A stretch of DNA of 64,000 nucleotides from Bacillota bacterium (GTDB lineage Bacteria; Bacillota; Sulfobacillia; JACIYH01). The translations under genes were made by a program, and so were the position numbers. Where the stretch lies: NCBI GenBank assembly GCA_030019365.1, contig JASEFA010000004.1, forward strand, positions 35,262 to 99,261. The letters run 5' to 3'. Below, piece by piece: positions 1-64,000 of the stretch. How positions within the stretch are numbered: the stretch's first letter is position 1; every line of letters begins with the position of its first letter. The notes beneath the pieces were generated by a model. That model was not told where the DNA came from. It saw only the letters and a program-made list of their open reading frames with translations, and did not search any database.

Positions 1-288
1 GCGTGGGAGACGCTGGAGTGGCTCAGGAGCGCGATTAACGCCGCCTGGGAGAGGAGACACGAGCTGTCACCGGCCTGCCCGGACCGGCGGGCACCTGGCG
101 CCCTGGAGGTGTGGAGGCTGCTGCCGCGCACCAACTGCCGGCGGTGCGGGGAGCTTACCTGCATGGCGTTCGCCGCGAGGCTGGTCATGGGGGAGCAGCG
201 GCTCTCGGGCTGCCCCGCCCTGGGGGAGGCCGGGTACGCCTCCGCCCGGGAGGCCCTGGAGGAACTGGTGGGTGAGGGTGCGTGGTGA
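1..288 (+). CDS. 3' end of a gene (partial at window edge) encoding a putative Fe-S cluster domain protein (PF04060-like CxxCGxxxC motif)
   Basis: Frame-3 translation reads ...RLLPRTNCRRCGELTCMAFAARLVMGEQRLSGCPALGE... and ends at TGA 286-288. This is clearly paralogous to the LLPRSNCGRCGEPACLAFAAKVASGERGARDCPVL segment of ORF 10892..11842. The motif resembles the N-terminal 4Fe-4S domain of corrinoid Fe-S protein / RnfB-type proteins (established knowledge, not searched). Confidence 0.45.
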   Translation, partial: AWETLEWLRSAINAAWERRHELSPACPDRRAPGALEVWRLLPRTNCRRCGELTCMAFAARLVMGEQRLSGCPALGEAGYASAREALEELVGEGAW

Positions 289-1075
289 AGGGGCCCGGGG
301 GAGGAGGGCCGTGGGGACCATGCCGCGAGCCGGATCCCGGGGGGCGGGAGCCTGGCGCCGGGTCGAGGAGATGCTGGCCGGGGACGGACCGGTGGTCGTG
401 AGCCTGGCCCCCTCTTACGTGGCGGCGTTCGAGGCCTCTCCCGGGCAGGTGGTGGCGGCGCTGCGGTCGCTGGGTTTCCGGGTGGTGGAAGAGACCGCCT
501 CGGTGCTGGGGGAGATGATCAGGCGGCGGGAGGAGATGGCGCGGGAGGCGGTCCCGGTCCTTTCGGGTTCGTGCCCGGTGGTAAGGCGCCTGATCGCCGG
601 GGAGTTCCCGTGGCTGCTTCCCCGGGTCGAGCCGGCTTCCGCCATGGGGCTTCACCTCGCCCGGCTCAGGTACCGGTACCCGGGTGCGCGTGCGGTCTTC
701 CTGGGGCCGTGCGAGGCCAAGCGCCTGCTGCCCGAGCCCGTGCAGCCGGACGCGGTGCTCACCTTCCGGGAAGTGGCGTCCTGGTGGTACGCCAGGGGAA
801 TCGACCCCGGGCGGTGCGAGCCCTCGGTGCCCGACCGCACGGCGGACGCCCTGGCCCGTATCTCGGTGGCCGTGGTTCACGCAAGTGGGCTGGAGGAATG
901 CCGCCGGATGCTTTCCCGGGTCAGCGCCGGTCCCTGGGAGGGACTGCCCTACCTGGAGATCACCGCCTGCCCCGGCGGGTGCCTGAACGGGCCGGGGATG
1001 CCGCCGGCGGACGCAGGGGAGCGCCGGCAGAAGGCAGTGCAGTACGCCATGGAGGCGGAGTTGTGCCTCCGCTAA
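272..1075 (+). CDS. [FeFe]-hydrogenase large-subunit C-terminal (H-cluster-like) domain protein; more likely start is ATG at about 320
   Basis: ORF-track protein contains FLGPCEAKRLL (like the MPCxxKxxE L2 motif) and EITACPGGCLNGPGMP (like the ExMACxGGCxxGGGQP L3 motif), plus a degenerate L1 (SGSCPVV). It overlaps the upstream Fe-S-domain gene by 17 nt in another frame, so the two may be one gene broken by a frameshift. Confidence 0.55.
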   Translation: MRVRGEGARGRRAVGTMPRAGSRGAGAWRRVEEMLAGDGPVVVSLAPSYVAAFEASPGQVVAALRSLGFRVVEETASVLGEMIRRREEMAREAVPVLSGSCPVVRRLIAGEFPWLLPRVEPASAMGLHLARLRYRYPGARAVFLGPCEAKRLLPEPVQPDAVLTFREVASWWYARGIDPGRCEPSVPDRTADALARISVAVVHASGLEECRRMLSRVSAGPWEGLPYLEITACPGGCLNGPGMPPADAGERRQKAVQYAMEAELCLR

Positions 1076-1093
1076 GCCGGCGGGAGGTGTGAG

Positions 1094-1372
1094 GTGTTGG
1101 CGGTAGCAAGGCTCAATGTCGAGCTGGGAGGGGGCCTCGGGCGGCTGGTGGGCAAGGAGAGCGTGGAAGTGGAGCTGGACCTTCCCGCGCGCAGGGAGGA
1201 GGTGATCTCCGCCCTGGCGGAGCAGGTACCGGAGTTGTCGCGCCTGCTGGGCACGGGGGAAGCGGCGAGGTCCCTGGTGGCCGTGAGCGTGGGGGGCGTG
1301 GTGCTGCGCGAAGGGCAGGAGGTCGGCCCCGGGGACTCCGTGTCGGTGTTCATGGCCTTTGCCGGAGGGTGA
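1094..1372 (+). CDS. MoaD/ThiS-family small sulfur-carrier protein
   Basis: 92-aa protein ending ...VFMAFAGG followed directly by a stop. The C-terminal Gly-Gly is the hallmark of MoaD/ThiS beta-grasp carriers. Its stop overlaps the next gene by 4 nt. Confidence 0.55.
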   Translation: MLAVARLNVELGGGLGRLVGKESVEVELDLPARREEVISALAEQVPELSRLLGTGEAARSLVAVSVGGVVLREGQEVGPGDSVSVFMAFAGG

Positions 1373-1878
1373 GGGGGGAGAGCGTGATACCGGGAGTGCG
1401 CCTGGTGGTGGTGGGGGGCGTGGAGGTGGGCCTCATCGGCCTGGACGAGGCCTTCGCGGAGCTCGAGGCGGCCGGGATCGTTGACCCCGAGGGACGCAAG
1501 GCTTTCCTGCTCTCCCGCGTCAAGGAGAAGAACTACGTGCCTGGGCGCAGGGAGGTGGCCTACGCGGAGGCGCTGCTCGAGGAGTACCTGGTGTGGAAGG
1601 GGGAGCGGCCGCCGCGGAAGAGTGCGGTCCCCAAGGTGAAGGTGCTGGGGCCGGGATGCCCCAACTGCCAGGCGCTGGAGCGCCTGGTGCTGGACGTCCT
1701 GGGCGAGCTGGGGGTGGGGGTTGACTTCGAGCACGTGCGCGACCCGCGGGAGATAGGGCGGTTCGGGGTGTTCGCCTCGCCCGCGCTGGCGGTGGGGGAC
1801 CGCCTGCTCGTGTCGGGGCGGGTGCCGCGCCGGGAGGAACTGAAGAGGATGCTGCAGGAGGCCCTGGAGTCGCGCTGA
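1369..1878 (+). CDS. Two-domain protein with C-terminal thioredoxin-fold redox-active disulfide domain (CPNC; TM0996/MTH895-like); N-terminal domain unassigned
   Basis: C-terminal ~80 aa KVKVLGPGCPNCQALERLV...FASPALAVGDRLLVSGRVP aligns with the stand-alone thioredoxin-like ORF 6499..6735 (MKIEVLGPGCQKCQALLKNV...). Likely start is GTG ~1384 after GAGGGGGGAGAG. It is translationally coupled to the MoaD-like gene. Confidence 0.5.
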   Translation: MRGESVIPGVRLVVVGGVEVGLIGLDEAFAELEAAGIVDPEGRKAFLLSRVKEKNYVPGRREVAYAEALLEEYLVWKGERPPRKSAVPKVKVLGPGCPNCQALERLVLDVLGELGVGVDFEHVRDPREIGRFGVFASPALAVGDRLLVSGRVPRREELKRMLQEALESR

Positions 1879-2008
1879 GGGATCCTAACCCGGCACGTCC
1901 CGCAGCTACCGCGGCCCGGTACTGGCCTGTCTCTGGCGTCACACCTGACGGCGAAGGGTTCAGGGTACTACCGGCGCATCACCCGATGACACGGGCATCG
2001 GCAGAAGG

Positions 2009-2901
2009 TCAGCGCAGCGCCTCCAGCACCAGCCCGGTGGCCACCGCTACCAGGAAGACGGTGAGGGCGAAGGTCGCTACTGTTCTTTTCTTGAAGAGGG
2101 AACCCAGCAGGGCGAGCTCGGGGATGCTGGCCCCCGCCCCCCGATGAGCAGGGCGACCACAGCCCCCAGGCTCATGCCCTTGGAGGCGAGCACCGCCCCG
2201 ATGGGGATGATAGTCTCGGCGCGGATGTACATGGGGACTCCGAGAGCAGCCGCCACCAGTATGGCGAAGGGATTGTGCGGTCCGGCCAGCCTGACGACGA
2301 GCTCCTGGGGCACGAATCCGTAGATGAACGCTCCGACCGCAGCGCCGACGAGGAGGTAGGGGAGCACCTGGCGGAACAGGCTCAGCGCGAACGCCAGGGC
2401 GGCGGCCAGGGCGCCGGGGGCAGGGCGCGACCCGGTCCCCTGCTCGTCGTCCCTCACGACCCTCACCCGCTTGACGTCGGCGGCGAGCCCCGCACGTTCC
2501 CAGAGGCGGCCCGAGATTACGCTGAGGGGGAAGACGAGGGCGGTGTAGGCGGCCGCGGTGGCCGGGCCCAGAATGGTGGCCATCATGGTGAGGATGACCG
2601 GGTTGAGGAGGGGTGAGGCGATGAGGAAGGCGCTGGCGGCGCCGAAGGGGACGCCCGCCCCCAGCATGCCCGCCAGGATGGGGATGGTGGAGCAGGAGCA
2701 GAAAGGCGTGACGGCTCCGAACGCCGCCGTGAGCACCGTGGCCACCCAGGCGTTCCTCCTGCCCAGGACGCTCTGGACCCTCTCGGGGGGAAGGAAGTGT
2801 GTGACGAGGCCCACCAGGAAGGTGACGGCGAGGAACAGTACCACCAGTTCGCCGGTGATGACGAGAAACCACCGGCCTGCCGCTGCCAGCGTGGATGTCA
2901 T
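2009..2901 (-). CDS. DUF318/PF03773-family permease (ArsP-like, CSCSTIP motif) with an apparent frameshift near 2130 in a C/G homopolymer run
   Basis: ORF 2077..2901 carries the permease body (TPFCSCSTIPILAGML, multiple TM segments) but ends ...LIGGRGPASPSSPCWVPSSRKEQ. The overlapping frame (ORF 2009..2872) supplies a plausible hydrophobic C-terminus ...ASIPELALLGSLFKKRTVATFALTVFLVAVATGLVLEALR. The switch falls in ctggcccccgccccccgatgag (~2125-2146). It is a paralog of ORF 6818..7999. Confidence 0.6.
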
Positions 2902-2928
2902 TTGTCGGGGCCCCCCGTCAGCGGAGTC

Positions 2929-3114
2929 TCAGCTGTCCTTCTCCTTCGGGTCGTCGGCCTGTCCGGCGCGCCCGGCGCCGGAGTCCTTCTGCTCCTTTGG
3001 CGCCTCCTCGGGTTCCTCGACGATGCGGACTCCGCAGCAGCAGGACCCGCCGCCGCCCAGGAGGCGCCGCCACAATCCTTGGTTACCCTTTGACTTCCCG
3101 GGCAAATCCGGCAT
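2929..3114 (-). CDS. Small Gly/Cys-rich protein with consecutive CCC triplet (GGGGSCCCG), unknown function
   Basis: 61-aa ORF with an excellent RBS (GGAGGTG, 7 nt, ATG). Its stop lies 26 nt before the permease start, and it sits exactly between padR and the permease on the same strand. It shares the Gly-flanked CCC motif with ORF 12410..12601. Confidence 0.45.
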   Translation of the reverse strand: MPDLPGKSKGNQGLWRRLLGGGGSCCCGVRIVEEPEEAPKEQKDSGAGRAGQADDPKEKDS

Positions 3115-3547
3115 CCACTTTCACCTCCACCGTCTCCCGTTCACCCTCGAGCGCCCGCTGCACGAGGGGTACCACCTCCGCCCAGGCCTGTGCCGCCGCC
3201 CGGTACGCCTGCTCCCCCCGCGGGGTGAGGCGGTACACCCGCCGCCGGCGCGCCCCGGTGAAGTCGGGCCGGCTTTCCAGGTAACCCTCCCGCTCCATCT
3301 CGTCCAGGAGGGGGTAGACCGTGGCCAGGGTGGGGGTGCAGCAACCGGAGGTCAGGGTGCTGAGCTCCCGTACCGCCGCGTAGGCGTGGCGGGGGGCGCG
3401 GTGGAGCACCATGAGGAGGAAGAACCGGGACAGGCCCAGGTTTATCTGGTGTTTCCAAAACTCCTTGCTGGTGAGCTCCGGCACCACAGCTTGCCCCCCG
3501 ATATATAGGTATCCTACGCATCCCTTATACCACCGGCGACAGGGCAT
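3083..3547 (-). CDS. PadR-family transcriptional regulator with Cys-containing N-terminal extension
   Basis: Winged-helix core ...LSRFFLLMVLHRAPRHAYAAVRELSTLTSGCCTPTLATVYPLLDEMEREGYLESRPDFTGARRRRVYRLTPRGEQ is typical PadR. The ~35-aa N-terminal extension MPCRRWYKGC... suggests the start may differ. Confidence 0.7.
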   Translation of the reverse strand: MPCRRWYKGCVGYLYIGGQAVVPELTSKEFWKHQINLGLSRFFLLMVLHRAPRHAYAAVRELSTLTSGCCTPTLATVYPLLDEMEREGYLESRPDFTGARRRRVYRLTPRGEQAYRAAAQAWAEVVPLVQRALEGERETVEVKVDAGFAREVKG

Positions 3548-3644
3548 GTCAAGGCGGCTGCACAGTAGATGTACAGTAGAGACCGTCGTTGAGAGTGCCT
3601 GCAGGGTGCCGGGCGGCGGGGTTCTGCATGACGGCCGACACCGG

Positions 3645-4334
3645 CTATGCTGACCAGGCGTAGTAAAGGCCGAAGCCGATGAGCACTAAGCCGGCCGCCT
3701 TTTCGAGCCATGAGGTCCAGCGGGAGATGAGGGGCACCTGTTTTAGGGCTGCGGTGAAGGTGGCGGCCAGTGTGAGGGGCGCGCCCCTGCCCAATCCGTA
3801 GGCGAATAGCAGGCCGGTACCGAAGGCCAGCTTGCCCTGGGCCATGACAAGGGTGAGGATGGCTAGCAGGACCGGCGTTGCGCACTGGGAGCCGGCCACG
3901 CCGAGCACGAGGCCGAGGAAGAAAGCTCCCGCGAGGCCGCCGGCGGGGAAGCGCCTGAGCGAGCGCAATCCGACCGACGGCAGGGACACCTGCACTAGGC
4001 CGGCGAGGTGCAGGCCGGCGAGGATGCTGACGGCAGCCGCCAGGTAGTAGAGGACGGTTCGGGAAAAGCCCAGCAGGCCGCCCAGGGTGGCTGCGGCAAC
4101 CCCCATCATGGTGAAAGTGACCGACGTGCCCAGGGTGAAGGAAACGCCCAGCCAGAACCCCTTCCACCCCGCCGCTTCGCGCTGCCCCGTGGTATACGCC
4201 ACGAGGAGAGGGATGATGGAGAGGTTGCATGGACCCAGGCTGGTGACGAGGCCGCCGAAGAACGCGAGGGCGAAAGCAACGGCCGCATGGCCGCCGGTGA
4301 GGTGGGCAAGGTGGCGGGCCAGGGTGGCCTCCAT
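3645..4334 (-). CDS. ccdA: Cytochrome c-type biogenesis protein CcdA (DsbD-like transmembrane thiol-disulfide transporter)
   Basis: Polytopic membrane protein with the two conserved Cys in TM helices (LGPCNLSIIPLL and GSQCATPVLL). It has the size and hydropathy of CcdA. Confidence 0.75.
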   Translation of the reverse strand: MEATLARHLAHLTGGHAAVAFALAFFGGLVTSLGPCNLSIIPLLVAYTTGQREAAGWKGFWLGVSFTLGTSVTFTMMGVAAATLGGLLGFSRTVLYYLAAAVSILAGLHLAGLVQVSLPSVGLRSLRRFPAGGLAGAFFLGLVLGVAGSQCATPVLLAILTLVMAQGKLAFGTGLLFAYGLGRGAPLTLAATFTAALKQVPLISRWTSWLEKAAGLVLIGFGLYYAWSA

Positions 4335-4706
4335 CTAGCTGCCTCCCGCGAGTCGGGTCAGGGCAGCGCGCATCTCTTCAACAGGTATGACGCCGACAGC
4401 CCTGGCTACCACCTGTCCGGATTTATCGAGCAGGAACGTGGTGGGAATGAACTGAACGCCGTACTGCCGGACCAGATCCTCCTCCGTGCGGTCTTCCACG
4501 TTGACGGAGACGAACGCCACCCTGCCCTCGAACTCCGGGCGCAGGCGGTCAAACACTGCCTCCATCTCCTTGCACGGCTCGCAGTTGGAAGAGTGGAAGA
4601 GCAGCCATACCGGGAGGCCGCGCTGCCTGGCTGCGGCGAGCGCCGCCCGGGACGGACTGGATGGGCTTTCGGTTTCGCCCCGGTGAGCCAGCTGTTTTCC
4701 CACCAC
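4335..4706 (-). CDS. Thioredoxin-fold thiol:disulfide oxidoreductase (TlpA/ResA-like), possibly membrane-anchored
   Basis: WLLFHSSNCEPCKEMEAVF... contains a CxxC active site. The frame stays open upstream through a hydrophobic stretch (LLVPLALLLALTAIVV) without an obvious canonical start, so the N-terminus is uncertain. It is immediately downstream of ccdA, a classic pair. Confidence 0.6.
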   Translation of the reverse strand: MVGKQLAHRGETESPSSPSRAALAAARQRGLPVWLLFHSSNCEPCKEMEAVFDRLRPEFEGRVAFVSVNVEDRTEEDLVRQYGVQFIPTTFLLDKSGQVVARAVGVIPVEEMRAALTRLAGGS

Positions 4707-4853
4707 GATGGCGGTTAGGGCGAGGAGAAGGGCGAGCGGGACGAGGAGGCGTCCCGCTCTTGACCTGGCGAAGCTGCTGCCCGGCAGGTGGCATCACCCC
4801 TCTTACTTGGAAGCGGCTTCCCGGTGATCCCGGTGGGCACCCGAGGTGGCGCC

Positions 4854-5999
4854 TCACGAGCGCCACGCCGGGGTGACGTCCGGGCGGTAGTAGCGGCGGT
4901 GGAACGCGAGGGCCACGTTGACCAGCGCCAGCATCACCGGGACCTCTATGAGGGGACCGATGACGGCGGCGAAGGCCTGGCCGGAGTTGAGCCCGAACAC
5001 CGCCACCGCCACCGCGATGGCCAGCTCGAAGTTGTTGCTGGCGGCGGTGAAGGAGAGGCTGGTCGTCTGCGGGTAGTTCACCCCGAGGCGCATGCTGAGG
5101 AAGAAAGACGCCAGGAACATGACGACGAAATAGACGATGAGGGGTATGGCTATCCTGACCACATCCAGGGGCAGCCTGACGATGTATCCGCCCTTGAGGG
5201 AGAACATGACCACGATGGTGAAGAGGAGGGCTATGAGGGCCAAGGGGCTAATGCGGGGGACGAACCGCTCCTCGTACCATTTCTCGCCCTTGAGGGGTGC
5301 GAGGATGGTCCTGGTGAGGAAGCCGGCCACGAAGGGGATGCCCAGGTAAATGGCAACGCTCTTCGCCACCTCGCCGATGGTGACGTGCACCACGGCACCT
5401 TTCAGTCCGAAGACGGTGGGGAGGATGGTAATGAACACGTAGCTATAGACCGAGTAGAAGAACACCTGGAAAAGGGAGTTGAATGCCACCAGGGCGGCGG
5501 CGTACTCGCTATCGCCCCGCGCCAGGGCGTTCCACACGATGACCATGGCGATGCAGCGGGCCAGGCCGATGAGGATGAGCCCCACCATGTATTCGGGGTA
5601 GTTGCGCAAAAAAGTGATGGCCAGGATGAACATCAGGATGGGGCCGATGATCCAGTTCTGGACGAGAGACAGGGCGAGCACCCGGGTGTTGCGGAACACC
5701 TTGCCCAGTTCACCGTACCTGACCTTGGCCAGGGGAGGGTACATCATGACGATGAGGCCGACGGCGATGGGGATAGAGGTGGTGCCGACTGACAGCCTGT
5801 CAAGCAGGTCAGCCACCCCGGGGAACACGTACCCCAACGCCACCCCGGCGGCCATGGCCAGGAGTATCCACAAGGTGAGCAGGCGGTCGAGCAGAGAGAG
5901 CCCGATGGTACGGTTCTCGGCCAACGGAGCTGCCACTCCTTTCCGAGTGTGCTTCTCCCGCCGGTCTGGCGGGCTATCACTCATTGAGCATATCTTCAT
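4854..5999 (-). CDS. acr3: ACR3-family arsenite efflux transporter
   Basis: [34 protein letters not shown] (conserved ACR3 Cys) and [20 protein letters not shown] are diagnostic ACR3 motifs. It has ~10 TM segments. The start is probably a few codons inside the ORF (MSDSPPD...). Confidence 0.85.
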
Positions 6000-6008
6000 C
6001 CTCTTCCT

Positions 6009-6024
6009 GTGTCAAGTGCTTGAC
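6009..6024. promoter_or_regulatory. Near-perfect palindrome TGTCAAGTGCTTGACA in the acr3 / arsR divergent intergenic region; candidate ArsR/SmtB operator
   Basis: 7-bp inverted arms TGTCAAG / CTTGACA separated by 2 nt. It sits between divergently transcribed acr3 and arsR. Confidence 0.4.
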
Positions 6025-6046
6025 AGGTTCCTCTCAGTAGAGTATC

Positions 6047-6457
6047 TTGAAGCTAAGCATATATTCCAAGATGGTGGTGGCTTCTGTGACGGAGGGTTTA
6101 CTCGAGCAGATGGCGGCGGTGCTGAGAGCCCTGGGGCACCCGGCTAGGTTGCGGATCGTGGAGTTCCTGGTCGATGGCGACCTGTGCTCGGGGAGGGACT
6201 GCTCGGGGGAAAAGTGCGTCTGCGAGATCATCCCTGCCCTGGGCATGGAGCAATCGAGCGTGTCCAAGCACCTGGCCATCCTGCGGGACCGGGGTATCGT
6301 CAACTTCAGGCGGGAAGGGACGCGGACGTTTTACTCGCTTGCCGACCCCCGGGTGCTGGAGATACTCAGGCTGGCCCGGGAGGTGTGTATCGGCCACCTG
6401 AGCCGGGCGGAGAAGGTGCTTGCCGAGGCGCGGCGTGTTGACGGTAGCGGATTATGA
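6047..6457 (+). CDS. arsR: ArsR/SmtB-family metalloregulator (arsenite-type CVC site)
   Basis: LGHPARLRIVEFL...EKCVCEIIPALGMEQSSVSKHLAILRDRGIV is an ArsR helix-turn-helix with the ELCVCDL-type As(III)-binding CVC motif. Extra Cys are present (DLCSGRDCSG). A later start at ATG ~6070 is possible. Confidence 0.8.
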   Translation: MKLSIYSKMVVASVTEGLLEQMAAVLRALGHPARLRIVEFLVDGDLCSGRDCSGEKCVCEIIPALGMEQSSVSKHLAILRDRGIVNFRREGTRTFYSLADPRVLEILRLAREVCIGHLSRAEKVLAEARRVDGSGL

Positions 6458-6498
6458 TGATATATTCATAACGCTAATCAAGGACAGGAGGTGCGGCG

Positions 6499-6735
6499 GT
6501 GAAGATCGAGGTTCTGGGACCGGGCTGCCAGAAGTGCCAGGCGCTGCTGAAGAACGTGACGGAGGCCCTGGCCGAGAGCGGCCGGGAGGCGGAGGTCGTG
6601 AAGGTCGAGGACGTGTTCGAGATCATGCAGCGGGGCGTCAACCACACCCCGGCCATAATCATCGACGGCGAGCTGAAGCTCCAGGGCCGGGTGGCCACGG
6701 TGCGGGAGATCACAGGCTGGATTACAGGAAAGTAA
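6499..6735 (+). CDS. Small thioredoxin-family redox-active disulfide protein (TM0996/MTH895-like)
   Basis: 78 aa, MKIEVLGPGCQKCQALLKNV... has a CxxC active site. It starts at GTG after AGGAGGTG. This family is classically encoded beside DUF318 permeases. Confidence 0.7.
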   Translation: MKIEVLGPGCQKCQALLKNVTEALAESGREAEVVKVEDVFEIMQRGVNHTPAIIIDGELKLQGRVATVREITGWITGK

Positions 6736-6817
6736 GGAGGTAATGGCCACCTGCGGGTGGCCTTTTACCGGCCCGCGATTATGAACGGTTTCTCATAGGG
6801 GAAAGAGGGCGGAGATC

Positions 6818-7999
6818 GTGGCAGAGTTACGCAAGTTCTTCTGGCTGCTCGGGGCATTCCTTGCCGCCTACTTCGTGCCGTTCGGGCACCCGCGGGTGTC
6901 AGGGGCCATCCTGGAAGCCTTCCACATGCTGCAGGAGTACGCGCGCCAGCACGTGCTCCTGTGCCTGGTGCCGGCCCTGTTCATCGCCGGGGCGATCGCG
7001 AACTTCGTGTCGCAGGCTTCGGTGATCAAGTACTTCAGCGGGCAGGCCAAAAAGTGGCTTTCGTACTCGGTGGCCTCGGTCTCGGGGACCATCCTGGCGG
7101 TATGCTCGTGCACGGTGCTGCCCTTGTTTGCGGGGATATACCAGCGGGGGGCGGGGCTGGGTCCTGCCATAGCGTTCCTTTACTCGGGGCCGGCCATCAA
7201 CATCCTGGCCATCATCCTGACGGCCAGGGTGCTGGGGTGGAAGCTGGGGCTGGCGAGGGCGCTCGGTGCGGTGTTCTTTTCGGCGGTGATAGGGCTGATC
7301 ATGGCGTACATTTACCGCCACGAGGAGAAGCAGCGCACGGAGGCGGTGTCGCAGCGGGTAGCGGAAGCGATGAGGCAGAAAGAGGCCCGGAGCGGGGCGC
7401 AGAACCTTTTGTACTTCGCGGCCATGGTCGGTATCCTGGTGTTCGCCAACTGGGGGAAGCCGGCGCAGCCGGTGGGGTTCTGGAACGCGGTGTTCGAGGT
7501 CAAGTGGTACATTACGGGAGCGCTCTTGGTCCTCCTCGCCTATATGCTGGCCAGGTGGTTCCGCCGGGCCGAGCTTTCTTCCTGGGTGAGCGCCACCTGG
7601 GGTTTTGCCGGGCAGATCATACCGCTTCTTTTTGCGGGTGTGCTGGCCGCGGGGGTTCTCATGGGCCGGCCGGGCACGGATGCCGGGCTGATTCCGTCGC
7701 GGTGGATCGAGGCTGCGGTGGGCGGCAACTCCCTGCGGGCGAACCTGCTTGCTTCGGTGGCCGGGGCGCTGATGTACTTCGCCACGTTGACGGAGGTGCC
7801 CATCCTGCAGGGGCTGTTAGGGTCGGGGATGGGGCAGGGTCCCGCCCTGGCCTTGCTTCTGGCGGGCCCGGCTCTTAGCCTGCCCAACATGCTGGTGATC
7901 CGCAGCGTGATCGGCACGAAGAAGATGCTGACGTACGTGGGCCTGGTGGCGGTGATGGCCACGCTCACGGGGATGATCTTCGGGGCGATAGTGGGCTAG
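6818..7999 (+). CDS. DUF318/PF03773-family permease (ArsP-like)
   Basis: 393 aa, polytopic, with ILAVCSCTVLPLFAG (CSC motif) and GWKLGLARALGAV. It is a paralog of the permease at 2009..2901. Confidence 0.7.
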   Translation: MAELRKFFWLLGAFLAAYFVPFGHPRVSGAILEAFHMLQEYARQHVLLCLVPALFIAGAIANFVSQASVIKYFSGQAKKWLSYSVASVSGTILAVCSCTVLPLFAGIYQRGAGLGPAIAFLYSGPAINILAIILTARVLGWKLGLARALGAVFFSAVIGLIMAYIYRHEEKQRTEAVSQRVAEAMRQKEARSGAQNLLYFAAMVGILVFANWGKPAQPVGFWNAVFEVKWYITGALLVLLAYMLARWFRRAELSSWVSATWGFAGQIIPLLFAGVLAAGVLMGRPGTDAGLIPSRWIEAAVGGNSLRANLLASVAGALMYFATLTEVPILQGLLGSGMGQGPALALLLAGPALSLPNMLVIRSVIGTKKMLTYVGLVAVMATLTGMIFGAIVG

Positions 8000-8024
8000 C
8001 CCGGGTGAGCGGGAGGCGAGGCGG

Positions 8025-8504
8025 GTGGCGGAGATCGTGTACCTGGGCCTGGCCGGGGTGCTGCTTCTGGTTTCATGGAGGAAGGACCGGGGCACCACCC
8101 GGCGGGCACTGTCCATCACCCTGGCCACGTTCAAGAAGACCATGCCCTTCATCCTCCTCGTATTCGTGCTGATGGGCGTAGCTCAGGCTTACGTGCCACG
8201 TTCGGTCATCGCTGCCGTCCTGGGTGGTCACAGTGGACCCCTGGCCGTCCTCTACGGGGAGGCGGTGGGCTCGGTGGCCCTCATCCAGCCTTCTGCCGTT
8301 TTCCCCTTTGCCGGATATCTTCTGGCCAACGGGGCGAGCATAGGGGCCCTGGCGGGGTTCATCCTCACGGCCATACTGATCGGCGTCTCCACGCTGCCCA
8401 TCGAGGTGAGCATGCTGGGGTTGCGGTTCACGGTGGCGAGGAACGTGCTGACGTTTGTGGCGGTCTTCCTGGTGGCGCTGGCGATGGGGGCGATCCTGTC
8501 ATGA
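8025..8504 (+). CDS. Half-size permease-like membrane protein (split DUF318-type permease, first gene of pair)
   Basis: 159 aa, ~4-5 TM segments, ...MLGLRFTVARNVLTF... It is a paralog of ORF 12729..13208 and related to the C-terminal repeat of the fused permeases. Confidence 0.5.
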   Translation: MAEIVYLGLAGVLLLVSWRKDRGTTRRALSITLATFKKTMPFILLVFVLMGVAQAYVPRSVIAAVLGGHSGPLAVLYGEAVGSVALIQPSAVFPFAGYLLANGASIGALAGFILTAILIGVSTLPIEVSMLGLRFTVARNVLTFVAVFLVALAMGAILS

Positions 8505-9025
8505 AGAAGCTTGACTCTTCCCTGGCCAGTCTGGTGGCGGCGGGCGTGCTGGCGGGATCGGTCTGGCTGGTTTCGCCGGCACGGGGCGCGGTGGTGGTGC
8601 ATGTGGCCTGGAATGCTCTTGCCATCTCGTGGCTCATCATCCTGAGCGTGTTCGTTTACATCGGGCTCTTACAGGCCTGGGTGAAGCCGGCGGCCATGGC
8701 CAGGTGGCTGGGTAGGAGCTCGGGGGCGAAGGGATTTGCCCTGGCTTCCACGCTGGGCATATTCCTGGGCGGGTCGCTGGTGACGGTGTTCCCCCTGCTG
8801 GCAGCCTTGCGGCAGAAGGGGGCCAGGGTCGGTGTGCTGGCCGCGCTGGTGACGGCTTGGGGAGGGAAGGCTCCGCTGCTGCCGCTGGAAGGCCGGTTCC
8901 TGGGGTGGCAGTTCGCCCTGGTGCGCATGGTCATGGTGATGCTGATGGCAGCTCTTGTGGGGGTGGGAGTGGAAAGGCTTGTGGGAGAGCGGCAGGAAGG
9001 TGGCACCAGCAGCGTGCCCGGGTGA
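8501..9025 (+). CDS. Half-size permease-like membrane protein (split DUF318-type permease, second gene of pair)
   Basis: Starts at ATG 8501 overlapping the upstream stop (ATGA). Sequence VMKKLDSSLASLVAAGVLAG...EGRFLGWQFALVRMVMVML is a paralog of ORF 13205..13780. It lies inside the longer track ORF 8075..9025. Confidence 0.5.
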   Translation: MKKLDSSLASLVAAGVLAGSVWLVSPARGAVVVHVAWNALAISWLIILSVFVYIGLLQAWVKPAAMARWLGRSSGAKGFALASTLGIFLGGSLVTVFPLLAALRQKGARVGVLAALVTAWGGKAPLLPLEGRFLGWQFALVRMVMVMLMAALVGVGVERLVGERQEGGTSSVPG

Positions 9026-9109
9026 CGCGCGAGATGCAGTCACCCAAGGGCAGACGGCCGGCAGGGGGACAGAGAAAGCAGTAGTTCTCACAGGGGAGGA
9101 GATAAGGAA

Positions 9110-9586
9110 ATGACGCAGCCCATGGAATGGCAGCCCGGGATGGTCACGCACGAAAACGCGATCTTCGTGTGCTTCGGCGGCCTTTCGAACACGGGGTACA
9201 TCACCGCCCTGGCGGGGATGGAAGCGGTGCGGAGGGTGGGTCTCAAGAAGGCGGCCATCTTCTGCCTGGCGGGACTTCCGGTGGAAGTGAAGATGGTGCT
9301 GGCCAAGGCGAAGGCGGCGAAAAAGATCATCACGGTGGATGGCTGTGCCAACAACTGCGCGAAGAAGCTGGTCGAGGCGGCGGGCTTTCCCATCACGAGG
9401 TCAATCACCCTGGCCGTGGACCTGGGGGTGAAGAAAGTGCCGCTGCACAGGGATCTGGACGGCGAGCCCAAGGATGTGATGGAGTACATCTCCCAGGAGG
9501 ACGTGGCCAGGACGGTCGAGGCCATACTGGCAGCGATTGAAGGCGAGGAGCCTGCCGCGGCCTCCGCATCCGGGGGTGAAGCGTGA
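9110..9586 (+). CDS. DGC-domain protein (putative zinc-binding)
   Basis: ...KIITVDGCANNCAKKLVEAAG... matches the DGC motif/cysteine pattern of PF08859-like proteins. RBS is GGGGAGGAG. Confidence 0.55.
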   Translation: MTQPMEWQPGMVTHENAIFVCFGGLSNTGYITALAGMEAVRRVGLKKAAIFCLAGLPVEVKMVLAKAKAAKKIITVDGCANNCAKKLVEAAGFPITRSITLAVDLGVKKVPLHRDLDGEPKDVMEYISQEDVARTVEAILAAIEGEEPAAASASGGEA

Positions 9587-10404
9587 TGCTGGCTGGGCCT
9601 GCCGGTGAACGCGCAGAGTGCGGGGGCGTCCTGCGGGATCTGTACGGCCACGTCATGTCTTCCCTGCGGCCGAAGACCTTTCCCTTCGGGGTCAAGCTTT
9701 ACCGCAGCCTGGACGAGCGACCGCCTGGGCTTTTGTCCCCGCGGCACCCCATGAACGTGTGCCAGGTGACAGCTCTGGTCCGCTACTACGGGCGGTGCAT
9801 GTACGCCACCTGGCAGGACATGGCGTGTGTGGTCGGCGCGGTGGCCCTGGGCATGATGGAGCCGCCGGAAAACATGCGGTCGGGGAAGATCGCCGAGATG
9901 CTGCACGCGGACCTCGATTCCGCGCGCCGCTTCACGGAACTGGTTCCGCGCATTCCGGCGGGGACTGTCAAGGCTTTTGCCGCGGCGCCGCTCGACCGGT
10001 TGACGTTTGAACCCGATATGGTGGTGATGTACGCGAACACGGCCCAAGCGGTGAGGGTGGTACAGGCCTATCTTTACCGGCGGGGAGGACGGGCGGCCTT
10101 CAGCACGGGTGGCGAATACAGCCTGTGTGCGGACATCATCGCGGAGACGTACACCAAGCACGACTTCGCTCTCGCCATCCCCTGTTTCGGGGACCGCAAG
10201 ACGGCCCTGGCGCAGGACGAGGAGCTGACGGTGGCCTTCCCTGCCGACATGGCCCAGGAGATACTGGACGGCCTGGTGGGCACGGCGAAGACGGCTGCCT
10301 ACCCGACGCCCGTGGACATAGGCTTTCCCCAGATGCCCGATTACACCCTGACGGATTGGGCGGTAGCCTTCCGTCGGGGGAAGGTGGGTTCCGGGCCCGG
10401 TTAG
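9583..10404 (+). CDS. DUF169 (COG2043-like) family protein
   Basis: 273 aa with overall resemblance to DUF169/ArCR proteins (recalled, not searched). It overlaps the DGC gene by 4 nt. Confidence 0.45.
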   Translation: MMLAGPAGERAECGGVLRDLYGHVMSSLRPKTFPFGVKLYRSLDERPPGLLSPRHPMNVCQVTALVRYYGRCMYATWQDMACVVGAVALGMMEPPENMRSGKIAEMLHADLDSARRFTELVPRIPAGTVKAFAAAPLDRLTFEPDMVVMYANTAQAVRVVQAYLYRRGGRAAFSTGGEYSLCADIIAETYTKHDFALAIPCFGDRKTALAQDEELTVAFPADMAQEILDGLVGTAKTAAYPTPVDIGFPQMPDYTLTDWAVAFRRGKVGSGPG

Positions 10405-10455
10405 GGGGGAGGTTGCCGGGAGACCTCGGGGGGCAATCGGTCTTCAGTGGCGGGC

Positions 10456-10481
10456 GGGAGGCACGGCCAGTTGTGCCTCCC
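10456..10481 (+). terminator. Perfect 9-bp stem-loop GGGAGGCAC-N8-GTGCCTCCC without U-tract
   Basis: Seen directly between the DUF169 gene and the MvhD-like gene. GC-rich hairpin; no poly-T follows. Confidence 0.25.
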
Positions 10482-10529
10482 GGATCGCTATGGGGTCTGA
10501 GGTGCGCTGTGGCGGGAGGAGGCGATACC

Positions 10530-10892
10530 TTGCGGAGGCCGCGGGTCTTGCTGTGCGTGTGCCGGGGGTGTCCCGGTTTTGAGCGGGTCGATGCCTGGAC
10601 CCTGGTTAATCGCCTTCGAGACAACCCTGACGTGGAATTCGCGGTGGCGCACCCCCAGCTTTGCGGTGACGATGGGCTGCGTTTCCTGGCCGACCTGGTT
10701 CGGCCGGCCGTCACGTACCTCGTGGGAGCGTGCGATCCCGCCCTGCAGCGCAAGATGTTGAAGGAAACCTTTACCGCTGCCGGTGTGAGCTTTGACGGGC
10801 AGGTGGTGCCCCTCGACCTGCGCAACATGACGACCGAAGAAGCTGCGGAGAAAGTGGCCGAGGCGGTGAGGGCGCTCAGGGCCGGACAATAG
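10530..10892 (+). CDS. MvhD/FlpD-like Cys-rich small protein (methyl-viologen-reducing hydrogenase delta subunit family)
   Basis: Internal TTG start after GGAGGAGG gives MRRPRVLLCVCRGCPGFERVDAWTLVNRLRDNPDVEFAVAHPQLCGDDG...LVGACDP. The Cys spacing is PF02662-like. It lies inside track ORF 10125..10892. Confidence 0.4.
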   Translation: MRRPRVLLCVCRGCPGFERVDAWTLVNRLRDNPDVEFAVAHPQLCGDDGLRFLADLVRPAVTYLVGACDPALQRKMLKETFTAAGVSFDGQVVPLDLRNMTTEEAAEKVAEAVRALRAGQ

Positions 10893-11842
10893 TGGCGGAC
10901 CGGAAGGGGTACTGTGGACTGCTGGTTGAGGGGGGTACGTGCGGTGCTGGAGAAGTACTCGATCAGGATCGTCCTGCCGGAATGAATCCTGCCGCCCCCA
11001 CCGTGAACGCCATCTTCGACCTGGAAGAGGACATATCGGAGTTGTTGCCGTACCTGAATGCGACGCTTCAGGGGTGCTTCTATGAACCTACCGGGCCTTA
11101 TCTGAGGTTCATGAAGGAGGGCAAGGCTGTCACGCTGCATGCCCGGCAGGTTACCATCACGCGGCTGGAGGATGAAGAAGAAGCCCGGCGGGTCATGGAG
11201 TGGCTGGTGGAGGTTATCCGCAGCACGCATGCCAACCGTGACAGGATCCAGCCCAGCCACCGGCGGCGTGCTGAGTTGAAGGTGCTGGACGTTTACAGGC
11301 TGTTACCCCGGTCCAATTGCGGCCGCTGCGGCGAACCCGCCTGCCTGGCGTTTGCGGCGAAGGTGGCCTCAGGTGAGCGCGGGGCCCGTGACTGCCCGGT
11401 TCTCTGCGAGCCGGGAAATGAGGAAAGGCTTGCCCGGCTGGAAGAAGCGTTGGGCCAGGGGGAATGCTGGCCGGACCAAGGGGGAAAAGTGATGCATCCC
11501 GAGGAGTACAGGTACAGCAAGACGCACGAGTGGGCCAAGGTTGAGGGTGACCTGGTGCGGGTGGGCCGAGGCCCGGCTGGACTGGTCCGGGGCTGCCGGT
11601 CGCGACGGTGGAGCCTGAGGCGTGCCAGCAAACGGCGGAGCTGGCCCACAAAAGCGCCCGGGCTGGCCACGTGGTGCTTCGCGGGGTCGGGGGCGGGGTG
11701 GGGGCGTATGGCCATCACATCCCGCGTCGCGCCCGGCGTTCTGCATCGCTATACGCCCTGTGAGCTCGAGATCAACCGCGAGGCAGTGCACGTCATGGAT
11801 AATCACCATGAGGGTGATCTGACACTTACTGGCAAGTCATAG
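10892..11842 (+). CDS. Fe-S cluster domain protein (PF04060-like), with a C-terminal region that looks like a frameshifted glycine-cleavage H-protein-like remnant
   Basis: Residues ~130-180 YRLLPRSNCGRCGEPACLAFAAKVASGERGARDCPVLCEPGNEERLARLEEAL are paralogous to the window-start gene. From ATG ~11494 the sequence MHPEEYRYSKTHEWAKVEGDLVRVG matches the conserved GcvH N-terminus, then similarity is lost in all frames. Gene boundaries are uncertain. Confidence 0.4.
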   Translation: MADRKGYCGLLVEGGTCGAGEVLDQDRPAGMNPAAPTVNAIFDLEEDISELLPYLNATLQGCFYEPTGPYLRFMKEGKAVTLHARQVTITRLEDEEEARRVMEWLVEVIRSTHANRDRIQPSHRRRAELKVLDVYRLLPRSNCGRCGEPACLAFAAKVASGERGARDCPVLCEPGNEERLARLEEALGQGECWPDQGGKVMHPEEYRYSKTHEWAKVEGDLVRVGRGPAGLVRGCRSRRWSLRRASKRRSWPTKAPGLATWCFAGSGAGWGRMAITSRVAPGVLHRYTPCELEINREAVHVMDNHHEGDLTLTGKS

Positions 11843-11914
11843 GGTGGGACATGGTGCAGCGCTCCGGGGTGTTCCGCCGTAGTCACCGCGTCCTGGTGGG
11901 TTGCAGCAATGGTG

Positions 11915-11969
11915 TTGACGGCGGTGCCGGGACCGGGTATAATCGTGCTGATAAGTGTACATTGCACTT
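11915..11969 (+). promoter_or_regulatory. Consensus sigma-70-type promoter TTGACG-17 bp-TATAAT followed by imperfect palindrome AAGTGtacattgCACTT (candidate PadR operator) upstream of padR
   Basis: Hexamers at ~11915-11920 and ~11938-11943 with a 17-nt spacer. Palindrome at ~11953-11969. RBS GGAGGG and ATG 11987 follow. Confidence 0.45.
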
Positions 11970-11986
11970 AGGAGGGTGAGCCACTG

Positions 11987-12382
11987 ATGTGCGGCGAGCA
12001 TGGCCGCGGTTTCCGCGCGGGCGCCTGCGGCTGTCATGACCGGCGGGGGGAGAGGTTCCTGGAAGCGTGGCTGCTTCTGCTTTTGAAGAGTGGCCCGTCC
12101 CATGGTTACCAGCTGGTGGAACGCCTGGGCCAGGTGCTGGGCGGAAGTGGGTTTCCGGACCCCGGTACGGTGTACAGGAACCTGCGGCGAATGGAGGAGG
12201 AAGGGCTGGTGAGTTCGAGCTGGGACCTCCAGGACAGCGGCCCGCCGCGCCGTCTGTATCGGCTGACCGAGCAGGGCGAGGAGTTGCTCCACGTGTGGGC
12301 TGCGAACGTGGAACATTACCGGGCCCGGCTTGACCGGTTCCTCGGGATGTACCGCGAGCTTGCGGGCGATTCCCGGGGCTAG
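11987..12382 (+). CDS. PadR-family transcriptional regulator with Cys-rich N-terminal extension (MCGEHGRGFRAGACGCH)
   Basis: Core ...WLLLLLKSGPSHGYQLVERLGQVLGGSGFPDPGTVYRNLRRMEEEGLVSSSWDLQDSGPPRRLYRLTEQGEELL is typical PadR. The N-terminal extension resembles the N-terminus of the next small protein. Confidence 0.7.
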   Translation: MCGEHGRGFRAGACGCHDRRGERFLEAWLLLLLKSGPSHGYQLVERLGQVLGGSGFPDPGTVYRNLRRMEEEGLVSSSWDLQDSGPPRRLYRLTEQGEELLHVWAANVEHYRARLDRFLGMYRELAGDSRG

Positions 12383-12409
12383 GCCCGGTTCAAAAAGGAG
12401 GAGAGAGGT

Positions 12410-12601
12410 ATGTGTGGTAGCAGGCAGCACGGCTGGCACGAGTTCGCCGGCGCCGGAGGGTGTTGTTGTGGCGGTGGCATGCGCCGCCGGTTCTTCAGCA
12501 AGGAAGAGCGGTTGGCCAGGTTGCGCGACTACCTGGAAGAGCTGAAAGCGGAAGCCCAGCAGGTGGAAAAAGTGATCCGCGAACTCGAGTCCGAAAAGTG
12601 A
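12410..12601 (+). CDS. Small protein with Gly-flanked CCC triplet (AGAGGCCCGGG) and charged coiled-coil-like tail, unknown function
   Basis: 63 aa with a strong RBS (AAAAAGGAGGAGAGAGGT ATG). It lies between padR and the split permease pair. It shares the motif with ORF 2929..3114. Confidence 0.5.
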   Translation: MCGSRQHGWHEFAGAGGCCCGGGMRRRFFSKEERLARLRDYLEELKAEAQQVEKVIRELESEK

Positions 12602-12728
12602 AAACCGGCCTCGAACTCACCGGCGGCATCCGGGCGGTCCTGGCGGCCGCCCGGAGCTTAATGCCGTTGGGTGCCGGGGTTGCCGTATTGCCACGGCAGG
12701 TTGGCGGCGGAGGGAGTGGAGTGGTAGC

Positions 12729-13208
12729 GTGGCGTTCAACCTGGCGCTGTATGCTGTGTCGGCAGTGGTGGTCCTTGTTTCCGCGCTGCGGGACCGGGGT
12801 AAGACACGCCAGGCGCTGGCCGTTGCCTGGCGTTCGTTTTGCCGGGTTGCCCCTTCCATGCTGGGCATCATGGGGCTCATCGGGCTGGTGCTGACTCTGA
12901 CTCCGGCGAGCACGATAGTCACCCTGTTTAACAACCAGAACGTTTGGGGCATCTTGCTGGTTGCCGCCGTCGGGGCGGTGACGCTGATCCCCGGGATCAT
13001 CGCCTATCCCCTAGCGGGTTCCCTGGTGCGCCAGGGAGCGGGGGTGGTGCCGATCGCGGCGTTCATGACCACTCTCATGATGGTCGGCGTGGTAACCGCT
13101 CCCCTGGAGAGCCACTATTTCGGCCGGCGTTTCGCGCTCCTCCGTAACGGCCTCAGTTTCATTGCCGCGTTGGCCATAGCGGCCGCCATGGGGGTGGTGC
13201 TGGGGTGA
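12729..13208 (+). CDS. Half-size permease-like membrane protein (split DUF318-type permease, first gene of pair)
   Basis: Paralog of 8025..8504 (...HYFGRRFALLRNGLSFIAALAIAAAMGVVL). It starts at GTG with GGAGGGAGTGGAGTGG upstream. Confidence 0.5.
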   Translation: MAFNLALYAVSAVVVLVSALRDRGKTRQALAVAWRSFCRVAPSMLGIMGLIGLVLTLTPASTIVTLFNNQNVWGILLVAAVGAVTLIPGIIAYPLAGSLVRQGAGVVPIAAFMTTLMMVGVVTAPLESHYFGRRFALLRNGLSFIAALAIAAAMGVVLG

Positions 13209-13780
13209 GCCCTGGCGGTCGATTGGGGACGAAGCTGGCGAGGCTGCGGCCGTACGCCCTCCTCATTCTCACGCTTGTGGGCGATCTGGCCCTGGGTGTG
13301 GTGAGGCCCGGGCTGGGGTGGCAGGCCGTGCGGACGTCCGCTTCTTACCTGTTGGAAATGCTGCTGGTGCTGCCCCCCATCTTCGTGCTGATCGGCATGC
13401 TGGAGGTGTGGGTTCCCCGGCAGACCATCGTGCGCAACGTGGGCCCCGGGTCCGGACTGCGCGGGCTGGCACTCTCTGTTTTGACCGGGTCTGCTGCTGC
13501 CGGGCCGCTCTACGGGGCCTTTCCCGTGGCCGAGTCTTTGCTCAGGAAGGGTTGTTCGGTATTCAACGCGTGCGTGCTGCTCTGCACCTGGGCGGCGGTG
13601 AAAATCCCCATGATCATGATGGAGGTGAAGTTCCTGGGCTGGCGGTTTTCCCTGGCCCGGCTGGCCTTCACGCTGCCGGCCATCGTGCTCATAAGCTGGC
13701 TGGTGGATCGCTTCACGCCTCGCCTGGGTGGGTTGTGCGGAGAAGACCGGCCTGGGGTGGGTCGGGAGATGCCGCGGTGA
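13205..13780 (+). CDS. Half-size permease-like membrane protein (split DUF318-type permease, second gene of pair)
   Basis: 4-nt overlap with the upstream gene. ...KFLGWRFSLARLAFTLPAIVLISWL is a paralog of 8501..9025. Confidence 0.5.
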   Translation: MSPGGRLGTKLARLRPYALLILTLVGDLALGVVRPGLGWQAVRTSASYLLEMLLVLPPIFVLIGMLEVWVPRQTIVRNVGPGSGLRGLALSVLTGSAAAGPLYGAFPVAESLLRKGCSVFNACVLLCTWAAVKIPMIMMEVKFLGWRFSLARLAFTLPAIVLISWLVDRFTPRLGGLCGEDRPGVGREMPR

Positions 13781-13813
13781 CGTCCGGGGTGCGGGGTTAA
13801 GGAGGCAGGGGCA

Positions 13814-14128
13814 ATGCACGTTGCCGACATACTGGCGGAAAGGGAATTCTCACCTCAAGACAAGGTGCGCAAGGAGATCTACCGTTCCGGAGCCGCCAAG
13901 GTCCTTTTGATCTGCTTTGAGTCCGGTCAGGCACTGGAACCCTGCGTCATGGGTGCCGAGGTAGTGTTCTACGTGGTAGAGGGAACCGGTCGCATCAGGG
14001 TGGAATCGACCACAGTGGACGTGCGCCAGGGTTCCCTCGTGGTCGTTCCTGCCGGGCTGGAGCGCCAGATCGAGGCGTGCTCCCCCATGGTGGTGCTGGC
14101 CCTGCAGGCCCTTGGCCAGGGGGGATAG
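13814..14128 (+). CDS. Cupin-domain protein
   Basis: 104 aa with a two-motif cupin-like pattern (VLLICFESGQALEPCVMGAEVVFYVVEGTGRIRVE...LVVVPAGLE). Confidence 0.6.
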   Translation: MHVADILAEREFSPQDKVRKEIYRSGAAKVLLICFESGQALEPCVMGAEVVFYVVEGTGRIRVESTTVDVRQGSLVVVPAGLERQIEACSPMVVLALQALGQGG

Positions 14129-14339
14129 GCTCTTACGCTCCTGCGGTGCGGGAAGCCTTGCGTTTGTGCCTGTGGGACTTACAGCACCGAATGACTGGTG
14201 CTCCACATGGTTACGAGGGTGCGGATTTGACCGGTTCCGCCGGGGGAACGCGGGGAGTTGGTAGACGGGGCGGCCGCTTCATGCTATAATTCGCATAAGG
14301 GCATGACCTGGCACCTGCTGTCGGCTCATTGCGTGGGGC

Positions 14340-15896
14340 ATGGTGGGGTGGTCCGGCGTGTTCCGGCGAGGCGCCAGTGTGTGCCCGCAAGGACGGGGTG
14401 AAAGGGGATGGTGGGAGGTGGCGGTCGGAAGCGTGAGTTTGCGGGCCAAGCGGTATGCGGCCCGCCGGGCCATGGAGTGGCTGGTGGGGTACCTGCGGCG
14501 GGATCCGGAGCGGGCCGTCGACTCCATCCTCTCGTGGGGCAAGCGGCTGGCGGTGATGGAGGCGCACCGCCGCCAGGTAGAAGAGCTGGCGGTGACTTTG
14601 CGGGATAATCCCGCCATGATGCGGTTCGTGCGCCGGCTGGCGCTGGAGGTGCATCCCAACCAGCACCGGGGTGTGGTTTTCAACTGGTTCGTGAACAGCA
14701 TCCTGCTCGGCCTCCCGGTCCAGTACGCCCTGGCGGAGAGGCTGGGTCACGGGGTTCCGCACTTCATCCTGGTGGACCCCACGGAGGCGTGCAACCTGCG
14801 GTGCGTGGGGTGTTGGGCGGGCGAGTACGCGCAGTACCACACCATGCCGTTTGAACTCCTGGACAGGATCGTGACGGAGGCGAAGGAGCTGGGGATATAC
14901 TGGATAGTCCTGTCAGGCGGCGAACCGCTGCTGTACAAGCGTCTCTTCGAGCTGTTTGCCAGGCACCGCGATGTGGCCTTCATGGCTTTCACCAACGGCA
15001 CCCTCATCGACGACCGGACGGCTGATCGGATCCTTGAGGTGGGCAACTTCGTGCCCTGCATCAGCCTGGAGGGGTTCCGGGAGAGCACGGATGGGCGCCG
15101 GGGTCCGGGTGTGTTTGACCGCATATCGGCGGCCATGGATCGGCTCAAGGAGCGGAAGCTGATCTTCGGGACGTCGGTAACCATCACGCGGCACAACGTC
15201 GAGGAGATCACATCCGATGGCTTCATCGACTGGGTCATAGACAAAGGTGCGTTCTTCGGCTGGAGCTTCCACTACATCCCGGTGGGCCGCGATCCCGACG
15301 TGGAGCTCATGGTGACGCCGGAGCAGCGGGAGTATCTGGTCTATCGAGTGAGGGAAATCAGAACTTCCAAGCCGTACCTCTGGGCTGATTTCTGGAACGA
15401 CGGTTATCTCACGAACGGGTGCATTGCTGGTGGCCGCCGCTACTTCCACATTCTGGCCTCGGGGGAGGTTGAGCCCTGCGCTTTTGCCCACTTCTCGGTC
15501 GGGAACATAAAGGACCTGAGCCTGCGGGAAGTCCTGGCGAACCCCCTGTTCCGGGCCTACCAAAAGCGGCAGCCGTTCAACCCCAACCACCTGGCGCCCT
15601 GTCCCATAATTGACAACCCCCAGGCTCTGCGCGACATCGTGGCCGAATCGGGGGCGCGCCCGACGCACCCCGGTGCGGAGAGTGTGCTGCAGGGGCCGGT
15701 CGCTGCTTACCTCGACCGGCTGTCCCGGGAGTGGCGGGAGAGGGCCGAGGGGGTGCGGCGGCGCCTGGGGCTGGGTGATGTCCAGGTTGCGGCTTGCGAA
15801 CTAGCGGTGCCGGAATCTGCTCACGGCGGGGAGGCCGGGCAGGAGGAAGGCCCAGTTGTGGCCGCGGGGCACGGGGTGGAAGGACCGGGAAGCTGA
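14340..15896 (+). CDS. Radical SAM enzyme with C-terminal SPASM/twitch-like Cys-rich domain, substrate unknown; likely start ATG ~14472
   Basis: HFILVDPTEACNLRCVGCWAGEY holds the CxxxCxxC motif. The GGEPLL glycine motif is present. The C-terminal region has additional Cys (NGCIAGGRRYFHILASGEVEPCAFAHF...APCPII). Confidence 0.7.
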   Translation: MVGWSGVFRRGASVCPQGRGERGWWEVAVGSVSLRAKRYAARRAMEWLVGYLRRDPERAVDSILSWGKRLAVMEAHRRQVEELAVTLRDNPAMMRFVRRLALEVHPNQHRGVVFNWFVNSILLGLPVQYALAERLGHGVPHFILVDPTEACNLRCVGCWAGEYAQYHTMPFELLDRIVTEAKELGIYWIVLSGGEPLLYKRLFELFARHRDVAFMAFTNGTLIDDRTADRILEVGNFVPCISLEGFRESTDGRRGPGVFDRISAAMDRLKERKLIFGTSVTITRHNVEEITSDGFIDWVIDKGAFFGWSFHYIPVGRDPDVELMVTPEQREYLVYRVREIRTSKPYLWADFWNDGYLTNGCIAGGRRYFHILASGEVEPCAFAHFSVGNIKDLSLREVLANPLFRAYQKRQPFNPNHLAPCPIIDNPQALRDIVAESGARPTHPGAESVLQGPVAAYLDRLSREWRERAEGVRRRLGLGDVQVAACELAVPESAHGGEAGQEEGPVVAAGHGVEGPGS

Positions 15897-15953
15897 GCGC
15901 CCTGTCGTGCGCAAGGTGGGGAGGGTATCCCGGCGGGCGGGGGGTGGCCGTGG

Positions 15954-17039
15954 TTGGGCGGGGCGGGCCGGGTAGGGGTGGTCACCGATAGCTGCTCTGG
16001 TGTCTCTCCCGAGATGGCGCAGGCCCTGGGTATCGAGGTGGTTCCCCTCACGGTAATCTTCGGCGAGGAGGCCTTCCTGGACGGAGTGGATATCGATACT
16101 GCTGAGTTTTACGCGCGCATGGCGCGGGGGCCTGTGCTGCCGCGCACCTCGCAACCCTCGCCCGCCCGGTTCCTGGATGCCTTCTCGCGCCTAGCGGCTC
16201 AGGGGGCAAGCGGGGTGGTCGTGGTGACGGTGGCGGGTGCTCTGAGCGGTACTTACCAGTCGGCTTTGCGGGCAGCCGCGGACTTCTCCGGACTGCCGGT
16301 TGAGGTGGTGGATTCGGGCACCGCTTCGCTGGGGCAGATGTTCGCCGTGCTGGCGGCTGCCGAGGTTGCGCGCAAGGGGTCTGAAGTGGCGCAGGTGGTG
16401 CTCAGGGTGCGGGAAGTGGCGGGCAGGACTCGGCTGTATGGCGTGCTGGAAACCCTGGAGTACCTGCGGCTCGGGGGACGCATCGGTAGGGCCGCGGCGT
16501 GGACGGGCTCGCTCCTTCAGATCAAGCCCGTGCTGGCTCTTGGCAACGGGGACATCGTTCCGGTGGCCAGGCTGAGGACCAGGGCCCGGGCGGTGGAGTT
16601 CATGCTTTCCCGTGTGGAAGGGGACTTGCGTTCGGAGCCGGGTGGCACCTTGCGCATGGGTGTCGTGCACTCCGCCTGCCCTCGCGAGGCCGGTGAGCTG
16701 GCGGAAAAGGTAAGAGAGAGATTTGTGCCCGACGAACTGGTGGTATCGGAATTGACGCCGGTAATGGGTGCTCATGCCGGGCCGGGAGTGCTCGGGGTGG
16801 CCTTTTACCGCGACTGGTGCTGCGGGTCCGACTGGGAGTTACCGTCTGCCGGCGAGCGGCGGTGCCCTGCCGCGGTTCCCCAGGCGGGTGCCGGACGCGC
16901 CGTAACGCGGTGGCCCTGGGGCAGGCAGGAAAGTCCCTGTCGTTGGTCGAAGCAGTCGAATATAGGCATGGAAGCAACCGGGTCCGTTCGGGGCGTGGGT
17001 GCGGGGAGCTTGAGTAGGTGGCAGCGGGGGTGGGACTGA
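15954..17039 (+). CDS. DegV-family (fatty-acid-binding) protein; ORF reads ~75 codons past the expected DegV end
   Basis: VGVVTDSCSGVSPEMAQALGIEVVPLTVIF...GVAFYRD has DegV-like composition (established family features, recalled). The tail WCCGSDWELPSAGERRCPAA... is not DegV-like. Confidence 0.6.
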   Translation: MGGAGRVGVVTDSCSGVSPEMAQALGIEVVPLTVIFGEEAFLDGVDIDTAEFYARMARGPVLPRTSQPSPARFLDAFSRLAAQGASGVVVVTVAGALSGTYQSALRAAADFSGLPVEVVDSGTASLGQMFAVLAAAEVARKGSEVAQVVLRVREVAGRTRLYGVLETLEYLRLGGRIGRAAAWTGSLLQIKPVLALGNGDIVPVARLRTRARAVEFMLSRVEGDLRSEPGGTLRMGVVHSACPREAGELAEKVRERFVPDELVVSELTPVMGAHAGPGVLGVAFYRDWCCGSDWELPSAGERRCPAAVPQAGAGRAVTRWPWGRQESPCRWSKQSNIGMEATGSVRGVGAGSLSRWQRGWD

Positions 17040-17158
17040 AAATACGGCGCTGTGTTCGAAGGTGGGTGCAGAGGCCGTTTCCTGGTGAGAGTCGGCGGGC
17101 CGATTTGTGTCGGGAGGCGAACTGACCCGGAGACCTGCAAGTGCAAGGAGGTGCCAGG

Positions 17159-18916
17159 ATGCGCAAGCTGGTGAGGGTCAATATGACCCAGCGGACCGTG
17201 ACTCTGGAGGATTTGCCCGAGAAGTACCGGTTCATGGGTGGGCGCTGGCTGACGTCGGCCCTGGTGGCCGATGAGGTGCCTCCCACGTGCCATCCCCTGG
17301 GGCCCAATAACCGGCTGGTGGTGGCCCCCGGCATGGTGACGGGGACGGCGGCTCCCAGTTCGGGGCGTGTGTCGGTGGGAGGCAAGTCTCCGCTCACCGG
17401 CGGCGTCAAAGAGTCGAATGCGGGCACGCCCGTAGCGCAGAGCCTTTCCAGGCTGGGAATCGCGGCTGTGCTGGTAGAAGGACAGCCCCGGGAGAAGGGG
17501 GCATTGTTTGTCCTCAGGCTGGGCAAGGGCGGAGGGGTACTTGAGCCGGCGGGGGACCTGGCGGGCCTGGGCATGTACGAGTTTGCTTCGCGTGTGCGGC
17601 AACGGTTTGGGGAGGTGGGCTTCATCGCCACCGGGCCAGCGGGTGAAAAGGGTATGGCCATGGCGGGGGTATGCTTCAACGACACCGAGTTTCGGCCGTC
17701 CCGCTATGCGGGCCGGGGCGGGCTGGGTGCCGTCATGGCGGCAAGGGGCCTGAAGGCCATCCTGGTGGACGATCAAGGTGCGCCGGGCGTTTCGCTTGCT
17801 AACCCGGATCTGTTCCGCCAGGGCCAGAGGAAACTCGCCGACGCCCTGCGCGAGCACCCCATCACCCGCCCGGGCGGCACTCTCAACTCCTTCGGCACGG
17901 CTGCCCTCATCAACGTGCTGAACGAGGCAGGAGGTCTGCCCACCCGGAACTTCAGTTCCGGCCGGTTCGAAGGAGCTGGGAGAATTGCCGGTGAGACCAT
18001 CGCGGAAACGGTGAAGGCGCGGGGCGGGCAGGGCAGGATGGGGCACGGTTGCCACCCAGGGTGCGTGATCCAGTGCAGCAACATCTGGGCAAGGCCGGAC
18101 GGGTCGGAGCACGTTTCCTGCCTGGAGTACGAATCGGTGTGGGCGCTGGGCGCCGATTGTGGTATAGACGACCTGGACGCCATAGCCGAGCTCATCTGGA
18201 TCTGCAACGATAGCGGCCTTGACACCATCGAAGCGGGAGTCACGCTGGGGGTGGCCATGGAAGCGGGTCTGCTGCCTTTCGGCGATGCCAGGACGGCTGT
18301 GGAGTTACTGAAGGAATGCGGCCGGGGGACGCCGCTGGGGCGCATCCTGGGTAACGGAGCGGCCTTTGCGGGTCGGGGGTTCGGGGTCACCCGGGTGCCT
18401 GTGGTGAAGGGTCAGGGGATGCCGGCGTACGAACCCCGTGCGGTGAAGGGGATTGGCGTCACCTACATGACTTCCCCCATGGGCGCGGACCACACTGCCG
18501 GCTACACCGTGGCCCCTGAGATTCTCTCGGTGGGAGGCAAGGCAGACCCGCTGGCCGCCGGGGGCAAGGCCAAGCTTTCTGCCGATCTGCAGGCTGCCAC
18601 CGCGTTCATCGACAGTACCGGATACTGCCTCTTCATCGCCTTTGCCGTCATGGACATTCCCAGCGGGTTCGAGGGCATGGTGGAGACCTGCAACGGCGTC
18701 CTGGGTACAGAGTGGACTGTGGCAGATGTGGCGGCCATTGGTGCCCGGATAGTGGCCATGGAACGGCGCTTCAACGAGGCGGCAGGGATTACCCGGGCCC
18801 AGGATCGCCCGCCTGAGTTCATGCGCTATGAACCCCTCCCGCCTCATAACCAGGTGTTCGATGTCTCCGACGAAGAGTTGGACCAGGTGGGAGTTCTGCT
18901 CGGGCAGGACAGGTGA
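17159..18916 (+). CDS. aor: Aldehyde:ferredoxin oxidoreductase family (tungsten-containing AOR)
   Basis: 585-aa protein with characteristic AOR N-terminal (MRKLVRVNMTQRTVTLEDLPEKYRFMGGRWLTSALV) and central/C-terminal regions. ATG 17159 is preceded by AAGGAGGTG at 6 nt. Confidence 0.8.
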   Translation: MRKLVRVNMTQRTVTLEDLPEKYRFMGGRWLTSALVADEVPPTCHPLGPNNRLVVAPGMVTGTAAPSSGRVSVGGKSPLTGGVKESNAGTPVAQSLSRLGIAAVLVEGQPREKGALFVLRLGKGGGVLEPAGDLAGLGMYEFASRVRQRFGEVGFIATGPAGEKGMAMAGVCFNDTEFRPSRYAGRGGLGAVMAARGLKAILVDDQGAPGVSLANPDLFRQGQRKLADALREHPITRPGGTLNSFGTAALINVLNEAGGLPTRNFSSGRFEGAGRIAGETIAETVKARGGQGRMGHGCHPGCVIQCSNIWARPDGSEHVSCLEYESVWALGADCGIDDLDAIAELIWICNDSGLDTIEAGVTLGVAMEAGLLPFGDARTAVELLKECGRGTPLGRILGNGAAFAGRGFGVTRVPVVKGQGMPAYEPRAVKGIGVTYMTSPMGADHTAGYTVAPEILSVGGKADPLAAGGKAKLSADLQAATAFIDSTGYCLFIAFAVMDIPSGFEGMVETCNGVLGTEWTVADVAAIGARIVAMERRFNEAAGITRAQDRPPEFMRYEPLPPHNQVFDVSDEELDQVGVLLGQDR

Positions 18917-18960
18917 GCCGGTCGCCTGGTGGGGTACGCCGAACAGGATGAAGCGGGTGG

Positions 18961-18985
18961 GGGGTTGCCGCTTAAGCGCAACCCC
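18961..18985 (+). terminator. GC-rich hairpin GGGGTTGC-cgcttaagc-GCAACCCC downstream of aor (no U-tract)
   Basis: Perfect 8-bp inverted repeat seen 45 nt after the aor stop. The loop itself is palindromic (GCTTAAGC). Confidence 0.35.
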
Positions 18986-19005
18986 CCACCTCGGAGGGAT
19001 TGGCT

Positions 19006-19437
19006 ATGCCGCTGGTGAGGGTGCGGCTATATGCTTCCTTGAGGGAATACGCCCCGGAGGGTTTCCGGAGCGAGGGCTTCACCGTGCAGCTTCCCCCGGC
19101 GAGCACTGTGGCTGACCTTTACGCGCGGCTGGGCCTGCCTGAGGAACAGGTCAAGCAGGCGTTCGTGAACGGCAGGCGGGCGGAACCCGACAGGGTGCTG
19201 GAGGACGGGGATGAGGTGGGGGTGTTTCCACCCATCGCCGGGGGAAGCGGGGAGGAGCGGAGCTGGCGTGCTCGCCGAGCGGGTGTACAGGGAGGATATC
19301 GAAGGGGGAGTCCTGCTTCACCGCGCACGCCCGGATCTGCGCAGGCTGTACGTGGAGTTGACCAGCCGGTGCCGGGGCGGATGCGTAGCATGTGTGAGGA
19401 GATCGTGGGACGAGCCCGTGGGGGATATGTCCGTTGA
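19006..19437 (+). CDS. MoaD/ThiS-like sulfur carrier (AOR-associated) whose Gly-Gly is not followed by a stop
   Basis: MPLVRVRLYASLREYAPEGF...EDGDEVGVFPPIAGG is a MoaD-type beta-grasp ending in GG at ~19248, but the frame stays open to 19437. RBS GGAGGGA is 7 nt before ATG 19006. Confidence 0.5.
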   Translation: MPLVRVRLYASLREYAPEGFRSEGFTVQLPPASTVADLYARLGLPEEQVKQAFVNGRRAEPDRVLEDGDEVGVFPPIAGGSGEERSWRARRAGVQGGYRRGSPASPRTPGSAQAVRGVDQPVPGRMRSMCEEIVGRARGGYVR

Positions 19438-20410
19438 CCTGTTGCGCGAGGTCATTGCCGGGGCGGTCCGCGAGTCCCAGCTGGAACGGGTCCACTTCGG
19501 GGGCATCGGTGAGCCCTTCCTCCACCCGGGCGTCATGGAAGCCATTGCTCTCGTCAAAGGGGCAGGGTTGAAGGTCACCATCTCCACGAACGGATCTGAT
19601 CTCAGGACGCTGGCGGGAGAGCTCGTCGCCATGCAGGTGGACGAGCTGGTCGTGTCCTGCGACAGCCCGGACCCCGGCCGGTACGGAGAGATCCGCGGCT
19701 CCTCGTTAGCTGCCTTGGAAGAAGGACTGGAGGCGCTGGGCCGGGCCAAGGCGCGAGCCGGCAGTGTTCTTCCTCGCCTGGTGCTGGAGTTTGTGGCCAT
19801 GCGCGGCAACCTGGCGGACCTGCGTGACATGCCCCGCTTCGCGAGGCGCTGGGGAGCGGCGTCCCTGCTGGTGACCAACCTGCTTCCTTACACTCGTGCC
19901 ATGGCCGGCGAGATTCTCTACACCGGTCCGAACGCACCCATGCGCCCCGCGGAAAGCGGCAGTCTGCGGCCTGATGCCTCCGCCCTGGTGTGGGCGGCTG
20001 CGGCCAGAGAGTGGTTCACCTGGGGCACGGTCGACCTTCCCCGCATGGCGTGGGGCGCGGCCCGCCGCTGCCGTTTCGTGGGGACTCAGGCGGCGGTGGT
20101 GGGCTGGGATGGCAAGGTGAGCTCGTGCATTCCCCTCTCGCACAATTACACCTTTTTCATCTTCGGCCAGCCCAAGTGTGTGCGGCGTTACACCCTGGGG
20201 GAGCTCGGGAGTCAGGATCTCTTGGCCATCTGGATGTCGGAAGAGTATGTGAAGTTCAGAAGCAGGGTGCGCCGTTACGATTTCCCCTCGTGCGTTGACT
20301 GTGCGCTGGGCGAGACCTGCGACTACCGGTCGGAGAACAGGGACTGCTGGGGAGGAGACCCTTCCTGCGCCGATTGCCTTTGGGCGCAGGACATCATCCG
20401 CTGTCCCTGA
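19211..20410 (+). CDS. Radical SAM/SPASM enzyme of the kind found with tungsten AOR genes (putative tungsten-cofactor oxidoreductase maturase); true start probably GTG ~19268
   Basis: YVELTSRCRGGCVACV holds CxxxCxxC. The C-terminus has multiple CxxC-type clusters (CIPLSH, CVDCALGETCDY, CADCLW). The conserved AOR / MoaD / radical SAM neighbourhood is established knowledge. Confidence 0.6.
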   Translation: MRWGCFHPSPGEAGRSGAGVLAERVYREDIEGGVLLHRARPDLRRLYVELTSRCRGGCVACVRRSWDEPVGDMSVDLLREVIAGAVRESQLERVHFGGIGEPFLHPGVMEAIALVKGAGLKVTISTNGSDLRTLAGELVAMQVDELVVSCDSPDPGRYGEIRGSSLAALEEGLEALGRAKARAGSVLPRLVLEFVAMRGNLADLRDMPRFARRWGAASLLVTNLLPYTRAMAGEILYTGPNAPMRPAESGSLRPDASALVWAAAAREWFTWGTVDLPRMAWGAARRCRFVGTQAAVVGWDGKVSSCIPLSHNYTFFIFGQPKCVRRYTLGELGSQDLLAIWMSEEYVKFRSRVRRYDFPSCVDCALGETCDYRSENRDCWGGDPSCADCLWAQDIIRCP

Positions 20411-20491
20411 GCCCTGGCCTCGGCGCCCCACGGAGGCAGGACCACAGACCACAGGGCAGCGCAGGGGAGAGTTGGGGCGGGAGGGAAAGCA

Positions 20492-21262
20492 GTGCACCCC
20501 ATAGCGTTTCGCGTAGGCGGCTTCGAGGTGTACACGTGGGGGATCCTGTTCGCGGCGGGCGTGCTGATCGGGGTCCTGGTGGCGGAGCGCAACGCCCGGC
20601 GCTTTGGTATGGCCCCGTACCTCTACCTGGAAGGTATCCCTTATGTGATCGTGGGGGCGATGGTGGGGGCGCGGCTGCTTTATGTGGCGGCGGAGTGGTC
20701 GTGGTACGCTGCCGACCCGCGGCGGCTGCTGTATTTTCGGGAGGGCGGGCTTTCCCTGTATGGGGGGCTTGCCGGCGGAGTGCTGGCGGCCTGGCTCGTC
20801 GCGCGGGCCCGAAAGGTGGGTGTGGCCCCGTACCTGGATGGGGGGAGCCCGGGCATCGCGCTGGCGACGGCCGTCAGCCGGGTGGGGTGCTTTCTGAATG
20901 GCTGCTGCTGGGGGGTCCTGACGGGTGGGACGTGGGGTGCAAGGACCCGGTTTGCTCCCGGTCTTCGCCACCCCGCTCAGCTGTATGAGGCGGCGCTGGA
21001 CCTGGCCCTGTTCGCCGTGTTGTGGATGCTGGGGCCCCGGCTGGCGCGGCTGAAGGGCCATGTGTTCCTGGCGTATCTGGGTGGCTATTCGCTGATCCGC
21101 TTTGGAGTCGAGTTTGTCAGGGATGTGCCGCACATCGCGGGGTGGCTGACGGTGACGCAGCCGCTGGCGCTGGTTGTGGCCCTGGCGAGCTTTGGTCTGA
21201 TGTGGTGGGGGAGGAAGAGGCAGCTTGATAGTTGCTGCTGGAAGGAGCCCGGCTCTGGGTAG
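20492..21262 (+). CDS. lgt: Prolipoprotein diacylglyceryl transferase
   Basis: VHPIAFRVGGFEVYTWGILFA... and SRVGCFLNGCCWG match the Lgt signature region. ~7 TM segments. Paralog at 51424. Confidence 0.8.
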   Translation: MHPIAFRVGGFEVYTWGILFAAGVLIGVLVAERNARRFGMAPYLYLEGIPYVIVGAMVGARLLYVAAEWSWYAADPRRLLYFREGGLSLYGGLAGGVLAAWLVARARKVGVAPYLDGGSPGIALATAVSRVGCFLNGCCWGVLTGGTWGARTRFAPGLRHPAQLYEAALDLALFAVLWMLGPRLARLKGHVFLAYLGGYSLIRFGVEFVRDVPHIAGWLTVTQPLALVVALASFGLMWWGRKRQLDSCCWKEPGSG

Positions 21263-21306
21263 CGGTGGTTGCTGGGGGAGACGCCTTGAATGAGGGGGTT
21301 GCCAGG

Positions 21307-22266
21307 ATGTCCGGCCCGTGCCGACGTGACTTTGATCCCACCTCCCTGTTCCGGAGGTACGAGGGGAACCCCATTCTGACCCGGGAAGACTGGCCCTATC
21401 CGGCAAATGCGGTCTTCAACCCGGGTGCCGTGGAGTGTGGTGGCCAGACAGTCCTCCTGGCCCGGGTCGAAGACATGAGGGGCTATTCGCACCTCACCGT
21501 TGCCAGGAGCCCGGACGGGAGGTCTGGCTGGGAGGTGTCCTCGCGGCCGGCCCTTGAGCCGGACCCCTCCTGCCTGGAGGAGCGCTGGGGCATTGAGGAC
21601 CCGCGGATAGTGTGGGTGGAGGAGCTGGGGGAGTATGCGGTGACCTGCGTGACCTTCTCCAGGGGAGGTCCCGTGGTCTCGTTGTACACCACCAGGGACT
21701 TTGTGGAGTTCAGGCGCCACGGGCCGCTTCTGCCGCCGGAGGACAAGGATGCCTCCCTCTTCCCGAGGCGGGTTGGCGGCCGGTTTGTGCTGATGCACCG
21801 GCCCATCATCAGGGGCGAAGCCCACATCTGGATGGCGTTTTCTCCCGATCTCAAGCACTGGGGGGACCACAGGATGGTGATACCCGCCAGGCCGGGTTCC
21901 TGGGACAGCTCGAGGGTGGGCCTGGGACCTCCTCCCATAGAAACGCCCCAGGGCTGGCTCGTGATGTACCACGGGGTGCGGGTGACGGCATCAGGCAGCC
22001 TTTACCGGGTAGGTCTTGCCCTGCTGGATCTGGACGAGCCCTGGAGGGTCATCCGGAGGAGCGAGGAGTGGGTATTCGGCCCCCGTTACAGGTATGAGCA
22101 CGTGGGGGACGTGCCGGGCGTGACTTTCCCGACGGGGGCGATCGTTGACCAGAGCACGGGGGAACTGAGGATATATTACGGCGCGGCCGACACGGCCATA
22201 TGTCTGGCCTTTGCTCACAAAGACGAGGTGCTCGAGTACATGAGTAGGTGTCGGTCCCCCGAGTAG
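21307..22266 (+). CDS. GH130-family glycoside phosphorylase-like protein (DUF377)
   Basis: MSGPCRRDFDPTSLFRRYEGNPILTREDWPYPANAVFNPGAV...IEDPRIVW...YYGAADTAICLA resembles the beta-propeller GH130 pattern (recalled). Confidence 0.65.
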   Translation: MSGPCRRDFDPTSLFRRYEGNPILTREDWPYPANAVFNPGAVECGGQTVLLARVEDMRGYSHLTVARSPDGRSGWEVSSRPALEPDPSCLEERWGIEDPRIVWVEELGEYAVTCVTFSRGGPVVSLYTTRDFVEFRRHGPLLPPEDKDASLFPRRVGGRFVLMHRPIIRGEAHIWMAFSPDLKHWGDHRMVIPARPGSWDSSRVGLGPPPIETPQGWLVMYHGVRVTASGSLYRVGLALLDLDEPWRVIRRSEEWVFGPRYRYEHVGDVPGVTFPTGAIVDQSTGELRIYYGAADTAICLAFAHKDEVLEYMSRCRSPE

Positions 22267-22313
22267 ACGGAGCGGTCGGGCCAGCAGGCAGGGCCGAGCG
22301 AGGAGGTGGGGCC

Positions 22314-24632
22314 ATGACCAGAGTTCCCAGGGTGGCCATCGTGTCTACCTATCCCCCGCGTCAGTGCGGTCTGGCCGTGTTCTCCCAGAACCTGTTCAAC
22401 AGCCTGAGAGCCCTGGGCGAGTTCGGGGAGGACCGCGAGGCGAACAACGCGCGCTTACAGGTAGTAGCCATGGAGCCCGGCCAGTACCACGGGGACTACC
22501 CTCCGGAGGTGCGCCTCCAGATCAGAGCGCACCGGTGGACCGACTACCGCGAGGCGGCCGAGTTCCTGAACCTGTCTTCTGTGGATGTGGTTTCCCTCCA
22601 GCATGAGTATGGCATCTTCGGGGGGGAGGACGGAAACCTTGTCCTCCACCTTCTGAAAGGCATGAAGAAGCCGGTGGTGACCACCCTTCACACGGTGCTG
22701 GAGCGCCCCACCCCGGGCCAACGCGCCACCCTGAAAGCCGTGTGCGCCCTCTCCACTGCGGTGGTGGCGCAGGCCGGGAAGGCCGTCGACATGCTGGTGG
22801 ACGTGTTCGACGTGCCCAGAGGAAAGATCGTTATGATCCCCCACGGCGCCCCGGACGTACCGTTCCTGGACCCTGCCTTCTACAAGAAGTCCAGCGGAAC
22901 CGAAGGCCGGCGCGTCTTGCTCACCTTCGGGCTGATGAGCCCCAACAAGGGGATCGAGTATGCCATAGAGGCCGTGGCCCGCCTGGTTGAGGAGTTCCCC
23001 GATCTGCTCTACGTCGTGCTGGGGGTCACCCACCCTGAGGTCAAGAAGCGCCACGGCGAGAGCTACCGCCTTTCCCTCGAGCGGCTGGTAAAAGAGAGAG
23101 GTCTCCAGGACAACGTGATGTTCCACAATCGCTTTGTATCCGAGCAACAGCTCCTGGAGTTTTTGGTGTCTGCCGACATCCACCTTACTCCCTACCTGGC
23201 CGAGGAGCAGATCGTTTCGGGCACCCTGGCCTATGCGGTGGCCTGCGGGAAAGCCGTTGTCTCCACCCCTTACTGGTACGCCCGGGAGGTCCTGGCGGAG
23301 GGCCGGGGAGTGCTGGTCCCCTTTCGGGACTCCGCCGCCATGGCGGACGGTTTAAGGGCGCTCCTCGCGGACCAGGTGCTACGGGATGGCATGCGCAGCA
23401 ATGCCTACGCCTTCGGCCGCAGGATGACCTGGCCCGTCGTGGCCCGGTCGTACATGGAGGTGTTCGTGGACGCCTTCCGAGCATACGGCCCTCAGGCGGC
23501 CGAGGCCCGCCGGTGGGCGAAGGCGACGGATCACCCTGCCCTGCCCGAAGTGAACCTGGGACATCTGAGGACCCTCACCGACGACGTGGGTCTCTTACAG
23601 CACGCCTGCCACTCGACGCCCAACCGGTTCCACGGCTACTCCACGGACGACAATGCCCGGGCTTTGCTGGTGGCCTGCATGAACTGGCAACTTGTGGCCG
23701 ATGAGAGTATCTGGCCGCTCGTTCATACGTACATGGCCTTCGTGAACCACGCGGTCGACCCTGAGACGGGCAGGGTCAGGAACTTCATGTCGTATGACCG
23801 CAGGTGGCTGGAGGAGGCAGGTTCCGACGATTGCCACGGGCGGACCCTCTGGGCCCTGGGCTACTGCGTGAACTACCTGCGCGTGGAGCCTTTGTTCAGG
23901 CTGGCACTGGGGCTCTTCAACCGCGTTCGCTCACCCGCGGCTGCCATCAGGTCACCCCGGGCCTCGGCCTACGTCGTCCTCGGTTGCGTCGAATATCTCC
24001 GGCACTTCGCTGGCGACACCGAAACCTGGACCCTGGCGGCCCACCAGGCCTCGTGGCTGGCGCAGCTCCTGAGGGAGAACTCCACCGCCGACTGGATCTG
24101 GTTCGAGGACGTGGTAACGTACGACAACGGGCGTCTTCCCCAAGCGTTGATCGCGGCGGGTTCATACCTGAGGGACGATAGCCTGCTGACGGGCGGGCTC
24201 AGGGCGCTGGACTGGCTCCTGGACCTTCAGACGGACCCGGAGGACGGCCACATCTCCCTGGTGGGGACAGACGGATGGTACCGCAGGGGGCGGCAGCGTG
24301 CCCGGTTCGACCAGCAGCCTGTCGAGATACCTGCCCTGATGGACGCCTGCTACGAAGCTCTTAGGGCCACCGGGGAGAAGCGCTGGCTGGCGGCCATGGA
24401 GAGATGCTTCTCGTGGTTTCTGGGGAGCAACGACGTCCACAGTACCCTGTGTGATCTCAGCACGGGCGGTTGCTTTGATGGCATCCACCACATGGGGGTC
24501 AATCAGAACCAGGGAGGGGAAGCTGTCGTCTCGTGGCTGATGTCCCTTCACCGCATGCACCTTGCCTGCAACGAGCAGACTGTGAAGGCCCCGGCCGGCG
24601 GGGACGATGAAGCTGCCTCTACCACTCCCTGA
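22314..24632 (+). CDS. Two-domain glycosyltransferase: N-terminal GT4-family (GT-B) domain plus ~390-aa C-terminal alpha-helical domain of unknown function
   Basis: N-terminus VAIVSTYPPRQCGLAVFSQNL...GAPDVPF...RRVLLTFGLMSPNKGIEYAIEA...EQIVSGTLAYAVACGKAVVSTPYWYAREVL is GT4-like. The C-terminal half is conserved-looking but unassigned. GGAGG lies 7 nt before ATG 22314. Confidence 0.65.
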   Translation: MTRVPRVAIVSTYPPRQCGLAVFSQNLFNSLRALGEFGEDREANNARLQVVAMEPGQYHGDYPPEVRLQIRAHRWTDYREAAEFLNLSSVDVVSLQHEYGIFGGEDGNLVLHLLKGMKKPVVTTLHTVLERPTPGQRATLKAVCALSTAVVAQAGKAVDMLVDVFDVPRGKIVMIPHGAPDVPFLDPAFYKKSSGTEGRRVLLTFGLMSPNKGIEYAIEAVARLVEEFPDLLYVVLGVTHPEVKKRHGESYRLSLERLVKERGLQDNVMFHNRFVSEQQLLEFLVSADIHLTPYLAEEQIVSGTLAYAVACGKAVVSTPYWYAREVLAEGRGVLVPFRDSAAMADGLRALLADQVLRDGMRSNAYAFGRRMTWPVVARSYMEVFVDAFRAYGPQAAEARRWAKATDHPALPEVNLGHLRTLTDDVGLLQHACHSTPNRFHGYSTDDNARALLVACMNWQLVADESIWPLVHTYMAFVNHAVDPETGRVRNFMSYDRRWLEEAGSDDCHGRTLWALGYCVNYLRVEPLFRLALGLFNRVRSPAAAIRSPRASAYVVLGCVEYLRHFAGDTETWTLAAHQASWLAQLLRENSTADWIWFEDVVTYDNGRLPQALIAAGSYLRDDSLLTGGLRALDWLLDLQTDPEDGHISLVGTDGWYRRGRQRARFDQQPVEIPALMDACYEALRATGEKRWLAAMERCFSWFLGSNDVHSTLCDLSTGGCFDGIHHMGVNQNQGGEAVVSWLMSLHRMHLACNEQTVKAPAGGDDEAASTTP

Positions 24633-24732
24633 AGGATCGGGATTTCATGAACCTGTCGGGTTCCGCTGATCACCTCCTCCGGTCCCGCCCGGAGGGCTGA
24701 AGCCGCATGGCCAAGCCAGGAGTGGTTGGGGG

Positions 24733-25125
24733 GTGTCCCTGCCGGGCACGGCTTTATTGCCCGGGGAGCCGCACGCGCCGGCCTGTGACATGATCCGGGC
24801 GGGGGTGGCGGTGGCCCTGGCCACGGACTTCAACCCCGGCACCTGTCCCATCTCGTCCTTGCCTCTGGTCATGGGGCTGGCGTGTGCGGGGATGCGGATG
24901 GAGCCGGAGGAGGTTGTGGTGGCGGCGACTGTCAACGCCGCCCACGCGGCGGGTCGGGGTGAAGAGCTGGGCAGCCTGGAGGAGGGGAAGCAGGCGGACG
25001 TGGTGGTCTTTGCTGTGCCCGGCTACGGGCACGTTCCCTCCCGTATGGGAGGCGCCCCTGTCAGTCGGGTGGTGAAGCGGGGGAAGGTAGTGGTGGGGCG
25101 GGGCCGGCTGGTCGACGAGCGGTAA
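24733..25125 (+). pseudogene. 3' fragment of an amidohydrolase-family gene (imidazolonepropionase-like C-terminus)
   Basis: ...AVALATDFNPGTCPISS...GSLEEGKQADVVVFAV... is the C-terminal 130 aa of a ~400-aa metal-dependent amidohydrolase. The N-terminal ~270 aa are absent, and the glycosyltransferase gene ends 100 nt upstream. Confidence 0.5.
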
Positions 25126-25373
25126 GGTTTTGCCGGCCGAGGCCAAAGACGTAACTCGGCTTGACACGTGGACAGCCATCGCAGAACGGGGCGTTGATGG
25201 TACAATCGGTGCAAAGGTGCCGGTGCGGGAGGTCGGTGGTTCACTGGTGCCGTGAGCCCGAGGGTGGAGTCTGACCGGAGCGCCCCCTGGGAGGCACCGA
25301 CTGTGCCCGTGAGCACGCAAGGGAGAATCCAAGGGCTCCGGGGCGCTCCGCCGGCTCGAGGAGGGCGTTAGAG

Positions 25374-25600
25374 ATGGCAGTGATGTACGAACGGTGCGCG
25401 GGCCTGGATGTCCCAAGAAGATGATCACCGCATGCCTTATCGTACCTGGCCCGGCAAGCCGAACAAAGAGACGCGGACCTTGCGGACGATGACCGGGGAC
25501 ATCCTCATGCTTTCGGACTGGCTCTCCCGGGCCGGGTGCACTCACGTGGCCATGGAGAGCACGGGGGTGTACTGTTCCGCCGAAAATCGAGATCACCCGC
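25374..25600 (+). pseudogene. Frameshifted N-terminal remnant of an IS110-family transposase
   Basis: MAVMYERCAGLDV (frame a), KKMITACLIVPGP (frame b) and PNKETRTLRTMTGDILMLSDWLSRAGCTHVAMESTGVY (frame c) together match the IS110 DEDD-domain N-terminus. No intact ORF remains. Confidence 0.45.
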
Positions 25601-25692
25601 TCTTAGGCGGCAGCCTCCAGGTCCTTCAGTTCGACCTGATAGCCGAGCGATTCGAGCCGTTTCACCAGACGGCGGGAGACAGCATCGCGGTT

Positions 25693-25753
25693 TGTGTGCT
25701 GTCTCGCATTGATTTAGCCTGAAGGGGCTGGTTTGTCTCACATTGAGTTGGCC
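25693..25753 (+). repeat. Left terminal inverted repeat plus internal transposase-binding-site-like repeat of the element
   Basis: TGTCTCGCATTGA at ~25699-25711 and TGTCTCACATTGA at ~25734-25746, seen directly. Confidence 0.5.
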
Positions 25754-26498
25754 GAAGAGGAAAAACCTCTCGTTGAGGGGAATTGCCCCGCTGGGTTTCA
25801 CCGAACCCAGAAAAGGCATGGCCTCTTGCCGACACACCACCCACGCAAGAGGCCTGCCTGCACCTGGTGGAACCCAGTCTGCATTGATCATCGTAACGAA
25901 CCTGGGATCTGACGTCAACGAGTACATAAGTTGGTGGGAGCGGTACAGGGCCGGGGATGAGGAGGCCCGCCGGGCCCTGCCCAGAAAGTGCCCAAAGTGC
26001 AGGCACAGACTGCATAGCCACGGTTGGTACTGGCGCAAGATCGGCGTCCAGATCCACAGGCTACGCTGCCCCAGGTGCCGGAGAACCCACGCCGTGCTCC
26101 CGAGCTTCCTCGCTCCCCACCGGCCCTGCCTGATGGCCCTGGTCGACCGGGCATTCCGCCTCCGCCTGCAGCGATGCTCCTGGCGCCAGGTGGCCGACAA
26201 CATCACAGAGGTTTCCCTCCCCACCCTGCAGCGCTGGCTACGCCGCATCCGCGACCTCGCGGAAACCGCGGTGGCCATACTCTCCCGGGATGCCCGCCGG
26301 CTTGACCCCGAACTCGACCTGGACACCCTCCTGCGCCCCTTCACGGGGGACCAACTGAAGCTGCTTGACGCCGCCATCGCCGCCTTCTACCTCGCCTGCC
26401 AGCGCCCAAGCCCCCACCTGGCATTCCCTACCGGCCAGCCCCTCGAGTTTGCCAACGTGCACCTCATCAACGCCGAACCCATCGGCGTCTGGTTCTGA
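25743..26498 (+). CDS. Transposon-associated zinc-ribbon protein (CxxC...H...CxxC; DUF6431/TniQ-like accessory), likely start ATG ~25818
   Basis: PRKCPKCRHRLHSHGWYWRKIGVQIHRLRCPRCRRTHAVLPSFLAPH is a treble-clef-type zinc ribbon typical of transposition accessory proteins (recalled). Confidence 0.45.
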   Translation: MSWPKRKNLSLRGIAPLGFTEPRKGMASCRHTTHARGLPAPGGTQSALIIVTNLGSDVNEYISWWERYRAGDEEARRALPRKCPKCRHRLHSHGWYWRKIGVQIHRLRCPRCRRTHAVLPSFLAPHRPCLMALVDRAFRLRLQRCSWRQVADNITEVSLPTLQRWLRRIRDLAETAVAILSRDARRLDPELDLDTLLRPFTGDQLKLLDAAIAAFYLACQRPSPHLAFPTGQPLEFANVHLINAEPIGVWF

Positions 26499-26592
26499 CC
26501 ACCCCGGCAGGGGGAGCCCCGTCCCTTTCCCGCCCAGATGTTGCCGCCTGACCCAGTAAGCGGTTCGGACGGAAGACAGCGCCTGGGTCGGG

Positions 26593-28314
26593 GTGGTTCC
26601 CGTACCGGAACCAGGAAGACATTCGCCGTGCGGAAACCCCCCTTTGGGGCGCCCGTGTCCCACCAAACCTGAAGTTTTCGGCTACCGGCCCCCGGTGGTA
26701 GGCTCGGGACCGGGAGGCACCGGAGGGGTGGACGACGAGGAACGCAGGGTGGAAGTGGCCCTGTTCCGCTACGGTTGCATCGCGGAGCTCTTGCAGAGGA
26801 AGCTCCCCCGGGGCGAGCAGGCCCGCATCTTAGAGCGCCTGGCCGCCCAGGAGTGGGAGGGACCCGGCGGGGAGAAGGTGCGACTCTCCGTCTCCACGCT
26901 CAAATCCTGGCTGGCCCGCTACCGCAAGGGGGGCTTCGAGGCCTTGAAGCCCAAACCCCGGGAGGACCGGGGCAGGCCGCGGGCGCTGGACCCCGCCCTC
27001 ATCGAGCGGGCCGCAAAGCTCAAGCGGGAGCTCCCCGCCCGCTCCGTCACCCAGGTCATCCGCATGCTTGAGGCATCCGGGGTAGCCAAAGGGTCAGTCT
27101 CCCGGGCCACCCTGCACCGGCACCTGCGCGCCCTGGGCCTCACCCGCAGGCAGCCGGGGTCGCGCCGGGTCTACCAGCGCTTCGAGCGGGAGGAGCCCGG
27201 GGAACTGTGGCAGATCGACCAGGCCGACGGCATCTTCCTCCCCGACCCCAGGCGGCCGGGGAAGTTCCGCAAGACCGTGTTGTTCCTCGTCATCGACGAC
27301 CACAGCCGCTACTGCCCCCACGCCCAGTTCTACCCGGACGGCAAGATGCCGCGCCTTGAGCACTGCATGCGCCAGGCCCTGGCCAAGGCCGGCATCCCGC
27401 AGGCCATCTACGTGGACCGGGCCAGCATCCACGTCTCCCGGCACTTCCGCGCCGCCTGCGCCGCGCTGGGCATCCGGGTCATCCTGGGCCGCAGGAGGAA
27501 TCCGGCCGCGCGCGGGAAGGTCGAACGGTTCAACCAGACCGCGCAGAACGAGGTCTACCCGGAGCTGCGCCTTTTGGTGGCCCGGGAAGAGGTCAAGACG
27601 GTGGAGGAGGCCAACGCCTACTTTTGGGCGTGGCTGGAGGAGGACTACCACCGAAGGCCCCACTCGGAGACGGGCGAGCCTCCCCGGGACCGCTACTTCC
27701 GCAAGCCGCCCCGACTGCCCGACCCCGTGGCCCTGGCCAACCTCTTCCTCACGCGGGAGACGCGCACGGTGCGGAAGGACGCCACCATCCGCATCGGGGG
27801 CAACCGCTACCAGGTGGACCCCGAACTCAGAGACCGGAAAAAGGTCGAGGTGCGCTACGACCCCTTCGACCTCACCCGGGTGGAGGTGTGGGTGGACGGC
27901 CGCTTCTACCAGGTGGCGGTCCCCCTGGTCCTCAACAAAACCTCCCTTTCCCGCAGCACGGAGACCGCCCCGGCACCCACCCAGCTCAGCATGAGCTACC
28001 TCAAGCTCCTGCGCGCCCAGCACGACCGCCGCCTCGCCGAGGAAGTCGAGCGCCTGCGCTTTTCCGACTTGCCCAAAAACCCGCTTCCCGGGGGCACGGG
28101 CGGAGTGGCCCCGTTCCTTGCCCTGCTGCACCTGGGCCTGGGCCGCGACCTCACCGAGGCCGAAACCCACGAGGCCCGCGAGTTCTGGGCCACCTACGGC
28201 CCCCTGGACCTGAAGCTCTGCCGGGAGGCCCTGGAACGGGCCTGCCGCGACCTGGGCACCGGGCGGCACATCTCGAGCTACCTTGAGGAAATCAGGAAAC
28301 GGGCACGGAGGTGA
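26593..28314 (+). CDS. tniA: DDE transposase, Mu/TniA-like (rve integrase core plus Mu-transposase C-terminal-like region)
   Basis: N-terminal HTH region, then ...WQIDQADGIFLPD...LFLVIDDHSRYCP...IYVDRASIHVSRHF...GKVERFNQT has the D, D, E spacing of the retroviral-integrase fold. A C-terminal beta-rich region follows. The start may be internal (~26731). Confidence 0.8.
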   Translation: MVPVPEPGRHSPCGNPPLGRPCPTKPEVFGYRPPVVGSGPGGTGGVDDEERRVEVALFRYGCIAELLQRKLPRGEQARILERLAAQEWEGPGGEKVRLSVSTLKSWLARYRKGGFEALKPKPREDRGRPRALDPALIERAAKLKRELPARSVTQVIRMLEASGVAKGSVSRATLHRHLRALGLTRRQPGSRRVYQRFEREEPGELWQIDQADGIFLPDPRRPGKFRKTVLFLVIDDHSRYCPHAQFYPDGKMPRLEHCMRQALAKAGIPQAIYVDRASIHVSRHFRAACAALGIRVILGRRRNPAARGKVERFNQTAQNEVYPELRLLVAREEVKTVEEANAYFWAWLEEDYHRRPHSETGEPPRDRYFRKPPRLPDPVALANLFLTRETRTVRKDATIRIGGNRYQVDPELRDRKKVEVRYDPFDLTRVEVWVDGRFYQVAVPLVLNKTSLSRSTETAPAPTQLSMSYLKLLRAQHDRRLAEEVERLRFSDLPKNPLPGGTGGVAPFLALLHLGLGRDLTEAETHEAREFWATYGPLDLKLCREALERACRDLGTGRHISSYLEEIRKRARR

Positions 28315-29120
28315 GCACCGTGTACGAGAGCTTCTTCGGCTTCACCCGCACGCCATTTGGCCGGGACCTTCCCCCGGACCAGCTCTTTCCCTCCCAGGAC
28401 CACCTGGAGGCGCTCGCCCGGCTGAACTGGGCCGTCATGCAGCGTGGCATGGCCCTCCTCACCGGGGACGTGGGCTCGGGCAAGTCCACCTGCCTGCGGG
28501 CCCTGCGCGCCGCCCTGGACCCCATCAGGTCACGCTGGCTGTATCTGCCCAACCCCCTCCTTCCCGCCCGCGGGCTGTACCGCCAGCTCCTCCTGGCCCT
28601 GGGGGTAGAGCCCCGGTATCACAAGTCGGACACCGTCAACCAGCTCGCCGGGACCCTGTGGTCGGTGTTCGAGCAGGGCAAGACCCCGGTGGTGGTCATC
28701 GACGACGCCCACCTCCTCCCGGAGGCTACCCTGCAGGAACTCAGGCTGCTCACCAACTTCGACATGGACAGCGCCTGCCCCATGGCGCTCATCCTCGTCG
28801 GCCAGACCCCCCTGCGGGACAGGCTCCGGCTCTCCTGCTACGACCACATCACCCAGCGGCTCACCGTGCGGTACCACATGCGCGGGCTCACCGCCCCGGA
28901 GACCAGGGAGTACATCGCCCACCACCTAAAGGCCGCCGGGCGTACCTCGCCCCTCTTCACACCGGAGGCCATCGAGGAAATCTTCCAGTACGCCCGCGGC
29001 ATCCCCAGGCGGGTCAACCACGTGTGCGCCAATTCCCTGCTCGCCGCCTTCATCGAGCAGAAGGAGCTGGTCGACCAAAAGCTGGTACTACGGGTGATCC
29101 AGGACCTAAACGGCAACTGA
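28311..29120 (+). CDS. tniB: AAA+ ATPase transposition helper (TniB/ExeA-like, AAA_22)
   Basis: LLTGDVGSGKST (Walker A) and VVVIDDAHLL (Walker B). 4-nt overlap with the transposase. Confidence 0.75.
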   Translation: MSTVYESFFGFTRTPFGRDLPPDQLFPSQDHLEALARLNWAVMQRGMALLTGDVGSGKSTCLRALRAALDPIRSRWLYLPNPLLPARGLYRQLLLALGVEPRYHKSDTVNQLAGTLWSVFEQGKTPVVVIDDAHLLPEATLQELRLLTNFDMDSACPMALILVGQTPLRDRLRLSCYDHITQRLTVRYHMRGLTAPETREYIAHHLKAAGRTSPLFTPEAIEEIFQYARGIPRRVNHVCANSLLAAFIEQKELVDQKLVLRVIQDLNGN

Positions 29121-29162
29121 ACTCGGATCGGCAGCTGCCCTTCCCCTGGGGCAGCCTTCTTC

Positions 29163-30368
29163 GTGGCCCGAAAAAGTTATCTCAATCCGAGACAAGCCGG
29201 TCAAAACAATGTGAGACGGCACACCATGACCAGGGGGCCCGCTCTTACAGGAAAGAGCCTTCTGTCTGGCCTTTTGCGGTGCGCAAGGTGTGGCCGTAAG
29301 CTGCACGTCACCTATACGGGGGCCAATGGCAACGTGGTCCGCTATGCGTGCAACAGCGCATCAGTGAACCACGGTGCGGAACGGTGCATCTCCTTCGGGG
29401 GGCTAGCGGTTGACCGGGCCGTTGAACGTGAGTTACTGAAGGTGGTTGAACCTGCGGCGGTCCAGGCAGCCCTGGATGCGCTGGCCGAGCTCGAGGCCTC
29501 ACGCGACGAAAGGCGCGCTGCCCTGGAACTTGCCTTGCGGCAGCCCCGGTATGAGGCGGACCGGGCACGGCGGCAGTACGATGCGGTGGAGCCGGAGAAC
29601 CGCTTGGTGGCCTCAGAGCTTGAGCGACGCTGGAATGCGGCTCTTGAGGAAGTGAGGCGGCTCGAGGAAGAACTCTGCCGTCTGCTCCCATCGGATGCGA
29701 ACCTGAGTGAGGACGAGCGAGAGGAACTTCTTTCCCTCTCCGAGGACCTGCAGAGCGTTTGGAACAATCCTCTTACAGACATGCGTACGAAGAAGCGCCT
29801 GGTGCGGACGGTGATCGAGGAGATCATCGCTGACGTGGACGAGGAGAGGGCTGTGGTAGAGTTGGTGATCCGCTGGGCGGGCGGGTACCATACCCGGCTC
29901 CTCGTAAAGAAGAACCGCACCGGCGAGCACCGCTTCCGGACGGACCGGAAAGCGGTCGAGGTGGTGCGCGAGTTGGCCAAGGTGACCCGTGACCGGGACA
30001 TCGCGGCCATCCTGAACCGGCTGGGGATAAAAACGGGCAAGGGTAACACCTGGACCGAGGCCAGGGTGAGATCTCTCCGGAACGAGCACGGGATACCGGT
30101 GTTTACAGACGACGGAGAAAACCCAAAGTGGCTCACGATGAAGGATGCTGCCTCCCTCCTGGGGGTCAGCCCGACGTCAGTGCATCGGCTCATTCTGGAG
30201 GGAGTACTCCCCGCCAGGCAGGTAGTACCTTGCGCGCCCTGGATGATCGAAAAACACTCGTTGGAATCGGAAGCGGTTAGGCAGGCGGTGGCAGGCATCA
30301 AACAGGGCGGGAAACGTCCGCTACCACACCACCCCGATCAGCAAAAGCTAGATTTGAAGCCGATGTAG
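29163..30368 (+). pseudogene. C-terminal fragment of a large serine recombinase (zinc-ribbon and coiled-coil regions only; catalytic resolvase domain missing)
   Basis: LLRCARCGRKLHVTYTGANGNVVRYACNSA...GAERC is the recombinase zinc beta-ribbon, followed by a long coiled-coil and C-terminal region. The first ~20 codons of the ORF are read from the transposon right end. The recombinase-derived sequence begins at about 29226. Confidence 0.55.
29177..29226 (-). repeat. Right terminal inverted repeat plus internal repeat of the element
   Basis: The reverse complement contains GTCTCACATTG and GTCTCGGATTGAG. It pairs with the left end. Confidence 0.5.
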
Positions 30369-30380
30369 CGAGGTGGTGCA

Positions 30381-30776
30381 TCATGTCGTGGGATCGGTTG
30401 GGCCCACGATTATGACCCCCTGGTGAGCCCGGATCCAATTGCCCGTGGCCAGGCTCCGCATGACCGCGCGGTCAAGGCCGCGGGGCACCTGGTAGTCGAT
30501 GTCCTCCATGCACGCGGGCAGCCTCAGCTTGGCCGCCTTCAGCAACCTGGCCAGGCGCCGGTCCTGCCTGGAACTCCATTCGCGATCCACCAGCAGGCCG
30601 AAGCGCTCCTCGAAGGAAAGACCCTGCACGTCGGGTTCCTGTGCCTGGGCCAGGAAGGCCTCCGCCATCCCGTCAAGCCGCATCTCCCGCAGCCTGGCAA
30701 CCGTCTGCTGGTCAAGCATGCGATGACCCCTCCCCGCTGTAGTACGAGGGGCCCCGCAGGTTGGGGTGCTCCCCAA
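30381..30776 (-). pseudogene. istB: IS21-family IstB helper ATPase, N-terminal fragment truncated at the Walker A region
   Basis: [25 protein letters not shown]...LSFEERFGLLVDREWSSRQDRRLARLLKAAKL...LATGNWIRAHQGVIIVGPT then stop. The break coincides with the serine-recombinase fragment end. Confidence 0.6.
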
Positions 30777-31569
30777 CCGCCCGAGCCTCCGGCGGGGACT
30801 CGAGCGGTAACCTGTCCAGCTTGTTCTCCAGGATCGACTTCACACTCCGGTAAGAGATGGCGCCGGTGGCCAGGGCCCTTCTTGAGGCGGCCTCCAGCCG
30901 CTCCTCGCCGTAGCGCTTGCCCAACCGCATGATCCCCAGGCAGGACCGGTAGCCCTGCTCGGGGTGGGGCTTGGACTCCATGATCCTCCGCACCAGCCGC
31001 CCCGTGTTCTCGCCCGCCTTCTCAGCCCATCGGACAAGGCGATCCGGGGTCCACTCGAGATGCTCCCGGTGGGAATGCGGGCGGTGCTCGGGATCGGTCA
31101 CGAACTGCCCCTTGCGGTAGCTGCGCGGGTGGCTGGCCACGCGGCGCCCCTTGTGCAGGACCTCCACCGTGGTGGCCGTGTAGCGCACCTCCACCTGCTC
31201 CCTGATGAGCCCGTGAGGGACGCTGTAGTAATTGCCTTCCACCTCCACGTGGTAGTCGATGTTCACCCGGGCCTTCTTCCACTGGGCGAACTCGTACCTC
31301 TGCGGCGGCAGGGGTTTGAGGGCCGCCTTCTCCACCGTCTCGTACAGGGTGCGGCGGCTCCCCTCCATCTTCTGAAACGGCGCGTCGTTGAGCTTTTCGA
31401 GCAGTTCCCTGATCGCCTGGTTCACCTCCGCCAGGCTGAAGAAGGTGCGGTGGCGCAGGGCGGCCAGGATCCACCGCTCCACCACCTGCACCCCCGCCTC
31501 CACCTTGGCCCGGTCGCGGGGGTGCTTGGGCCGGGCGGGGATCACCACAGCCCCGTAGTGCTCCGCCAT
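30712..31569 (-). pseudogene. istA: IS21-family IstA transposase, C-terminal part only (N-terminal HTH and first catalytic residues missing)
   Basis: Begins within the catalytic core (...[22 protein letters not shown]...) and continues through the conserved IstA C-terminal region. The stop overlaps the istB start, as in IS21. Confidence 0.6.
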
Positions 31570-32633
31570 CTCAGCTTATCCCGACGTCAAGATAACAGGA
31601 GTTCGTCGAGTACTTTGGGTCGGACGTGGTGGTTGTGCCGCCGGGGGTGGTCGCCGAGACACTGGGGTCTTTCTTGGAGTGGTGGAACCTGCGGCTGCTC
31701 GAAGGGATGTCCGCTGAGGAGCGGCGGCGGGCCCTGGCGCAGGGGACTCGGCCCCGCACGAGGGTCCCGGAGGGATTGCTGGACTGCGAGACGGTGGGGA
31801 TCGTGATGGATCCTGAGGAGGGATTGAACTTTTACGCCGAGTTGGCAGGTTCCTTGAGGTATTCGCCAAGCCGGAATCGTTCAGCGCCCAAGAGCGGCGC
31901 GACGTGGTGATGCGGTACCTCTGGAGCAACAGCATCTCGCCGCTGCCCTTCCGCAAGGTGGTGGAGAGGTATCCGGAGAATGCCCGGCTGGTGTTCGGTG
32001 AGATTTTCGGGAAGGACGCCTGGGACAACGAAAAGGACCTGGCTTCCCTGATGCGCAAGTACAAGGGGGTCTTTCTGAAGCGGAAGCCGCTGCCCGGCTT
32101 CATTCCGGTTGCCGCTGATGCCGTCGGCGGTGTAGCGGCCAAGCGGGTTCCGCCGTCCAGGCCTCGTCGGCGGGCAGGACCGCGGAGATGAAGAGCCGCG
32201 GAGACAGTGTGGGACTACCCGGAGGCACGGAGGTCAGGGGCGTGAACCCGGTCCTGCGCGTCCTCATAGAGGTGGTGGCGGAGGCCCAGATTAGGCGGCG
32301 CGATCCGCCCGAGGCGGAGGAGATCCTGGTTTCGCTGCTGGGCCCCGGTGGGGGTGCGAATGCGGAGACGAGGCAGGTGGCAGGGAAACTGTTGGCCGAG
32401 ATCCGAAGCGGTACCACCGGCTAGTAATGTGATGACCCCGGGTGGGAGGGGTAAGCAGGGGAGGACCCCGAACTCTGGTGTGCCCGGGGTGGTGCCCTGT
32501 CTCCCGGGGGGAAGCTCCTGCGAAGAACCGCACTGTGCCAGGTAGGAGGCCATGGCAGCTCTCGGGCCGGCAGGTACTTGTTTGATGGGGCTCTCTTGAG
32601 CGCAGAAACCGGTGTGATACACTACGAGGTGAG

Positions 32634-32873
32634 GTGAGCCTTTTGAAGGCGAGGTTCAAGGTTCTGCTGGAATGGAACGAGGAAGGCGGAGGTTACACGG
32701 TAACGGTGCCAGCGTTGCCGGGGTGCTTGTCCGAGGGGGATACGGTTGAGGAAGCCCTTGGCAATATCCGGGAGGCGATTGAGGGGTATCTTGAAGCACT
32801 CAGGAAGCAGGGCAGAGCGGTACCTTCAGAAGACGTACGTCTCCTGATAGGCGAGGTGGAGGTTGCGGTATGA
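32634..32873 (+). CDS. hicB: HicB-family antitoxin (type II TA)
   Basis: WNEEGGGYTVTVPALPGCLSEGDTVEEALGNIREAIEGYLE has the HicB/UPF0150 fold signature. 4-nt overlap with hicA. Confidence 0.7.
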   Translation: MSLLKARFKVLLEWNEEGGGYTVTVPALPGCLSEGDTVEEALGNIREAIEGYLEALRKQGRAVPSEDVRLLIGEVEVAV

Positions 32874-33097
32874 CGAGGCTGCCCCGCGTCTCCGGCAAGG
32901 ACGTGGTGCGAGCGTTACAGCGGGGCGGGTTCAGACTGGTGCACGTTCGTGGCAGTCACCACTACCTTGAGCCTCCAGGCGGAGGTTTGCTGGTTACTGT
33001 GCCAGTCCACGGTAGTCGGGTGCTGAAGCCCAAGACCATGAAGAGCATTTTGGATCAAGCCGGGCTGACGGCAGACGAACTGGCGAGGCTGCTTTGA
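32870..33097 (+). CDS. hicA: HicA-family mRNA interferase toxin
   Basis: KDVVRALQRGGFRLVHVRGSHHYLEPPGGGLLVTVPVHGSRVLKPKTMKSILDQAGL has the YcfA/HicA motif with conserved His. Confidence 0.7.
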   Translation: MTRLPRVSGKDVVRALQRGGFRLVHVRGSHHYLEPPGGGLLVTVPVHGSRVLKPKTMKSILDQAGLTADELARLL

Positions 33098-33545
33098 GCG
33101 TTCATTTACCGACGTCCAGGGTGGTTGCGGCGTCGAGAATGAGCGGTCGGGCGGCCTGATAAGGCCATGACCTTGCGTCTGATAACGTTGCCGGCGTGTT
33201 CCCCTCCCTGGCGGGGAGGCTGGGGCGAGCCGGCTTCGAGCCGAGCGTTCTGGACAACTCCATGGCGGCACGCCCCTGCGCCTGCGGGGGCGTTCACTGT
33301 TGTTGGGGTGGAATACGGCCTCCGTGCGTGCAGATGCGCCACCGAAAGGAGGTGGGGCTGCACATTTGTACCACCGCGGGTAGGGATGTCCTTCAGCTCG
33401 GTCGCAGCAGGCGTGTCCATCGGGGTGTTGTCGCGCTGCGCTGTATTATGCAGGTTGGCTGAGGGCGGCGATTACCGCTCGATCGAGCGGTCCACGAAGA
33501 AATGAGGTAGGGTCGGTCAGCGCTGACTGGGGAGGGAATTGTTAC

Positions 33546-34211
33546 TTGGGAAGGACAGAAGTGAGCGAACGTGTAGCGGCAGCCGGAATCATAGCCGTGT
33601 TGCGCCGAATCCCTGAGGAGTGCTTGCCTTCGGTCATCGAGGCCTTGGCCCTGGGGGGAGTGCGCATGTGCGAGATAACATGGGACGACGATCGGGCTCC
33701 CCGCCTGCTGGAGAAGGCGCTGGAGATCTCAAGCGCGGACTTTCTCTGGGGGATGGGAACCGTGACTGCGGTCAAACAGGCTCGCCGCGCCGTGGAGACT
33801 GGCGCGTGCTTCATCGTTTCGCCTGTCTTCGTCCCGGAAGTGGTTCATGCCTGCCTGGACATGGGCGTTACGTCCATTCCCGGTGCCTTTTCGCCCAGCG
33901 AGGTTCATGCTGCCTGGAAAACTGGCGGGGATTTGATCAAGGTTTTCCCTGCTTGCGTGCTGGGCCCCCGTTATTTCCACGAACTGCAGGGGCCCATGCC
34001 CGGTATCCCTTTGGTTGCCGTGGGGGGCGTAGATGTTTCGAATGCGGCAGCGTTCTTGCAAGCTGGCGCCCGGGCTGTGGCAGCCGGGGGCAAGCTTATC
34101 CCCCAAGATGCGGTTCGGCAGGGGCAATGGGAACGCATCACGGATACTGCAAGGCGGTTCGTCGCCGCCGTCCGGGAGGGAAAGGCTCTTGCTTGCAGTG
34201 GTGAGGGATAA
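33546..34211 (+). CDS. eda: KHG/KDPG aldolase (2-dehydro-3-deoxyphosphogluconate / 4-hydroxy-2-oxoglutarate aldolase)
   Basis: AAAGIIAVLRRIP...ALALGGVRMCEITWDDD...GMGTVT...CFIVSPVF...IPGAFSPSEVHAAWKTGGDLIKVFPA...VAVGGV is the Eda TIM-barrel pattern. Confidence 0.75.
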   Translation: MGRTEVSERVAAAGIIAVLRRIPEECLPSVIEALALGGVRMCEITWDDDRAPRLLEKALEISSADFLWGMGTVTAVKQARRAVETGACFIVSPVFVPEVVHACLDMGVTSIPGAFSPSEVHAAWKTGGDLIKVFPACVLGPRYFHELQGPMPGIPLVAVGGVDVSNAAAFLQAGARAVAAGGKLIPQDAVRQGQWERITDTARRFVAAVREGKALACSGEG

Positions 34212-34326
34212 AGCCCGTTGCATGATCTGCCGGAGATGGTCGGCCGTGACCCGAAGCGCACGCCTGCGAGGCGAACCGGACCGGGTAGGCCAGGAGCGGC
34301 GAGACCTTGGCGTGCAGCCGGGCCAA

Positions 34327-35496
34327 TTATATGACCGCTTCTTCCACGATCAGTCTCCCGGTGGTGAACCTGGCCGGGCTCAGTTCGGAAAGGTCGACCG
34401 TGCGGTATTCACCCCATATGATTAGTTCGGCGAGACCCCTGCCGGCCGCCGGTCCCTGCATCAATCCGTGGCCGGAGAACCCGTTTATCAAGTAAAGCCC
34501 GGGTAGCTCCGGATGGCAGCCGATGATGGCGTTGTGGTCGATGGGGTTTTCGTCGTAAAGGCCGGCCCATCCGTTTTCCAGGCGGAGCGTATCGAAGCAC
34601 GGCACCCTCGTGGCCAGGGCGGGCCATATCTCGTCCACGAATGCGGAGCGATCCCATGTCGCGTCGAAAGTCACGGTGTCGCTCGAAGTGGCGCCTCCGA
34701 CGACGATGAGCCCTCCCGTCTCGCTGCGGAAGTGCACGCCTGTCATGTCCACCACCATGGGGAACTCACGCCCGGCGGCGGCCGGCACTCGACAAACGTA
34801 CACCTGGCGGCGCCACGGCCGGACAGGCAGCTCCACCCCCGCCAGGCGAGCCAGTTCTCCCGCCCAAGCACCTGCTGCATTTACCACGGTGCGGGTGGCA
34901 ATGGTGCGCACCGTCGTCCGCACTGACTTTGCGCCTGCCGCATCCCGCTCGATGGCGACCGCTTCCTCATATATGCACTCCGCGCCGAGGTGCCGTGCTT
35001 TTGCCTCGAACCCCTGGAGGACGGCGTAGGGGTCCAGGTATCCGTCTCGCGGGCAGAATGCGGCCCCCACCACTCCTTCGAGGTCCAGTTCGGGCACCAG
35101 TTCCTTTGCCTGTTGGGGAGTGAGCAGCGTGGCCTCTACGCCGAGGCGGGCCTGCAGTTCGTGACGCCGCAGGAATGCCGGCCAGGTCTTTTCGCTCGCG
35201 AGGAAAAGATATCCCCTCTGGCGGAGGCAGATGTCCGGCCGGCCGTCGGGCGTCTCCATGAGTTCAGCGAAGCTCTCGTAGAACGAGACCGAGTGGCGGA
35301 CGATGCGGATGTTGATTTCGGTACCGAATTGCTGGCGAAAACCCCCTAACGCCAGGCAGGTAGAGGCGTGGCGGCGCAGGTGGTCCCGCTCCATGACCAC
35401 CACGCGGCCCCGTAATCCGCCCACCAGCAGGTTGTAGGCGGTGCACCAGCCCATGATGCCGCCGCCCACGATTACGACGTCCGCAGTTTCCACCAT
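34327..35496 (-). CDS. FAD-dependent oxidoreductase (DAO family; glycine/D-amino-acid oxidase-like)
   Basis: N-terminal ADVVIVGGGIMGWCTAYNL dinucleotide-binding motif. The C-terminal HPELPGLYLINGFSGHGLMQGPAAGRGLAELI is a typical DAO end. Confidence 0.7.
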   Translation of the reverse strand: MVETADVVIVGGGIMGWCTAYNLLVGGLRGRVVVMERDHLRRHASTCLALGGFRQQFGTEINIRIVRHSVSFYESFAELMETPDGRPDICLRQRGYLFLASEKTWPAFLRRHELQARLGVEATLLTPQQAKELVPELDLEGVVGAAFCPRDGYLDPYAVLQGFEAKARHLGAECIYEEAVAIERDAAGAKSVRTTVRTIATRTVVNAAGAWAGELARLAGVELPVRPWRRQVYVCRVPAAAGREFPMVVDMTGVHFRSETGGLIVVGGATSSDTVTFDATWDRSAFVDEIWPALATRVPCFDTLRLENGWAGLYDENPIDHNAIIGCHPELPGLYLINGFSGHGLMQGPAAGRGLAELIIWGEYRTVDLSELSPARFTTGRLIVEEAVI

Positions 35497-35772
35497 AGCC
35501 CACTCCCTTCCCGGCTGCCCGCCCGGGGGTGAACGGCGGGTCGCATTTTCGCGTGACCGCGGATACCGGCCTGCAGGTTGGTTCGACAGCAGGTTCGTAC
35601 GGTTCCTGCCGGCCTTCCCGGCAGCATGAGGTTCAATTGTGATGCAAGGTTATCCCTTGGCGCACCGCAGCATGCGCGCCCTGGTGCAAATCACTGGTTC
35701 TGCTTGGCGAAACGAGAGTGCCAGAGGTACAATGCTTACGCACCCTGCGGGGGACCGTCAAAGGGGGTTTGT

Positions 35773-36756
35773 TTGGTGGTTGTGGTCACGGGTGCCACGG
35801 GTCACATCGGCAACACGCTGGTGCGGGCTTTGCTGGCCAGGGGGGAGGAGGTGCGGTGTCTGGTCCTGCCCGGTGAGGACCTGCGCTCCCTGGAGGGATT
35901 GGACGTGGAGTTGAGCGAGGGGGATGTGCGGCACCGGGAGGTGTTGGACCGTGTTTTCCGCGGGGCCCGGGTCGTGTACCACCTGGCCTCGGTCATTGCC
36001 CTTCTGCCCCGATACGCCCGTGTCCTGTATGAGGTCAACGTGCGGGGCACGTGCAACGTCGTGCAAGCATGTCTGGCGTGCGGAGTGGAGCGGCTGGTCT
36101 ACACCAGCTCCATACATGCCCTGGCGGAACCGCCCGAGGGGGTGACCATCGACGAGAGCGCGCCGCCTGATCCGGACCGGATACCTTCGCATTACGGGAA
36201 GTCGAAGGCCCTGGCCACACGGGAAGTCCTGGAGGGGATCAAGAGGGGCCTGGATGCCGTGGTGGTGAGTCCCACGGGTGTCATCGGGCCGTACGATTTC
36301 CGGCCTTCGGATATGGGCCGGCTGATCCTCGACTTCATGAGACGGCGACTGTGGGCGTACGTGGAGGGTGCCTATGACTTCGTAGACGTACGGGACGTGG
36401 CCGAGGGCCACCTGGCAGCCTGCGCGCAGGGGGGCCGGGGAGAGAACTACATCCTCTCGGGGGAGCGCATCACGGTGCGGCAGATGATGGAGTGGCTGGC
36501 GGAGATAACGGGGGTACCGGCGCCGCGGCTGTGTCTTCCAACCTGGGGCGCCCGAGTGGTGGCGGACGTTTCTTCCCTGTGGGCGGCGGTGATAGGAGGA
36601 GGGCTGCGGATCACCCGGGAGTCGCTCTACGTGTTGAGCAGTAACTCTCACGTCTCGCACGCCAAGGCCACGCGGGAGTTGGGGTACCGCCCGCGTCCGC
36701 TCCGGGAGAGCCTGGCTGACACGGTGGACTGGTTTCGCGAGGCAGGACGGGCGTAG
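35773..36756 (+). CDS. NAD(P)-dependent epimerase/dehydratase (extended SDR) family protein
   Basis: VVVVTGATGHIGNTLVRALL (Rossmann GxxGxxG) and the catalytic SHYGKSK (YxxxK). The start is TTG/GTG ~35773 inside the longer track ORF 35578..36756. Confidence 0.7.
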   Translation: MVVVVTGATGHIGNTLVRALLARGEEVRCLVLPGEDLRSLEGLDVELSEGDVRHREVLDRVFRGARVVYHLASVIALLPRYARVLYEVNVRGTCNVVQACLACGVERLVYTSSIHALAEPPEGVTIDESAPPDPDRIPSHYGKSKALATREVLEGIKRGLDAVVVSPTGVIGPYDFRPSDMGRLILDFMRRRLWAYVEGAYDFVDVRDVAEGHLAACAQGGRGENYILSGERITVRQMMEWLAEITGVPAPRLCLPTWGARVVADVSSLWAAVIGGGLRITRESLYVLSSNSHVSHAKATRELGYRPRPLRESLADTVDWFREAGRA

Positions 36757-36949
36757 ACAGCATCACCCCGAGACCGGCCCGAGAGATTGGGTACGGGGCG
36801 GGCTTTCCAAACGGGGGTTCCCGGTGTGCAGCACTGGGCGCGGTGTGGGCAGGGGCGGTGTGGGCTGGTTGCGGGGGCCGGGCGGATGTGCTATACTGCC
36901 AGTGGTGTAGTGCGGTCGCCTGGGCGCCGATGGATCTCCGGGCGCTGCT

Positions 36950-36975
36950 GAGTGGGTTTCACGACCCACTCTTTG
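36950..36975 (+). terminator. Hairpin GAGTGGGT-ttcacg-ACCCACTC followed by TTTG
   Basis: Perfect 8-bp stem seen ~200 nt downstream of the SDR gene and ~90 nt upstream of rimP. A weak T-tract follows. Confidence 0.3.
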
Positions 36976-37063
36976 CGCGTATCGGCGCAGGTGCCCAAAG
37001 CGGGTAGGTCGGGGGTCGGCCGCTCCTGCGGCAGGCCCAGTTTTTTGGGGGGCCTGAGCGGAG

Positions 37064-37534
37064 GTGAGCGGCGTGAAGCGAGGGGAGCTGGAGGCTGAGG
37101 TGGCAGGCATGGCCCGCCAGGTCGCGGCCCCCATGGGGCTGTCCGTGGTGGATGTGGAGTTTTCCCCGCGGGGGAGACGGTCGCTGCTGCGGGTGATCCT
37201 GGATAGGCCCGGGGGTATCCTGCTCGACGAGTGCGCGCGGGTGAGCGAGGAGCTGAGCCACATGCTGGACGCGGCCGACCTCATCCCGGGGACCTACGTC
37301 CTCGAGGTGTCTTCGCCCGGGCTGGACCGGGTGCTGCGCCGGGATGAGGAGTTCGCCATCTTCCGGGGGCGCCGGGTGGCCGTGCACACCTACGCACCGG
37401 TGCAGGGGCAGAAGCGCCTGGAAGGCACGCTCCTGGGCCTGGAGGAAGACGGGGTTCATCTGGAAATGGACGGACAGGAGGTGCTGGTCCCCCGCCAGCA
37501 GGTAGCCAGGGTGCACCTGGTGGCAGAGATCTGA
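37064..37534 (+). CDS. rimP: Ribosome maturation factor RimP
   Basis: Typical RimP (LSVVDVEF...RRSLLRVILDRPGGILLDECARVSEELS...LEVSSPGLDR) located directly upstream of nusA. Confidence 0.8.
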   Translation: MSGVKRGELEAEVAGMARQVAAPMGLSVVDVEFSPRGRRSLLRVILDRPGGILLDECARVSEELSHMLDAADLIPGTYVLEVSSPGLDRVLRRDEEFAIFRGRRVAVHTYAPVQGQKRLEGTLLGLEEDGVHLEMDGQEVLVPRQQVARVHLVAEI

Positions 37535-37546
37535 GGAGGGCCCGAT

Positions 37547-38593
37547 GTGAACGGTGAACTGGTGACTGCGCTTGAGCAACTCGAGAGAGAACGTGGGGTT
37601 CCCAAGGAAAAGCTGACCGAGGCCATAGAGGCGGCTCTCATCTCCGCTTACCGGCGGAACTTCGGCGCCGGGCAAAACGTAAGGGTGGAAGTGGATCCCC
37701 GTACCGGGGCTATCAGGGTTTTTGCCCGCCGTCAGGTGGTGGAAGACGTGGCCGACCCCCGCCAGGAAGTAGCCCTGGAGGAGGCTCGCGCCAGCGATCC
37801 CGCCTACGGGGTGGGCGACGTCATTGAGCACGAGGTGACTCCCCGCGAGTTCGGCCGCATCGCTGCCCAGACCGCCAAGCAGGTGGTGCTGCAGAAGATC
37901 AGAGAGGCGGAGCGGGGGCTGATTTACGAGGAGTTTGCCAGCCGCGAGGGCGACATCGTGACGGGCATCGTGCACCGGCACGAGTACCGCAACGTGATGA
38001 TCGACCTCGGGCGTACCGAGGGCATGTTGCCCCCTTCGGAGCAGATACCGGGAGAGGTTTACCGCCAGGGCGACCGGCTCAAGTGCTACGTACTGGAAGT
38101 GCGCAAGACCACCAGGGGGCCCCAGATCATCCTTTCCCGCACCCACCCCGGTCTGCTGAAGAGGTTGTTCGAGCTGGAGGTTCCCGAGATCCACGACGGC
38201 ATCGTGGACATCAAGGGAATGGCGCGGGAGCCCGGCTCCCGCTCCAAGGTGGCCGTGTACACCCGTGACCCGGACGTCGACGCCATCGGTGCCTGCGTGG
38301 GGCCCAAGGGCATGCGGGTGCAGGCCATCGTCAATGAGCTGAAGGGGGAGAAGCTGGACATCATCCGCTGGGACGTGGACCCGGAGATTTACGTGGCCAA
38401 TGCCCTCAGCCCGGCCCGGGCCATCCGGGTGTACTGCGATGAAGAGACGCGGGTGGCGCGCGTCATCGTCCCCGACTTCCAGCTTTCCCTTGCCATCGGC
38501 CGCGAGGGGCAGAACGCCCGCCTGGCCGCCAAGCTCACCGGGTGGAAGGTGGACATCAAGGGCGAGTCCCAGGCTCAGGGGGTGAGCGAGTGA
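37547..38593 (+). CDS. nusA: Transcription termination/antitermination factor NusA
   Basis: N-terminal domain, S1 and two KH regions recognisable ([12 protein letters not shown]..., [41 protein letters not shown]...). Confidence 0.9.
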
Positions 38594-38886
38594 AGCGCCG
38601 CCACGTCCCCATGCGCATGTGCGTGGGTTGCCAGGAGATGAAGCCGAAGCGGGATATGGTGCGCATAGTACGCACCCCCGAAGGCGAGGTGCTGGTGGAT
38701 CCCACGGGCAAGAAGTCGGGGCGGGGGGTGTACGTCTGCCCCGACCACGGGTGTGTGGAGAAGGCGGTGAAGACCAGGAGGTTGGAGAAGGCCCTGGGCA
38801 GAGAGATGTCCCCGGAGGTGCTGGAGACCGTGCGCCTGAAGGTGCGCGAGAGCCCCGGTGCCGCTTCAGGATGCCTGCCCCATTGA
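38590..38886 (+). CDS. ylxR: YlxR-family (DUF448) RNA-binding protein
   Basis: [55 protein letters not shown]; GTG start overlapping the nusA stop. The classic nusA-ylxR-infB order holds, with no L7Ae gene between. Confidence 0.7.
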
Positions 38887-38902
38887 TTTCGGAGGTGTGT
38901 GG

Positions 38903-42076
<3,174 letters not shown>

Positions 42077-42097
42077 CCGGCGCGGGGGTGAGGGGTT

Positions 42098-42376
42098 GTG
42101 GTGGTGGGAGTGGTCCGCCTGGAGTTGGCCCTGCCCGGGAACGGCTGCCTGAAGGACAAGCGCCGGGTTATTAAGAGCCTGGTGGACCGGCTGCGACACC
42201 GCTTCAACGTCTCGGTGGCCGAGGTCGACCACCAGGATGCCCATCGGCGGGCCACGGTGGCCGTGGCCTGCGTTTCCGGAGACCGCACCGTGTGCGGTCA
42301 GATCCTGGATGCCGTGGTGCGGTTCGCGGACGCCTCGGGTGCCCTGGTGCAGGACTACGAGGTGGAATTCTACTAG
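42098..42376 (+). CDS. ylxP: DUF503-family protein (YlxP-like)
   Basis: 92 aa between infB and rbfA, as in Bacillus. VVRLELALPGNGCLKDKRRVIKSLVDRLRHRFNVSVAEVDHQD. Confidence 0.65.
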   Translation: MVVGVVRLELALPGNGCLKDKRRVIKSLVDRLRHRFNVSVAEVDHQDAHRRATVAVACVSGDRTVCGQILDAVVRFADASGALVQDYEVEFY

Positions 42377-42392
42377 ACGGAGGGTCGCAGGG

Positions 42393-42776
42393 GTGGGCGG
42401 TACGCGGCAGGAAAGGGTGGCTGAAGCCCTGCGGGAGGAAATCTCCTCGCTCCTTTCCGAGCTGAAGGATCCCCGGGTGGGGTTTGCTTCCATTACCCGC
42501 GTGGAGGTCTCCAGCGACCTCCGCCATGCCCGCGTCTATGTCTCCGTTCTGGGGGACGAGGCAGGGAAGAAGGCGACCATGGAGGGACTGCACAGTGCCA
42601 CCGGGTTCATCCGCTCGGAGGTGGGACGCCGGGTGAGACTGTTCCGGACTCCGGAGATTTCCTTCCACCTGGACGAGTCCCTGGAGAAGGGGGCCCGGGT
42701 GCTGAAGCTTATCGCCGAGGTGGAGCGGTCCCGCTCCGGAGACGCAACCGGCGGCGGGGCGCGAGAGCATGGCTAG
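42393..42776 (+). CDS. rbfA: Ribosome-binding factor A
   Basis: GTG start after GACGGAGGG. RQERVAEALREEISSLLSELKDPRVGFASITRVEVSSDLRHARVYVSVLGDE is a canonical RbfA. It lies inside track ORF 42237..42776. Confidence 0.8.
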   Translation: MGGTRQERVAEALREEISSLLSELKDPRVGFASITRVEVSSDLRHARVYVSVLGDEAGKKATMEGLHSATGFIRSEVGRRVRLFRTPEISFHLDESLEKGARVLKLIAEVERSRSGDATGGGAREHG

Positions 42777-43740
42777 GGTGGGAGCCGCCTCCGAGGCGGC
42801 GCGGGCCCTGACTGCGGGGCGGCGTTTTCTCCTGCCCCTGCATCTGGCTCCGGACGGAGACAGCGCGGGATCGGTGCTGGCGCTGGCCCTCATCCTGGAT
42901 CGCCTGGGCGCCGAGGCGGTGGTGACGTGGGAGCGCGACCCCCTTCCTCGCCCGTACGCTTTCCTGCCCGGGTCCGACCGGGTGATCCCCTTCGACAGGG
43001 TGCAGGGGGATTTCTCGGCGGCGGTGTTCCTGGACATGACTGACTCCGGGCGGGCGGGAGAGAAGACCTGCGGCTTCGTGCGAGATCTGCTCCTGGTGAA
43101 CGTGGATCACCATCCCACCAATACCGGGTTCGGCGCGGTGCGTTTTCTCGATCCGGAGGCGCCCGCGGTGGGGGAGATGATCATTGCCGTCGCCGACTGC
43201 CTGGGGGTACCCCTCGACGGGGAGATAGCCACCTGCCTCTACGTGGCCCTGATGACCGATACCGGATCCTTCCAGTACGACAATGCCACCCCGCGGGCCT
43301 TCCGGGCGGCCGCCCGTCTGGTGGAGGCGGGGGCCATCCCCGCGGAAACCGCCCGGCGCGTGTACGAGAGCCGGTCTCGGGCCTCCCTGCAGATCCTTCA
43401 CCTGGCCCTGGGGACGCTGGCCGTGGAATCCGGGGGCAGGGTCGCCCACGTCACCCTCACCCGCGATATGATGGAGCGCGCCGGTGCCGCGGTGGCCGAC
43501 ACCGACGGCCTCATCAACTACCCCCGTTCCCTGGAAGGGGTGGAGGTGGCCATCCTCTTCCGCGAGGAGGAAGATGGGCGGGTCAAGGTGGGTTTCCGTT
43601 CCCGCCATGTGGATGTGGGGGAGCTGGCGGCCTCCCTGGGCGGAGGCGGCCACGCCCGGGCGTCCGGCTGCCTGCTGGAGGGTCCCGTGGAAGCGGCCCG
43701 CGACCGGGTGCTCTCCCGGCTGAGGAGCGTGCTGGGATGA
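42769..43740 (+). CDS. nrnA: DHH-family phosphoesterase (NrnA-like bifunctional oligoribonuclease/pAp phosphatase)
   Basis: HLAPDGDSAGS, DHHP and GGGH motifs of DHH/DHHA1 are present. Confidence 0.75.
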   Translation: MARVGAASEAARALTAGRRFLLPLHLAPDGDSAGSVLALALILDRLGAEAVVTWERDPLPRPYAFLPGSDRVIPFDRVQGDFSAAVFLDMTDSGRAGEKTCGFVRDLLLVNVDHHPTNTGFGAVRFLDPEAPAVGEMIIAVADCLGVPLDGEIATCLYVALMTDTGSFQYDNATPRAFRAAARLVEAGAIPAETARRVYESRSRASLQILHLALGTLAVESGGRVAHVTLTRDMMERAGAAVADTDGLINYPRSLEGVEVAILFREEEDGRVKVGFRSRHVDVGELAASLGGGGHARASGCLLEGPVEAARDRVLSRLRSVLG

Positions 43741-44543
43741 GCCGACCCCACGGGCAGGCAGCGGCTGGCCAGGGAGAGGCAACAGCCCGCCGGGGGGAAC
43801 CGCCGGCCGGCGTCATCAACGTGCTCAAGCCTCCGGGGATGACCTCCCACGACGTGGTGGCCTGCCTGCGCCGCTGGCTGGGGGTGAAGGCCGGCCACGG
43901 GGGGACGCTGGATCCCGGAGCGGCGGGAGTCCTGGTGGTGGCTCTGGGAAGAGCCACCAGGCTGCTGCGCTTTCTCCTGGAGGGGACCAAGGAATACCGG
44001 GCCGAGGTGATCCTCGGTGCCCGTACCGCCACCGGGGATGCGGCCGCTCCCGAGGAGGAGGGCGGGGATGCCTCCTGCCTCACCCGGGAGCGGGTGGAGG
44101 AGGCGGTGCAGGCTCTCACCGGGGAGCTGGAGCAGGTCCCCCCCATGACCTCCGCCCTGAAGCACGCGGGTGAGCCGCTGTACCGGCTGGCCCGCCGGGG
44201 CGAGGAAGTCCCCCGCAGGGCGCGCCCGGTGACGGTGTTTTCCGCCCGGGTGGTGGAGTTCCACCCGGCGCGACGGGCCCGCCTTCTGGTGGACCTGGTC
44301 TGCTCTCACGGAACCTACGTGCGCACCTGGGCTCAGGACCTGGGCAATGCCCTCGGTGTGGGCGGCTACGTGGGATTCCTGGTGCGCACGCGGGTCGGCC
44401 CGTTTCGCCTTGAGGGTGCCCGCACGCTGGAGGAGATCCGCGCCCGGCCTGAGGAGGCAATCGAGCCCATGGCGCGGGTGGTGGAACACGTCGGAGCCGA
44501 CCGGGGGAGCGGGGCAGGCGCGTCAGGAGGGACTGGCGGGTGA
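43737..44543 (+). CDS. truB: tRNA pseudouridine(55) synthase
   Basis: GVINVLKPPGMTSHDVVACLRR...GHGGTLDPGAAGVLVVALG (catalytic Asp motif), then the TruB C-terminal region. Confidence 0.85.
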   Translation: MSRPHGQAAAGQGEATARRGEPPAGVINVLKPPGMTSHDVVACLRRWLGVKAGHGGTLDPGAAGVLVVALGRATRLLRFLLEGTKEYRAEVILGARTATGDAAAPEEEGGDASCLTRERVEEAVQALTGELEQVPPMTSALKHAGEPLYRLARRGEEVPRRARPVTVFSARVVEFHPARRARLLVDLVCSHGTYVRTWAQDLGNALGVGGYVGFLVRTRVGPFRLEGARTLEEIRARPEEAIEPMARVVEHVGADRGSGAGASGGTGG

Positions 44544-44588
44544 AGTTGGGCGGCTGGGGGCGCGAAGGCGCCAAGGGGTGGTCCGGGC

Positions 44589-45632
44589 GTGGAGCGGCGT
44601 GAGTTCTCTCTGGCCGACCCCCTGTGCGGGCGGGGGGAGCTGGCGGTGGCGGTGGGCACCTTCGACGGGGTGCACCTGGGGCATCAGCGGTTGATTCGCC
44701 GGCTGGTGGAGGAGGCGGGGCAGCGGGGGCTGCCCGCGGCGGTCCTCACCTTCGAGCCGCACCCTCTCGAGGTGCTGCGGCCCGGGAACGGGCCCGGGCG
44801 GTTGACCCTACCCGAAGAGAAGGCCGCCCTTCTCGCCACCCTGGGAGTGGACATACTCCTGGTGATGAGGTTTGATGGGGCTCTCGCCGGGATGGAACCG
44901 GCAGAGTTCTGCCGCCGGGTGCTGGAGGGCATGTTGCAGGCCCGCCGGGTGTGGGTGGGATTCAGCTTCACCTTCGGGCGGGAAGGCAGGGGTAATCCCG
45001 CCGGCCTGCGGCGTTGGGGGGAGGAGCGGGGGGTGGAGGTCGGGGTCCTGCCCCCCGTGCGGGTGGGCGGCCGGACGGTCTCTTCCACCGCCATCCGCGA
45101 GGCGGTGACCCGCGGGGCGGTGGGCCGGGCCCGCCTGATGCTGGGACGCCCTTACCAGGTGGCGGGGGTGGTGGTGCCGGGCGAGGGACGGGGGCGGGTG
45201 CTGGGGTATCCCACCGCCAACGTGGAATGCCATCCCGGTAAGGTGATGCCCGCCCCGGGCGTGTACGCTGCGCGCGTCCGCTGCCCGAAAGGTTCCCCAG
45301 CCGGGCTGGCCGGGTACCTGCCCGGGGTGGCCAACTTCGGTTGCCGTCCCACCTTCGGGGGCGGGGAACCGCGCCTTGAGGTGCACCTGCCCGGGGCCGG
45401 TGGGGACCTGTACGGCAGCCCCATCGAGGTGGCCTTCTGGCGGCGCCTGCGGGGAGAAAAGCGCTTCCCCGACGGGGCTGCCCTGGCCCGTCAGCTGGAG
45501 GCGGACACCCGGCGGGCCCTGGCCATGCTGGGTGAGTCGACGCCGCGCGGCGCGGGCTGCGTTGACCGGCGCGGGACGGCGGATGCGTGCGTTTACACCG
45601 GTGGGACGGTGTGCTACAATCGACGCGGTTGA
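44589..45632 (+). CDS. ribF: Bifunctional riboflavin kinase / FMN adenylyltransferase
   Basis: [17 protein letters not shown] (nucleotidyltransferase motif), the riboflavin-kinase part LGYPTANVE, and GxY...E. The C-terminal tail is likely over-extended. Confidence 0.8.
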
Positions 45633-45705
45633 ACCCGCACGCGGCGGCGCGCTCCTCCGGCGGCCGGCTGGGTGCGGGGGATCGGCGGGGAAGGAGGAAG
45701 GTACG

Positions 45706-45975
45706 GTGGCCCTGGCGCGGGAGAAGAAGCAGTCCATAATATCGGAGTACCGCCGGCACGACAAGGACACGGGCTCTCCGGAAGTGCAGATCGCCCTGCT
45801 CACCAAACGTATTTCGGAGCTTACCGAACACCTCAGGCAGCACCGGCACGACTATCACAGCCGGCGCGGCCTGCTCAAGATGGTGGGGCACAGGCGCAAC
45901 CTGCTCAGGTACCTGAGGGAAATGGACATCGAACGATACCGGGCCCTGGTGGAAAGACTGGGGATCCGTGGTTGA
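45706..45975 (+). CDS. rpsO: 30S ribosomal protein S15
   Basis: GTG start after [81 protein letters not shown]. Confidence 0.9.
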
Positions 45976-46048
45976 AGGTGCGGGCGGGAGGCCCGCCCTT
46001 CGTTTGCAGTGCCCCCGGAGGGAGACTCCGGGGAAGGGAGGAATCGTA

Positions 46049-48322
46049 TTGAGCGAAGCTGCCGTTGAGCACACAGACACGAGGTGGGAGCCGGAGGGCT
46101 TCCGCTGTTTTGAGATGGAGTTCGGCGGCCGTCTCCTGCACCTGGAAGTGGGGAAGATGGCCAGGCAGGCGGGGGGCGCCTGCCTGGTGCGGTACGGGGA
46201 TACCGCCGTGCTGGTGACCGCCACCGCCTCCGCCGAGCCGCGGGAAGGGGTGGATTTCCTGCCCCTCACCGTGGACTACGAGGAGCGCCTCTACGCGGTG
46301 GGGCGCATCCCGGGCAGCTGGCACCGCCGGGAGGGGCGTCCCAGCACGCGGGCCATCCTGAGCGGGCGCCTCATCGACCGTCCCATCCGGCCCTTGTTCC
46401 CGGAGGGGTTGCGCCACGACGTGCAGGTAATCGTCACCGTGCTGTCCGTGGATCACGATCACTCGCCGGAAGTCTGCGGCCTGCTGGGTGCCTCGGCCGC
46501 CCTCACGGTTTCGGACATCCCCTGGAACGGCCCGGTAGGCGGCTGTGAGGTGGGGCTGGCCGAAGGGCGGGTGGTAATAAACCCCAATCAGGACCAGCAT
46601 GCCGCTTCTCCGCTGGGTCTGGTGGTGGCCGGCACCGAGGAAGCGGTGATCATGGTGGAGGCGGGTGCGCGCGAGGTGCCCGAAGAGGACATCCTGCGCG
46701 CCATCGCCGCCGGCCATGAGGAGTGCCGGAAGGTGTGCCGCTTCATCGCCGATCTGGCCCGGAAGGTGGGCAAACCCAAGCGGGAGTTTCCCCTGTTCCT
46801 CCCCGATCCCGAGCTCGAGCGCAAGGTCAGGGAGTTCGCCACCCCCCTGGTGAGGGAGCTCCTGGGGTATGCCGACAAGACCGAACGCGAGCAGGCCAGC
46901 GCCGAGCTGGAGGCGCGGGTGGTGGAGCACTTCCTGCCCGAGTATCCGGAAGGCGCTCCCCAGATCGCCGTCGTCCTCAAGAAGATCCTGAAGGAAGAGA
47001 TGCGTCGCCAGGTGATCGAGCACGGGATCAGGCCCGACGGCCGTCATCCCGACGAGATCAGGCCCGTGTGGTGTCAGGTGGGGTTGCTGCCCCGGGCGCA
47101 CGGCTCCGGGCTGTTCACGCGGGGGCAGACCCAGGTGCTCACCGTTGCCACCCTGGGGGCGGTAGGGGACGTGCAGCTCCTGGATGACACCGGCGAGGAA
47201 GAAGAAAAGCGCTACATGCACCATTACAACTTCCCGCCTTACTCCACCGGCGAAACCCGCCCCTTGCGCGGCCCTGGCCGGCGGGAAATCGGGCACGGCG
47301 CCCTGGCAGAGAGGGCGCTGGAGGGGGTCATCCCCTCGGAAGAGGCGTTCCCCTATACCCTGCGCGTGGTGTCGGAGGTGCTGGAATCCAACGGATCTAC
47401 CTCCATGGCTTCCGTGTGCGGCAGCACCCTGGCCCTCATGGATGCCGGGGTGCCCATTTCCGCCCCGGTGAGCGGGGTGGCCATGGGTCTGGTCAAGGAA
47501 GGCGACCGGGTGGTAGTCCTGAGCGACATCCAGGGCATGGAGGATGCCCTGGGGGATATGGACTTCAAGGTGGCGGGGACCACGAAGGGGATCACCGCCC
47601 TGCAGATGGACATCAAGATCGCCGGGGTGACCGTCGACATCCTGCGCCGCGCCCTGGGGCAGGCCCGGCAGGGGCGTCTGCACATCCTGGACCGCATGCT
47701 GCAGGTGCTGCCTGCGCCCCGTCCGGAGCTGAGTCGCTGGGCGCCGCGCATCCTGAGCATCACCATCCATCCCGACCACATCCGGGACGTGATCGGGCCG
47801 GGCGGCAAGACCATCAACCGCATCATCACGGAGACGGGAACCAAGATCGACGTGGAATCGGACGGCCGGGTGTTCATCGCCGGTCCGTCCGAGGGTGCGG
47901 AGAAAGCGCTGGAGATCATCCGGGGTCTGACCGCCGAACCGGAGGTGGGGCACATCTACCGGGGCAAGGTCACCCGCATCATGAACTTCGGTGCCTTCGT
48001 GGAAATCCTGCCCGGCAGGGAGGGGCTGGTGCACATCTCCGAGCTCTCCGACCGGCGGGTGAACCGGGTGGAAGACGTCGTGAATGTGGGCGACGAGGTC
48101 GAGGTGAAGCTGACCGAGATCGACCGCATGGGGCGCCTCAACCTCTCCCGCCGCCAGGTGCTGCTGGCGGAGCAGGCCCGGCCCGGGGGCAACGAGCGTC
48201 GCGAGGGGCCTCCCGATCACCACCGGGGAGGCGCCGGGCGTCCGGGCCCGCACCGGGGAGGTGCGCAGGGGGCGGGAGCCGCTGCCCGGGGACGCGATGG
48301 ACCCGACCGGGAGAGGCGGTGA
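46049..48322 (+). CDS. pnp: Polynucleotide phosphorylase
   Basis: Two RNase PH domains, KH and S1 domains recognisable ([15 protein letters not shown]..., [33 protein letters not shown]). TTG start ~46049 after GGGAAGGGAGG. Low-complexity basic tail. Confidence 0.9.
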
Positions 48323-48328
48323 GACCCG

Positions 48329-49204
48329 GTGCCCGTGCGCCTGGGAGCCCACCTCTCCATCGCGGGAGGCTGGCATCAGCTCATCGCCGATGCCGTCTCC
48401 CTCGGGTGCGAAACGGTGCAGGTGTTCTCCCGCAGTCCCCGGGGGGGCAAGGCCCGGCCCCTGGGGGAGGCGGAGGTGGCCGTGCTGAGGGAGGGGCTGG
48501 CGGGGGCGACCATCGCCCCCCTCATCGTACATACTCCGTATCTGGTGAACATAGGGGCGGCGGATGAATCCAGGTGGGAATACGCGATCCAGGTGCTGGC
48601 CGAGGACCTGGAGCGGGCGGCCCTGCTGGGGGCGCCCTGGGTGGTGGTACACATGGGCCACGCCCGCGAGCTGTCCCCGGAGGAGGGCCTGCGGCGGTGT
48701 GCCCGGGCTCTCGATCGGGCCCGGGAACGGGCCGGGGAGGCCGGCGCCGGGGTCACGGTGCTGCTGGAGAACACGGCCGGTGGGCTGGGCGAGAGCGTGG
48801 AGGGTCTGGCCTGGGTCATATCCCACTCGGAGCACCCCGATGGCCTGGGGCTGTGCCTGGACACCTGCCACGCCTTTGCGGCCGGGTACGACCTGCGTGC
48901 TGCCGCCGGCCAGGAGGTGTTCCTCGGGAAAGTGCGCGAGCTGGTGCGGTCCGAGCGGGTGAAGGCGTGGCACTTCAACGATTCCGCAGGCGCGTGCGGG
49001 TCTCACCTCGACCGGCACCAGCACCTGGGCGAGGGGCAGCTGGGGCGGGAGGCATTCGCGTTACTGCTTGGGCAGCAGGAGGTAAGGGGGCGGCCGGTCA
49101 TCCTGGAGACCCCCGTCAAGACTCCGGAAGGGTACCGGCCCGACCTCGCCGTGCTGCGGGAATTGCGGGATCGGGCGGCGGGCGAAGCTCCCGCGCCCGC
49201 GTGA
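48329..49204 (+). CDS. nfo: Endonuclease IV (AP endonuclease, xylose-isomerase-like TIM barrel)
   Basis: LGAHLSIAGG at the N-terminus, then metal-binding His/Glu/Asp positions (HTPYLVN, VVHMGH, LLENTAG, WHFNDS). Confidence 0.8.
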   Translation: MPVRLGAHLSIAGGWHQLIADAVSLGCETVQVFSRSPRGGKARPLGEAEVAVLREGLAGATIAPLIVHTPYLVNIGAADESRWEYAIQVLAEDLERAALLGAPWVVVHMGHARELSPEEGLRRCARALDRARERAGEAGAGVTVLLENTAGGLGESVEGLAWVISHSEHPDGLGLCLDTCHAFAAGYDLRAAAGQEVFLGKVRELVRSERVKAWHFNDSAGACGSHLDRHQHLGEGQLGREAFALLLGQQEVRGRPVILETPVKTPEGYRPDLAVLRELRDRAAGEAPAPA

Positions 49205-49210
49205 TGGTGT

Positions 49211-49672
49211 TTGGGGCCGGTGGGGAGCGTGGGGCGCCGCTTCGAGATTGTTTCCGCATACCGGACCCGGGGGGTGGAGTTGCCCCGGCGGAGCACGCCC
49301 GGGTCGGCCGGATATGACCTGGCGGCGGCCGAGGATACCGTAGTGCCCCCGGGAGGGGTGGCCCTGGTGCCCACCGGGGTGAAGGTGTACCTGCCCCCGG
49401 GCGAGTTCCTGGCCCTGTACATAAGGTCCAGCCTGGCGGTGCAGCGGGGGTTGAGCCTGGCCAATGGGGTGGCAGTCATCGACGCCGATTACGCCGACAA
49501 CCCCGCCAACGAGGGACACATCCTGCTTGCCCTGTGCAACCGCGGCCCGGAGCCGGTCACGGTGCGCAGGGGGGAGCGGGTGGCCCAGGGCATCTTCCAG
49601 CCTTACGGCCTCACGGACGACGACCGGCCGGGACCGCCCCGGCAGGGAGGGTTGGGCAGCACGGGCCGCTAG
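49211..49672 (+). CDS. dut: dUTP diphosphatase (trimeric dUTPase)
   Basis: PGSAGYDLAAAEDTVVPPGG..., GVAVIDADYADNPANEGHI and QGIFQP motifs. Confidence 0.8.
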   Translation: MGPVGSVGRRFEIVSAYRTRGVELPRRSTPGSAGYDLAAAEDTVVPPGGVALVPTGVKVYLPPGEFLALYIRSSLAVQRGLSLANGVAVIDADYADNPANEGHILLALCNRGPEPVTVRRGERVAQGIFQPYGLTDDDRPGPPRQGGLGSTGR

Positions 49673-49868
49673 GCGCGTCTGGCGGCACCGCCCCGCGCCG
49701 GCAACGGCAGCAGCAGGCCCGGCCCGGCGCCGGTGCCGGGAGGCCGGCGTGGCCTGTCGAAATCTCGGGTTACGTGTCGACAAGTTTCTGAGCAGAATCC
49801 GCTGGTTCCCGCTATAATGGGGGTAATCAGACATCCCCTGCCCGGTCCCCACTGCAGGGGGAGAGTAG

Positions 49869-50060
49869 TTGCCGGGGGAAAAGAGCGAAGAAGACCTGCT
49901 GCGCGAGCTAGAGGAGTTGCGGCGGGAACTGTACCGGGTGACCGGAGGCACGCCCGGGCTTGAGGAAGAGGACCGCGAGCTGGCCGAGCGGATCAGTACC
50001 AGGCTGGATCGTCTGGTGGTCGAGGTGGTCAGGCGGCGCAAGACAGGGGGGCAACCCTGA
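49869..50060 (+). CDS. Small helical protein, possibly Spo0E-like aspartyl-phosphate phosphatase family
   Basis: 63 aa. LLRELEELRRELYRV...EDRELAERISTRLDRLVVEV loosely fits the Spo0E helical-hairpin pattern. TTG start. Weak call. Confidence 0.3.
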   Translation: MPGEKSEEDLLRELEELRRELYRVTGGTPGLEEEDRELAERISTRLDRLVVEVVRRRKTGGQP

Positions 50061-50151
50061 ACAAACCACGGGGACCGGGCCGGGGATATTGTATCGCCCG
50101 GGCGGCATAAGCGTTTGTGGTGAGAGCATATACAGTTAACCGGGGACAGGT

Positions 50152-50478
50152 TTGGACTGGTATCTCGTGGCAGTGGGGAGCACCGGCCTGCTGGTGCTCC
50201 TCTCCATCGCTCACAGGGTGAGGTTGATCCGCATGGCCCGCCAGCAGGAAGAGGCGGTGCCGCCGGTAAGTTCCCCGGTGGCGGAGGCGGTCAAGCAACT
50301 GGTGGGGGTGGCCGGGGGAGTGTACGTGGCCCTGGTGAGCCTGGCCGCCTTTCTGCGCCTGCCCGCCCAGCAGACGGTGGAGCTGTTCGGCATTACCTTC
50401 GATCCCGTCGCCCTGGCTGCCCTGATCATCGCCATCCTGCAGCCTTTCTTTGTACCCGGCGTCTCGCCTCGCCCGTAG
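50152..50478 (+). CDS. Small hypothetical membrane protein (2-3 predicted TM segments)
   Basis: Hydrophobic stretches LVAVGSTGLLVLLSIA and VAGGVYVALVSLAAFL...ALAALIIAILQPFFV. No family assigned. Confidence 0.3.
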   Translation: MDWYLVAVGSTGLLVLLSIAHRVRLIRMARQQEEAVPPVSSPVAEAVKQLVGVAGGVYVALVSLAAFLRLPAQQTVELFGITFDPVALAALIIAILQPFFVPGVSPRP

Positions 50479-50651
50479 GCGGCGCAAGACCCCGTCGTGC
50501 CGGCGGCGTCGCGCCCGCAGGGCCCGGTCGCCGCTGCGGCGTTACGCCTGCGGGCGTGCGTAAGACCGGGTGGCCGATGCGGCATACTACCATCTGCAGC
50601 GGGGCAGGCCGGTGGCCTGCGCCGGATGGCAGAAAGGGGGTAGGAAGCGGC

Positions 50652-51122
50652 ATGGCCAAGACGGTGATCGGGGTATTCCGGAACCGGCCCGATGCCGACC
50701 GGGCGGTGGAAGAGCTCCGCCAGAAGGGATTTGGGCGCGAGATTTCGGTGATCACCCGGGGCGAAGGGCAGCGGGGTGCCGGTGAGGGCACGGTGGCCGA
50801 GGGGGTGGTCACGGGCGGGACCCTGGGGGGTCTGGCCGGGCTGCTGGCCGGGGCAGGAGCCCTGGCCATCCCGGGAGTGGGACCCATCCTGGCGGCGGGA
50901 CCCATCGCCGGGGCCCTCACGGGGGCAGCCACGGGAGGTCTGGCCGGGGGCCTGATCGACTGGGGCATCCCCGAGGAGCGAGGGCGGTTCTACGAGCAGA
51001 AGGTACGGGAAGGCAACCTGGTGGCCATGGTGAAGAGCTCCGATCAGAAGGTGAACGAGGCCGCCGACATCATGCGGCGCCACGGCGCCCAGGACGTGGA
51101 GACCCACGTGGCCAGGGGCTGA
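50652..51122 (+). CDS. General-stress-protein-like (YflT/GsiB-type N-terminal domain plus glycine-zipper region)
   Basis: MAKTVIGVFRNRPDADRAVEELRQKGFGREISVI, then the Gly-rich GGTLGGLAGLLAGAGALAIPGVGPILAAGPIAGALTGAATGGLAGGLI. Confidence 0.5.
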   Translation: MAKTVIGVFRNRPDADRAVEELRQKGFGREISVITRGEGQRGAGEGTVAEGVVTGGTLGGLAGLLAGAGALAIPGVGPILAAGPIAGALTGAATGGLAGGLIDWGIPEERGRFYEQKVREGNLVAMVKSSDQKVNEAADIMRRHGAQDVETHVARG

Positions 51123-51423
51123 CCCGCGGGTCGCGCCCTGCGACGGGCACCCGGGCACGGCGATCTGCACGGGGTGCCCGGGCAGGCGGTCTCGCGCGAC
51201 GAGCCATGCCGGGGGCGCTCCGCGACGGGCGGGGGAGGGGATATCCTTCCCCCGCCCGTCCTTGACCTTGCCCCGCTCATCCCTTCCCTGCCCCGGCTGC
51301 TCTGACCCAAAGCGGGCCTCGCCGCAGCAGGACCGGGCGCGGGCGGCGGGAGGCACCGCCGCAGCAGGACTGGCGGGGCAAAAGGCGAATACCGGGGGGT
51401 AGCCGTGGGAAAGGGGGAAGCGT

Positions 51424-52215
51424 GTGCATCCCATCGCTTTCAGCATCCGGGGATTTGAGATTCACATCTGGGGCGTTCTGTTCGCCCTGGGGTTCGGGCT
51501 GGCCATCTTAGTCGGCGAGTTGAACGCGCGCCGCGTGGGGCTACCCCCCTGGCTGTATGTGGAGTCCTCCCTGTACATCGCGGTGGCGGCCATCCTGGGC
51601 GCCCGGCTCCTCTACGTCGCCCTGGAGTGGGGGCACTACGCCGGGCAGCCCTGGCGCATGCTGAATACGCGCGAGGGTGGACTCTCCCTCTACGGAGGTC
51701 TGACAGGCGGGGTGCTGGCCGTCTGGTTGTTCACCCGCCTGCGCCGGATTCCCACCGGCCGCTTTCTGGACGGGGGTGCCCCCGCCATTGCCCTGGGCAC
51801 GGCCATCACCCGCGTGGGGTGCTTCCTGGAGGGGTGCTGCTGGGGGGTCCCCACCGGGGGAGCCTGGGGGTTCCTCACCCGCTTCGCGCCCGGGCTGCGC
51901 CATCCCGCCCAGCTTTACGAGATGGTGCTGGACCTGGTGCTGTTCGCCGTGCTGTGGTACCTGGCCCCCCGTCTCGTCCGCCTGCCCGGCCAGCTCTTCC
52001 TGTTGTATGTGGCCGGTTACTCGGCCATCCGGTTCGGGGTCGAGTTCTTGAGGGATGTACCTCACCTGTGGGGCTGGGTAACGGTGACCCAGCCTGCTGC
52101 TCTGCTGGCGGTAGCGGGGAGTCTGGGGCTGGCGTGGTACCGCCGGCGGCGCTGGCGTCCCGGTTCACCCGACACCGGGGTCGGCGGGGTCACGGGAGGC
52201 GGGGGAGTCACATAA
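51424..52215 (+). CDS. lgt: Prolipoprotein diacylglyceryl transferase (second copy)
   Basis: VHPIAFSIRGFEIHIWGVLFA...TRVGCFLEGCCWG. Closely similar along its whole length to the copy at 20492. Confidence 0.8.
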   Translation: MHPIAFSIRGFEIHIWGVLFALGFGLAILVGELNARRVGLPPWLYVESSLYIAVAAILGARLLYVALEWGHYAGQPWRMLNTREGGLSLYGGLTGGVLAVWLFTRLRRIPTGRFLDGGAPAIALGTAITRVGCFLEGCCWGVPTGGAWGFLTRFAPGLRHPAQLYEMVLDLVLFAVLWYLAPRLVRLPGQLFLLYVAGYSAIRFGVEFLRDVPHLWGWVTVTQPAALLAVAGSLGLAWYRRRRWRPGSPDTGVGGVTGGGGVT

Positions 52216-52247
52216 CCTGTAGTGAGTATATCGGCCACCAGCAGGGG

Positions 52248-53153
52248 ATGAGCGTGGTGCGGGGAGTGCAGGTGGCAGTGCTGGGCGGGGATCGCCGGGA
52301 GGCAGAGGCAGCCCGCCATCTGGCCGCGCGGGGGGCCCGGGTGCGCGTGTGGGGGCAACCTTCCGGCCGCCCGGCAGGGGATGTCCAGGCGGTGGCGCGG
52401 GCCGAGGAGGCCCTGGCGGGGGCGCGGGTGGTGGTGGGACCGGTGCGGGGAACTGACGGCCACGGCCGCATCTGGTCGGAAGCCGGCCCCCTGGAGCTGG
52501 ACGAGACAGCCTGGGGGGCGCTGGACCCGGAAACCCTGTTTCTGATCGGGGTGGGCGATGCCACCCTGCGGGAGCGGGTTGCCTCCCGGGGGGCCCGCCT
52601 GGAGGAGTACCGGGAGCGCGACGACTTCGCCATCTGGAACTCGGTACCCACGGCGGAAGGAGCCCTGTTCATGGCGCTGAAGGAGCTGGACGTCACCCTG
52701 CACGGCTCTTCCTGCCTGGTGCTGGGACTGGGGCGCACGGGGACCACCCTGGCCCGGCTGCTGTGCGCCCTGGGGGCGCGGGTAACGGTGGTGGCGAGGA
52801 GGTCCGCCCAGCTGGCCCGGGCCGAGGAGATGGGGTGCGGCGGCGTGCCGCTGGGAGCCCTGGAAGAGGCGGTGGCGGACGCCGATGTGGTTTTCAACAC
52901 CATACCCGCTCCCGTGCTCCACGCCGGCGTCCTGCGGCGGGCGCCGGCCGGGTGCGTGATCATCGACCTGGCCTCTGCCCCCGGGGGCACGGACTTCGCC
53001 TGCGCGGCTGCTCGGGGCCTGCGGGCCACCCTGGCACCGGGCCTGCCGGGCGTCAAGGCTCCGGTTACCGCCGGGCGCATCCTGGGGCGGGTGGTGGAGG
53101 AGGTCTGGCGGGAGGCCCGGGAAGCACCGGGAAACACCGCCCACGGGGGGTGA
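52248..53153 (+). CDS. dpaA: Dipicolinate synthase subunit A
   Basis: MSVVRGVQVAVLGGDRRE..., NAD-binding LVLGLGRTGTTLARLL, and position directly upstream of dpaB-asd-dapG-dapA as in the Bacillus spoVF operon. Confidence 0.75.
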   Translation: MSVVRGVQVAVLGGDRREAEAARHLAARGARVRVWGQPSGRPAGDVQAVARAEEALAGARVVVGPVRGTDGHGRIWSEAGPLELDETAWGALDPETLFLIGVGDATLRERVASRGARLEEYRERDDFAIWNSVPTAEGALFMALKELDVTLHGSSCLVLGLGRTGTTLARLLCALGARVTVVARRSAQLARAEEMGCGGVPLGALEEAVADADVVFNTIPAPVLHAGVLRRAPAGCVIIDLASAPGGTDFACAAARGLRATLAPGLPGVKAPVTAGRILGRVVEEVWREAREAPGNTAHGG

Positions 53154-53157
53154 TGAG

Positions 53158-53790
53158 GTGACGCTGACTGGTAAACGGGTGGGATGGGGAATCACGGGTT
53201 CCCTCTGCAACCTCCACCGCGTCTGGCCCCAGTTCGAAAAGCTGGTGGCAGCGGGGGCGGAAGTGGTGCCCGTGGTTTCCCGGGTGGTGCAGACGACCGA
53301 CAGCCGGTTCGGCGCGGCGGCCGAAATCATGGACCGCATTCGGGCCATCGCCGGGCGGGAGCCCATCCGGACCATCGCCGAGGCGGAAACTCTGGGTCCG
53401 GCTCAGCCCGTCGACATCATGGTGGTGGTGCCCTGCACCGGCAACACCATGGCCCGCATCGCAAATGCCATCACGGACGGACCGGTCACCATGGCGGTCA
53501 AGGCCACCCTGCGTAACGGGAGGCCGGTCCTGCTGGCCATCAGCACCAACGATGCCCTGGGGCTCAATGCCCGCAACCTGGGCACTCTGCTCGCGGCGCG
53601 GGGCATCTTTTTCGTTCCCTTCGGTCAGGACAATCCCTGGGGAAAGCCCACCTCGCTGGACGCCGATCTGGAACTCCTGCTGCCAGCGATGGAGGAGGCC
53701 CTGCAGGGCAGGCAGATCCAGCCCCTGCTGGTGACCCGTCACAGGGGCGGCCCCCCGGGGGCGGTGCCATATGCCAGGGAGGGGGAGTAG
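53158..53790 (+). CDS. dpaB: Dipicolinate synthase subunit B (flavoprotein)
   Basis: VGWGITGSLCNL...VVPVVS...MVVVPCTGNTMARIANAITD is the SpoVFB/flavoprotein pattern. Confidence 0.8.
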   Translation: MTLTGKRVGWGITGSLCNLHRVWPQFEKLVAAGAEVVPVVSRVVQTTDSRFGAAAEIMDRIRAIAGREPIRTIAEAETLGPAQPVDIMVVVPCTGNTMARIANAITDGPVTMAVKATLRNGRPVLLAISTNDALGLNARNLGTLLAARGIFFVPFGQDNPWGKPTSLDADLELLLPAMEEALQGRQIQPLLVTRHRGGPPGAVPYAREGE

Positions 53791-53795
53791 ACGAG

Positions 53796-54812
53796 TTGGG
53801 TTGGCGTGTGGGCGTACTGGGAGCGACTGGTGCGGTGGGGCGGGAGGTGGTGCGCCTGCTGGAGAAGCGCCGCTTCCCCGTCGATGGGCTGCGGCTGTGG
53901 GCCAGTCACCGCTCGGCCGGCGAGCATCTGGTGTTCCGGGGTGAGAAGGTGGGGGTGGAGGACCTGGCTACTTCCCCGGTGGAGGATGTGGATTTCCTTT
54001 TCTCCGCAGTGGGGGACCAGGTGGCCCGGGAAATGGTGCCGGCGGCCCGGCGGGCGGGGGCGGTGGTGATCGACAAGTCGGCCGCCTTCCGCCTGAACCC
54101 GGAGGTCCCCCTGGTGGTGCCCGAGGTCAACCCGGGTGATTTGGAGGATCACCGGGGAATCGTGGCCAGCCCCAACTGTTCGACCATCCAGCTGGTGGTG
54201 GCCCTGGCCCCGCTGGAGAGGGAGGTAGGACTGGAAAAGGTGGTGGTGAGCACCTACCAGTCGGTGTCGGGCACGGGACGGGAGGCGGTGGAGGAGCTGC
54301 GGGAGCAGGCCCGGGTGGTGCTGGAGGGGGGTACCCCCCAGCCCCGCATCTATCCCCTCCCCATCGCTTTCAACCTCTTGCCTCACATCGACGCCTTCGA
54401 CGATTCGGGTTACTGCCGGGAGGAGTTGAAGCTGGTCCGGGAGACCAGGAAGATACTGCACCTGCCCGGCCTGGCCCTCACCGCCACGGTGGCGCGGGTT
54501 CCCGTGGTGGTGGGTCACGCTGAGGCGGTGTGGGTGCGCACCGCCAGGCCGTTGGAGGCGGGCCGGGTGCGCGAGATCCTGGCCGCGGCTCCGGGTGTGA
54601 TCGTGAGGGACGAGCCGGCCCGCTGCGTGTACCCCACCCCCCGCGATGCCGCGGGGCAGGATGCGGTTATGGTGGGGCGCATCCGGGCGGACCTGGATGA
54701 CCCTCACGGCATATGGATGTGGGTGGTGGCCGACAATCTGCGCAAGGGGGCGGCCACCAACGCCGTGCAGATAGCTGAGTTGCTGGCGGGGTCGGGGTCG
54801 GGGACCCCCTGA
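53796..54812 (+). CDS. asd: Aspartate-semialdehyde dehydrogenase
   Basis: VGVLGATGAVGREV NAD(P)-binding motif. Catalytic SNCSTI. Dimerisation domain present. Confidence 0.85.
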   Translation: MGWRVGVLGATGAVGREVVRLLEKRRFPVDGLRLWASHRSAGEHLVFRGEKVGVEDLATSPVEDVDFLFSAVGDQVAREMVPAARRAGAVVIDKSAAFRLNPEVPLVVPEVNPGDLEDHRGIVASPNCSTIQLVVALAPLEREVGLEKVVVSTYQSVSGTGREAVEELREQARVVLEGGTPQPRIYPLPIAFNLLPHIDAFDDSGYCREELKLVRETRKILHLPGLALTATVARVPVVVGHAEAVWVRTARPLEAGRVREILAAAPGVIVRDEPARCVYPTPRDAAGQDAVMVGRIRADLDDPHGIWMWVVADNLRKGAATNAVQIAELLAGSGSGTP

Positions 54813-54834
54813 GTCCTGACTCCGCCCCGCGCTG

Positions 54835-56070
54835 GTGGAGGCATGGGTGGCGGTGCGTATCCTGGTGCAGAAGTTCGGAGGGACCTCGGTGGCCACGCCC
54901 GCGGGCCGGGAGCGGGTGGGTGAGCACGTGCAGCGGGCCCTGGAGGGCGGGTTCAGCCCCTGCGTGGTGGTCTCCGCCCTGGGGCGCTATCCGGAGCCCT
55001 ACGCCACCGATTCCCTGATCCAGCTGGCCACGTCGGCGGGCGGGCGGGTCTCCCCCCGGGACATGGACCTCATCATGTCCTGCGGGGAGACCATCGCCAC
55101 CGTGGTGGTCACCGCCTGCCTGGCCGCGCGGGGGATCGATGCCTGCGCCCTCAGCGGCGCCCAGGCCGGCATCGTCACCGACGGCGCCTTCGGCCAGGCG
55201 GAAGTGGTGCGGGTGGAGCCCATGCGTATCCTGCGGCTCCTGCAGGAGCGGCGGGTGCCGGTGGTGGCGGGGTTCCAGGGGGTCACCGAGGCGGGAGAGA
55301 TCACCACCCTGGGACGTGGGGGCTCCGACACCACCGCCGCCGTGCTGGGCGCCGCCCTGCAGGCGGAGGCGGTGGAGATATACACGGACGTGGACGGGGT
55401 GAAAACCGCCGATCCCCGCCTGGTGCCGGGGGCGCGCACCCTGGGCGTGGTGACCTACGACGAGGTGGCCCAGATGGGCCACGAAGGAGCGAAGGTGGTG
55501 CATCCCCGCGCGGTGGAGATCGCCATGCGGTCAGGGGTGCCCATGCGCATCCGGGACACTTTCTCCGATTCACCCGGCACCCTGGTGACCTTCACCTTCG
55601 CGCGCCAGGGGTGGTCCCAGGTGCGGGACGGCCGGGTGATCACCGCCGTCACCCACATCCCGGCGGTGGCCCGGCTGCGGGTTCCCAACCCGCCGCCCGG
55701 GCCCGATGGCGCGGTGCAGGTATTCCGGTCCCTGGCCCGGGAAGGCATCAGCGTGGACATGATCCAGGTGGGGCCGGGCCACTGCGCCTTCATTGTGGGG
55801 GAAGAGGTGGCGGAGCGAGCGGCCCGCATACTGAGAGATCAGGAGCTGGAAGTCGAGATACGGGAGGGGTGTGCCAAGGTATCGGTGGTGGGGTCGCGCA
55901 TGCGCGGCCTGCCCGGGGTGATGGCCAACGTGGCCGAAGCCCTGTGCGGGGCAGGAGTGGAGATCCTGCAGACGGCGGACTCGCATGTGACCATTTCCTG
56001 CCTGATCCGGCAGGAGGACCTGGAGAAGGCCGTGCGCGCTCTTCACCACCAGTTCGGGCTGGACGGCTAG
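54835..56070 (+). CDS. dapG: Aspartate kinase (with C-terminal ACT domains)
   Basis: VQKFGGTSVA, VVVSALG, and C-terminal ACT-like regulatory repeats. Position matches Bacillus dapG. Confidence 0.8.
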   Translation: MEAWVAVRILVQKFGGTSVATPAGRERVGEHVQRALEGGFSPCVVVSALGRYPEPYATDSLIQLATSAGGRVSPRDMDLIMSCGETIATVVVTACLAARGIDACALSGAQAGIVTDGAFGQAEVVRVEPMRILRLLQERRVPVVAGFQGVTEAGEITTLGRGGSDTTAAVLGAALQAEAVEIYTDVDGVKTADPRLVPGARTLGVVTYDEVAQMGHEGAKVVHPRAVEIAMRSGVPMRIRDTFSDSPGTLVTFTFARQGWSQVRDGRVITAVTHIPAVARLRVPNPPPGPDGAVQVFRSLAREGISVDMIQVGPGHCAFIVGEEVAERAARILRDQELEVEIREGCAKVSVVGSRMRGLPGVMANVAEALCGAGVEILQTADSHVTISCLIRQEDLEKAVRALHHQFGLDG

Positions 56071-56169
56071 CCCGCGCCCTTGCGGTCGCGGAGGCCCGGC
56101 CCGCTTCCGTCGGTCCGGGTGACCCGGCGCGCGGGCGCGAGAGCCGGACCCGTAGGAGGTGCACACCTG

Positions 56170-57063
56170 ATGAGGGAGCCTGTGTTCGGGCGGGTGGTCA
56201 GCGCCATGGTGACGCCTTTCACCCGGCAGTGGGAGTTGGATGCCCCGCGGGCGGCGGAACTGGCCCGGCGCCTGGTGGATATGGGGTCCGACGGCCTGGT
56301 GGTGACGGGCACCACCGGGGAGTCCCCGGTGCTGGCCACAGAGGAGAAGGTGAAGCTCTGGGAGGCGGTGGTGGAGGCGGTGGGCGACCGTGTCCCGGTG
56401 GTGGCGGGCACGGGGACCAACTGCACGCGGGACTCCATGCGCCTGACCCGGCTGGCCGAGAAAGCCGGGGTGAAGGGGGTGATGCTGGTCACCCCGTACT
56501 ACAACAAGCCTCCCGCCGAGGGATTGTACCACCATTTCCGGGCCGTGGCCGAGTCTACCTCCCTGCCCATCATCCTCTACAACGTGCCCGGCCGCACCGG
56601 GGTGAACATGACTCCCGGCACGGCGGCCCGCCTGGCCGAGATCCCCAACATCGTCGCCCTCAAGGAGGCCTCGGGCAATCTGGACCAGGTGACCGAGATC
56701 CTGCGCGTGGTCCCCCCGGGGTTTGCCGTGTACAGCGGAGACGATTCGCTCACCCTGCCCATGCTGGCGGTGGGGGCGGTGGGAGTGGTGAGCGTGGCCT
56801 CCCACCTGGTGGCGGGCGAGATCCGCAGCATGATCGGGGCCTGGCGGGAGGGCCGGGTGGAGGAGGCGGCGCGGATTCACAGGCGGCTTTTCCCGCTCTT
56901 CCGGGCCATGTTCATCACCACCAACCCGGTGCCCGTCAAGGCCGCCCTGCGGCTGGCCGGGTTCGACGTGGGGCCGGTGCGGCCGCCCCTGTGCGACGCC
57001 AGCGCCGGAGAAGAAGCCAGTCTGGCCGAGGTCATGCGGCAGCTGGAGTTGCTTGCGTCATGA
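56170..57063 (+). CDS. dapA: 4-hydroxy-tetrahydrodipicolinate synthase
   Basis: [23 protein letters not shown], catalytic YNVPGRTG...K motif (ALKEASG). Confidence 0.85.
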
Positions 57064-57231
57064 GCACGGCGCGGATATAATAGGGACGGCGAGAGAAAGG
57101 TTCCGGTTCGGCACGGCCGGACCGTTTTTGTGGGATTTTGGGAATGTCGACCGGGCGTGGCCGGGCGCACGGCGGGCCCATGGTGGGGTTTTGCAGTTTT
57201 TCAAAGGGGCATCTGGAGGTGGTACTTTTTC

Positions 57232-58902
57232 ATGGTGAGGAAAGCAGCCCGCCCCACCCTGCGCATCGTCCCCCTGGGAGGCCTGGGGGAAATCGGAAAG
57301 AACATGACCGTGATCGAATGCGGCGATGACATGTTGGTCATCGACTGCGGGCTGGCGTTCCCCGAGGAGGAGATGCTGGGGGTGGACATCGTCATCCCCG
57401 ACATCTCCTACCTGCAGGAAAACGTGGACCGGGTGCGGGCGGTGGTGCTCACCCATGGTCACGAGGACCACGTGGGGGCCATCCCCTACCTGCTCCCCCA
57501 CCTGGCCGTCCCCTTCTACGGTACTCCCCTCACCCTGGGGCTGGTGCGGGGGAAGCTGGTGGAGACGGGCATGGCCGAGCGGTTCGACGGCCGGGCCCTG
57601 CAGGCCGGGGAGAAAGCGGAGATCGGCTGCTTCGAGGTGGAGTTCTTCCGCGTCACCCACTCCGTTCCCGACGCGGTGGGGCTGGCCATCCGTACCCCTG
57701 CCGGGCTGGTGGTGCACACCAGCGACTTCAAGTTCGATCAGACGCCCGTGGACGGGCGGGTCTCCGACATCGGGCGCCTGGGGGAGCTGGGCCAGGAGGG
57801 GGTGCTGGTCCTGCTGAGCGACTCGACGGGGGGGGAGCGCCCCGGCTTCACCCCTTCGGAGAAGTCGGTGGGCAGGACCCTGCAGGAGATCCTCCGGGGT
57901 ACCCGCTCCCGGGTGCTGGTGGCCTCCTTCGCCACCCACCTGCACCGCATCCAGCAGGTGATCACCGCCTCCTACCAGCAGGGCCGCTACGTGGGCGTGA
58001 TCGGACGCAGCATGGAGGATACCGTCCAGGTGGCCATGACCCTGGGGTACCTGGACGTGCCCGAGGGCATGATGCTGGACATCGAAGAGCTGGAGGGCCT
58101 GCCCCCCGAGAAGGTGACCATCCTCACCACCGGGAGCCAGGGCGAGCCCATGTCGGCCCTCACCCGTATGGCGGTGGGGGAGCACAAGCGGGTGAACATC
58201 AACCCCGGCGACACGGTGATCATCGCCGCTTCCCCCGTGCCCGGCAACGAGAAGATGGTGGCCCGCACCATCGACAACCTCTACCGCCGGGGGGCGCGAG
58301 TGATATACGGGCCGGACGCGGGGGTGCACGTCTCCGGGCACGGCAGCCAGGAGGAGCTCAAGATCATGCTCAACCTGCTGCGGCCCCGCTTCTTCGTGCC
58401 CGTGCACGGCGAATACCGGCACCTGGTTCATCACGCCGCCCTGGCCGAATCGGTGGGTATCCCCCGCCGGAACATCCTGGTGGGCGACAACGGGTCTGTG
58501 TTCGAGTTCAGCCGGGACGTAGCCGCCATCACCGGGCGGGTCGACTCCGGCATCCTGATGGTGGACGGCCTGGGAGTGGGCGACGTCGGCAGCGTGGTGC
58601 TCAAGGACCGCAGGCAGCTGGCCGAAGATGGCATCGTGGTGGTGGTCATCGCCGTGGACCAGGAGAGCGGGGACCTGGCCTCCGGCCCCGAGGTGGTGAC
58701 CCGCGGATTCGTGTACGTGCGGGAGTCCGAGGCTTTGCTCGACGAGGTGCGCGCCATCGCGCGGGATGCCCTGGCCCGGCGCAGCAACCATCGCCCGGAC
58801 TGGCCCGTGCTCAAGAACACCATCCGCGAGACCCTCTCCAGGGAGCTGTTCGAGCGCACCGGCCGCCGTCCCATGATTCTCCCCATCGTCATGGAAGTCT
58901 GA
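57232..58902 (+). CDS. rnj: Ribonuclease J (metallo-beta-lactamase / beta-CASP RNase)
   Basis: LRIVPLGGLGEIGKNMTVIECGD, HGHEDHVGA, beta-CASP and C-terminal domains. It follows dapA as rnjB does in Bacillus. Confidence 0.85.
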   Translation: MVRKAARPTLRIVPLGGLGEIGKNMTVIECGDDMLVIDCGLAFPEEEMLGVDIVIPDISYLQENVDRVRAVVLTHGHEDHVGAIPYLLPHLAVPFYGTPLTLGLVRGKLVETGMAERFDGRALQAGEKAEIGCFEVEFFRVTHSVPDAVGLAIRTPAGLVVHTSDFKFDQTPVDGRVSDIGRLGELGQEGVLVLLSDSTGGERPGFTPSEKSVGRTLQEILRGTRSRVLVASFATHLHRIQQVITASYQQGRYVGVIGRSMEDTVQVAMTLGYLDVPEGMMLDIEELEGLPPEKVTILTTGSQGEPMSALTRMAVGEHKRVNINPGDTVIIAASPVPGNEKMVARTIDNLYRRGARVIYGPDAGVHVSGHGSQEELKIMLNLLRPRFFVPVHGEYRHLVHHAALAESVGIPRRNILVGDNGSVFEFSRDVAAITGRVDSGILMVDGLGVGDVGSVVLKDRRQLAEDGIVVVVIAVDQESGDLASGPEVVTRGFVYVRESEALLDEVRAIARDALARRSNHRPDWPVLKNTIRETLSRELFERTGRRPMILPIVMEV

Positions 58903-58962
58903 CCTCGCCGCGGTAGGATTCTGGAGGCGTTGTAGCAATAAGATGGGAGGGGTGAGCCCGGC

Positions 58963-59160
58963 GTGCTGATCGTGGACCGCTTCGAAGGCGAGTGGGCCGT
59001 GCTGGAGTGGGCGGGGCAGACCTTCTCCGTGCCGCGCGGCCTGCTGCCTCACAGCGCCAGAGAAGGTGACTCCCTGCGCTGGCGCATGGAGGTGGACCGG
59101 GAGGCGACGGCCGGGAGGCGCCGGCGCATAAGGAGCCTGCTGGATCGGCTTGAGCGGTAG
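58963..59160 (+). CDS. DUF3006-family small protein
   Basis: MLIVDRFEGEWAVLEWAGQTFSVPRGLLPHSAREGDSL fits the DUF3006 pattern (recalled). It is commonly paired with ComEC-like MBL proteins. Confidence 0.55.
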   Translation: MLIVDRFEGEWAVLEWAGQTFSVPRGLLPHSAREGDSLRWRMEVDREATAGRRRRIRSLLDRLER

Positions 59161-59187
59161 GGCTGATCGCAGCGAGCCAGGAGGCGG

Positions 59188-60183
59188 TTGGTGTCGATCA
59201 AGGGGCACGCGCGGCTGAACATGCGGCTACAGGCCCGGGCTGCCTTGCTTGCCGTCCTGCTCCTGGCGCTCCTCGGGGGGGCGGTCGGGTGCCGGCACGA
59301 ACCGGCCGGCCCGAGCGCGACTCCCGGTCCCGGACAGGGTGGCGCGGGAGCGGGCGAGGCGGCGTGGCGACCGGGATGGACGGCCGTGCACTTCATCGAT
59401 GTGGGGCAGGGAGACAGCATCCTCGTCCAGTTTCCTTCCGGGTTCACCATGCTCATCGACGGAGGCAGCCGCGAGGCCGGTCCCCGCGTGGTGGCTTACA
59501 TACGGTCCCAGGGTGTGGAGCGCCTCGACGCCCTGGTGGTGACCCACGGGCACGAAGATCACGTGGGGGGACTGCGCGCCGTGGTCGGTTCTTTCCCCGT
59601 GGGGCGGGCGTACCTTTATCCGGGGGAACACACCACCGCCTCCTTCGAGTCACTGCTGCGGGCTCTCCTCCGGGAGAAAGTCCCGGCGACCAGGGCCCGG
59701 GCGGGTGTGGTGATCCGGGACGAAGGCGGAGAGGCCGATCTACCGGCGGGTAGCGGGCGTGAGGCGGTGCCCGCCCGCGCGGTGGCGGTGGGCCCGGTGA
59801 AGGAGTACGAGGGGGAAAACGATGCCTCCCTGGTGGTGAGGCAGGAGGTGGGCAGGGTGGCCTTCCTCTTCACCGGGGATGCCGGTGGCCAGGCAGAGAA
59901 GGACATGCTGGCTGCCAGGGCGGAGGTCGGTGCCGACGTGCTCAAGGTGGCGCACCACGGCAGTGCCTCGTCGACGGGGGAGGCTTTCCTGCGGGCGGTG
60001 CGGCCGCGCTGGGCCGTCATCAGCGTGGGGGCGCAGAATCCCTTCGGGCATCCGGCCTCCTCGGTGCTGCACAGGCTCTCCCGGGCCGGCGTGACGGTTT
60101 ACCGCACGGACCGCGAGGGTACGGTGGTGTTTTTCACCGACGGCCGTCAGACCTGGATAACCAGCGAGCGCAGCGGCCCCTGA
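59188..60183 (+). CDS. MBL-fold metallo-hydrolase lipoprotein (ComEC C-terminal-domain-like)
   Basis: Signal/lipobox-like LLALLGGAVGC. HFIDVGQGDSILV and VVTHGHEDHVGG motifs. The likely start is ATG ~59221. Confidence 0.65.
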   Translation: MVSIKGHARLNMRLQARAALLAVLLLALLGGAVGCRHEPAGPSATPGPGQGGAGAGEAAWRPGWTAVHFIDVGQGDSILVQFPSGFTMLIDGGSREAGPRVVAYIRSQGVERLDALVVTHGHEDHVGGLRAVVGSFPVGRAYLYPGEHTTASFESLLRALLREKVPATRARAGVVIRDEGGEADLPAGSGREAVPARAVAVGPVKEYEGENDASLVVRQEVGRVAFLFTGDAGGQAEKDMLAARAEVGADVLKVAHHGSASSTGEAFLRAVRPRWAVISVGAQNPFGHPASSVLHRLSRAGVTVYRTDREGTVVFFTDGRQTWITSERSGP

Positions 60184-60642
60184 TTTCACTGGCGCTAAGT
60201 CTTCCCCGGGAAGCCGCGCAGGGCGCGAGTGGCGGGCCGGGGCGACAGCGCAAGCTCTTGTTAATACAAGTACAAGGAAATTGCAATGGGCTGGTAATAA
60301 CGCGGCAAGCAGGAGTGGGGGAGGCGATGTCGAATACTTAGTGTAGGCGAACAGAGTCTCTGCATAGAGATGGTCGCCTTGTATTGGGGAGGATTTGTGA
60401 AGCGGTTCACGAGAGAAGGAAGGAGGTGAAGGCGCACAGCGGGTGGCACGTCGCGCAGCTGGTAACTCGTGTCTCTCGGAGAACTGGGAGGAGGTGGGAC
60501 ACGGAGACCGGAATACCGGTTCCGGGCGGCAGACGGGCAGCAGCTGGAAAGGCAGGTATGGAGGGAAAGAGACATTCCGGGCGGGGGGAATGAATCGCTC
60601 TCGCCGGAGGCATGGTAGCCGGGTTCGGAAAGGGGGAGGAAA

Positions 60643-62100
60643 ATGTCGGCGACAACAAAGAGGCCCTCGCTGGTCAAGACGGAAGACTGGTGGGCAGTAT
60701 GGTTGGGCCTCTTCATCTTCGTGCTCGGACTCCTAAAGATCGGCGGCGCCGACGTCATCGGCTGGGCTGTCAAGACCAATATTTGGCTGGACATCTCCAA
60801 GGCCCTGTCGCCTGTCTCCGCGGCGTACAAGGGCTTGCCCGGCGTGGTGTCGCTGCTCCTCACGTACGTGTTCCTCCTGGTGATTACGAGCATCGGTGTG
60901 GCCGTCATGGGTGGCAAGGTGGGGAAGTATGCCGTTGGCTTCACCATCATCTTCTGGATCACCTACCTGTGCTGGATGCTCGGTAGCTACGCTTATATTG
61001 CGGCTACCCCGGACCAGCTGGCCAAGTTGAAAATCCCCTGGTCCCTGCATCTAACGGGTGAGTCCGGTTTCATCATCGCCCTGGCTGCTGGGTTGATCCT
61101 GGGCAACTTTGCCCCCGGGTTCACCAGGTTCGTCCAGGAAGCCGTGAAGCCGGAGTGGTTTATCAAGACAGCTATCGTGATCCTGGGCGCGACCATTGGG
61201 CTGAAGGCCCTGCAGTCCACGGGGCTGGCCGGGCAGGTGGTGTTCCGGGGGTTCTGCGCCATCATCGAGGCATACCTGATCTACTGGCCCCTGGTGTACC
61301 TGGTGGCCCGGAAGTACTTCAAGTTCACGCCGGAATGGGCGGCGCCCCTGGCCTCCGGTATCTCCATCTGTGGTGTGTCGGCGGCCATCGCCACCGGCGG
61401 GGCCATCAAGGCCAGGCCGGTGGTCCCCATCATCGTGTCCTCGCTGGTCATCATCTTCGCGGTGATAGAGCTGATCATTCTGCCGTTCGCGGCCCAGGCG
61501 TGGCTGTATCACCAGCCCATGGTATCGGGTGCCTGGATGGGCCTGGCGGTCAAGACCGACGGTGCCGCTGCGGCCAGCGGTGCCATGGTGGACGCGCTGA
61601 TCAGGGGTAAGGCGGCCACGGCCCTCGGGGTGCAGTGGCAGGAGGGCTGGATGCTGATGGCCGCCACCACGGTGAAGGTGTTCATCGACATCTTCATAGC
61701 GATCTGGGCGTTCATCCTGGCGATCATCTGGGCTTACAAGATCGATCGGCGGCCGGGGGAAAGGGTGAGCGCGTCTATCATCTGGGAGCGCTTCCCCAAG
61801 TTCGTTCTGGGGTACGCTGGCACCTTCCTGGCCGTGTTGCTCATCGGACAGGGGCTCACGGGCGGTGCCGTGAAGGCGCTCGGCGCCGGCGTCGGGCAGG
61901 CGGACGCTTTCCGGGGCATCTTCTTCTGCCTCACCTTCTTTACCATCGGGCTGGTCTCCAACTTCAGGAAACTCAGGGAAGAGGGTATGGGCAGGCTGGC
62001 ACTGGTATACCTGATCTGCCTGTTCGGGTTCATCATCTGGATCGGGCTGGGCATCTCCTTCATCTTCTTCCACGGCATCACCCCGCCGGTCATCAAATAG
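60643..62100 (+). CDS. YeiH/UPF0324-family membrane transporter (putative sulfate-exporter family) with ~130-aa N-terminal extension
   Basis: Polytopic. LASGISICGVSAAIATGGAI resembles the ICGxSA signature of the UPF0324 family (recalled). Confidence 0.5.
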   Translation: MSATTKRPSLVKTEDWWAVWLGLFIFVLGLLKIGGADVIGWAVKTNIWLDISKALSPVSAAYKGLPGVVSLLLTYVFLLVITSIGVAVMGGKVGKYAVGFTIIFWITYLCWMLGSYAYIAATPDQLAKLKIPWSLHLTGESGFIIALAAGLILGNFAPGFTRFVQEAVKPEWFIKTAIVILGATIGLKALQSTGLAGQVVFRGFCAIIEAYLIYWPLVYLVARKYFKFTPEWAAPLASGISICGVSAAIATGGAIKARPVVPIIVSSLVIIFAVIELIILPFAAQAWLYHQPMVSGAWMGLAVKTDGAAAASGAMVDALIRGKAATALGVQWQEGWMLMAATTVKVFIDIFIAIWAFILAIIWAYKIDRRPGERVSASIIWERFPKFVLGYAGTFLAVLLIGQGLTGGAVKALGAGVGQADAFRGIFFCLTFFTIGLVSNFRKLREEGMGRLALVYLICLFGFIIWIGLGISFIFFHGITPPVIK

Positions 62101-62457
62101 CGGTGGCTGCTGTGAGAAGGGAGGTCATCAGGCATGACATCTGAACAAAAGGGCGGAAGCGGACCCCAGGCCGGGGTGCCGGAGCAGGAAGAGTGGTTCG
62201 ACCTGCTGCCGGTGGAGAAGAAGCTGATCGCCTGGAGTCTGGGCCTGGGTGCGGCGCTGCTGGCGCTGTTGGTCTGGATGAGCTACTGTGTGATCCCGGT
62301 GCCTCACTAGACGGTAGAGGTTGCTGGCTCACGGACGGGTGGGCGTACGGACGCCGGGGTTTCCTGGGTCCTGTCGCCCACCCGGACCTGTTGAAATGAC
62401 GCAGGAAATGATCAAGCCGGTCGCGAATACTTAGCGGGAGCGAATGCCGGCCGGCTG

Positions 62458-62730
62458 GTGAGCGCTTTCGCTAAGCGAGCCCCCGATGGGGTGCGGACTG
62501 GGTTCGGGCCGGGGGAGCAGGGAAGGGAAGTGGTGACGGCAGTGTACCTGGTCAACGTGGACAAGGACAAGTGCGAGGGATGCGGCCAGTGCGTGGAAGT
62601 GTGCCCGGCCTTGATTCTGGTGTTGGAGGATGGTAAAGTCGGGGTCACGGGGAACCCTGACGATTGCCTGGGTTGCCGTTCCTGCGAGGCGGTCTGCGAG
62701 CAGGCGGCCATCGTGGTGCAGGAGCTCTGA
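62458..62730 (+). CDS. 2x[4Fe-4S] ferredoxin
   Basis: CEGCGQCVEVCP and CLGCRSCEAVCE, two CxxCxxCxxxC(P/E) clusters in 90 aa. Confidence 0.7.
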   Translation: MSAFAKRAPDGVRTGFGPGEQGREVVTAVYLVNVDKDKCEGCGQCVEVCPALILVLEDGKVGVTGNPDDCLGCRSCEAVCEQAAIVVQEL

Positions 62731-62817
62731 GCAGGGTGCTGCGGCGCTTCGGGCCGCAGCCGCCGGTCTCCCCGTCGGCCCGCGCCCGGGTCGGATAAGT
62801 GAATGGAGGTGTGAGGA

Positions 62818-63135
62818 GTGCCGGAGATCCAGTACAAAGACAAGAAGATCGAGGTAGACGAGGACGGGTTCATCCAGGACCCCGACCTGTGGAACCAGGA
62901 TCTGGCTGGCTTCCTGGCGCAGGTGGAAGGCATAGAGAACATGACGGAGGACCACTGGAAGGTGGTCAACTTCCTGCGCGACTACTACCTGGAGTTCGGC
63001 ATCGCTCCCATGATACGCAAGCTGTGCAAGGAGACGGGGTTCACGCTCAAGTACATTTACGAGCTGTTCCCCAGCGGACCGGCCAAGGGGGCGTGCAAGA
63101 TCGCCGGCCTGCCCAAGCCTACCGGCTGCGTGTGA
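62818..63135 (+). CDS. dsrC: DsrC/TusE-family protein with both C-terminal cysteines (true DsrC type)
   Basis: The C-terminus ...GPAKGACKIAGLPKPTGCV has the penultimate Cys and the Cys eleven residues upstream, which is diagnostic of DsrC. Confidence 0.8.
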   Translation: MPEIQYKDKKIEVDEDGFIQDPDLWNQDLAGFLAQVEGIENMTEDHWKVVNFLRDYYLEFGIAPMIRKLCKETGFTLKYIYELFPSGPAKGACKIAGLPKPTGCV

Positions 63136-63144
63136 CGGGCGGGG

Positions 63145-63777
63145 GTGGATATAGGGTTGCTTTCCATCGTGGAGAACGAAGTGCAGATCGTGGCCCTGAC
63201 CCTGTTCGCGCTGCTGTACGCGCTCAAGCTGCGGTGGCTGCTTTCCCGTCCCACGGTGCGAGATTTCGCCCATCCCAAAGGCAGCGAAGGACCCGGGGTG
63301 GCGGCCGCCTTCTCCATCATGTTTCGTCCCTGGGCGATGCCCAGCACCCGCCAGCACTGGCTGCGCTGGCTGGAGTTCGGCCTCCTGCACCTGGGGGTGG
63401 GGACGGCCATCGGGTACAGCTTCCTGATCCCCTACGTGGACGGCATACTGCAATGGCCGGGCACCCGGGTCGCCGTAGTGGCGGTGGCCGCCGGTTTCGG
63501 GGCCGGTGTGGTCCGGCTGGCAAGGAGGGTGTCGCGAGCCGACGTGCGGGTGATAAGCTCGCCGGACGACTACTTCTCCCTGGCGGTGGTGGATCTGTTC
63601 CTCCTGCTGGGGGTACTTGCCCTCCTGGACCTGTATTGGGGGCGGTTGCTCTTCTTCAGCCTCACCGCCCTGTTGCTGGTGTATGTCCCCACCAGCAAGA
63701 TTTCTCACTACCTGTACTGGCCCTTCGCCCGCGTATTCTACGGGGCTTACTTCGGTCGCCGGGCCGTGGTGCAGTAG
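63145..63777 (+). CDS. dsrM: NarI-family membrane b-type cytochrome (DsrM/HdrE-like)
   Basis: Five hydrophobic helices and a C-terminal ...PTSKISHYLYWPF motif typical of the NarI/DsrM family. The conserved His are in TM helices. Confidence 0.6.
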   Translation: MDIGLLSIVENEVQIVALTLFALLYALKLRWLLSRPTVRDFAHPKGSEGPGVAAAFSIMFRPWAMPSTRQHWLRWLEFGLLHLGVGTAIGYSFLIPYVDGILQWPGTRVAVVAVAAGFGAGVVRLARRVSRADVRVISSPDDYFSLAVVDLFLLLGVLALLDLYWGRLLFFSLTALLLVYVPTSKISHYLYWPFARVFYGAYFGRRAVVQ

Positions 63778-63793
63778 GGAAGGGAGATGCCGG

Positions 63794-64000
63794 TTGAGCG
63801 GTCGCTTGAGCGAAGCCGCGCCCCCTGCGGTGGTGAGCCCGGAAGGCGCGGCCGGCGGCGGGCTGGATCTGGCCCGCGCCCGGGAGCTGTTCGAAAAGAA
63901 GATCACCAGGCAGCTGGTCACCTACTTCCACGCCTGCGCCCACTGCGGGTTGTGCAATGACACCTGCCACTACTACCTGGCCACCGGGGACCCCCGCATG
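63794..64000 (+). CDS. dsrK: 5' end of dsrK/hdrD-like Fe-S subunit gene (partial, continues past window end)
   Basis: The frame from TTG ~63794 (after AGGGAG) reads ...ARELFEKKITRQLVTYFHACAHCGLCNDTCHYYLATGDPRM. The CxxCGxCxxxC ferredoxin-like N-terminus of HdrD/DsrK directly follows dsrM. Confidence 0.55.
   Translation, partial: MSGRLSEAAPPAVVSPEGAAGGGLDLARARELFEKKITRQLVTYFHACAHCGLCNDTCHYYLATGDPRM

Follow-up and report, generated by a model that had tools for sequence, protein, structure and literature searches.

[FeFe]-Hydrogenase research is now concerned with minimal and sensory forms, for what these say about the contribution of the protein shell and about small catalysts. The sensory HydS enzymes have a C-terminal Cx2Cx4Cx16C cluster and no Cys299, and in TmHydS position 353 is Gly (PMC8163306). 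Binding of the H-cluster and turnover of H2 are known for the group E enzymes, which consist of the H-domain only and have a mean length of 286 aa (Greening et al. 2024, PMC11216029). In the field of metalloid resistance, the ArsR-ArsP-ArsE-DGC operon of P. mercurii ND132 is arsenic-induced, and this strain produces thioarsenicals by an unknown mechanism (bioRxiv 10.1101/2022.10.17.512643). Elements of both kinds of system are found together at one edge of the 64,000-nucleotide (64-kb) stretch of DNA analysed here (the window), in a Bacillota genome.

The first 1,878 nucleotides of the window hold four intact, co-oriented genes, each of them separate. On the forward strand, the 3' part (95 codons) of an Fe-S protein gene (1..288, stop TGA at 286-288) is followed by genes for a compact stand-alone H-domain protein (311..1075), a MoaD/SAMP1-like beta-grasp protein of 92 aa (1094..1372) and a two-domain thioredoxin protein of 164 aa (1384..1878). 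The domains named in a preliminary sequence-only reading (PF04060, Fe_hyd_lg_C, ThiS/MoaD and Thioredoxin_3) were checked with HMMs and all four were matched. The gene boundaries fared differently. That reading had the last three genes following one another with 4-nt overlaps; in fact an 18-nt spacer containing a ribosome-binding site lies between the H-domain stop at 1075 and the MoaD-like start at 1094, and a 4-nt overlap of the thioredoxin gene with its neighbour would require GTG 1369 as its start (giving 169 aa). The equivalent of GTG 1384 is the start in the homolog P0185 and in the gene calls of two related contigs, L170 and L001, the latter a 95%-identical contig that supplies 418 nt of sequence upstream of window position 1. 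The genes are under purifying selection, with dN/dS values of about 0.21 (H-domain gene, 0.22 against L170; MoaD-like gene, 0.21; thioredoxin gene, 0.22). An Rfam search of the window gave no match, and a search of positions 1-2200 for promoters and terminators gave no convincing one.

The H-domain protein matches PF02906 (Fe_hyd_lg_C) with 94 bits against a cut-off of 22.1 (E 1.4e-26). Its AlphaFold2 model (pLDDT 93.6) has a query-normalised TM-score of 0.82-0.84 to CpI, and of 0.79-0.84 across CpI and HydA1. Does such a protein still have a site for the H-cluster? The L2 and L3 cysteines noted at first sight are present as described (GPCEAK and EITACPGGC), and a residue-level alignment to HydA1, CrHydA1 and CpI places the cysteine motifs on the H-cluster ligands. 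Numbered from Met 371, Cys68, Cys114, Cys200, Cys204 and Lys117 correspond to CpI Cys300, Cys355, Cys499, Cys503 (the bridging cysteine) and Lys358, so that all four H-cluster cysteines and Lys358 are retained; the Ala-Pro-Ser motif is too. L1 (SGSCPVV) had been called degenerate, and this is half right: the proton-relay Cys299 is replaced by Ser and the Trp of the canonical TSCCPxW by Val, but the ligand equivalent to CpI Cys300 is in place. The pocket methionines are not kept, Met353 being replaced by Gly and Met497 by Thr.

The same pattern holds across the compact family. Cys300, Cys355 and Lys358 are present in 31/31 sequences, and Cys499 and Cys503 in all 30 that have a residue there (one of the 31 is gapped); Ala230 occurs in 29/31, Pro231 in 30/31 and Ser or Thr at 232 in 30/31. 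Gly is found at 353 in 27/31. Position 299 is Ser in 27 of the 31 short proteins, whereas it is Cys in 113 of the 142 long relatives sampled. The conservation of Lys358, Ala230-Pro231-Ser232, Ser323 and Cys503 speaks for a sensory-type H-cluster site, and with Met353 replaced by Gly the pocket of the window protein is of that type; the replacement of Pro324 by Ala in the window's own subclade runs counter to this. Active sensory-type enzymes deviate from the canonical L1 and pocket in the same way (PMC8163306). The absence of maturases from the window was borne out: its 64 kb, out of a contig of 185 kb, contain no HydE, HydF or HydG (other ORFs being judged by inspection of their translations), and its two radical-SAM genes are SPASM-type. 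One compact-family member has HydE (322 bits, exceeding the cut-off), HydG and TM1266 at a distance of 8 kb. A link to H-cluster biosynthesis through GcvH was considered and rejected, as the fragment at about 11490 has only some 25 GcvH-like residues and there is no intact gene in any frame.

Are proteins of this kind sporadic truncations or a family? Some 30 clusters formed at 50% identity, with proteins of 230-300 aa, outrank the Fer4/H-domain/PF04060/PAS relatives of 550-600 aa, and the ten closest homologs are all stand-alone proteins (244-323 aa). In a neighbour-joining tree, which has no bootstrap support and includes no group E sequences, all 35 short proteins group together, and the long group-C-like proteins form their sister clade. 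The compact stand-alone H-domains thus appear to be a single small clade, with the group C sensory [FeFe]-hydrogenases as sister group, and each member bearing an organism name comes from a Bacillota MAG. A profile scan of genome and metagenome contigs brought no new short-family loci, only group-C-like forms of 550-600 aa or truncated ones with at most 36% identity, which served as a negative control for the gene pairing described below.

The partner gene encodes a 92-aa protein that has no cysteine and ends in AFAGG. Its description as a MoaD-type Gly-Gly carrier stands, given a match to Pfam ThiS (24.5 bits, cut-off 22.5) and the terminal Gly-Gly. It falls below the curated cut-offs of TIGR01687 (22.1 against 49.5) and SAMP1 (21.7 against 60); a profile of eight neighbour carrier proteins matches MoaD 1vjk at E 1e-10, and also SAMP1, up to the terminal GG. 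A MoaD/SAMP-like gene lies immediately beside the compact H-domain gene, often overlapping it, in seven of eight lineages (window/L001/L170, L002, L003, L164/165, L166/167, L168 and L169), and is thus the constant partner of the H-domain gene; the eighth lineage, L171, is represented by a 2.8-kb contig and has no MoaD-like gene. Among the loci of long relatives, by comparison, no MoaD-like gene stands next to the H-domain gene (0/160). Taken together, the compact H-domain gene and the MoaD-like gene form a conserved two-gene module. Among the genomes that have the pair are GCA_013178305.1, GCA_964599275.1 and the MAGs that code for MDI6894541.1, MCR4431183.1 and MGI6035457.1. The carrier tails are GG or AG, with Ala-Gly in two lineages. 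MoaE, MoeB and ThiF are absent from the first 20 kb of the window and from every related locus, and no ThiF/MoeB-type E1, MoaE or JAB protein was found in any of the loci examined.

The thioredoxin gene leads to a better-known setting. The CPNC thioredoxin domain reported at the end of the protein belongs by its HMM matches to Thioredoxin_3 and to the MTH895/ArsE family TIGR00412 (69.5 bits against a cut-off of 62), and its best Foldseek match is MtH895 (1ILO, 38% identity). The N-terminal domain of about 85 aa, modelled as a hairpin and three helices without Cys, is lineage-specific: it has a single homolog among 5.8 billion proteins, and nothing in Pfam or NCBIfam matches it even at E 10. 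NuoE/FdsG-like Foldseek matches to it were discarded as meaningless (TMq about 0.3, rmsd about 12, model pLDDT 68). Convergent to the thioredoxin gene is one for an ArsP_1-family permease with a TPFCSCS motif (2009..2901, reverse strand), whose matches to the ArsP HMM and to NCBIfam SaoE and SO_0444 are all below cut-off. Its frame is broken at a C/G run near 2140, where there is a 1-nt indel relative to L001, and the C-terminus runs on in a second frame (ORF 2009-2872). This permease is likely the functional partner of the thioredoxin domain, which fits the known ArsP-ArsE module. Carrier and redox protein had been thought together to fall outside any standard pathway; this remains so for the MoaD half, but the thioredoxin half is of the MTH895/ArsE type, a usual companion of ArsP_1.

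The surroundings are of the same kind. Near the module are ArsP_1 permeases, MTH895/ArsE thioredoxins, ArsR and PadR regulators, ACR3, a DsbD-like protein with thioredoxin, DGC proteins and DUF169 proteins, and to judge by these the four genes lie at the edge of an arsenic-resistance-type island. ArsR, ArsP_1 or Trx_3 genes are adjacent in five of the eight lineages, and an ArsC-like gene is upstream in a sixth. The SAO selenoprotein system (SaoE permease and SaoT thioredoxin) was rejected as a model because it has no H-domain/MoaD part and the permeases of the window are far below the SaoE cut-off.

What might the pair do? The explanation that we tentatively prefer is that the H-domain protein, in complex with the MoaD-like carrier, would work as a slow redox or H2-activating module of the sensor kind, as opposed to a high-turnover hydrogenase. 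Going by gene adjacency only, the two proteins would form a stoichiometric complex, like MoaD-MoaE. The H-domain would bind a [4Fe-4S] cluster, and in organisms that have HydEFG it would probably bind the whole H-cluster. In the lineage of the window the upstream Cx2Cx4Cx16C protein may supply in trans the accessory cluster that in HydS is fused C-terminally. Reducing equivalents might then feed the island's thiol and sulfur chemistry, an electron flow again suggested by gene adjacency only; the candidate recipients are the C-terminus of the carrier and/or the ArsE-type thioredoxin serving the ArsP permease. Several points count against this explanation. The absence of HydE, HydF and HydG from the 64-kb window and the Pro324 to Ala change have been mentioned; the loci without E1, MoaE or JAB leave the carrier chemistry unanchored; the PF04060 gene is missing in other lineages and the MoaD-like gene in L171; and we know of no hydrogenase that has a MoaD-like partner.

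As the chief alternative, the pair may be a sulfur-transfer enzyme. Here the H-domain would bind the [4Fe-4S] cluster only, like Nar1, and the [2Fe] cavity with its invariant Lys would take the Gly-Gly thiocarboxylate of the carrier, making the pair a cluster-dependent sulfur-transfer or persulfide-reducing enzyme whose acceptor might be a thiophilic metalloid dealt with by the island. We think this rather unlikely, although it has a precedent: TtuA-TtuB is a [4Fe-4S] enzyme that uses a ThiS-like thiocarboxylate. In its favour, the pairing is strict and the genes often overlap; carrier genes of this superfamily usually adjoin the acceptor enzyme and not an E1, as in MoaD and AOR neighbourhoods (PMC1779556). 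It also agrees with the sulfur genes around some modules: in L002 the module is directly preceded, on its own strand, by genes for a YeeE-type Sulf_transp, TusA and a Se/S-carrier protein, and aminotransferase class V genes lie in the vicinity, while in L170 a cysteine desulfurase fragment abuts the module. The window without HydEFG, the loss of Cys299 to Ser, the Pro324 to Ala change in its subclade and the unexplained thioarsenicals of ND132 point the same way. Weighing against all this, the residues holding the [2Fe] subsite in true hydrogenases show the same degree of conservation here and in sensory enzymes, no E1, rhodanese or acceptor enzyme recurs consistently in the loci, the tail is Ala-Gly and not Gly-Gly in two lineages, and HydE and HydG are close by in one genome.

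A bolder version joins both lines of thought, and we regard it as unlikely. According to this, the H-domain scaffold and an obligate MoaD/SAMP-like partner would make up a new two-protein machine, being either the smallest natural H2-activating unit, with H2 or low-potential electrons coupled to the chemistry of a thiocarboxylate or persulfide on a protein, or an enzyme that transfers sulfur with a [4Fe-4S] cluster only and binds the Gly-Gly tail in the former [2Fe] pocket. Its role would be in the detoxification of metalloids (As-type) or of sulfur/selenium, for example by enzymatic thiolation.

It is very improbable that the two genes are merely neighbours, the MoaD-like gene serving the W/Mo cofactor of the AOR at 17159-18916 and the H-domain gene being what a sensory hydrogenase gene has left behind in its decay. 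MoaD genes are known to occur linked to AOR (PMC1779556), and the AOR of the window is 16 kb from the module while L164 has two AORs within 6 kb. Yet L164 has a separate 122-aa ThiS beside its AOR besides the carrier linked to the H-domain, the carrier is adjacent to the H-domain gene in seven of eight lineages, most of them without an AOR, and dN/dS values near 0.21 together with near-invariant ligand positions argue against decay.

The Fe-S gene at 1..288 raises a last question, that of its relation to the H-domain gene. The full-length protein (175 aa, taken from L001) begins with a domain of about 115 aa that matches nothing in Pfam or NCBIfam even at E 10 and continues with a PF04060 [4Fe-4S] domain (49.4 bits, cut-off 23; E 3.7e-13) whose Cx2Cx4Cx16C motif reads CRRCGELTC-x16-C in the translation. 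A paralog occurs in the window from 10892 onward. In the loci compared, the PF04060 gene is absent from the other lineages of compact H-domain proteins. The sequence-only reading had left open whether the two ORFs are one frameshifted gene, arguing that if joined they would give a known architecture, or a tightly coupled pair; the second is supported. The same TGA is found in the same frame in three independent assemblies (the NCBI MAG of the window, L001 and L170). This includes L170, in which no more than the final 30 nt of that gene remain, the rest being replaced by the cysteine desulfurase fragment. The homologs of the H-domain protein are separate, stand-alone proteins throughout the compact clade. 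The domain order in every fused relative (Fer4, H-domain, PF04060 and then, in most, PAS) puts PF04060 on the C-terminal side of the H-domain, as in the group C sensory hydrogenases, the reverse of the order here. There is also an RBS-like GGAGGAGG at 299-306, between the stop of the Fe-S gene and the start of the H-domain gene.

That start needs comment, because annotations differ (NCBI 272, Logan 311). A 1-nt indel near 350 puts positions 272-350 of the window and of L001 in different frames, which makes an ORF open from 272 doubtful; GTG 311 or ATG 320, downstream of the TGA, is accordingly the most likely start. The protein is of 254 aa from GTG 311, the alternative starts being ATG 320, GTG 272 and ATG 371, and of 234-267 aa depending on the choice. 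A single gene split by a frameshift or sequencing error, in whose favour it can be said that the assembly has indels relative to close relatives near 350, 742, 2140 and 2756 and that the ORFs overlap if GTG 272 is the start, is hardly credible and, as far as the comparison across assemblies goes, refuted.

A bacterial H-domain of about 235-265 aa that keeps its cluster site would rank among the smallest known. What is new is the pairing of such a domain with a ubiquitin-like sulfur carrier, for which the hydrogenase and MoaD/ThiS literature searched holds no precedent, and its recurrence in ArsR/ArsP/ArsE islands suggests that in anaerobic Firmicutes metalloid resistance is connected with hydrogenase-type clusters and protein-bound sulfur in a way that has so far escaped notice. 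Were the H-domain protein to prove a plain accessory redox protein, the annotation would still be corrected, from a frameshifted hydrogenase to four intact genes.

How, then, does the locus compare with known systems? The nearest sequence relatives of the compact H-domain proteins are the group C/D sensory hydrogenases TmHydS and TamHydS. They share with the compact family an H-domain of about 265 aa, the Met353 to Gly replacement, a non-conserved Met497 and the lack of the canonical proton pathway. The accessory Cx2Cx4Cx16C [4Fe-4S] cluster is shared as well, although in the window it is on a separate upstream protein and in this lineage only. Group C HydS (M2f) has the order 2x[4Fe-4S] Fer4/H-domain/Cx2Cx4Cx16C/PAS, whereas the window protein is H-domain only, with no Fer4 and no PAS, and the MoaD-like partner of the compact family is missing from the 160 long-form loci. 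The ultraminimal group E enzymes of DPANN archaea are also H-domain only, with a single [4Fe-4S] and H-cluster site, and are sister to group C (PMC11216029). The window protein, at less than 300 aa and as a sister to group C in the tree of short and long forms, resembles group E; but group E is archaeal and described as fermentative, whereas the compact family, of 230-270 aa, is from Bacillota where named, lies in ars-type islands and has a MoaD-like partner.

Outside the hydrogenases, Nar1/NARFL (CIAO3) offers a model for the sulfur-transfer enzyme, as it has an H-domain-like fold with four cysteines and no [2Fe] subsite. It is, however, eukaryotic, has an extra N-terminal cluster and lacks a MoaD-like partner, and it gave no detectable match to the compact H-domain at the thresholds used. 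MoaD-MoaE, SAMP1 and AOR-linked MoaD have in common with the carrier the beta-grasp, the Gly-Gly end and a gene coupled to that of a partner; here this partner is an H-domain protein instead of MoaE, ThiG, CysM or AOR, and there is no E1 nearby. Finally, the ArsR-ArsP-ArsE(-DGC) operon of ND132 (DND132_2311-2314) shares with the window (1-14 kb) an ArsP_1 with a CSC motif, a PF13192 thioredoxin, DGC and ArsR, but the thioredoxin of the window has an extra N-terminal helical domain and is encoded with the H-domain/MoaD pair, convergent to the frameshifted ArsP.

Four ORFs, all in the same orientation, lie within 1-1878 of the window, which has a G+C content of 67%, and HMM matches bear out the Fe-S, H-domain, MoaD and thioredoxin assignments of the sequence-only reading; its finding is real but was partly mis-read. 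The 3' part of an Fe-S protein gene (1-288, +), truncated at the first base of the window, has a PF04060 match (E 3.7e-13) and encodes the cysteine pattern CRRCGELTC-x16-C. The product of the H-domain gene (ending at 1075, +) covers the whole PF02906 profile (Fe_hyd_lg_C, 94 bits). The MoaD-like protein (1094-1372, +) barely exceeds the ThiS gathering score and has a C-terminal Gly-Gly, and the thioredoxin protein (ending at 1878, +; motif CPNC) matches Thioredoxin_3 and TIGR00412, 'MTH895/ArsE family thioredoxin-like protein', at 69.5 against a curated cut-off of 62. Between the window and its relative L170, the H-domain, carrier and thioredoxin genes each show a dN/dS of about 0.21; the module exists and is under purifying selection. 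What the sequence-only reading missed is the pairing of the H-domain and MoaD-like genes. It appears to be undescribed so far, and the literature searched nowhere links PF02906 with ThiS/MoaD proteins.

An exhaustive profile search ranked first some 30 clusters (50% identity) of proteins of 230-300 aa, followed by proteins of 550-600 aa whose precomputed domains are Fer4, PF02906, PF04060 and PAS. Group C sensory hydrogenases have this domain layout (PMC8163306). In a neighbour-joining tree without bootstrap support, 35/35 short proteins form a single clade with the long clade as its sister. Its named members are all Bacillota MAGs (Limnochordia, Thermosediminibacterales, Tepidanaerobacteraceae), annotated as 'hypothetical protein' or '...C-terminal domain-containing protein'. 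A 4122-aa predicted protein in the representative library (P0012) matches the compact H-domain profile in 14 separate places (359 bits); it either carries many H-domains in tandem or is an artefact of gene calling.

Residues were mapped by alignment to HydA1 (8a6t), CrHydA1 and CpI, with the window protein numbered from Met 371. Cys68, Cys114, Lys117, Cys200 and Cys204 correspond to CpI Cys300, Cys355, Lys358, Cys499 and Cys503, and Ala13-Pro14-Ser15 to Ala230-Pro231-Ser232. The proton-relay residue Cys299 is replaced by Ser, Met353 by Gly and Met497 by Thr, the L1 Trp is lost, and about 50 residues are deleted from the GGV(M/F)E region to the L3 helix. L1 had been called degenerate: this holds for Cys299 and the Trp, but the ligand cysteine equivalent to Cys300 is intact. 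Cys300, Cys355 and Lys358 (CpI numbering) are invariant in both the 31 short proteins and the 142 long relatives compared; Cys499 and Cys503 are invariant in the long proteins and present in 30/30 aligned short ones, the remaining short protein being gapped at both. Ala230, Pro231, Ser232, Ser323 and Pro324 are near-invariant in both sets, with Pro324 additionally changed to Ala in the window's own subclade. Position 353 is Gly in 27/31 short and 140/142 long proteins, as it is in the sensory hydrogenase TmHydS, and position 299 is Ser in 27/31 short against Cys in 113/142 long proteins. An AlphaFold2 model from 31 family sequences (pLDDT 93.6, pTM 0.90) gave query-normalised TM-scores of 0.79-0.84 against the H-domains of solved hydrogenases. 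Judged by these residues, the module retains a site of H-cluster type that resembles the sensory enzymes. The earlier suggestion of a non-catalytic, 4Fe-4S-only domain is possible, yet is not the better-supported reading: the conserved pocket residues resemble those of H-cluster-binding sensory enzymes.

Our tentative overall reading, to which we give slightly less than an even chance, is that the H-domain and MoaD-like proteins form a complex. The H-domain would hold at least a [4Fe-4S] cluster, with a full H-cluster probable where maturases are present, and Ser at position 299 would make it slow and sensor-like. The accessory cluster that is fused in HydS enzymes may be supplied in trans here, by this lineage's upstream Cx2Cx4Cx16C protein, and electrons would pass to chemistry at the carrier C-terminus and/or to the ArsE-type thioredoxin. 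The main rival, rather unlikely in our view but a real contender, is a [4Fe-4S]-only enzyme in which the vacant [2Fe] cavity, including the invariant Lys, would take the carrier's thiocarboxylate tail for sulfur transfer; TtuA-TtuB and MoaD-MoaE would be analogues of such a pair. ThiF/MoeB, MoaE, ThiG and JAB genes were found in none of the loci examined.

That the H-domain and MoaD-like genes are merely coincidental neighbours is quite improbable. In 7/8 lineages, spread over the short clade, a beta-grasp protein of 87-105 aa ending in GG (AG in two lineages) is encoded directly beside the H-domain gene: downstream in the window/L001/L170 clade and in contigs L002, L003, L164/165 and L166/167, upstream, overlapping by 1 nt, in L168, and just upstream on the opposite strand, divergently, in L169. 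The eighth, L171, shows no MoaD-like gene on a contig of 2.8 kb that reaches just 234 nt upstream. The partner profile matches MoaD (1vjk, E 1e-10) and SAMP1 as far as the terminal glycines, and the partner protein scores below the curated MoaD and SAMP1 cut-offs. As a control, an HMM built on seven partners was run over 160 loci of long relatives; none had a match beside the H-domain gene, and the sole match was marginal (E 0.009) and not adjacent. The MoaD-like protein is tied to the H-domain protein, as in most lineages are ars-type thiol/metalloid genes.

The Fe-S and H-domain ORFs had also been proposed to be one frameshifted gene. Relatives fused to PF04060 do exist, but every one runs Fer4, H-domain, PF04060 and usually PAS, the reverse of the gene order in the window; because of this, of a TGA stop common to three assemblies, and of close homologs that are all stand-alone (244-323 aa), a frameshifted fusion is scarcely credible. 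The alternative then offered, tight linkage of two genes, stands for this lineage alone. The Logan contig L001, 95% identical over window 1-3513, extends 418 nt further upstream, has the same TGA, and gives a full-length Fe-S protein of 175 aa, in which about 115 N-terminal residues, a domain without a family match, precede PF04060. In L170 (79% protein identity) the final 30 nt of the Fe-S gene remain with the stop unchanged, joined to a cysteine desulfurase gene fragment and followed by intact H-domain, MoaD-like and thioredoxin genes. The truncated desulfurase ORF (class V aminotransferase-like, L170 1-540) replaces the Fe-S gene, and the junction is either a true rearrangement or a chimeric contig.

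The H-domain gene is predicted to start at GTG 311 or ATG 320, not at the NCBI-annotated overlapping GTG 272, because a 1-nt indel near 350 leaves the window and L001 out of frame with each other over 272-350, the frames meet again at the shared peptide WRRVEEMLAG, and the helix there is part of the fold in more distant homologs. The sequence GGAGGAGG at 299-306 precedes both candidates. Nor do the reported 4-nt overlaps hold: an 18-nt spacer with an RBS precedes the MoaD-like gene, and GTG 1384 is the most likely start of the thioredoxin gene, matching its homolog P0185 and the L001 and L170 gene calls.

The combination of carrier and redox module had been considered unexplained. For the thioredoxin half this falls away, its domain being of the kind found alongside ArsP_1 permeases, a known permease-thioredoxin module. 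The N-terminal domain of the window's thioredoxin protein (about 85 aa) is lineage-specific and mostly helical, with one homolog and no cysteine. A convergent ArsP_1 gene (2009-2901, -; motif TPFCSCS) has its frame broken near 2140: at a C/G run near 2130-2145 the window is 1 nt short relative to L001, whose own copy has another 1-nt indel close to its 5' end, near L001 3176. Either the copies are decaying in both strains or both assemblies have homopolymer errors. Window 3-14 kb further encodes PadR, a DsbD-like membrane protein with thioredoxin, ACR3, ArsR, a second Trx_3, an intact ArsP_1 and two tandem pairs of half-size ArsP_1 membrane proteins (8025-9025 and 12729-13780, +). A DGC-domain protein (9110-9586) and DUF169 (9583-10404) follow the first pair; a PadR regulator (11987-12382) precedes and a cupin protein (13814-14128) follows the second. 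L169 shows the same combination of split permeases and DGC. The N-terminal domain of a second PF04060 protein (10892-11842, +) is homologous to that of the 1-288 protein (single-sequence HMM E 3e-31); the ORF reads on into about 25 residues resembling the glycine-cleavage H protein N-terminus (HPEEYRYSKTHEWAKVEGDLVRVG), with no intact GcvH after them in any frame.

In other lineages, ArsR, ArsP_1 and Trx_3 come after the module (L002, L003) or flank it (L168, L169), and an ArsC-like low-molecular-weight phosphatase lies directly upstream of the pair in L166/167. L002 has a YeeE-type Sulf_transp, TusA and a Se/S-carrier protein directly upstream. In L164 (Firmicutes MAG, GCA_013178305.1), positions 18755-20819 encode a TM1266-family regulator, HydE (322 bits, exceeding the curated cut-off) and HydG; these genes are 8 kb downstream from the pair, with two AOR (aldehyde:ferredoxin oxidoreductase) genes and a separate 122-aa AOR-type ThiS between. 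Pseudodesulfovibrio mercurii ND132 has an arsenic-induced ArsR-ArsP-ArsE(PF13192)-DGC operon and produces thioarsenicals via an unknown route (bioRxiv 10.1101/2022.10.17.512643).

Farther along the window, two radical SAM/SPASM proteins (14418-15896 and 19268-20410, +) lie either side of a DegV-like gene and a tungsten-type AOR (17159-18916, +); in L170 a radical SAM/SPASM gene is directly 3' of the thioredoxin gene. Mobile-element genes (25884-31569), including an IS21-type transposase with helper ATPase (26728-29120, +) and a second, apparently split copy (30381-31569, -), stand between the redox island and the nusA-infB-pnp housekeeping block. Genes at 60703-64000 (+) for a YeiH-like membrane protein (PF03601), a DsrC/TusE-type protein (62818-63135, +; C-terminus ...PTGCV) and a multi-pass membrane protein suggest that the organism has dissimilatory sulfur metabolism.

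The closest described analogue of the compact proteins, likened by description only, is the archaeal 'ultraminimal' group E. Its enzymes have a mean length of 286 aa and group C as their sister; when artificially matured, they bind the H-cluster and make H2 (PMC11216029).

Follow-up and report, generated by a model that had tools for sequence, protein, structure and literature searches.

Operons for resistance to arsenic and soft metals consist of a sensor, an optional chaperone, and an exporter. To our knowledge, the sensors described for arsenic and soft metals are of the ArsR/SmtB, MerR, and CsoR types and, recently, MarR_ars. The only arsenic chaperone known to us is ArsD, which serves the ArsA ATPase; in ars operons this small thiol-rich protein hands the ligand to the exporter. 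Campylobacter jejuni ArsP is a methylarsenite/roxarsone(III) permease (Organo-Arsenical Exporter in TCDB) with a Cys-x-Cys motif of the TPFCSCS type, and in 2015 Chen et al. are said to have found both motif cysteines to be needed. E. coli ZntA, a soft-metal exporter, has the sequence CCCDGAC in its flexible N-terminus (verified in the sequence), and this motif binds metal. PadR regulators of the LmrR type bind organic compounds at the pocket of Trp96. ArsP exports MAs(III) and Rox(III) (PMC6205960), and the MarR_ars repressor senses As(III)/Sb(III) via Cys36-Cys37 and Cys157 (bioRxiv 10.1101/2021.08.12.456183). In the SO_0444 / SAO system (SaoE, SaoT, SaoC; bioRxiv 10.1101/2022.07.06.499078), the permease is accompanied by an MTH895-type thioredoxin-like partner and by CC-motif accessory proteins.

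The stretch of DNA analyzed here (the window) covers 64,000 nt of a Bacillota bacterium (GCA_030019365.1 JASEFA010000004.1:35262-99261). On its minus strand padR-A, a small gene with three consecutive cysteine codons, and an ArsP-type permease gene form a real three-gene operon (module A in Table 1), which is kept across phyla and for which no earlier description was found within the literature searched. The Pfam matches to PadR and ArsP_1 agree with the gene order of the original prediction, and the small ORF that it placed at 3114..2929 does have 61 codons and a strong ribosome-binding site, GGAGGTGA, 6 nt ahead of its ATG. The start of padR-A had to be corrected. The proposed ATG at 3547 lies inside the -35 box/spacer of the promoter, and the actual start is the GTG at 3487, which is called in the assemblies L002 and L003 and is fixed by the N-termini of orthologs. 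The small ORF overlaps the end of padR-A by 32 nt and stops 27 nt before the permease ATG at 2901. Among the 518 window ORFs of at least 40 aa, four contain CCC; two of these are small ORF A and its counterpart in a second module (copy B), each directly after a padR.

Table 1. Positions of module A, its sequence elements, and copy B in the window
Feature	Position	Strand	Basis or remark
Permease A, ArsP_1, single-chain, broken by 1-nt deletion	2009..2901	-	Pfam
Frameshift site, one base (A in L004) absent between CATCGG and GGGGCGGGGG	2140..2141	-	Alignment with L004
Cys68-Ser69-Cys70 codons, motif TPFCSCSTIP	2692..2700	-	Read from sequence
Small protein A, 61 aa	2929..3114	-	Ribosome-binding site 6 nt upstream; orthologs
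Cys25-27 codons TGC TGC TGC	3034..3042	-	CCC kept in every ortholog
padR-A, 134 aa, GTG start, LmrR-like single-domain PadR	3083..3487	-	Pfam PadR; orthologs
Cys49-Cys50 codons, vicinal pair in G-C-C-x-P-T motif	3338..3343	-	Ortholog alignment
Candidate PadR-A operator, palindrome CCTATATATCGG	3498..3509	.	Between -10 box and ribosome-binding site
-10 box TATAAG	3524..3529	-	Kept in L010 and L017
-35 box TTGACA, padR-A promoter	3547..3552	-	Read from sequence
11-nt tandem duplication CTACTGTACAT / CTACTGTGCAG, holds the originally predicted motif	3558..3579	-	Not a conserved element
Copy B	11915..13780	+	Same layout as module A
Copy B promoter	11915..11943	+	Comparison locus
Copy B palindrome	11953..11969	+	Comparison locus
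padR-B	11987..12382	+	Comparison locus
Small ORF B	12410..12601	+	Comparison locus
Split permease B	12729..13208 and 13205..13780	+	Comparison locus

All PadR-A orthologs at 64-85% identity (L010/11, L012, L013-15, and L017) are followed by an overlapping or abutting CCC ORF of 52-62 aa and then by an intact ArsP_1 permease of 297-302 aa. The module is indeed the conserved unit it was taken for, since its three genes occur together in four of four diverged Bacillota-type relatives and on a Cupriavidus plasmid. The overlap of the small gene with the 3' end of padR is 1-32 nt across the five Bacillota-type loci, and the distance from the small gene to the permease is 21-27 nt in four of the five, the window included, and 88 nt in L013. 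When the GTDB REPRESENTATIVE genomes were scanned with the PadR-A alignment, the single match was an unrelated PadR (L016) with neither GCC nor a permease, so that the Bacillota-type family is absent from the species representatives. Genes for thioredoxin (Trx) and CcdA lie immediately upstream of module A on the minus strand (4706..3645), and MTH895-type thioredoxin-like genes are found nearby. The Trx/CcdA genes are absent from L013-15 and the Cupriavidus locus.

PadR-A belongs to the Pfam PadR family (PF03551; 58.1 bits, cut-off 27; E 8.8e-16), and it matches 31 solved PadR-type structures, best LmrR and its variants. Its Cys49-Cys50 pair aligns with the alpha2-alpha3 turn of LmrR. The GCC sequence is invariant in seven of seven homologs (59-93% identity) and is also found in PadRs at 41-49% identity (L018-L023, Cupriavidus, and Roseomonas). 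Three lower-scoring plasmid PadR matches that were inspected (Ancylobacter, Deinococcus, and Pantoea), which are in unrelated contexts, have neither GCC nor the module and were used as negative controls. The vicinal pair marks the PadR-A subfamily. The Trp equivalent to LmrR Trp96 is invariant in the PadR-A homologs. PadR-A resembles MarR_ars in being a predicted winged-helix repressor, and MarR_ars senses trivalent metalloids by the vicinal Cys36-Cys37 (bioRxiv 10.1101/2021.08.12.456183). Unlike ArsR and MarR_ars, however, it has the LmrR-like PadR fold, with its cysteine pair at the alpha2-alpha3 turn. Nickel-responsive NfeR (YqjI) of E. coli is another metal sensor of the PadR family with cysteine-dependent regulation; its Cys/His region is an N-terminal extension, whereas PadR-A has no such extension and carries the pair within the HTH.

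The -35 hexamer of the padR-A promoter and its 17-nt spacing are the same in L010 and L017, and the counterpart in L012 is TTGACG-17-TATCAG. A consensus promoter scanner missed this promoter because the -10 box ends in G. The palindrome downstream of it matches CCGATATATCGG at 11 of 12 positions, and 3509..3498 is the sole site in the window within one mismatch of the candidate operator. Across the diverged loci it reads CCGATATATCGG in L010, CCTATATATCGG in L017, TATATCGATATATCG in L012, and ATATATCGGGGCCCGATATAT in L013, and it is kept in L004 although the promoter there is deleted. This palindrome is the conserved cis-element of module A, to which PadR-A may bind. The original prediction had placed the regulatory motif further upstream. 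The sequence CAGTAGATGTACAGTAG exists exactly as described at 3563..3579, but its GTACAT core is shared with copy B only at the level of chance, as a 7-mer in common is found in 80% of dinucleotide-shuffled pairs and in 92% of random pairs of 120-nt window segments. The motif is conserved among the orthologs of neither copy. At the place of the 11-nt duplication that holds it, L010 has a single unit and L017 a different 13-nt unit repeated three times. GTACAT/TGTACAT was rejected as an operator core common to A and B because it is a chance-level match within a lineage-limited duplication. Downstream of the -10 box and ahead of the ribosome-binding site, A and B each have a conserved palindrome of their own, CCGATATATCGG-like in A and TGCAC-A-GTGCA-like in B.

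Small ORF A is recorded in GenBank as hypothetical protein QME70_08050. It is a real gene under purifying selection: pN/pS is 0.18-0.26 up to the VRIV stretch, with pS of ~0.5-0.6 (closer pairs), no indel disturbs the frame, and the orthologs (L011, L012, L013, and L017) keep both the ribosome-binding site and the start. The cysteine codons of the orthologs show synonymous TGC/TGT changes, and L012 has CCCC. The protein has a basic N-terminus, a short amphipathic helix, a Gly-rich linker, CCC-G-VRIV, and an acidic tail. AlphaFold2 predicts a helix at residues 12-19 only (mean pLDDT 62) and no C-terminal helix. No Pfam or NCBIfam family matches small protein A. An exact-sequence look-up of small proteins A and B gave no match, and neither matches the DUF5320 HMM (PF17253) at E <= 10. 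DUF5320 comprises small proteins in which a Gly/Arg-rich N-terminal part precedes a C-terminal helix. Membership of the small proteins in DUF5320 was considered and rejected, as only two of 41 relatives of small B match it, weakly (best E 1.5e-4), and family A has no C-terminal helix. Small protein A also has no similarity to ArsD, and its putative partner is a secondary permease instead of the ArsA ATPase. In the SAO system, SaoC is secreted as a lipoprotein of ~158 aa whose C-terminus is CC-COOH. The module's CC(C)-x-VRI protein is unrelated to it in sequence, has 52-89 aa, and is predicted to be cytosolic.

Permease A, with 151.1 bits against a cut-off of 32.3 for Pfam ArsP_1 (PF03773; E 4.9e-44), is in the same Pfam family as C. 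jejuni ArsP. Compared by family and motif, the two are alike in the TPFCSCS-type motif, in the arsenic-gene neighborhood, and in an SBF-family (ACR3-type) transporter; unlike the C. jejuni protein, permease A comes with a PadR in place of an ArsR regulator, a dedicated CCC protein, a frameshift, and a substrate that is predicted. VTPFCSCSTIP corresponds to residues 64-74, and CSC is kept in all orthologs and in the Cupriavidus permease. The nearest curated models, which have the CSC motif in common with permease A, are SaoE and SO_0444. The frame-corrected permease A scores 98.6 bits against SaoE (NF040736, cut-off 325) and 95.9 bits against SO_0444 (NF033936, cut-off 300), far below these equivalog cut-offs, and the Cupriavidus ortholog scores ~106 bits with these models. 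An MTH895-type partner and a CC-motif protein accompany the permease here as in the SAO system, but the SAO ABC importer is missing.

As had been noticed, permease A is of the fused, single-chain form and is frameshifted. One base is absent relative to the intact orthologs, which read ...LLIGGAGASIPEL... at this site, and relative to L004, the reference for the deletion, whose locus is 94% identical to the module of the window. With the frame restored, permease A has 297 aa and matches the intact permease of L011 at 88% identity from end to end. The deletion (2141/2140) is also present in the independent assemblies L002 and L003 and is therefore not an assembly error. A programmed frameshift at the G-run was ruled out: the site has no X_XXY_YYZ slippery heptamer with A or U at Y, the orthologs have the extra base, and the L004 permease is broken elsewhere by a second, independent frameshift. 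Permease A is thus a pseudogene, its frame being broken relative to intact orthologs reproducibly in three assemblies. This recent 1-nt deletion inactivates the permease, and in this genome the unit has therefore probably lost its export function. Together with the frameshift in L004, the deletion suggests that selection on export may be relaxed in this lineage.

The central loop of permease A reads GLAADVKRVRVVRDDE. In the five of five permeases that have a small partner, the only cysteines are the two of CSC and the loop has ~35 aa. The three of three complete permeases without a small partner (L021-23) have three or four CC pairs in a loop of ~105 aa, and the PadRs beside them, 46-49% identical to PadR-A, retain GCC. 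The small protein and the CC-rich permease loop show a complementary distribution. ZntA likewise has a CCC run in a disordered Gly/acidic-rich segment at a soft-metal exporter; here such a run is either inserted in a permease loop (L021-23) or carried by a separate protein. ZntA differs in being a P-type ATPase with the motif in the same chain, and there is no sequence relationship.

Copy B has the same gene order as module A, as had been stated, with the permease split. The term copy, however, goes further than the comparison allows. PadR-A and PadR-B are 38% identical over 65 residues, and the permeases belong to different ArsP_1 subgroups, with the CSC motif in A only. The small proteins have the Gly-rich-CCCG stretch alone in common (hhalign probability 65%, 17 columns); the B-family HMM gives 5-9 bits on family A, only at GGxGxCCCG, and small A does not match the family-B profile over the helix F.RRF.(S/T)KEE...YL..L.AE. 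AlphaFold2 predicts a helix at residues 31-62 of small B, but no C-terminal helix in small A. By these comparisons, the two modules have their layout in common, and a duplication is not demonstrable. Small B is also a real gene (pN/pS 0.2-0.3 in both halves, indels in frame). The 133 matches at E <= 1e-3 make its family a large one, of at least 133 clusters (50% identity). The members are small, with many Cys and His residues in the N-terminus and a helix at the C-terminus; the family has no Pfam or NCBIfam model and is associated with winged-helix regulators. PadR-B is 28% identical to E. coli NfeR (E 2e-10). A stretch of NfeR, ...GQCCGG...RRQRFF, resembles small B (GGCCCGG.MRRRFF) and the N-terminus of PadR-B by eye; the likeness of small B was rejected as not significant by BLASTP and HMM because of the biased composition.

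Another form of the module is found on plasmid pRK1-4 of Cupriavidus basilensis. Its PadR (41% identity to PadR-A, E 1e-33) has GCC, and its permease (49% identity to permease A, E 1e-83) has TPFCSCS. The small gene begins 12 nt after the permease stop and encodes an 89-aa protein with an N-terminus KKGFIARLLG...DCCAVRIEEVPE and three CCA[VP]RIE repeats. The case for its homology to family A is made by synteny and by 34 aligned columns (hhalign probability 67%, 47% identity), which suggest a common origin. The cassette is flanked by a relaxase gene and an IS1380 transposase, and no genes for metals or arsenic adjoin it. The clusters of this PadR and this permease, formed at 90% identity or more, contain 'MULTISPECIES [Pseudomonadota]' entries and members named from Pseudomonas aeruginosa; Burkholderia and Stenotrophomonas are found additionally in the PadR cluster, and Stenotrophomonas, Klebsiella, Serratia, and Acinetobacter in the permease cluster. 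Plasmid searches with small B and with the small protein of Cupriavidus brought no additional matches, and the cassette DNA gave nothing further among plasmids and nothing in E. coli genomes.

Arsenic context recurs in three independent settings. The window itself has an SBF-family transporter, presumably ACR3, an ArsR, and an MTH895/ArsE-like thioredoxin. In L012, two ArsR-family regulators, a low-molecular-weight phosphatase of the ArsC type, an SBF-family transporter, and a Thioredoxin_3 protein lie next to the module. In Roseomonas, the GCC-PadR is followed by a flavoprotein and an MFS transporter, which match ArsO and ArsK best, though below threshold.

By context and motif chemistry, the most likely role of the module is the detoxification of arsenic-like toxicants that bind thiols. 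We put the chance at about even that the segment 3552..2009 (minus strand), with its three genes, is a detoxification operon that regulates itself and has the following mechanism. A sigma-70-type promoter would drive padR-A, the small CCC gene, and the ArsP-type permease gene, with the small gene translationally coupled to padR-A through the overlap. PadR-A, as an LmrR-like repressor, would occupy the conserved palindrome at 3509..3498, and would be released when a thiol-binding ligand attaches to Cys49-Cys50, which lie in the turn that leads into the recognition helix. Trivalent (organo)arsenicals or antimonite would be the best candidates for this ligand, ahead of soft metals (Cu, Zn, Cd, or Hg). 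The 61-aa protein would be flexible and cytosolic and carry a CCC thiolate cluster; it may capture the same ligand and present it to the permease, whose Cys-Ser-Cys site in TPFCSCSTIP would export it. The small protein would then be the free-standing equivalent of the CC-rich central loop in the related permeases that have no small partner.

Some observations count against this mechanism. The nearest curated permease relatives, besides being far from permease A in score, are not arsenic-specific (SO_0444 is a Cu/Zn efflux permease, and SaoE is the other). The Cupriavidus cassette adjoins no metal or arsenic genes, one As(III) center is not easily bound by all three adjacent cysteines, and the permease is a pseudogene here and independently frameshifted in L004.

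A further such observation is that the small gene is coupled to padR in Bacillota, which a regulatory partner fits equally. The small CCC protein may partner the repressor and not the permease, as a PadR-binding co-sensor or anti-repressor that enlarges the ligand site of PadR by extra thiolates and tunes derepression. The overlap of 1-32 nt in the five Bacillota-type loci implies co-translation in fixed proportion. In the B family, the pair of PadR and small protein stays while the downstream gene changes (an ArsP_1 permease in L007/L008, a Metal_resist/LTXXQ protein in L005, and a Polbeta/HepT pair in L006), and one protein (P0111) joins a B-type domain to an ArsR-type HTH. In E. coli NfeR/YqjI, as verified in the sequence, a PadR and its Cys/His-rich N-terminal extension form one chain. 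We nevertheless consider this role unlikely. GCC-PadRs without the small gene exist (L018-L023), with the CC pairs there in the permease loop, the Cupriavidus small gene comes after the permease and not after padR, and evidence from the B family may not transfer to A because the homology of the two is unproven. Quite unlikely, too, is a module for thiol/redox stress (disulfide stress, reactive sulfur species, or organic electrophiles) instead of metal(loid)s, in which the vicinal cysteines would be a redox or alkylation switch. The Trx and CcdA genes on the same strand, the MTH895-type genes nearby, the invariant Trp of the LmrR pocket, and a distant B-type small protein that follows a VKOR gene are consistent with such a function, but the CSC of the permease group is tied to metal(loid) export in characterized relatives, the recurrent neighbors are arsenic genes, and Trx/CcdA are missing from L013-15 and Cupriavidus.

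The run of three or four Cys codons upstream of a transporter gene also resembles a cysteine-sensing leader peptide, at which scarce Cys-tRNA would cause ribosomes to pause and so control translation of the permease. The precedent is the polycysteine leaderless short ORFs of mycobacteria, which lie upstream of operon genes (bioRxiv 10.1101/834739), and in four of five loci UGCUGCUGC is complementary to permease codons 6-8 (GCAGCGGCA). This complementarity, however, is missing in L013 and follows from the Ala (GCA) and Cys (UGC) codons being reverse complements. Small ORF A is neither leaderless nor first in its operon but Shine-Dalgarno-led and second, its non-Cys residues are under purifying selection too, only 21-27 nt separate it from the permease in four of five loci, and in one lineage (Cupriavidus) the small gene is downstream of the permease. 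An RNA switch or attenuator between the two genes, with a duplex hiding the downstream ribosome-binding site as in the polycysteine attenuators, found no support in folding (z-score +0.43), alifold (covariation term +1.96), or Rfam (no match), and a leader peptide is very improbable. It is hardly credible, finally, that the permease exports a modified, cysteine-derived peptide for which the small protein serves as precursor. A short Cys-rich protein adjoins a transporter, the three tandem repeats of the Cupriavidus protein resemble multiple peptide cores, and a radical SAM/SPASM gene lies ~560 nt past the end of copy B, but that gene is missing at other B loci and no modifying enzyme is kept with the module at any A-type locus, the flanks in pRK1-4 being the relaxase and the transposase. 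Neither a peptidase nor a leader/core layout was seen, and the CC pairs can belong to the permease itself.

If the reading as a detoxification unit holds, the operon would add to the known systems a PadR-type vicinal-Cys sensor and a new small thiol protein for a secondary permease. It is possible, at somewhat less than an even chance, that all of the following apply jointly: GCC-PadRs are an unrecognized class of thiol-switch sensor, the CC(C)-x-VRI protein is a new delivery partner of ArsP-type permeases, and the cassette is a mobile, unannotated resistance determinant. GCC-PadRs would then sense trivalent metalloids (or soft metals) and be spread over phyla, and the cassette would move on mobile elements into Pseudomonas aeruginosa, Burkholderia, Stenotrophomonas, Klebsiella, and Acinetobacter, which are clinically relevant bacteria. 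Since databases label its genes only as 'PadR family regulator', 'permease', and 'hypothetical protein', in P. aeruginosa and other opportunists as well, resistance-gene screens in their present form do not see the cassette. In the course of evolution, the CC(C)-x-VRI protein and the CC-rich loop of the permease would be able to replace each other, and this trade-off between a separate small protein and a permease loop offers a direct and testable handle on how substrates gain access to ArsP-type transporters.

On the minus strand the three genes padR-A, a small ORF and the ArsP_1-type permease A follow one another, as expected from the original prediction. The small ORF shares its first 32 nt with the end of padR and is separated from the permease gene by 27 nt, and the strong ribosome-binding site that had been noted for it, GGAGGTGA, is found 6 nt upstream of its ATG. 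The sole exact database match of small protein A is a hypothetical protein from a Bacillota metagenome-assembled genome. PadR-A homologs and their contigs were retrieved, and metagenomes were scanned as well. Downstream of every PadR at 64-85% identity there is first an ORF of 52-62 codons, which overlaps or abuts padR, and next an intact permease gene (297-302 aa). The five aligned small proteins (family A) consist of a basic N-terminus (K.K), (LW/IF).R(L/I), a Gly/Ser linker, CCC (CCCC in the diverged locus L012), G(V/I)(R/E)(I/V)V and EEP, followed by an acidic, fast-evolving tail. Since pN/pS is 0.18-0.26 up to VRIV among the three closer sequences (pS about 0.5-0.6), every indel in the family is a multiple of three, and the Cys codons differ synonymously, a chance ORF is excluded by sequence comparison. 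CCC is found in only four of the 518 window ORFs of at least 40 codons, two of them directly after the two padR genes. Between 2915 and 3160, which covers the padR end and the whole small ORF, the window differs from the 94% identical locus L004 by one substitution in 246 nt, while divergence is 5.9% elsewhere in the alignment (Poisson P about 8e-6). The missing synonymous changes go beyond protein-level selection alone; recent recombination or nucleotide-level constraint would explain them.

Features of the module, its surroundings and the related plasmid module
Feature	Position	Strand	Evidence or remark
Second MTH895/ArsE-like protein	1369-1878		in island
Permease A (ArsP_1 unit 1)	2901..2009	minus	Pfam ArsP_1 151 bits; frameshifted
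Small protein A ORF	3114..2929	minus	61 codons; ORF reading and comparison
padR-A	GTG start 3487	minus	134 aa; Pfam PadR 58 bits
Family-A palindrome, window	3509..3498		CCTATATATCGG
Family-A palindrome, L010			CCGATATATCGG
Family-A palindrome, L012			TATATCGATATATCG
Family-A palindrome, L013			ATATATCGGGGCCCGATATAT
padR-A promoter	TTGACA(3552-3547)-17 nt-TATAAG(3529-3524)	minus	read upstream of GTG 3487
CcdA	3645-4334		in island
Thioredoxin	4335-4706		in island
SBF-family transporter	4854..5999		arsenic context
ArsR	6047..6457		arsenic context
MTH895/ArsE-like thioredoxin	6499-6735		
ArsP_1 unit 2	6818-7999		intact; after ArsR and MTH895/ArsE-like thioredoxin
ArsP_1 unit 3	8025-8504 plus about 8500-9025		split
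DGC-domain protein	9110-9586		in island
DUF169	9583-10404		in island
ArsP_1 unit 4	12729-13780		split
pRK1-4 PadR	first gene		41% identical, E 1e-33; carries TQGCCSPTEGTIYPVL
pRK1-4 permease	second gene		297 aa; TPFCSCSTIP; 49% identical to L011, E 1e-83
pRK1-4 'hypothetical protein'	12 nt after permease		89 aa; N-terminus KKGFIARLLGKQDESDCCAVRIEEVPE, three CCA[VP]RIE repeats

The suspected frameshift of permease A is real: compared with L004, one base is absent between 2141 and 2140, and this deletion is common to the window and two independent assemblies (L002 and L003). Because all more distant orthologs are uninterrupted at the site (...LLIGGAGASIPEL...) and the frame-restored product (297 aa) is 88% identical over its full length to the intact permease of L011, the lesion is, by this comparison, recent. 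L004 keeps the base and has another 1-nt deletion near window position 2759, so the gene has been hit twice in closely related lineages. The two deletions suggest that the exporter is lost repeatedly, with padR and the small gene kept intact. Permease A scores below the equivalog cut-offs of the curated families SaoE (98.6/325 bits) and SO_0444 (95.9/300 bits).

The module predicted originally exists, and that prediction was largely right; its idea of the operator was wrong. The padR start had been placed at ATG 3547, which falls within the promoter; in near-identical contigs the gene is called from GTG 3487, in agreement with the N-termini of all orthologs. The window has a G+C content of 67%. 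In loci where PadR identity is only 79-85%, every base of the promoter is the same. A GTACAT core had been proposed as common to the padR upstream regions of copy A and the similarly laid-out copy B. It is not conserved in orthologs, those of copy B having GCACAG, GCATAT, GCACAA or GCAAGG at its position, and the sharing is at chance level: two 120-nt regions have a 7-mer in common in 80% of shuffles and in 92% of cases when pairs are drawn at random from the window. The copy-A sequence concerned, CTACTGTACATCTACTG (3579..3563), belongs to an 11-nt tandem duplication (CTACTGTACAT/CTACTGTGCAG), of which L010 has one unit at the same place and L017 has a different repeat altogether. An indel hot spot lies just upstream of the -35 box, with the duplication at 3558-3579 in the window and a 13-nt unit, CCTGTCGGCCGCC, three times in L017 (about 930-1000). 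In the copy-B family a palindrome follows the -10 box (consensus TGCAC-A-GTGCA), and TGTACATTGCA of the window is a degenerate version. Family A has a conserved AT-rich palindrome downstream of the -10 box and ahead of the ribosome-binding site, a candidate operator to which PadR-A would bind. It is retained in L004, where the whole promoter has been lost. The L004 deletion (800-975, against window 3505-3880) joins a ccdA remnant straight to the CCGATATATCGG palindrome and takes out the thioredoxin/CcdA genes along with the padR promoter; padR of L004 must be transcribed from upstream.

Each protein of the module has a cysteine motif. PadR-A homologs have an invariant G-C-C immediately before PTLATVYPLL, which on solved LmrR structures aligns with the turn leading from helix 2 into the recognition helix; the Trp corresponding to LmrR Trp96 is likewise invariant. 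Permease A has TPFCSCSTIP. In the more distant loci L018-L023, PadR is 43-49% identical with the same SGCCTPTLGTIYPIL motif, the permease gene starts 32 nt after padR, and no small ORF is present. Three of these permeases are complete; each has 8-10 Cys, with 3-4 vicinal CC pairs (SCCG, GCCS, ACCP, ACCS) in a central loop of ~105 residues ending ..VRIPFK, while all five permeases with a small CC(C) partner contain no cysteines other than the two of CSC, and their loop has ~35 residues (GLAADVKRVRVVRDDE...). The vicinal-Cys element is therefore found either within the permease or on a polypeptide of its own, and it is mainly for this reason that we assign the small protein to the permease and not to the repressor. 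The segment after the Cys run of the small proteins (VRIVEE / VRIEEV; window 3016-3030) resembles both the start of the permease central loop, VKRVRVVRDDE (2440-2480), and the end of the CC-rich loops, a hint that the small protein was derived from, or is paired with, the loop.

The module extends beyond uncultured Bacillota: a search of plasmid proteins found it on pRK1-4, a conjugative plasmid of Cupriavidus basilensis DSM 11853. Its 89-aa protein matches family A with an hhalign probability of 67% (47% identity over 34 columns). The clusters of the Cupriavidus PadR and permease (at least 90% identity) both include 'MULTISPECIES [Pseudomonadota]' entries and Pseudomonas aeruginosa-named members, with Burkholderia cenocepacia and Stenotrophomonas additionally for PadR, and Stenotrophomonas, Klebsiella, Serratia and Acinetobacter baumannii for the permease. 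On Roseomonas mucosa plasmids a GCC-PadR (42% identical) is followed by genes for a flavoprotein with CC pairs near both ends (best NCBIfam match ArsO, sub-threshold) and an MFS transporter (best match ArsK, 242/400 bits). On one of them, pTT14-4 (3959-7129), the PadR also ends in GACQC, the 484-aa flavoprotein starts MSSCCS and has ACC and PCC near its C-terminus, and the transporter gene adjoins chrA. Three lower-scoring plasmid PadR matches have neither GCC nor module-like neighbours.

Both halves of small protein B (12410-12601; 63 aa) are under purifying selection (pN/pS 0.2-0.3, in-frame indels), and the protein always follows a PadR with a conserved N-terminal CGC(H/R) motif; the downstream gene varies. 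In PadR-B orthologs (window 11987-12060) the motif lies in a short N-terminal extension before RRGERFLEAW and looks like a scaled-down form of the Cys/His-rich N-terminus of E. coli NfeR/YqjI (...GQCCGG...RRQRFFGHGELRL). A full HMMER search gave 133 relatives at E <= 1e-3; the 128 of at most 140 aa have a median length of 67.5 aa, and 99 contain CC and 62 CCC. Nearly all Cys precede a conserved F.RRF.(S/T)KEE...L..YL..L.AE...VE helix, and AlphaFold2 predicts for small protein B a disordered N-terminus and then a single confident helix (residues 31-62). Neither Pfam nor NCBIfam has a model for the family. Its members include a fusion to an ArsR-type HTH (P0111) and a protein encoded 20 nt after a VKOR gene within a hydrogenase-maturation (hyp) cluster (P0032, locus L024). 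Family A matches the small-B profile only at GGxGxCCCG and is without the C-terminal helix. Copies A and B have their layout in common; at the small-protein level, common ancestry is not demonstrable from these alignments. Copy B is followed in the window by a cupin (13814-14128) and a radical SAM/SPASM gene (14340-15896), neither of which is found at L005-L008, the copy-B loci whose sequence extends past the module.

The behaviour of family B and the translational coupling of the small gene would also suit a regulatory partner of PadR, a role that we consider unlikely given the trade-off between permease loop and separate protein and the Cupriavidus gene order. Somewhat less likely still is a module for thiol or redox stress, since the thioredoxin and CcdA genes directly upstream, which would suggest it, are absent from other loci. 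In four of five loci (window, L011, L017, and L012 with wobble pairs; not L013) the CCC codons UGCUGCUGC (3034-3042) are complementary to permease codons 6-8, GCAGCGGCA (2878-2886, Ala-Ala-Ala), as might be expected of a Cys-codon attenuator like the mycobacterial polycysteine ORFs (bioRxiv 10.1101/834739). This complementarity is given by Cys (UGC) and Ala (GCA) codons themselves and is probably a by-product of their relationship; as there is also no excess RNA structure (z +0.43), Rfam match, covariation or consensus structure, and non-Cys residues are also under selection, an attenuator is very improbable. A modified-peptide precursor is hardly credible, as no maturase is conserved.

Four ArsP_1-type permease units are grouped in an island at window positions 1-14200. 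Arsenic genes are found repeatedly near the module: in the window, where MTH895/ArsE-type thioredoxin-like proteins are also present, in L012, which has two ArsR-family regulators, a low-molecular-weight phosphatase (ArsC type), an SBF-family transporter and a Thioredoxin_3 protein, and in Roseomonas (ArsO-like, ArsK-like). The SBF-family transporters of the window and L012 are presumably ACR3-type. ArsP exports methylarsenite and trivalent roxarsone (PMC6205960), and a MarR subfamily senses As(III)/Sb(III) via vicinal Cys36-Cys37 and Cys157 (bioRxiv 10.1101/2021.08.12.456183). In E. coli ZntA, similarly, a CCC run lies in a flexible extension of a soft-metal exporter (NDCCCDGAC, sequence verified). 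From these recurrent genes and precedents, the GCC-PadR would be the sensor, the CCC protein a ligand-binding partner that would hand the ligand over, and the CSC permease the exporter. The ligands are most likely trivalent (organo)arsenicals or antimonite, with soft metals as the second choice. CC tags on several proteins under GCC-PadR control may be a general theme. Neither the PadR subfamily nor the small-protein family was found in curated libraries or the searchable literature. While the dead permease in this genome tempers its significance, the module is a conserved cassette across phyla, a reach beyond what could be seen in the original sequence.

Follow-up and report, generated by a model that had tools for sequence, protein, structure and literature searches.

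Gene content and organization of the locus

The acr3 and arsR genes listed in Table 1 belong to a genuine arsenic-resistance locus, probably chromosomal and ArsR-controlled, of an anaerobic high-GC member of the Bacillota. The window analysed comprises 64,000 nucleotides of contig JASEFA010000004.1 (assembly GCA_030019365.1, positions 35,262 to 99,261 of the forward strand). All genes named in an initial annotation of this DNA were found with Pfam and NCBIfam support at or near the positions given there, and its description of an arsenic-type unit inside a larger cluster of redox and permease genes agrees with the families identified.

Table 1. Features of the locus, numbered from the first nucleotide of the window
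Feature	Position	Strand	Evidence
ccdA	3645-4334	-	DsbD_TM PF02683, 78 bits
thioredoxin-fold gene, 123 aa, CEPC motif	4335-4706	-	Thioredoxin_2 PF13098, 52 bits; PF00085, 44 bits
acr3, arsenite efflux permease	4854-5999	-	TIGR00832 equivalog, 463 bits (cut-off 282.8); PF01758, 201 bits
palindrome CCTGTCAAG-TG-CTTGACAGG, perfect 9-2-9	6008-6027	.	sequence
arsR	6047-6457	+	NF033788, 90 bits (cut-off 55)
arsR-trx junction, AT-rich	6438-6471	+	promoter-like site and imperfect palindrome TATGA-N8-TCATA
small thioredoxin, 78 aa, CQKC motif, MTH895/ArsE family	6499-6735	+	TIGR00412, 96 bits (cut-off 62)
ArsP_1 (DUF318) permease, full-length, 393 aa	6818-7999	+	PF03773, 256 bits
half-size ArsP_1 permease, halfA	8025-8504	+	N-terminal half of PF03773
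half-size ArsP_1 permease, halfB	8501-9025	+	N-terminal half of PF03773
DGC-domain protein	9110-9586	+	PF08859, 66 bits
DUF169 protein	9583-10404	+	4-nt overlap with the DGC gene
GC-rich hairpin, 11-bp stem, in the DUF169-X spacer	10455-10482	+	folding of 10400-10535
X, 120 aa, five conserved Cys	10530-10892	+	Pfam-less ORF; AF2 pLDDT 93
PF04060 FeS protein	10892-11488	+	PF04060, 47.6 bits
in-frame read-through from the FeS gene	11489-11842	+	GcvH fragment, then non-homologous sequence

On the minus strand, acr3 is followed by a thioredoxin gene, the stop codon of which abuts the start of ccdA, encoding a DsbD-type transmembrane thiol-disulfide electron carrier. Both genes had been placed next to acr3 in the initial annotation, but its label "TlpA-like" for the thioredoxin was rejected, since the protein has a generic thioredoxin fold and no N-terminal hydrophobic anchor; it is likely to be cytoplasmic.

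The co-directional string after arsR comprises about nine genes, encoding the small thioredoxin (which also matches Thioredoxin_3, PF13192, with 89.5 bits), the ArsP_1 permease, two half-size ArsP_1 permeases and the DGC, DUF169, X and FeS proteins; as far as DUF169 this is the order previously proposed, now backed by Pfam and NCBIfam matches. The full-length permease carries a CSC motif in the membrane and remains under the equivalog cut-offs of both SO_0444 (107 versus 300) and SaoE (105 versus 325). Neither halfA nor halfB contains a single cysteine, and the order halfA-halfB recurs in 8 related loci. The successive junctions from arsR to the FeS gene measure 41, 82, 25, -4, 84, -4, 125 and -1 nt, with overlapping start and stop codons for halfA/halfB, DGC/DUF169 and X/FeS. 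Neither promoter-like sites nor, in the intergenic spacers, terminator-like sites were found between 6467 and 11914. These overlaps and spacers make co-transcription beyond position 7999 a plausible prediction.

Canonical arsC and arsM are absent from the window, as had been noted before: tblastn with the ArsC proteins of Bacillus subtilis and R773 gave a best E-value of 0.1, and Pfam scans covering some 65 ORFs of the window detected no methyltransferase. The Pfam scans likewise found no arsI, arsH or nitroreductase gene in the window.

ArsR and its candidate operator

ArsR belongs to the ArsR/SmtB repressors and has the CVC site ascribed to it earlier, in helix alpha-3 (...GEKCVCEII...). In an alignment of the ArsR proteins of related loci, almost all have CVC or CxC in this helix, while a rare Cys-containing insert, DLCSGRDCSGEK, is shared only with the ArsR of one other locus (L026).

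The divergent arrangement of acr3 and arsR around a palindrome was also recovered, the repeat being exact and longer than previously noted. It occurs once in the window and in none of the 105 related loci searched; by simple arithmetic, the chance expectation for a perfect 7+7 inverted repeat in the 47-nt spacer is about 0.002. Both arms contain a TTGACA hexamer resembling a -35 box, one for each of two divergent promoter-like sites (plus strand, 6020-6048; minus strand, 6015-5987), and the palindrome is a candidate ArsR operator. For arsR as well as for acr3, a -10-like hexamer overlaps the start codon of the longest ORF, so either the true start codons lie further inside the genes or the hexamers do not represent real promoters. 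The probable start of arsR is the ATG at 6071, and that of acr3 is probably located downstream of 5999. Another promoter-like site (6438-6466, TTGACG-17-TATATT with a TG extension) is present at the junction of arsR and the small thioredoxin gene, and could uncouple the genes from the thioredoxin through FeS from arsR.

The cysteine-rich and Fe-S proteins

The DGC protein has four cysteines and is identical to MDI6894554.1, named 'putative zinc-binding protein' at NCBI. In the DUF169 protein, residues C60, C82, C182 and C201 are invariant across the subfamily. No solved or recognisable homologue was found for either protein, and their part in the electron relay proposed below is hence one that we infer. 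The region 10400-10535, between DUF169 and X, folds at -68.3 kcal/mol (z = -3.65 versus shuffled sequences), and its hairpin is not followed by a U-tract.

X has no Pfam match even at E <= 10. A Foldseek search with its AF2 model retrieved HdrA chains with TM-scores of 0.66-0.71 and MvhD chains with 0.46-0.51, and a profile derived from X reaches HdrA-type proteins at their N-termini. Judged by predicted fold and profile, X corresponds to the N-terminal [4Fe-4S] domain of HdrA, as a homologue that is free-standing; given the better structural match to this domain, the identification as MvhD-like in the initial annotation was rejected.

In the FeS protein, a CX2CX4CX16C motif comes after an N-terminal alpha/beta domain. 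Homologues of this protein have 174-213 residues and end near residue 200 of the window protein, whereas the gene described here lacks a stop codon of its own and encodes about 115 additional, abnormal residues at the C-terminus, its 3' end being damaged. About 25 residues of the read-through are a fragment of the GcvH N-terminus (11498-11551; tblastn E = 0.002; NF002270 matches residues 202-225), and the same arrangement is found in a 99%-identical contig (L024). The Fe-S-domain protein anticipated by the initial annotation is present; its gene no longer has its stop codon, continues into a GcvH fragment and begins at 10892, where the cluster had been taken to end.

Conservation of the gene neighbourhood

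Partner genes were counted within 10 kb in 34 metagenome loci anchored on X and having at least 8 kb of flanking DNA. Ferredoxin (33/34) and ArsR (28/34) are the most frequent partners, followed by CcdA (21/34), Trx_3 (20/34), DUF169 and ArsP (14/34 each), Acr3 (9/34), DGC (8/34), ArsC (7/34) and ArsD (5/34). Same-strand adjacencies in related loci include Trx_3-X (21), Trx-CcdA (19), ArsR-X (18), ArsP-Trx_3 (17) and ArsR-ArsP (16); DGC-DUF169 was seen six times and the complete Acr3-Trx-CcdA order three times. A 2x[4Fe-4S] ferredoxin takes the place of the FeS protein in most relatives, and a minimal module in one locus (L025) consists of CcdA-Trx-Trx_3 divergent from ArsR-DGC-FeS. The same partners surround DUF169 in genome loci from about 10 phyla, with titles including Chloroflexota, Aminicenantes, Melioribacter, Bacteroidetes, Eubacteriales, Hydromicrobium, Bipolaricaulota, Atribacterota, Brocadiaceae and Bathyarchaeia.

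A lack of conservation in homologue neighbourhoods had been named beforehand as refuting the initial annotation, but conservation was found in both the X-anchored and the DUF169-anchored loci. This recurrence links the accessory genes to ArsR, thioredoxin and permease: the extension past these three genes is not due to chance, as each gene in it is found again with ArsR, Trx_3 and ArsP in lineages that are unrelated. Cysteine-rich and Fe-S accessory genes accompany ArsR, a small thioredoxin and a permease in uncultured anaerobes of many phyla.

Proposed function and alternative readings

The best explanation of the locus as a whole, to which we give about an even chance, is an ArsR-controlled metalloid resistance system with two arms and Fe-S/thiol accessory proteins. 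We propose that the binding site of the CVC-type ArsR is most likely the 9-2-9 palindrome, which covers the -35 boxes of two back-to-back promoters, and that the repressor would be released by thiophilic metalloids, i.e. As(III), Sb(III) and possibly MAs(III). One arm would then provide Acr3 for arsenite efflux, probably together with the thioredoxin and CcdA; the other would provide ArsR, the MTH895/ArsE-type thioredoxin, the ArsP-family CSC permease, the two-piece permease without cysteines and a set of four Cys-rich or Fe-S proteins (DGC, DUF169, the HdrA-N-domain-like X and the PF04060 protein). X and the FeS protein might accept low-potential electrons at the ferredoxin level and pass them to thiol carriers, by way of DUF169 and/or DGC to the small thioredoxin and the thioredoxin/CcdA pair. 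Such a relay could keep metalloid-binding thiols reduced or, in a locus without ArsC, could serve to reduce arsenic species that are pentavalent or thiolated.

The initial annotation had favoured an organo-metalloid or thiol-reactive substrate "rather than plain arsenite". Its view of a unit embedded in a larger cluster stands, but this qualification does not: arsR has its candidate operator in common with the gene for a bona fide ACR3 arsenite pump, and inorganic As(III) would consequently be at least one of the substrates handled. A version of that view in which the plus-strand operon is dedicated to organoarsenicals (MAs(III), roxarsone and related compounds), with export by ArsP, transformation by the ArsE-like thioredoxin and Fe-S proteins, and Acr3 serving inorganic As(III) only, seems unlikely to us. 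It has a precedent in Campylobacter jejuni, where ArsP exports MAs(III) and Rox(III), not arsenite, and coexists with Acr3 (PMC6205960), and it agrees with the CSC motif of the permease and with the small thioredoxin, since TIGR00412 is currently named 'MTH895/ArsE family' and ArsE is counted among organoarsenical resistance proteins (PMC9144182). However, the window lacks arsM, arsI, arsH and a nitroreductase gene, and ArsP membership is established at the level of the Pfam family. Two distinct arsP clades have been described that probably differ in function (PMC6205960).

Possible, although we regard it with some doubt, is an island with a general role in the homeostasis of thiols, Fe-S clusters and soft metals, to which acr3 was added in some lineages only. 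The CxC-type ArsR would in that case sense another thiophile (Cd, Zn, Cu, Hg, sulfide, persulfide or disulfide stress), and Trx_3 with the permease, DGC, DUF169, X, FeS and CcdA would maintain or repair thiols and Fe-S clusters. An arsenic-specific marker (Acr3, ArsC or ArsD) is lacking from the fetched DNA of 16 of the 34 X-anchored loci, and the module occurs in L002 and L025 without any ars transporter. SufC, SufBD, a CDF cation exporter, TauE, PIG-L, NifX-like genes and a CMAS gene fused to FeS_assembly_P are recurrent neighbours; loci with no arsenic-specific gene in the fetched DNA often carry SufBC, CDF, TauE or PIG-L, which fits a broader role in thiols and Fe-S. CxC sites in alpha-3 also occur in Cd/Pb/Zn sensors of the ArsR family (CadC), and among named families the permease comes closest to the metal exporters SO_0444 (Cu/Zn) and SaoE. 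DUF169 moreover adjoins a TauE-like permease in Desulfovibrio alaskensis G20 (PMC4001038). Against this, an ACR3 equivalog and arsR have the putative operator in common here, 18 of the 34 loci do contain Acr3, ArsC or ArsD, far above chance, and an arsR-arsP-arsE-DGC operon in strain ND132 responds to arsenic. It is very improbable that the genes following arsP have only their orientation in common with it and are otherwise unrelated. The 84- and 125-nt spacers could hold unrecognised promoters, the hairpin is stable and gene order varies between loci, but start and stop codons overlap inside the string, and both sets of loci, which were anchored independently and come from many phyla, show each of the families together with ArsR, Trx_3 and ArsP.

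Comparison with known systems

The locus resembles canonical arsR/acr3 operons in its ACR3 equivalog, CVC-type ArsR/SmtB repressor and palindromic operator-like promoter site. It differs from them in lacking arsC, arsA, arsD and arsB, in the divergent position of acr3, followed by thioredoxin and ccdA genes, and in its longer arsR arm. The only experimentally arsenic-induced relative in the literature searched is the arsR5-arsP-arsE(PF13192)-DGC(PF08859) operon of Pseudodesulfovibrio mercurii ND132, the expression of which rises with As(III) and with As(V) (bioRxiv 10.1101/2022.10.17.512643). Both are headed by arsR and have four families in common, the present locus adding the split permease pair, DUF169, X and the PF04060 protein, and having the order trx-arsP. 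Compared at the level of the Pfam family (PF03773), C. jejuni ArsP likewise has a membrane CxC-type motif and Acr3 alongside. The permease described here is paired with a small thioredoxin, a pairing that is not known from the C. jejuni arsP operon.

An ArsP-family CSC permease accompanied by a small MJ0307/MTH895-like thioredoxin is known from anaerobes as SaoE/SaoT of the SAO locus (Haft & Gwadz, bioRxiv 10.1101/2022.07.06.499078) and from SO_0444 systems. Here, in contrast, the permease scores far below both cut-offs, and no MerB-like SaoL, ABC importer or selenoprotein is present. X is similar in fold to the N-terminal domain of HdrA (PDB 5ODC, 7BKB, 8RVY), MvhD being more distant, and the cysteines conserved in X would fit an Fe-S site as in that domain. 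Unlike the subunits of heterodisulfide reductase complexes, X stands alone, the window encoding neither a flavoprotein nor HdrB or HdrC as a partner, and its gene lies near ArsR and ferredoxin genes, outside methanogenesis or sulfur-oxidation clusters. Finally, SMU_746c and SMU_747c of Streptococcus mutans, encoding a two-component permease, are, like halfA and halfB, a pair of adjacent half-size DUF318/UPF0718 genes; their context is presumably acid tolerance, whereas that of halfA and halfB is an ArsR operon.

Gene content of the locus

The locus is an ars operon joined to a conserved, uncharacterised Fe-S/thiol module. The initial annotation had described it as an arsenic-type resistance unit embedded in a larger redox/permease cluster, and this observation is confirmed: all the genes that it named were recovered by ORF listing and family scans, in DNA of 63-72% GC, although two of its labels ('MvhD-like' and 'TlpA-like') did not stand. 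Coordinates and family scores are collected in the table.

Features of the locus and of the rest of the window, with family scores in bits against the model cut-off
Feature	Position	Strand	Remarks
PF04060-family protein (second in window), C-terminal part	1-285		
Fe-only-hydrogenase-large-subunit-like domain protein	after the 1-285 ORF, before 1094		
ThiS-like ORF	1094-1372		
169-aa protein	1369-1878		C-terminal Thioredoxin_3 domain
Third ArsP_1 permease	2009-2901	-	CSCS motif; frameshift-split
PadR gene preceding the third ArsP_1 permease	3083-3547		
ccdA	3645-4334	-	PF02683, 78.3 vs 27.1
Thioredoxin-fold gene, 123 aa	4335-4706	-	best matches generic Thioredoxin_2 and Thioredoxin families
acr3	4854-5999	-	TIGR00832 equivalog, 463.2 vs 282.8
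arsR	6047-6457	+	NF033788, 90.3 vs 55; PF01022, 53.8; CVC
MTH895/ArsE-family thioredoxin (Trx_3), 78 aa	6499-6735	+	TIGR00412, 96.3 vs 62; CQKC
ArsP_1 permease, 393 aa	6818-7999	+	PF03773, 256.3 vs 32.3; CSC motif
Half-size ArsP_1 genes (halfA, halfB)	8025-8504 and 8501-9025	+	cysteine-free
DGC	9110-9586	+	PF08859, 66.1 vs 27
DUF169	9583-10404	+	PF02596, 188.7 vs 27
X, 120 aa	10530-10892	+	Pfam-less
FeS protein	starts 10892	+	PF04060, 47.6 vs 23
Separate unit: PadR, second half-size ArsP_1 pair, cupin	11915-14128		
Second half-size ArsP_1 permease pair	12729-13208 and 13205-13780		
Radical-SAM/SPASM proteins, two	14340-15896 and 19211-20410		
DegV	15954-17039		
Aldehyde:ferredoxin oxidoreductase	17141-18916		
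lgt (prolipoprotein diacylglyceryl transferase), two paralogues	20492-21262 and 51424-52215		
Mu/Tn7-like transposition module and HicB/HicA toxin-antitoxin pair	26593-31569 and 32634-33097		

The acr3 product spans the complete TIGR00832 profile (positions 1-327 of 327), and the 393-residue permease covers positions 4-293 of 294 of PF03773. The thioredoxin-fold protein beside CcdA, previously labelled TlpA-like, has no hydrophobic segment in its first 40 residues and so lacks an anchor or signal peptide; its Redoxin score (20 bits) lies under the cut-off and its AhpC-TSA score (26.2 against 26) is borderline. ArsR is a winged-helix HTH_5 domain protein of the ArsR/SmtB family in which a CxC pair opens the DNA-recognition region, reading GEKCVCEIIPAL, at a site equivalent to that of ELCVCDL in R773 ArsR. 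A CVC or CxC motif in helix alpha-3 is present in almost all ArsRs of the related loci, and the window ArsR has two further Cys residues within a 10-aa insert, which is common only to the window and its closest relative, L026.

Cysteine motifs are also found in other proteins of the locus. The motif of the small thioredoxin stands in the context GPGCQKC, the DGC-domain protein (identical to NCBI MDI6894554.1) has four Cys residues, at VCFGG, FCLAG, DGC and NNC, and the FeS protein carries CX2CX4CX16C with C143, C146, C151 and C168 invariant. The PF04060 'FeS' domain occurs also in the CFeSP large subunit and in RnfB. As initially annotated, arsC and arsM are absent from the window: tblastn with ArsC of B. 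subtilis and R773 gave no match better than E = 0.1, and no methyltransferase was detected when about 65 ORFs, which span the window from end to end, were scanned with Pfam.

Identity of X

The 120-residue protein X, initially labelled MvhD-like, matches no Pfam or NCBIfam model, with Pfam tested to E <= 10, and thus lacks the PF02662 match of MvhD/FlpD. Its family comprises 191 proteins at E <= 1e-5, each of about 120 residues with five conserved Cys residues. A Foldseek search with the AlphaFold model of X (pLDDT 93) gave the HdrA N-terminal domain in six PDB entries (TM 0.66-0.71, E ~1e-4), closer than MvhD chains (TM 0.46-0.51, E 5e-3 to 1.6e-2). In a profile search of 1.84 billion proteins the matches were mostly stand-alone proteins, and a few proteins of HdrA architecture (319-698 aa) were matched at their N-termini (hmmsearch, E 2e-4 to 1e-3). 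In one HdrA-MvhD fusion (P0340) the X profile covers residues 1-97 and not the FlpD domain at 570-691. Fold and profile evidence together point to X as a free-standing homologue of the HdrA N-terminal Fe-S domain, rather than of MvhD; cluster binding is predicted.

Regulatory region and candidate RNA-level elements

The palindrome that had been noticed between acr3 and arsR is exact and extends further than first described, as CCTGTCAAG-TG-CTTGACAGG at 6008-6027. A simple estimate gives about 0.002 perfect 7+7 inverted repeats expected by chance in this 47-nt spacer, and no second copy of the palindrome exists in the window when up to three mismatches are allowed. The palindrome is carried by none of the 105 related loci (L001-L105), and the candidate operator is therefore lineage-specific. 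A consensus scan identified two back-to-back promoter-like sites, TTGACA-17-TATCTT on the plus strand and TTGACA-17-TATGCT on the minus strand (consensus matches only), whose -35 hexamers are the arms of the palindrome, so that a single bound dimer could shut both predicted promoters. Since their -10-like boxes overlap the start codons of the longest ORFs, the real start codons would lie further in; the real arsR start is probably the ATG at 6071.

The co-directional plus-strand genes from arsR through FeS have junctions of 41, 82, 25, -4, 84, -4, 125 and -1 nt, and are translationally coupled within this string. No terminator-like sites were found in its spacers, and the next strong promoter-like site (TTGACG-17-TATAAT, 11915-11943), upstream of a PadR gene, marks its end. 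An AT-rich patch at the junction of the arsR stop and the small thioredoxin gene (6438-6471) contains a promoter-like site with a TG-extended -10 (6438-6466), overlapped by an imperfect palindrome TATGA-N8-TCATA, and could serve the small thioredoxin and later genes as a second operator or as a promoter inside the string. The DUF169-X spacer holds a stable, GC-rich hairpin without a U-tract (10455-10482, 11-bp stem; z = -3.65 for the surrounding 136 nt). Another such hairpin, read by eye, lies on the minus strand in the acr3-thioredoxin spacer (4734-4759, 10-bp stem). Both may act as attenuators or as processing/stability elements.

The 3' end of the string is unusual. Homologues of the FeS protein have 174-213 residues and end at about residue 200; the window gene lacks its own stop codon and runs on in frame to 11842. 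The read-through (11489-11842) encodes a GcvH-like (lipoyl-carrier) N-terminal fragment of about 25 residues (E = 0.002) followed by about 90 unrelated codons, and no further part of gcvH lies 3' of this fragment, whichever of the three frames is read. A contig of a different sample (L024), 99% identical, shares the FeS-GcvH structure, which is therefore not an assembly error. The junction looks like a deletion scar, and suggests the loss of a gcvH-like gene that formerly lay behind the cluster.

Conservation of the gene neighbourhood

Conservation was analysed with two anchors. With the DUF169 alignment, 18 genome loci were retrieved, with record titles naming Thermanaerothrix, Anaerolineales, Aminicenantes, Melioribacter, Cytophagia/Bacteroidetes, Eubacteriales, Hydromicrobium, Brocadiaceae, Bathyarchaeia, Bipolaricaulota and Atribacterota, and profile searches with the window's proteins found the same partners there. 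Examples are Acr3-ArsR-Trx3-ArsP-DUF169 (L012), ArsR-Trx3-ArsP-DUF169 (L008) and ArsR-ArsP-Trx3-X-DGC-DGC-DUF169 (L014). DUF169 homologues of 60-74% identity occur in many uncultured anaerobes. A minimal form, in which CcdA-Trx-Trx3 is divergent from ArsR-DGC-FeS, is seen in L025.

Independently, the X alignment retrieved 80 metagenome loci (L026-L105), and families within 10 kb of X were counted in the 34 loci that are not duplicates and have 8 kb or more of flanking sequence. A ferredoxin was found in 33 of the 34 loci, ArsR in 28, CcdA in 21, Trx_3 in 20, DUF169, ArsP and Thioredoxin in 14 each, Acr3 in nine, DGC in eight, LMW-PTP ArsC in seven, half-permeases and ArsD in five each, and PF04060 in four. 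Gene order on the same strand also recurs, namely Trx3 then X (21 loci), Trx then CcdA (19), ArsR then X (18), ArsP then Trx3 (17), ArsR then ArsP (16), DGC then DUF169 and X then halfA (6 each), and X then FeS and Acr3 then Trx then CcdA (3 each). As the partners recur around both anchors, the homologue neighbourhoods are clearly conserved, and the accessory families are strongly linked to ArsR, Trx_3 and ArsP across phyla.

In the 80 metagenome loci, X nearly always has, immediately beside it, one or two genes for small 2x[4Fe-4S] ferredoxins with an extra N-terminal domain (33 of the 34 counted loci; X then Fer4 in 53 loci, Fer4 then X in 36). The window has no such gene beside X, and the PF04060 gene holds that position. 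Acr3, ArsC or ArsD was present, within the fetched DNA, in only 18 of the 34 counted loci. Other recurrent neighbours of X are SufC, SufBD, a CDF exporter, TauE, PIG-L, NifX-like proteins and a CMAS gene fused to FeS_assembly_P, which indicate a wider thiol, Fe-S cluster and soft-metal theme.

The rest of the window

The same theme continues on both sides of the locus. At the left end (1-1878) it is taken up by the PF04060-family fragment, the hydrogenase-like and ThiS-like ORFs and the protein with a Thioredoxin_3 domain. Also upstream, the third ArsP_1 permease is probably a pseudogene, with residues 1-255 in the frame 2077-2901 and the last ~38 profile positions in the frame 2009-2872. Downstream, a separate unit contains a further half-size permease pair; the order cupin, half-permeases, Trx and CcdA is also seen in L010 and L059. 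Beyond it, two radical-SAM/SPASM genes flank those for DegV and aldehyde:ferredoxin oxidoreductase, and in L001 and L002, too, DUF169 or FeS has radical-SAM/SPASM, PadR and DegV genes in its vicinity. The transposition module comprises an rve plus Mu-transposase-C protein, a TniB-like AAA_22 ATPase, a recombinase zinc ribbon protein and, on the opposite strand, a second Mu-transposase-C fragment. The remaining genes are chromosomal housekeeping ones (rimP-nusA-infB-rbfA, truB, ribF, pnp, dut, asd, dapA, RNase J). The window comes from an uncultured Bacillota bacterium, and its PNPase groups with proteins of Bacillota MAGs. An ORF of 1844 codons on the minus strand (36959-42493), rich in G, R, P and H and without a Pfam match, is an antisense artefact over the high-GC plus-strand genes rimP-nusA-infB, whose ORFs match RimP, NusA and IF-2.

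Proposed function and comparison with known systems

Arsenic resistance is much less understood in strict anaerobes than in aerobes, and the naming of new ars genes is still ongoing. In the mechanism that we propose, ArsR would repress both arms and be released by thiophilic metalloids, and Acr3 and the CSC permease would export As(III) and related species. X and the PF04060 protein would provide a low-potential electron entry point, a role that a ferredoxin would take in most relatives, and this could feed the small thioredoxin and the thioredoxin/CcdA pair via DUF169 and/or DGC. The outcome would be that metalloid-binding thiols are kept reduced, or that pentavalent or thiolated arsenic is reduced, in a locus without ArsC. 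No solved analogue of DUF169 or DGC was found, and hhalign comparison of locus-derived alignments gave probabilities below 1% for every relationship among DGC, X, DUF169, Trx_3 and FeS; the relay step is therefore put forward as a hypothesis and not as a finding. The initial interpretation, that the extension handles an organo-metalloid or thiol-reactive substrate rather than plain arsenite, is partly supported.

It is an unlikely possibility that X, its ferredoxin/FeS partner, DUF169 and DGC together make up a metalloid-processing system of a kind not recognised before, in which ferredoxin, and not NADPH-thioredoxin or glutaredoxin, is the driver. Such a system might act as a reductase on arsenate, thioarsenate or pentavalent organoarsenicals, or might recycle As-thiol adducts; it would serve ArsR-controlled Acr3/ArsP efflux in strict anaerobes, and could replace ArsC.

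Should the accessory set turn out to be a low-potential reductase or a thiol-recycling system for arsenic species, the ars repertoire would gain a new biochemical branch, with relevance to how arsenic is speciated in anoxic sediments, digesters and aquifers. The locus is a good lead for the function of DGC, DUF169 and the X family. DGC, one DUF169 subfamily, X and PF04060 proteins travel with ArsR, the small thioredoxin and ArsP-type permeases in many uncultured phyla. These 'dark' families are thereby placed in a concrete setting that can be tested, namely a regulon for thiophilic metalloids that involves Fe-S and thiol chemistry, in an operon compact enough for heterologous tests.

Known systems share parts of this arrangement. 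DUF169 adjoins HgcAB-context genes in Nitrospina; in D. alaskensis G20 it adjoins a TauE-like permease (PMC4001038). Our literature search found no paper tying DUF169 or the X family to ArsR or ArsP. In the SAO locus, a small thioredoxin accompanies an ArsP-family CSC permease (10.1101/2022.07.06.499078). The window proteins score far under the equivalog cut-offs of both SaoE (105.3 against 325 for the ArsP_1 permease) and the Cu/Zn exporter SO_0444 (106.9 against 300), and membership in the SAO system or the SO_0444 family was rejected on these scores. ArsP of C. jejuni is an exporter of MAs(III) and Rox(III) that does not export arsenite, and a division of arsP into two clades, probably of differing function, has been pointed out (PMC6205960). 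The window permease shares Pfam family PF03773 with C. jejuni ArsP; its CSC motif is evident and its export role putative. The one paper found that connects PF13192 and PF08859 with an ars operon concerns P. mercurii ND132, in which both As(III) and As(V) raise the expression of arsR5-arsP-arsE-DGC (10.1101/2022.10.17.512643).
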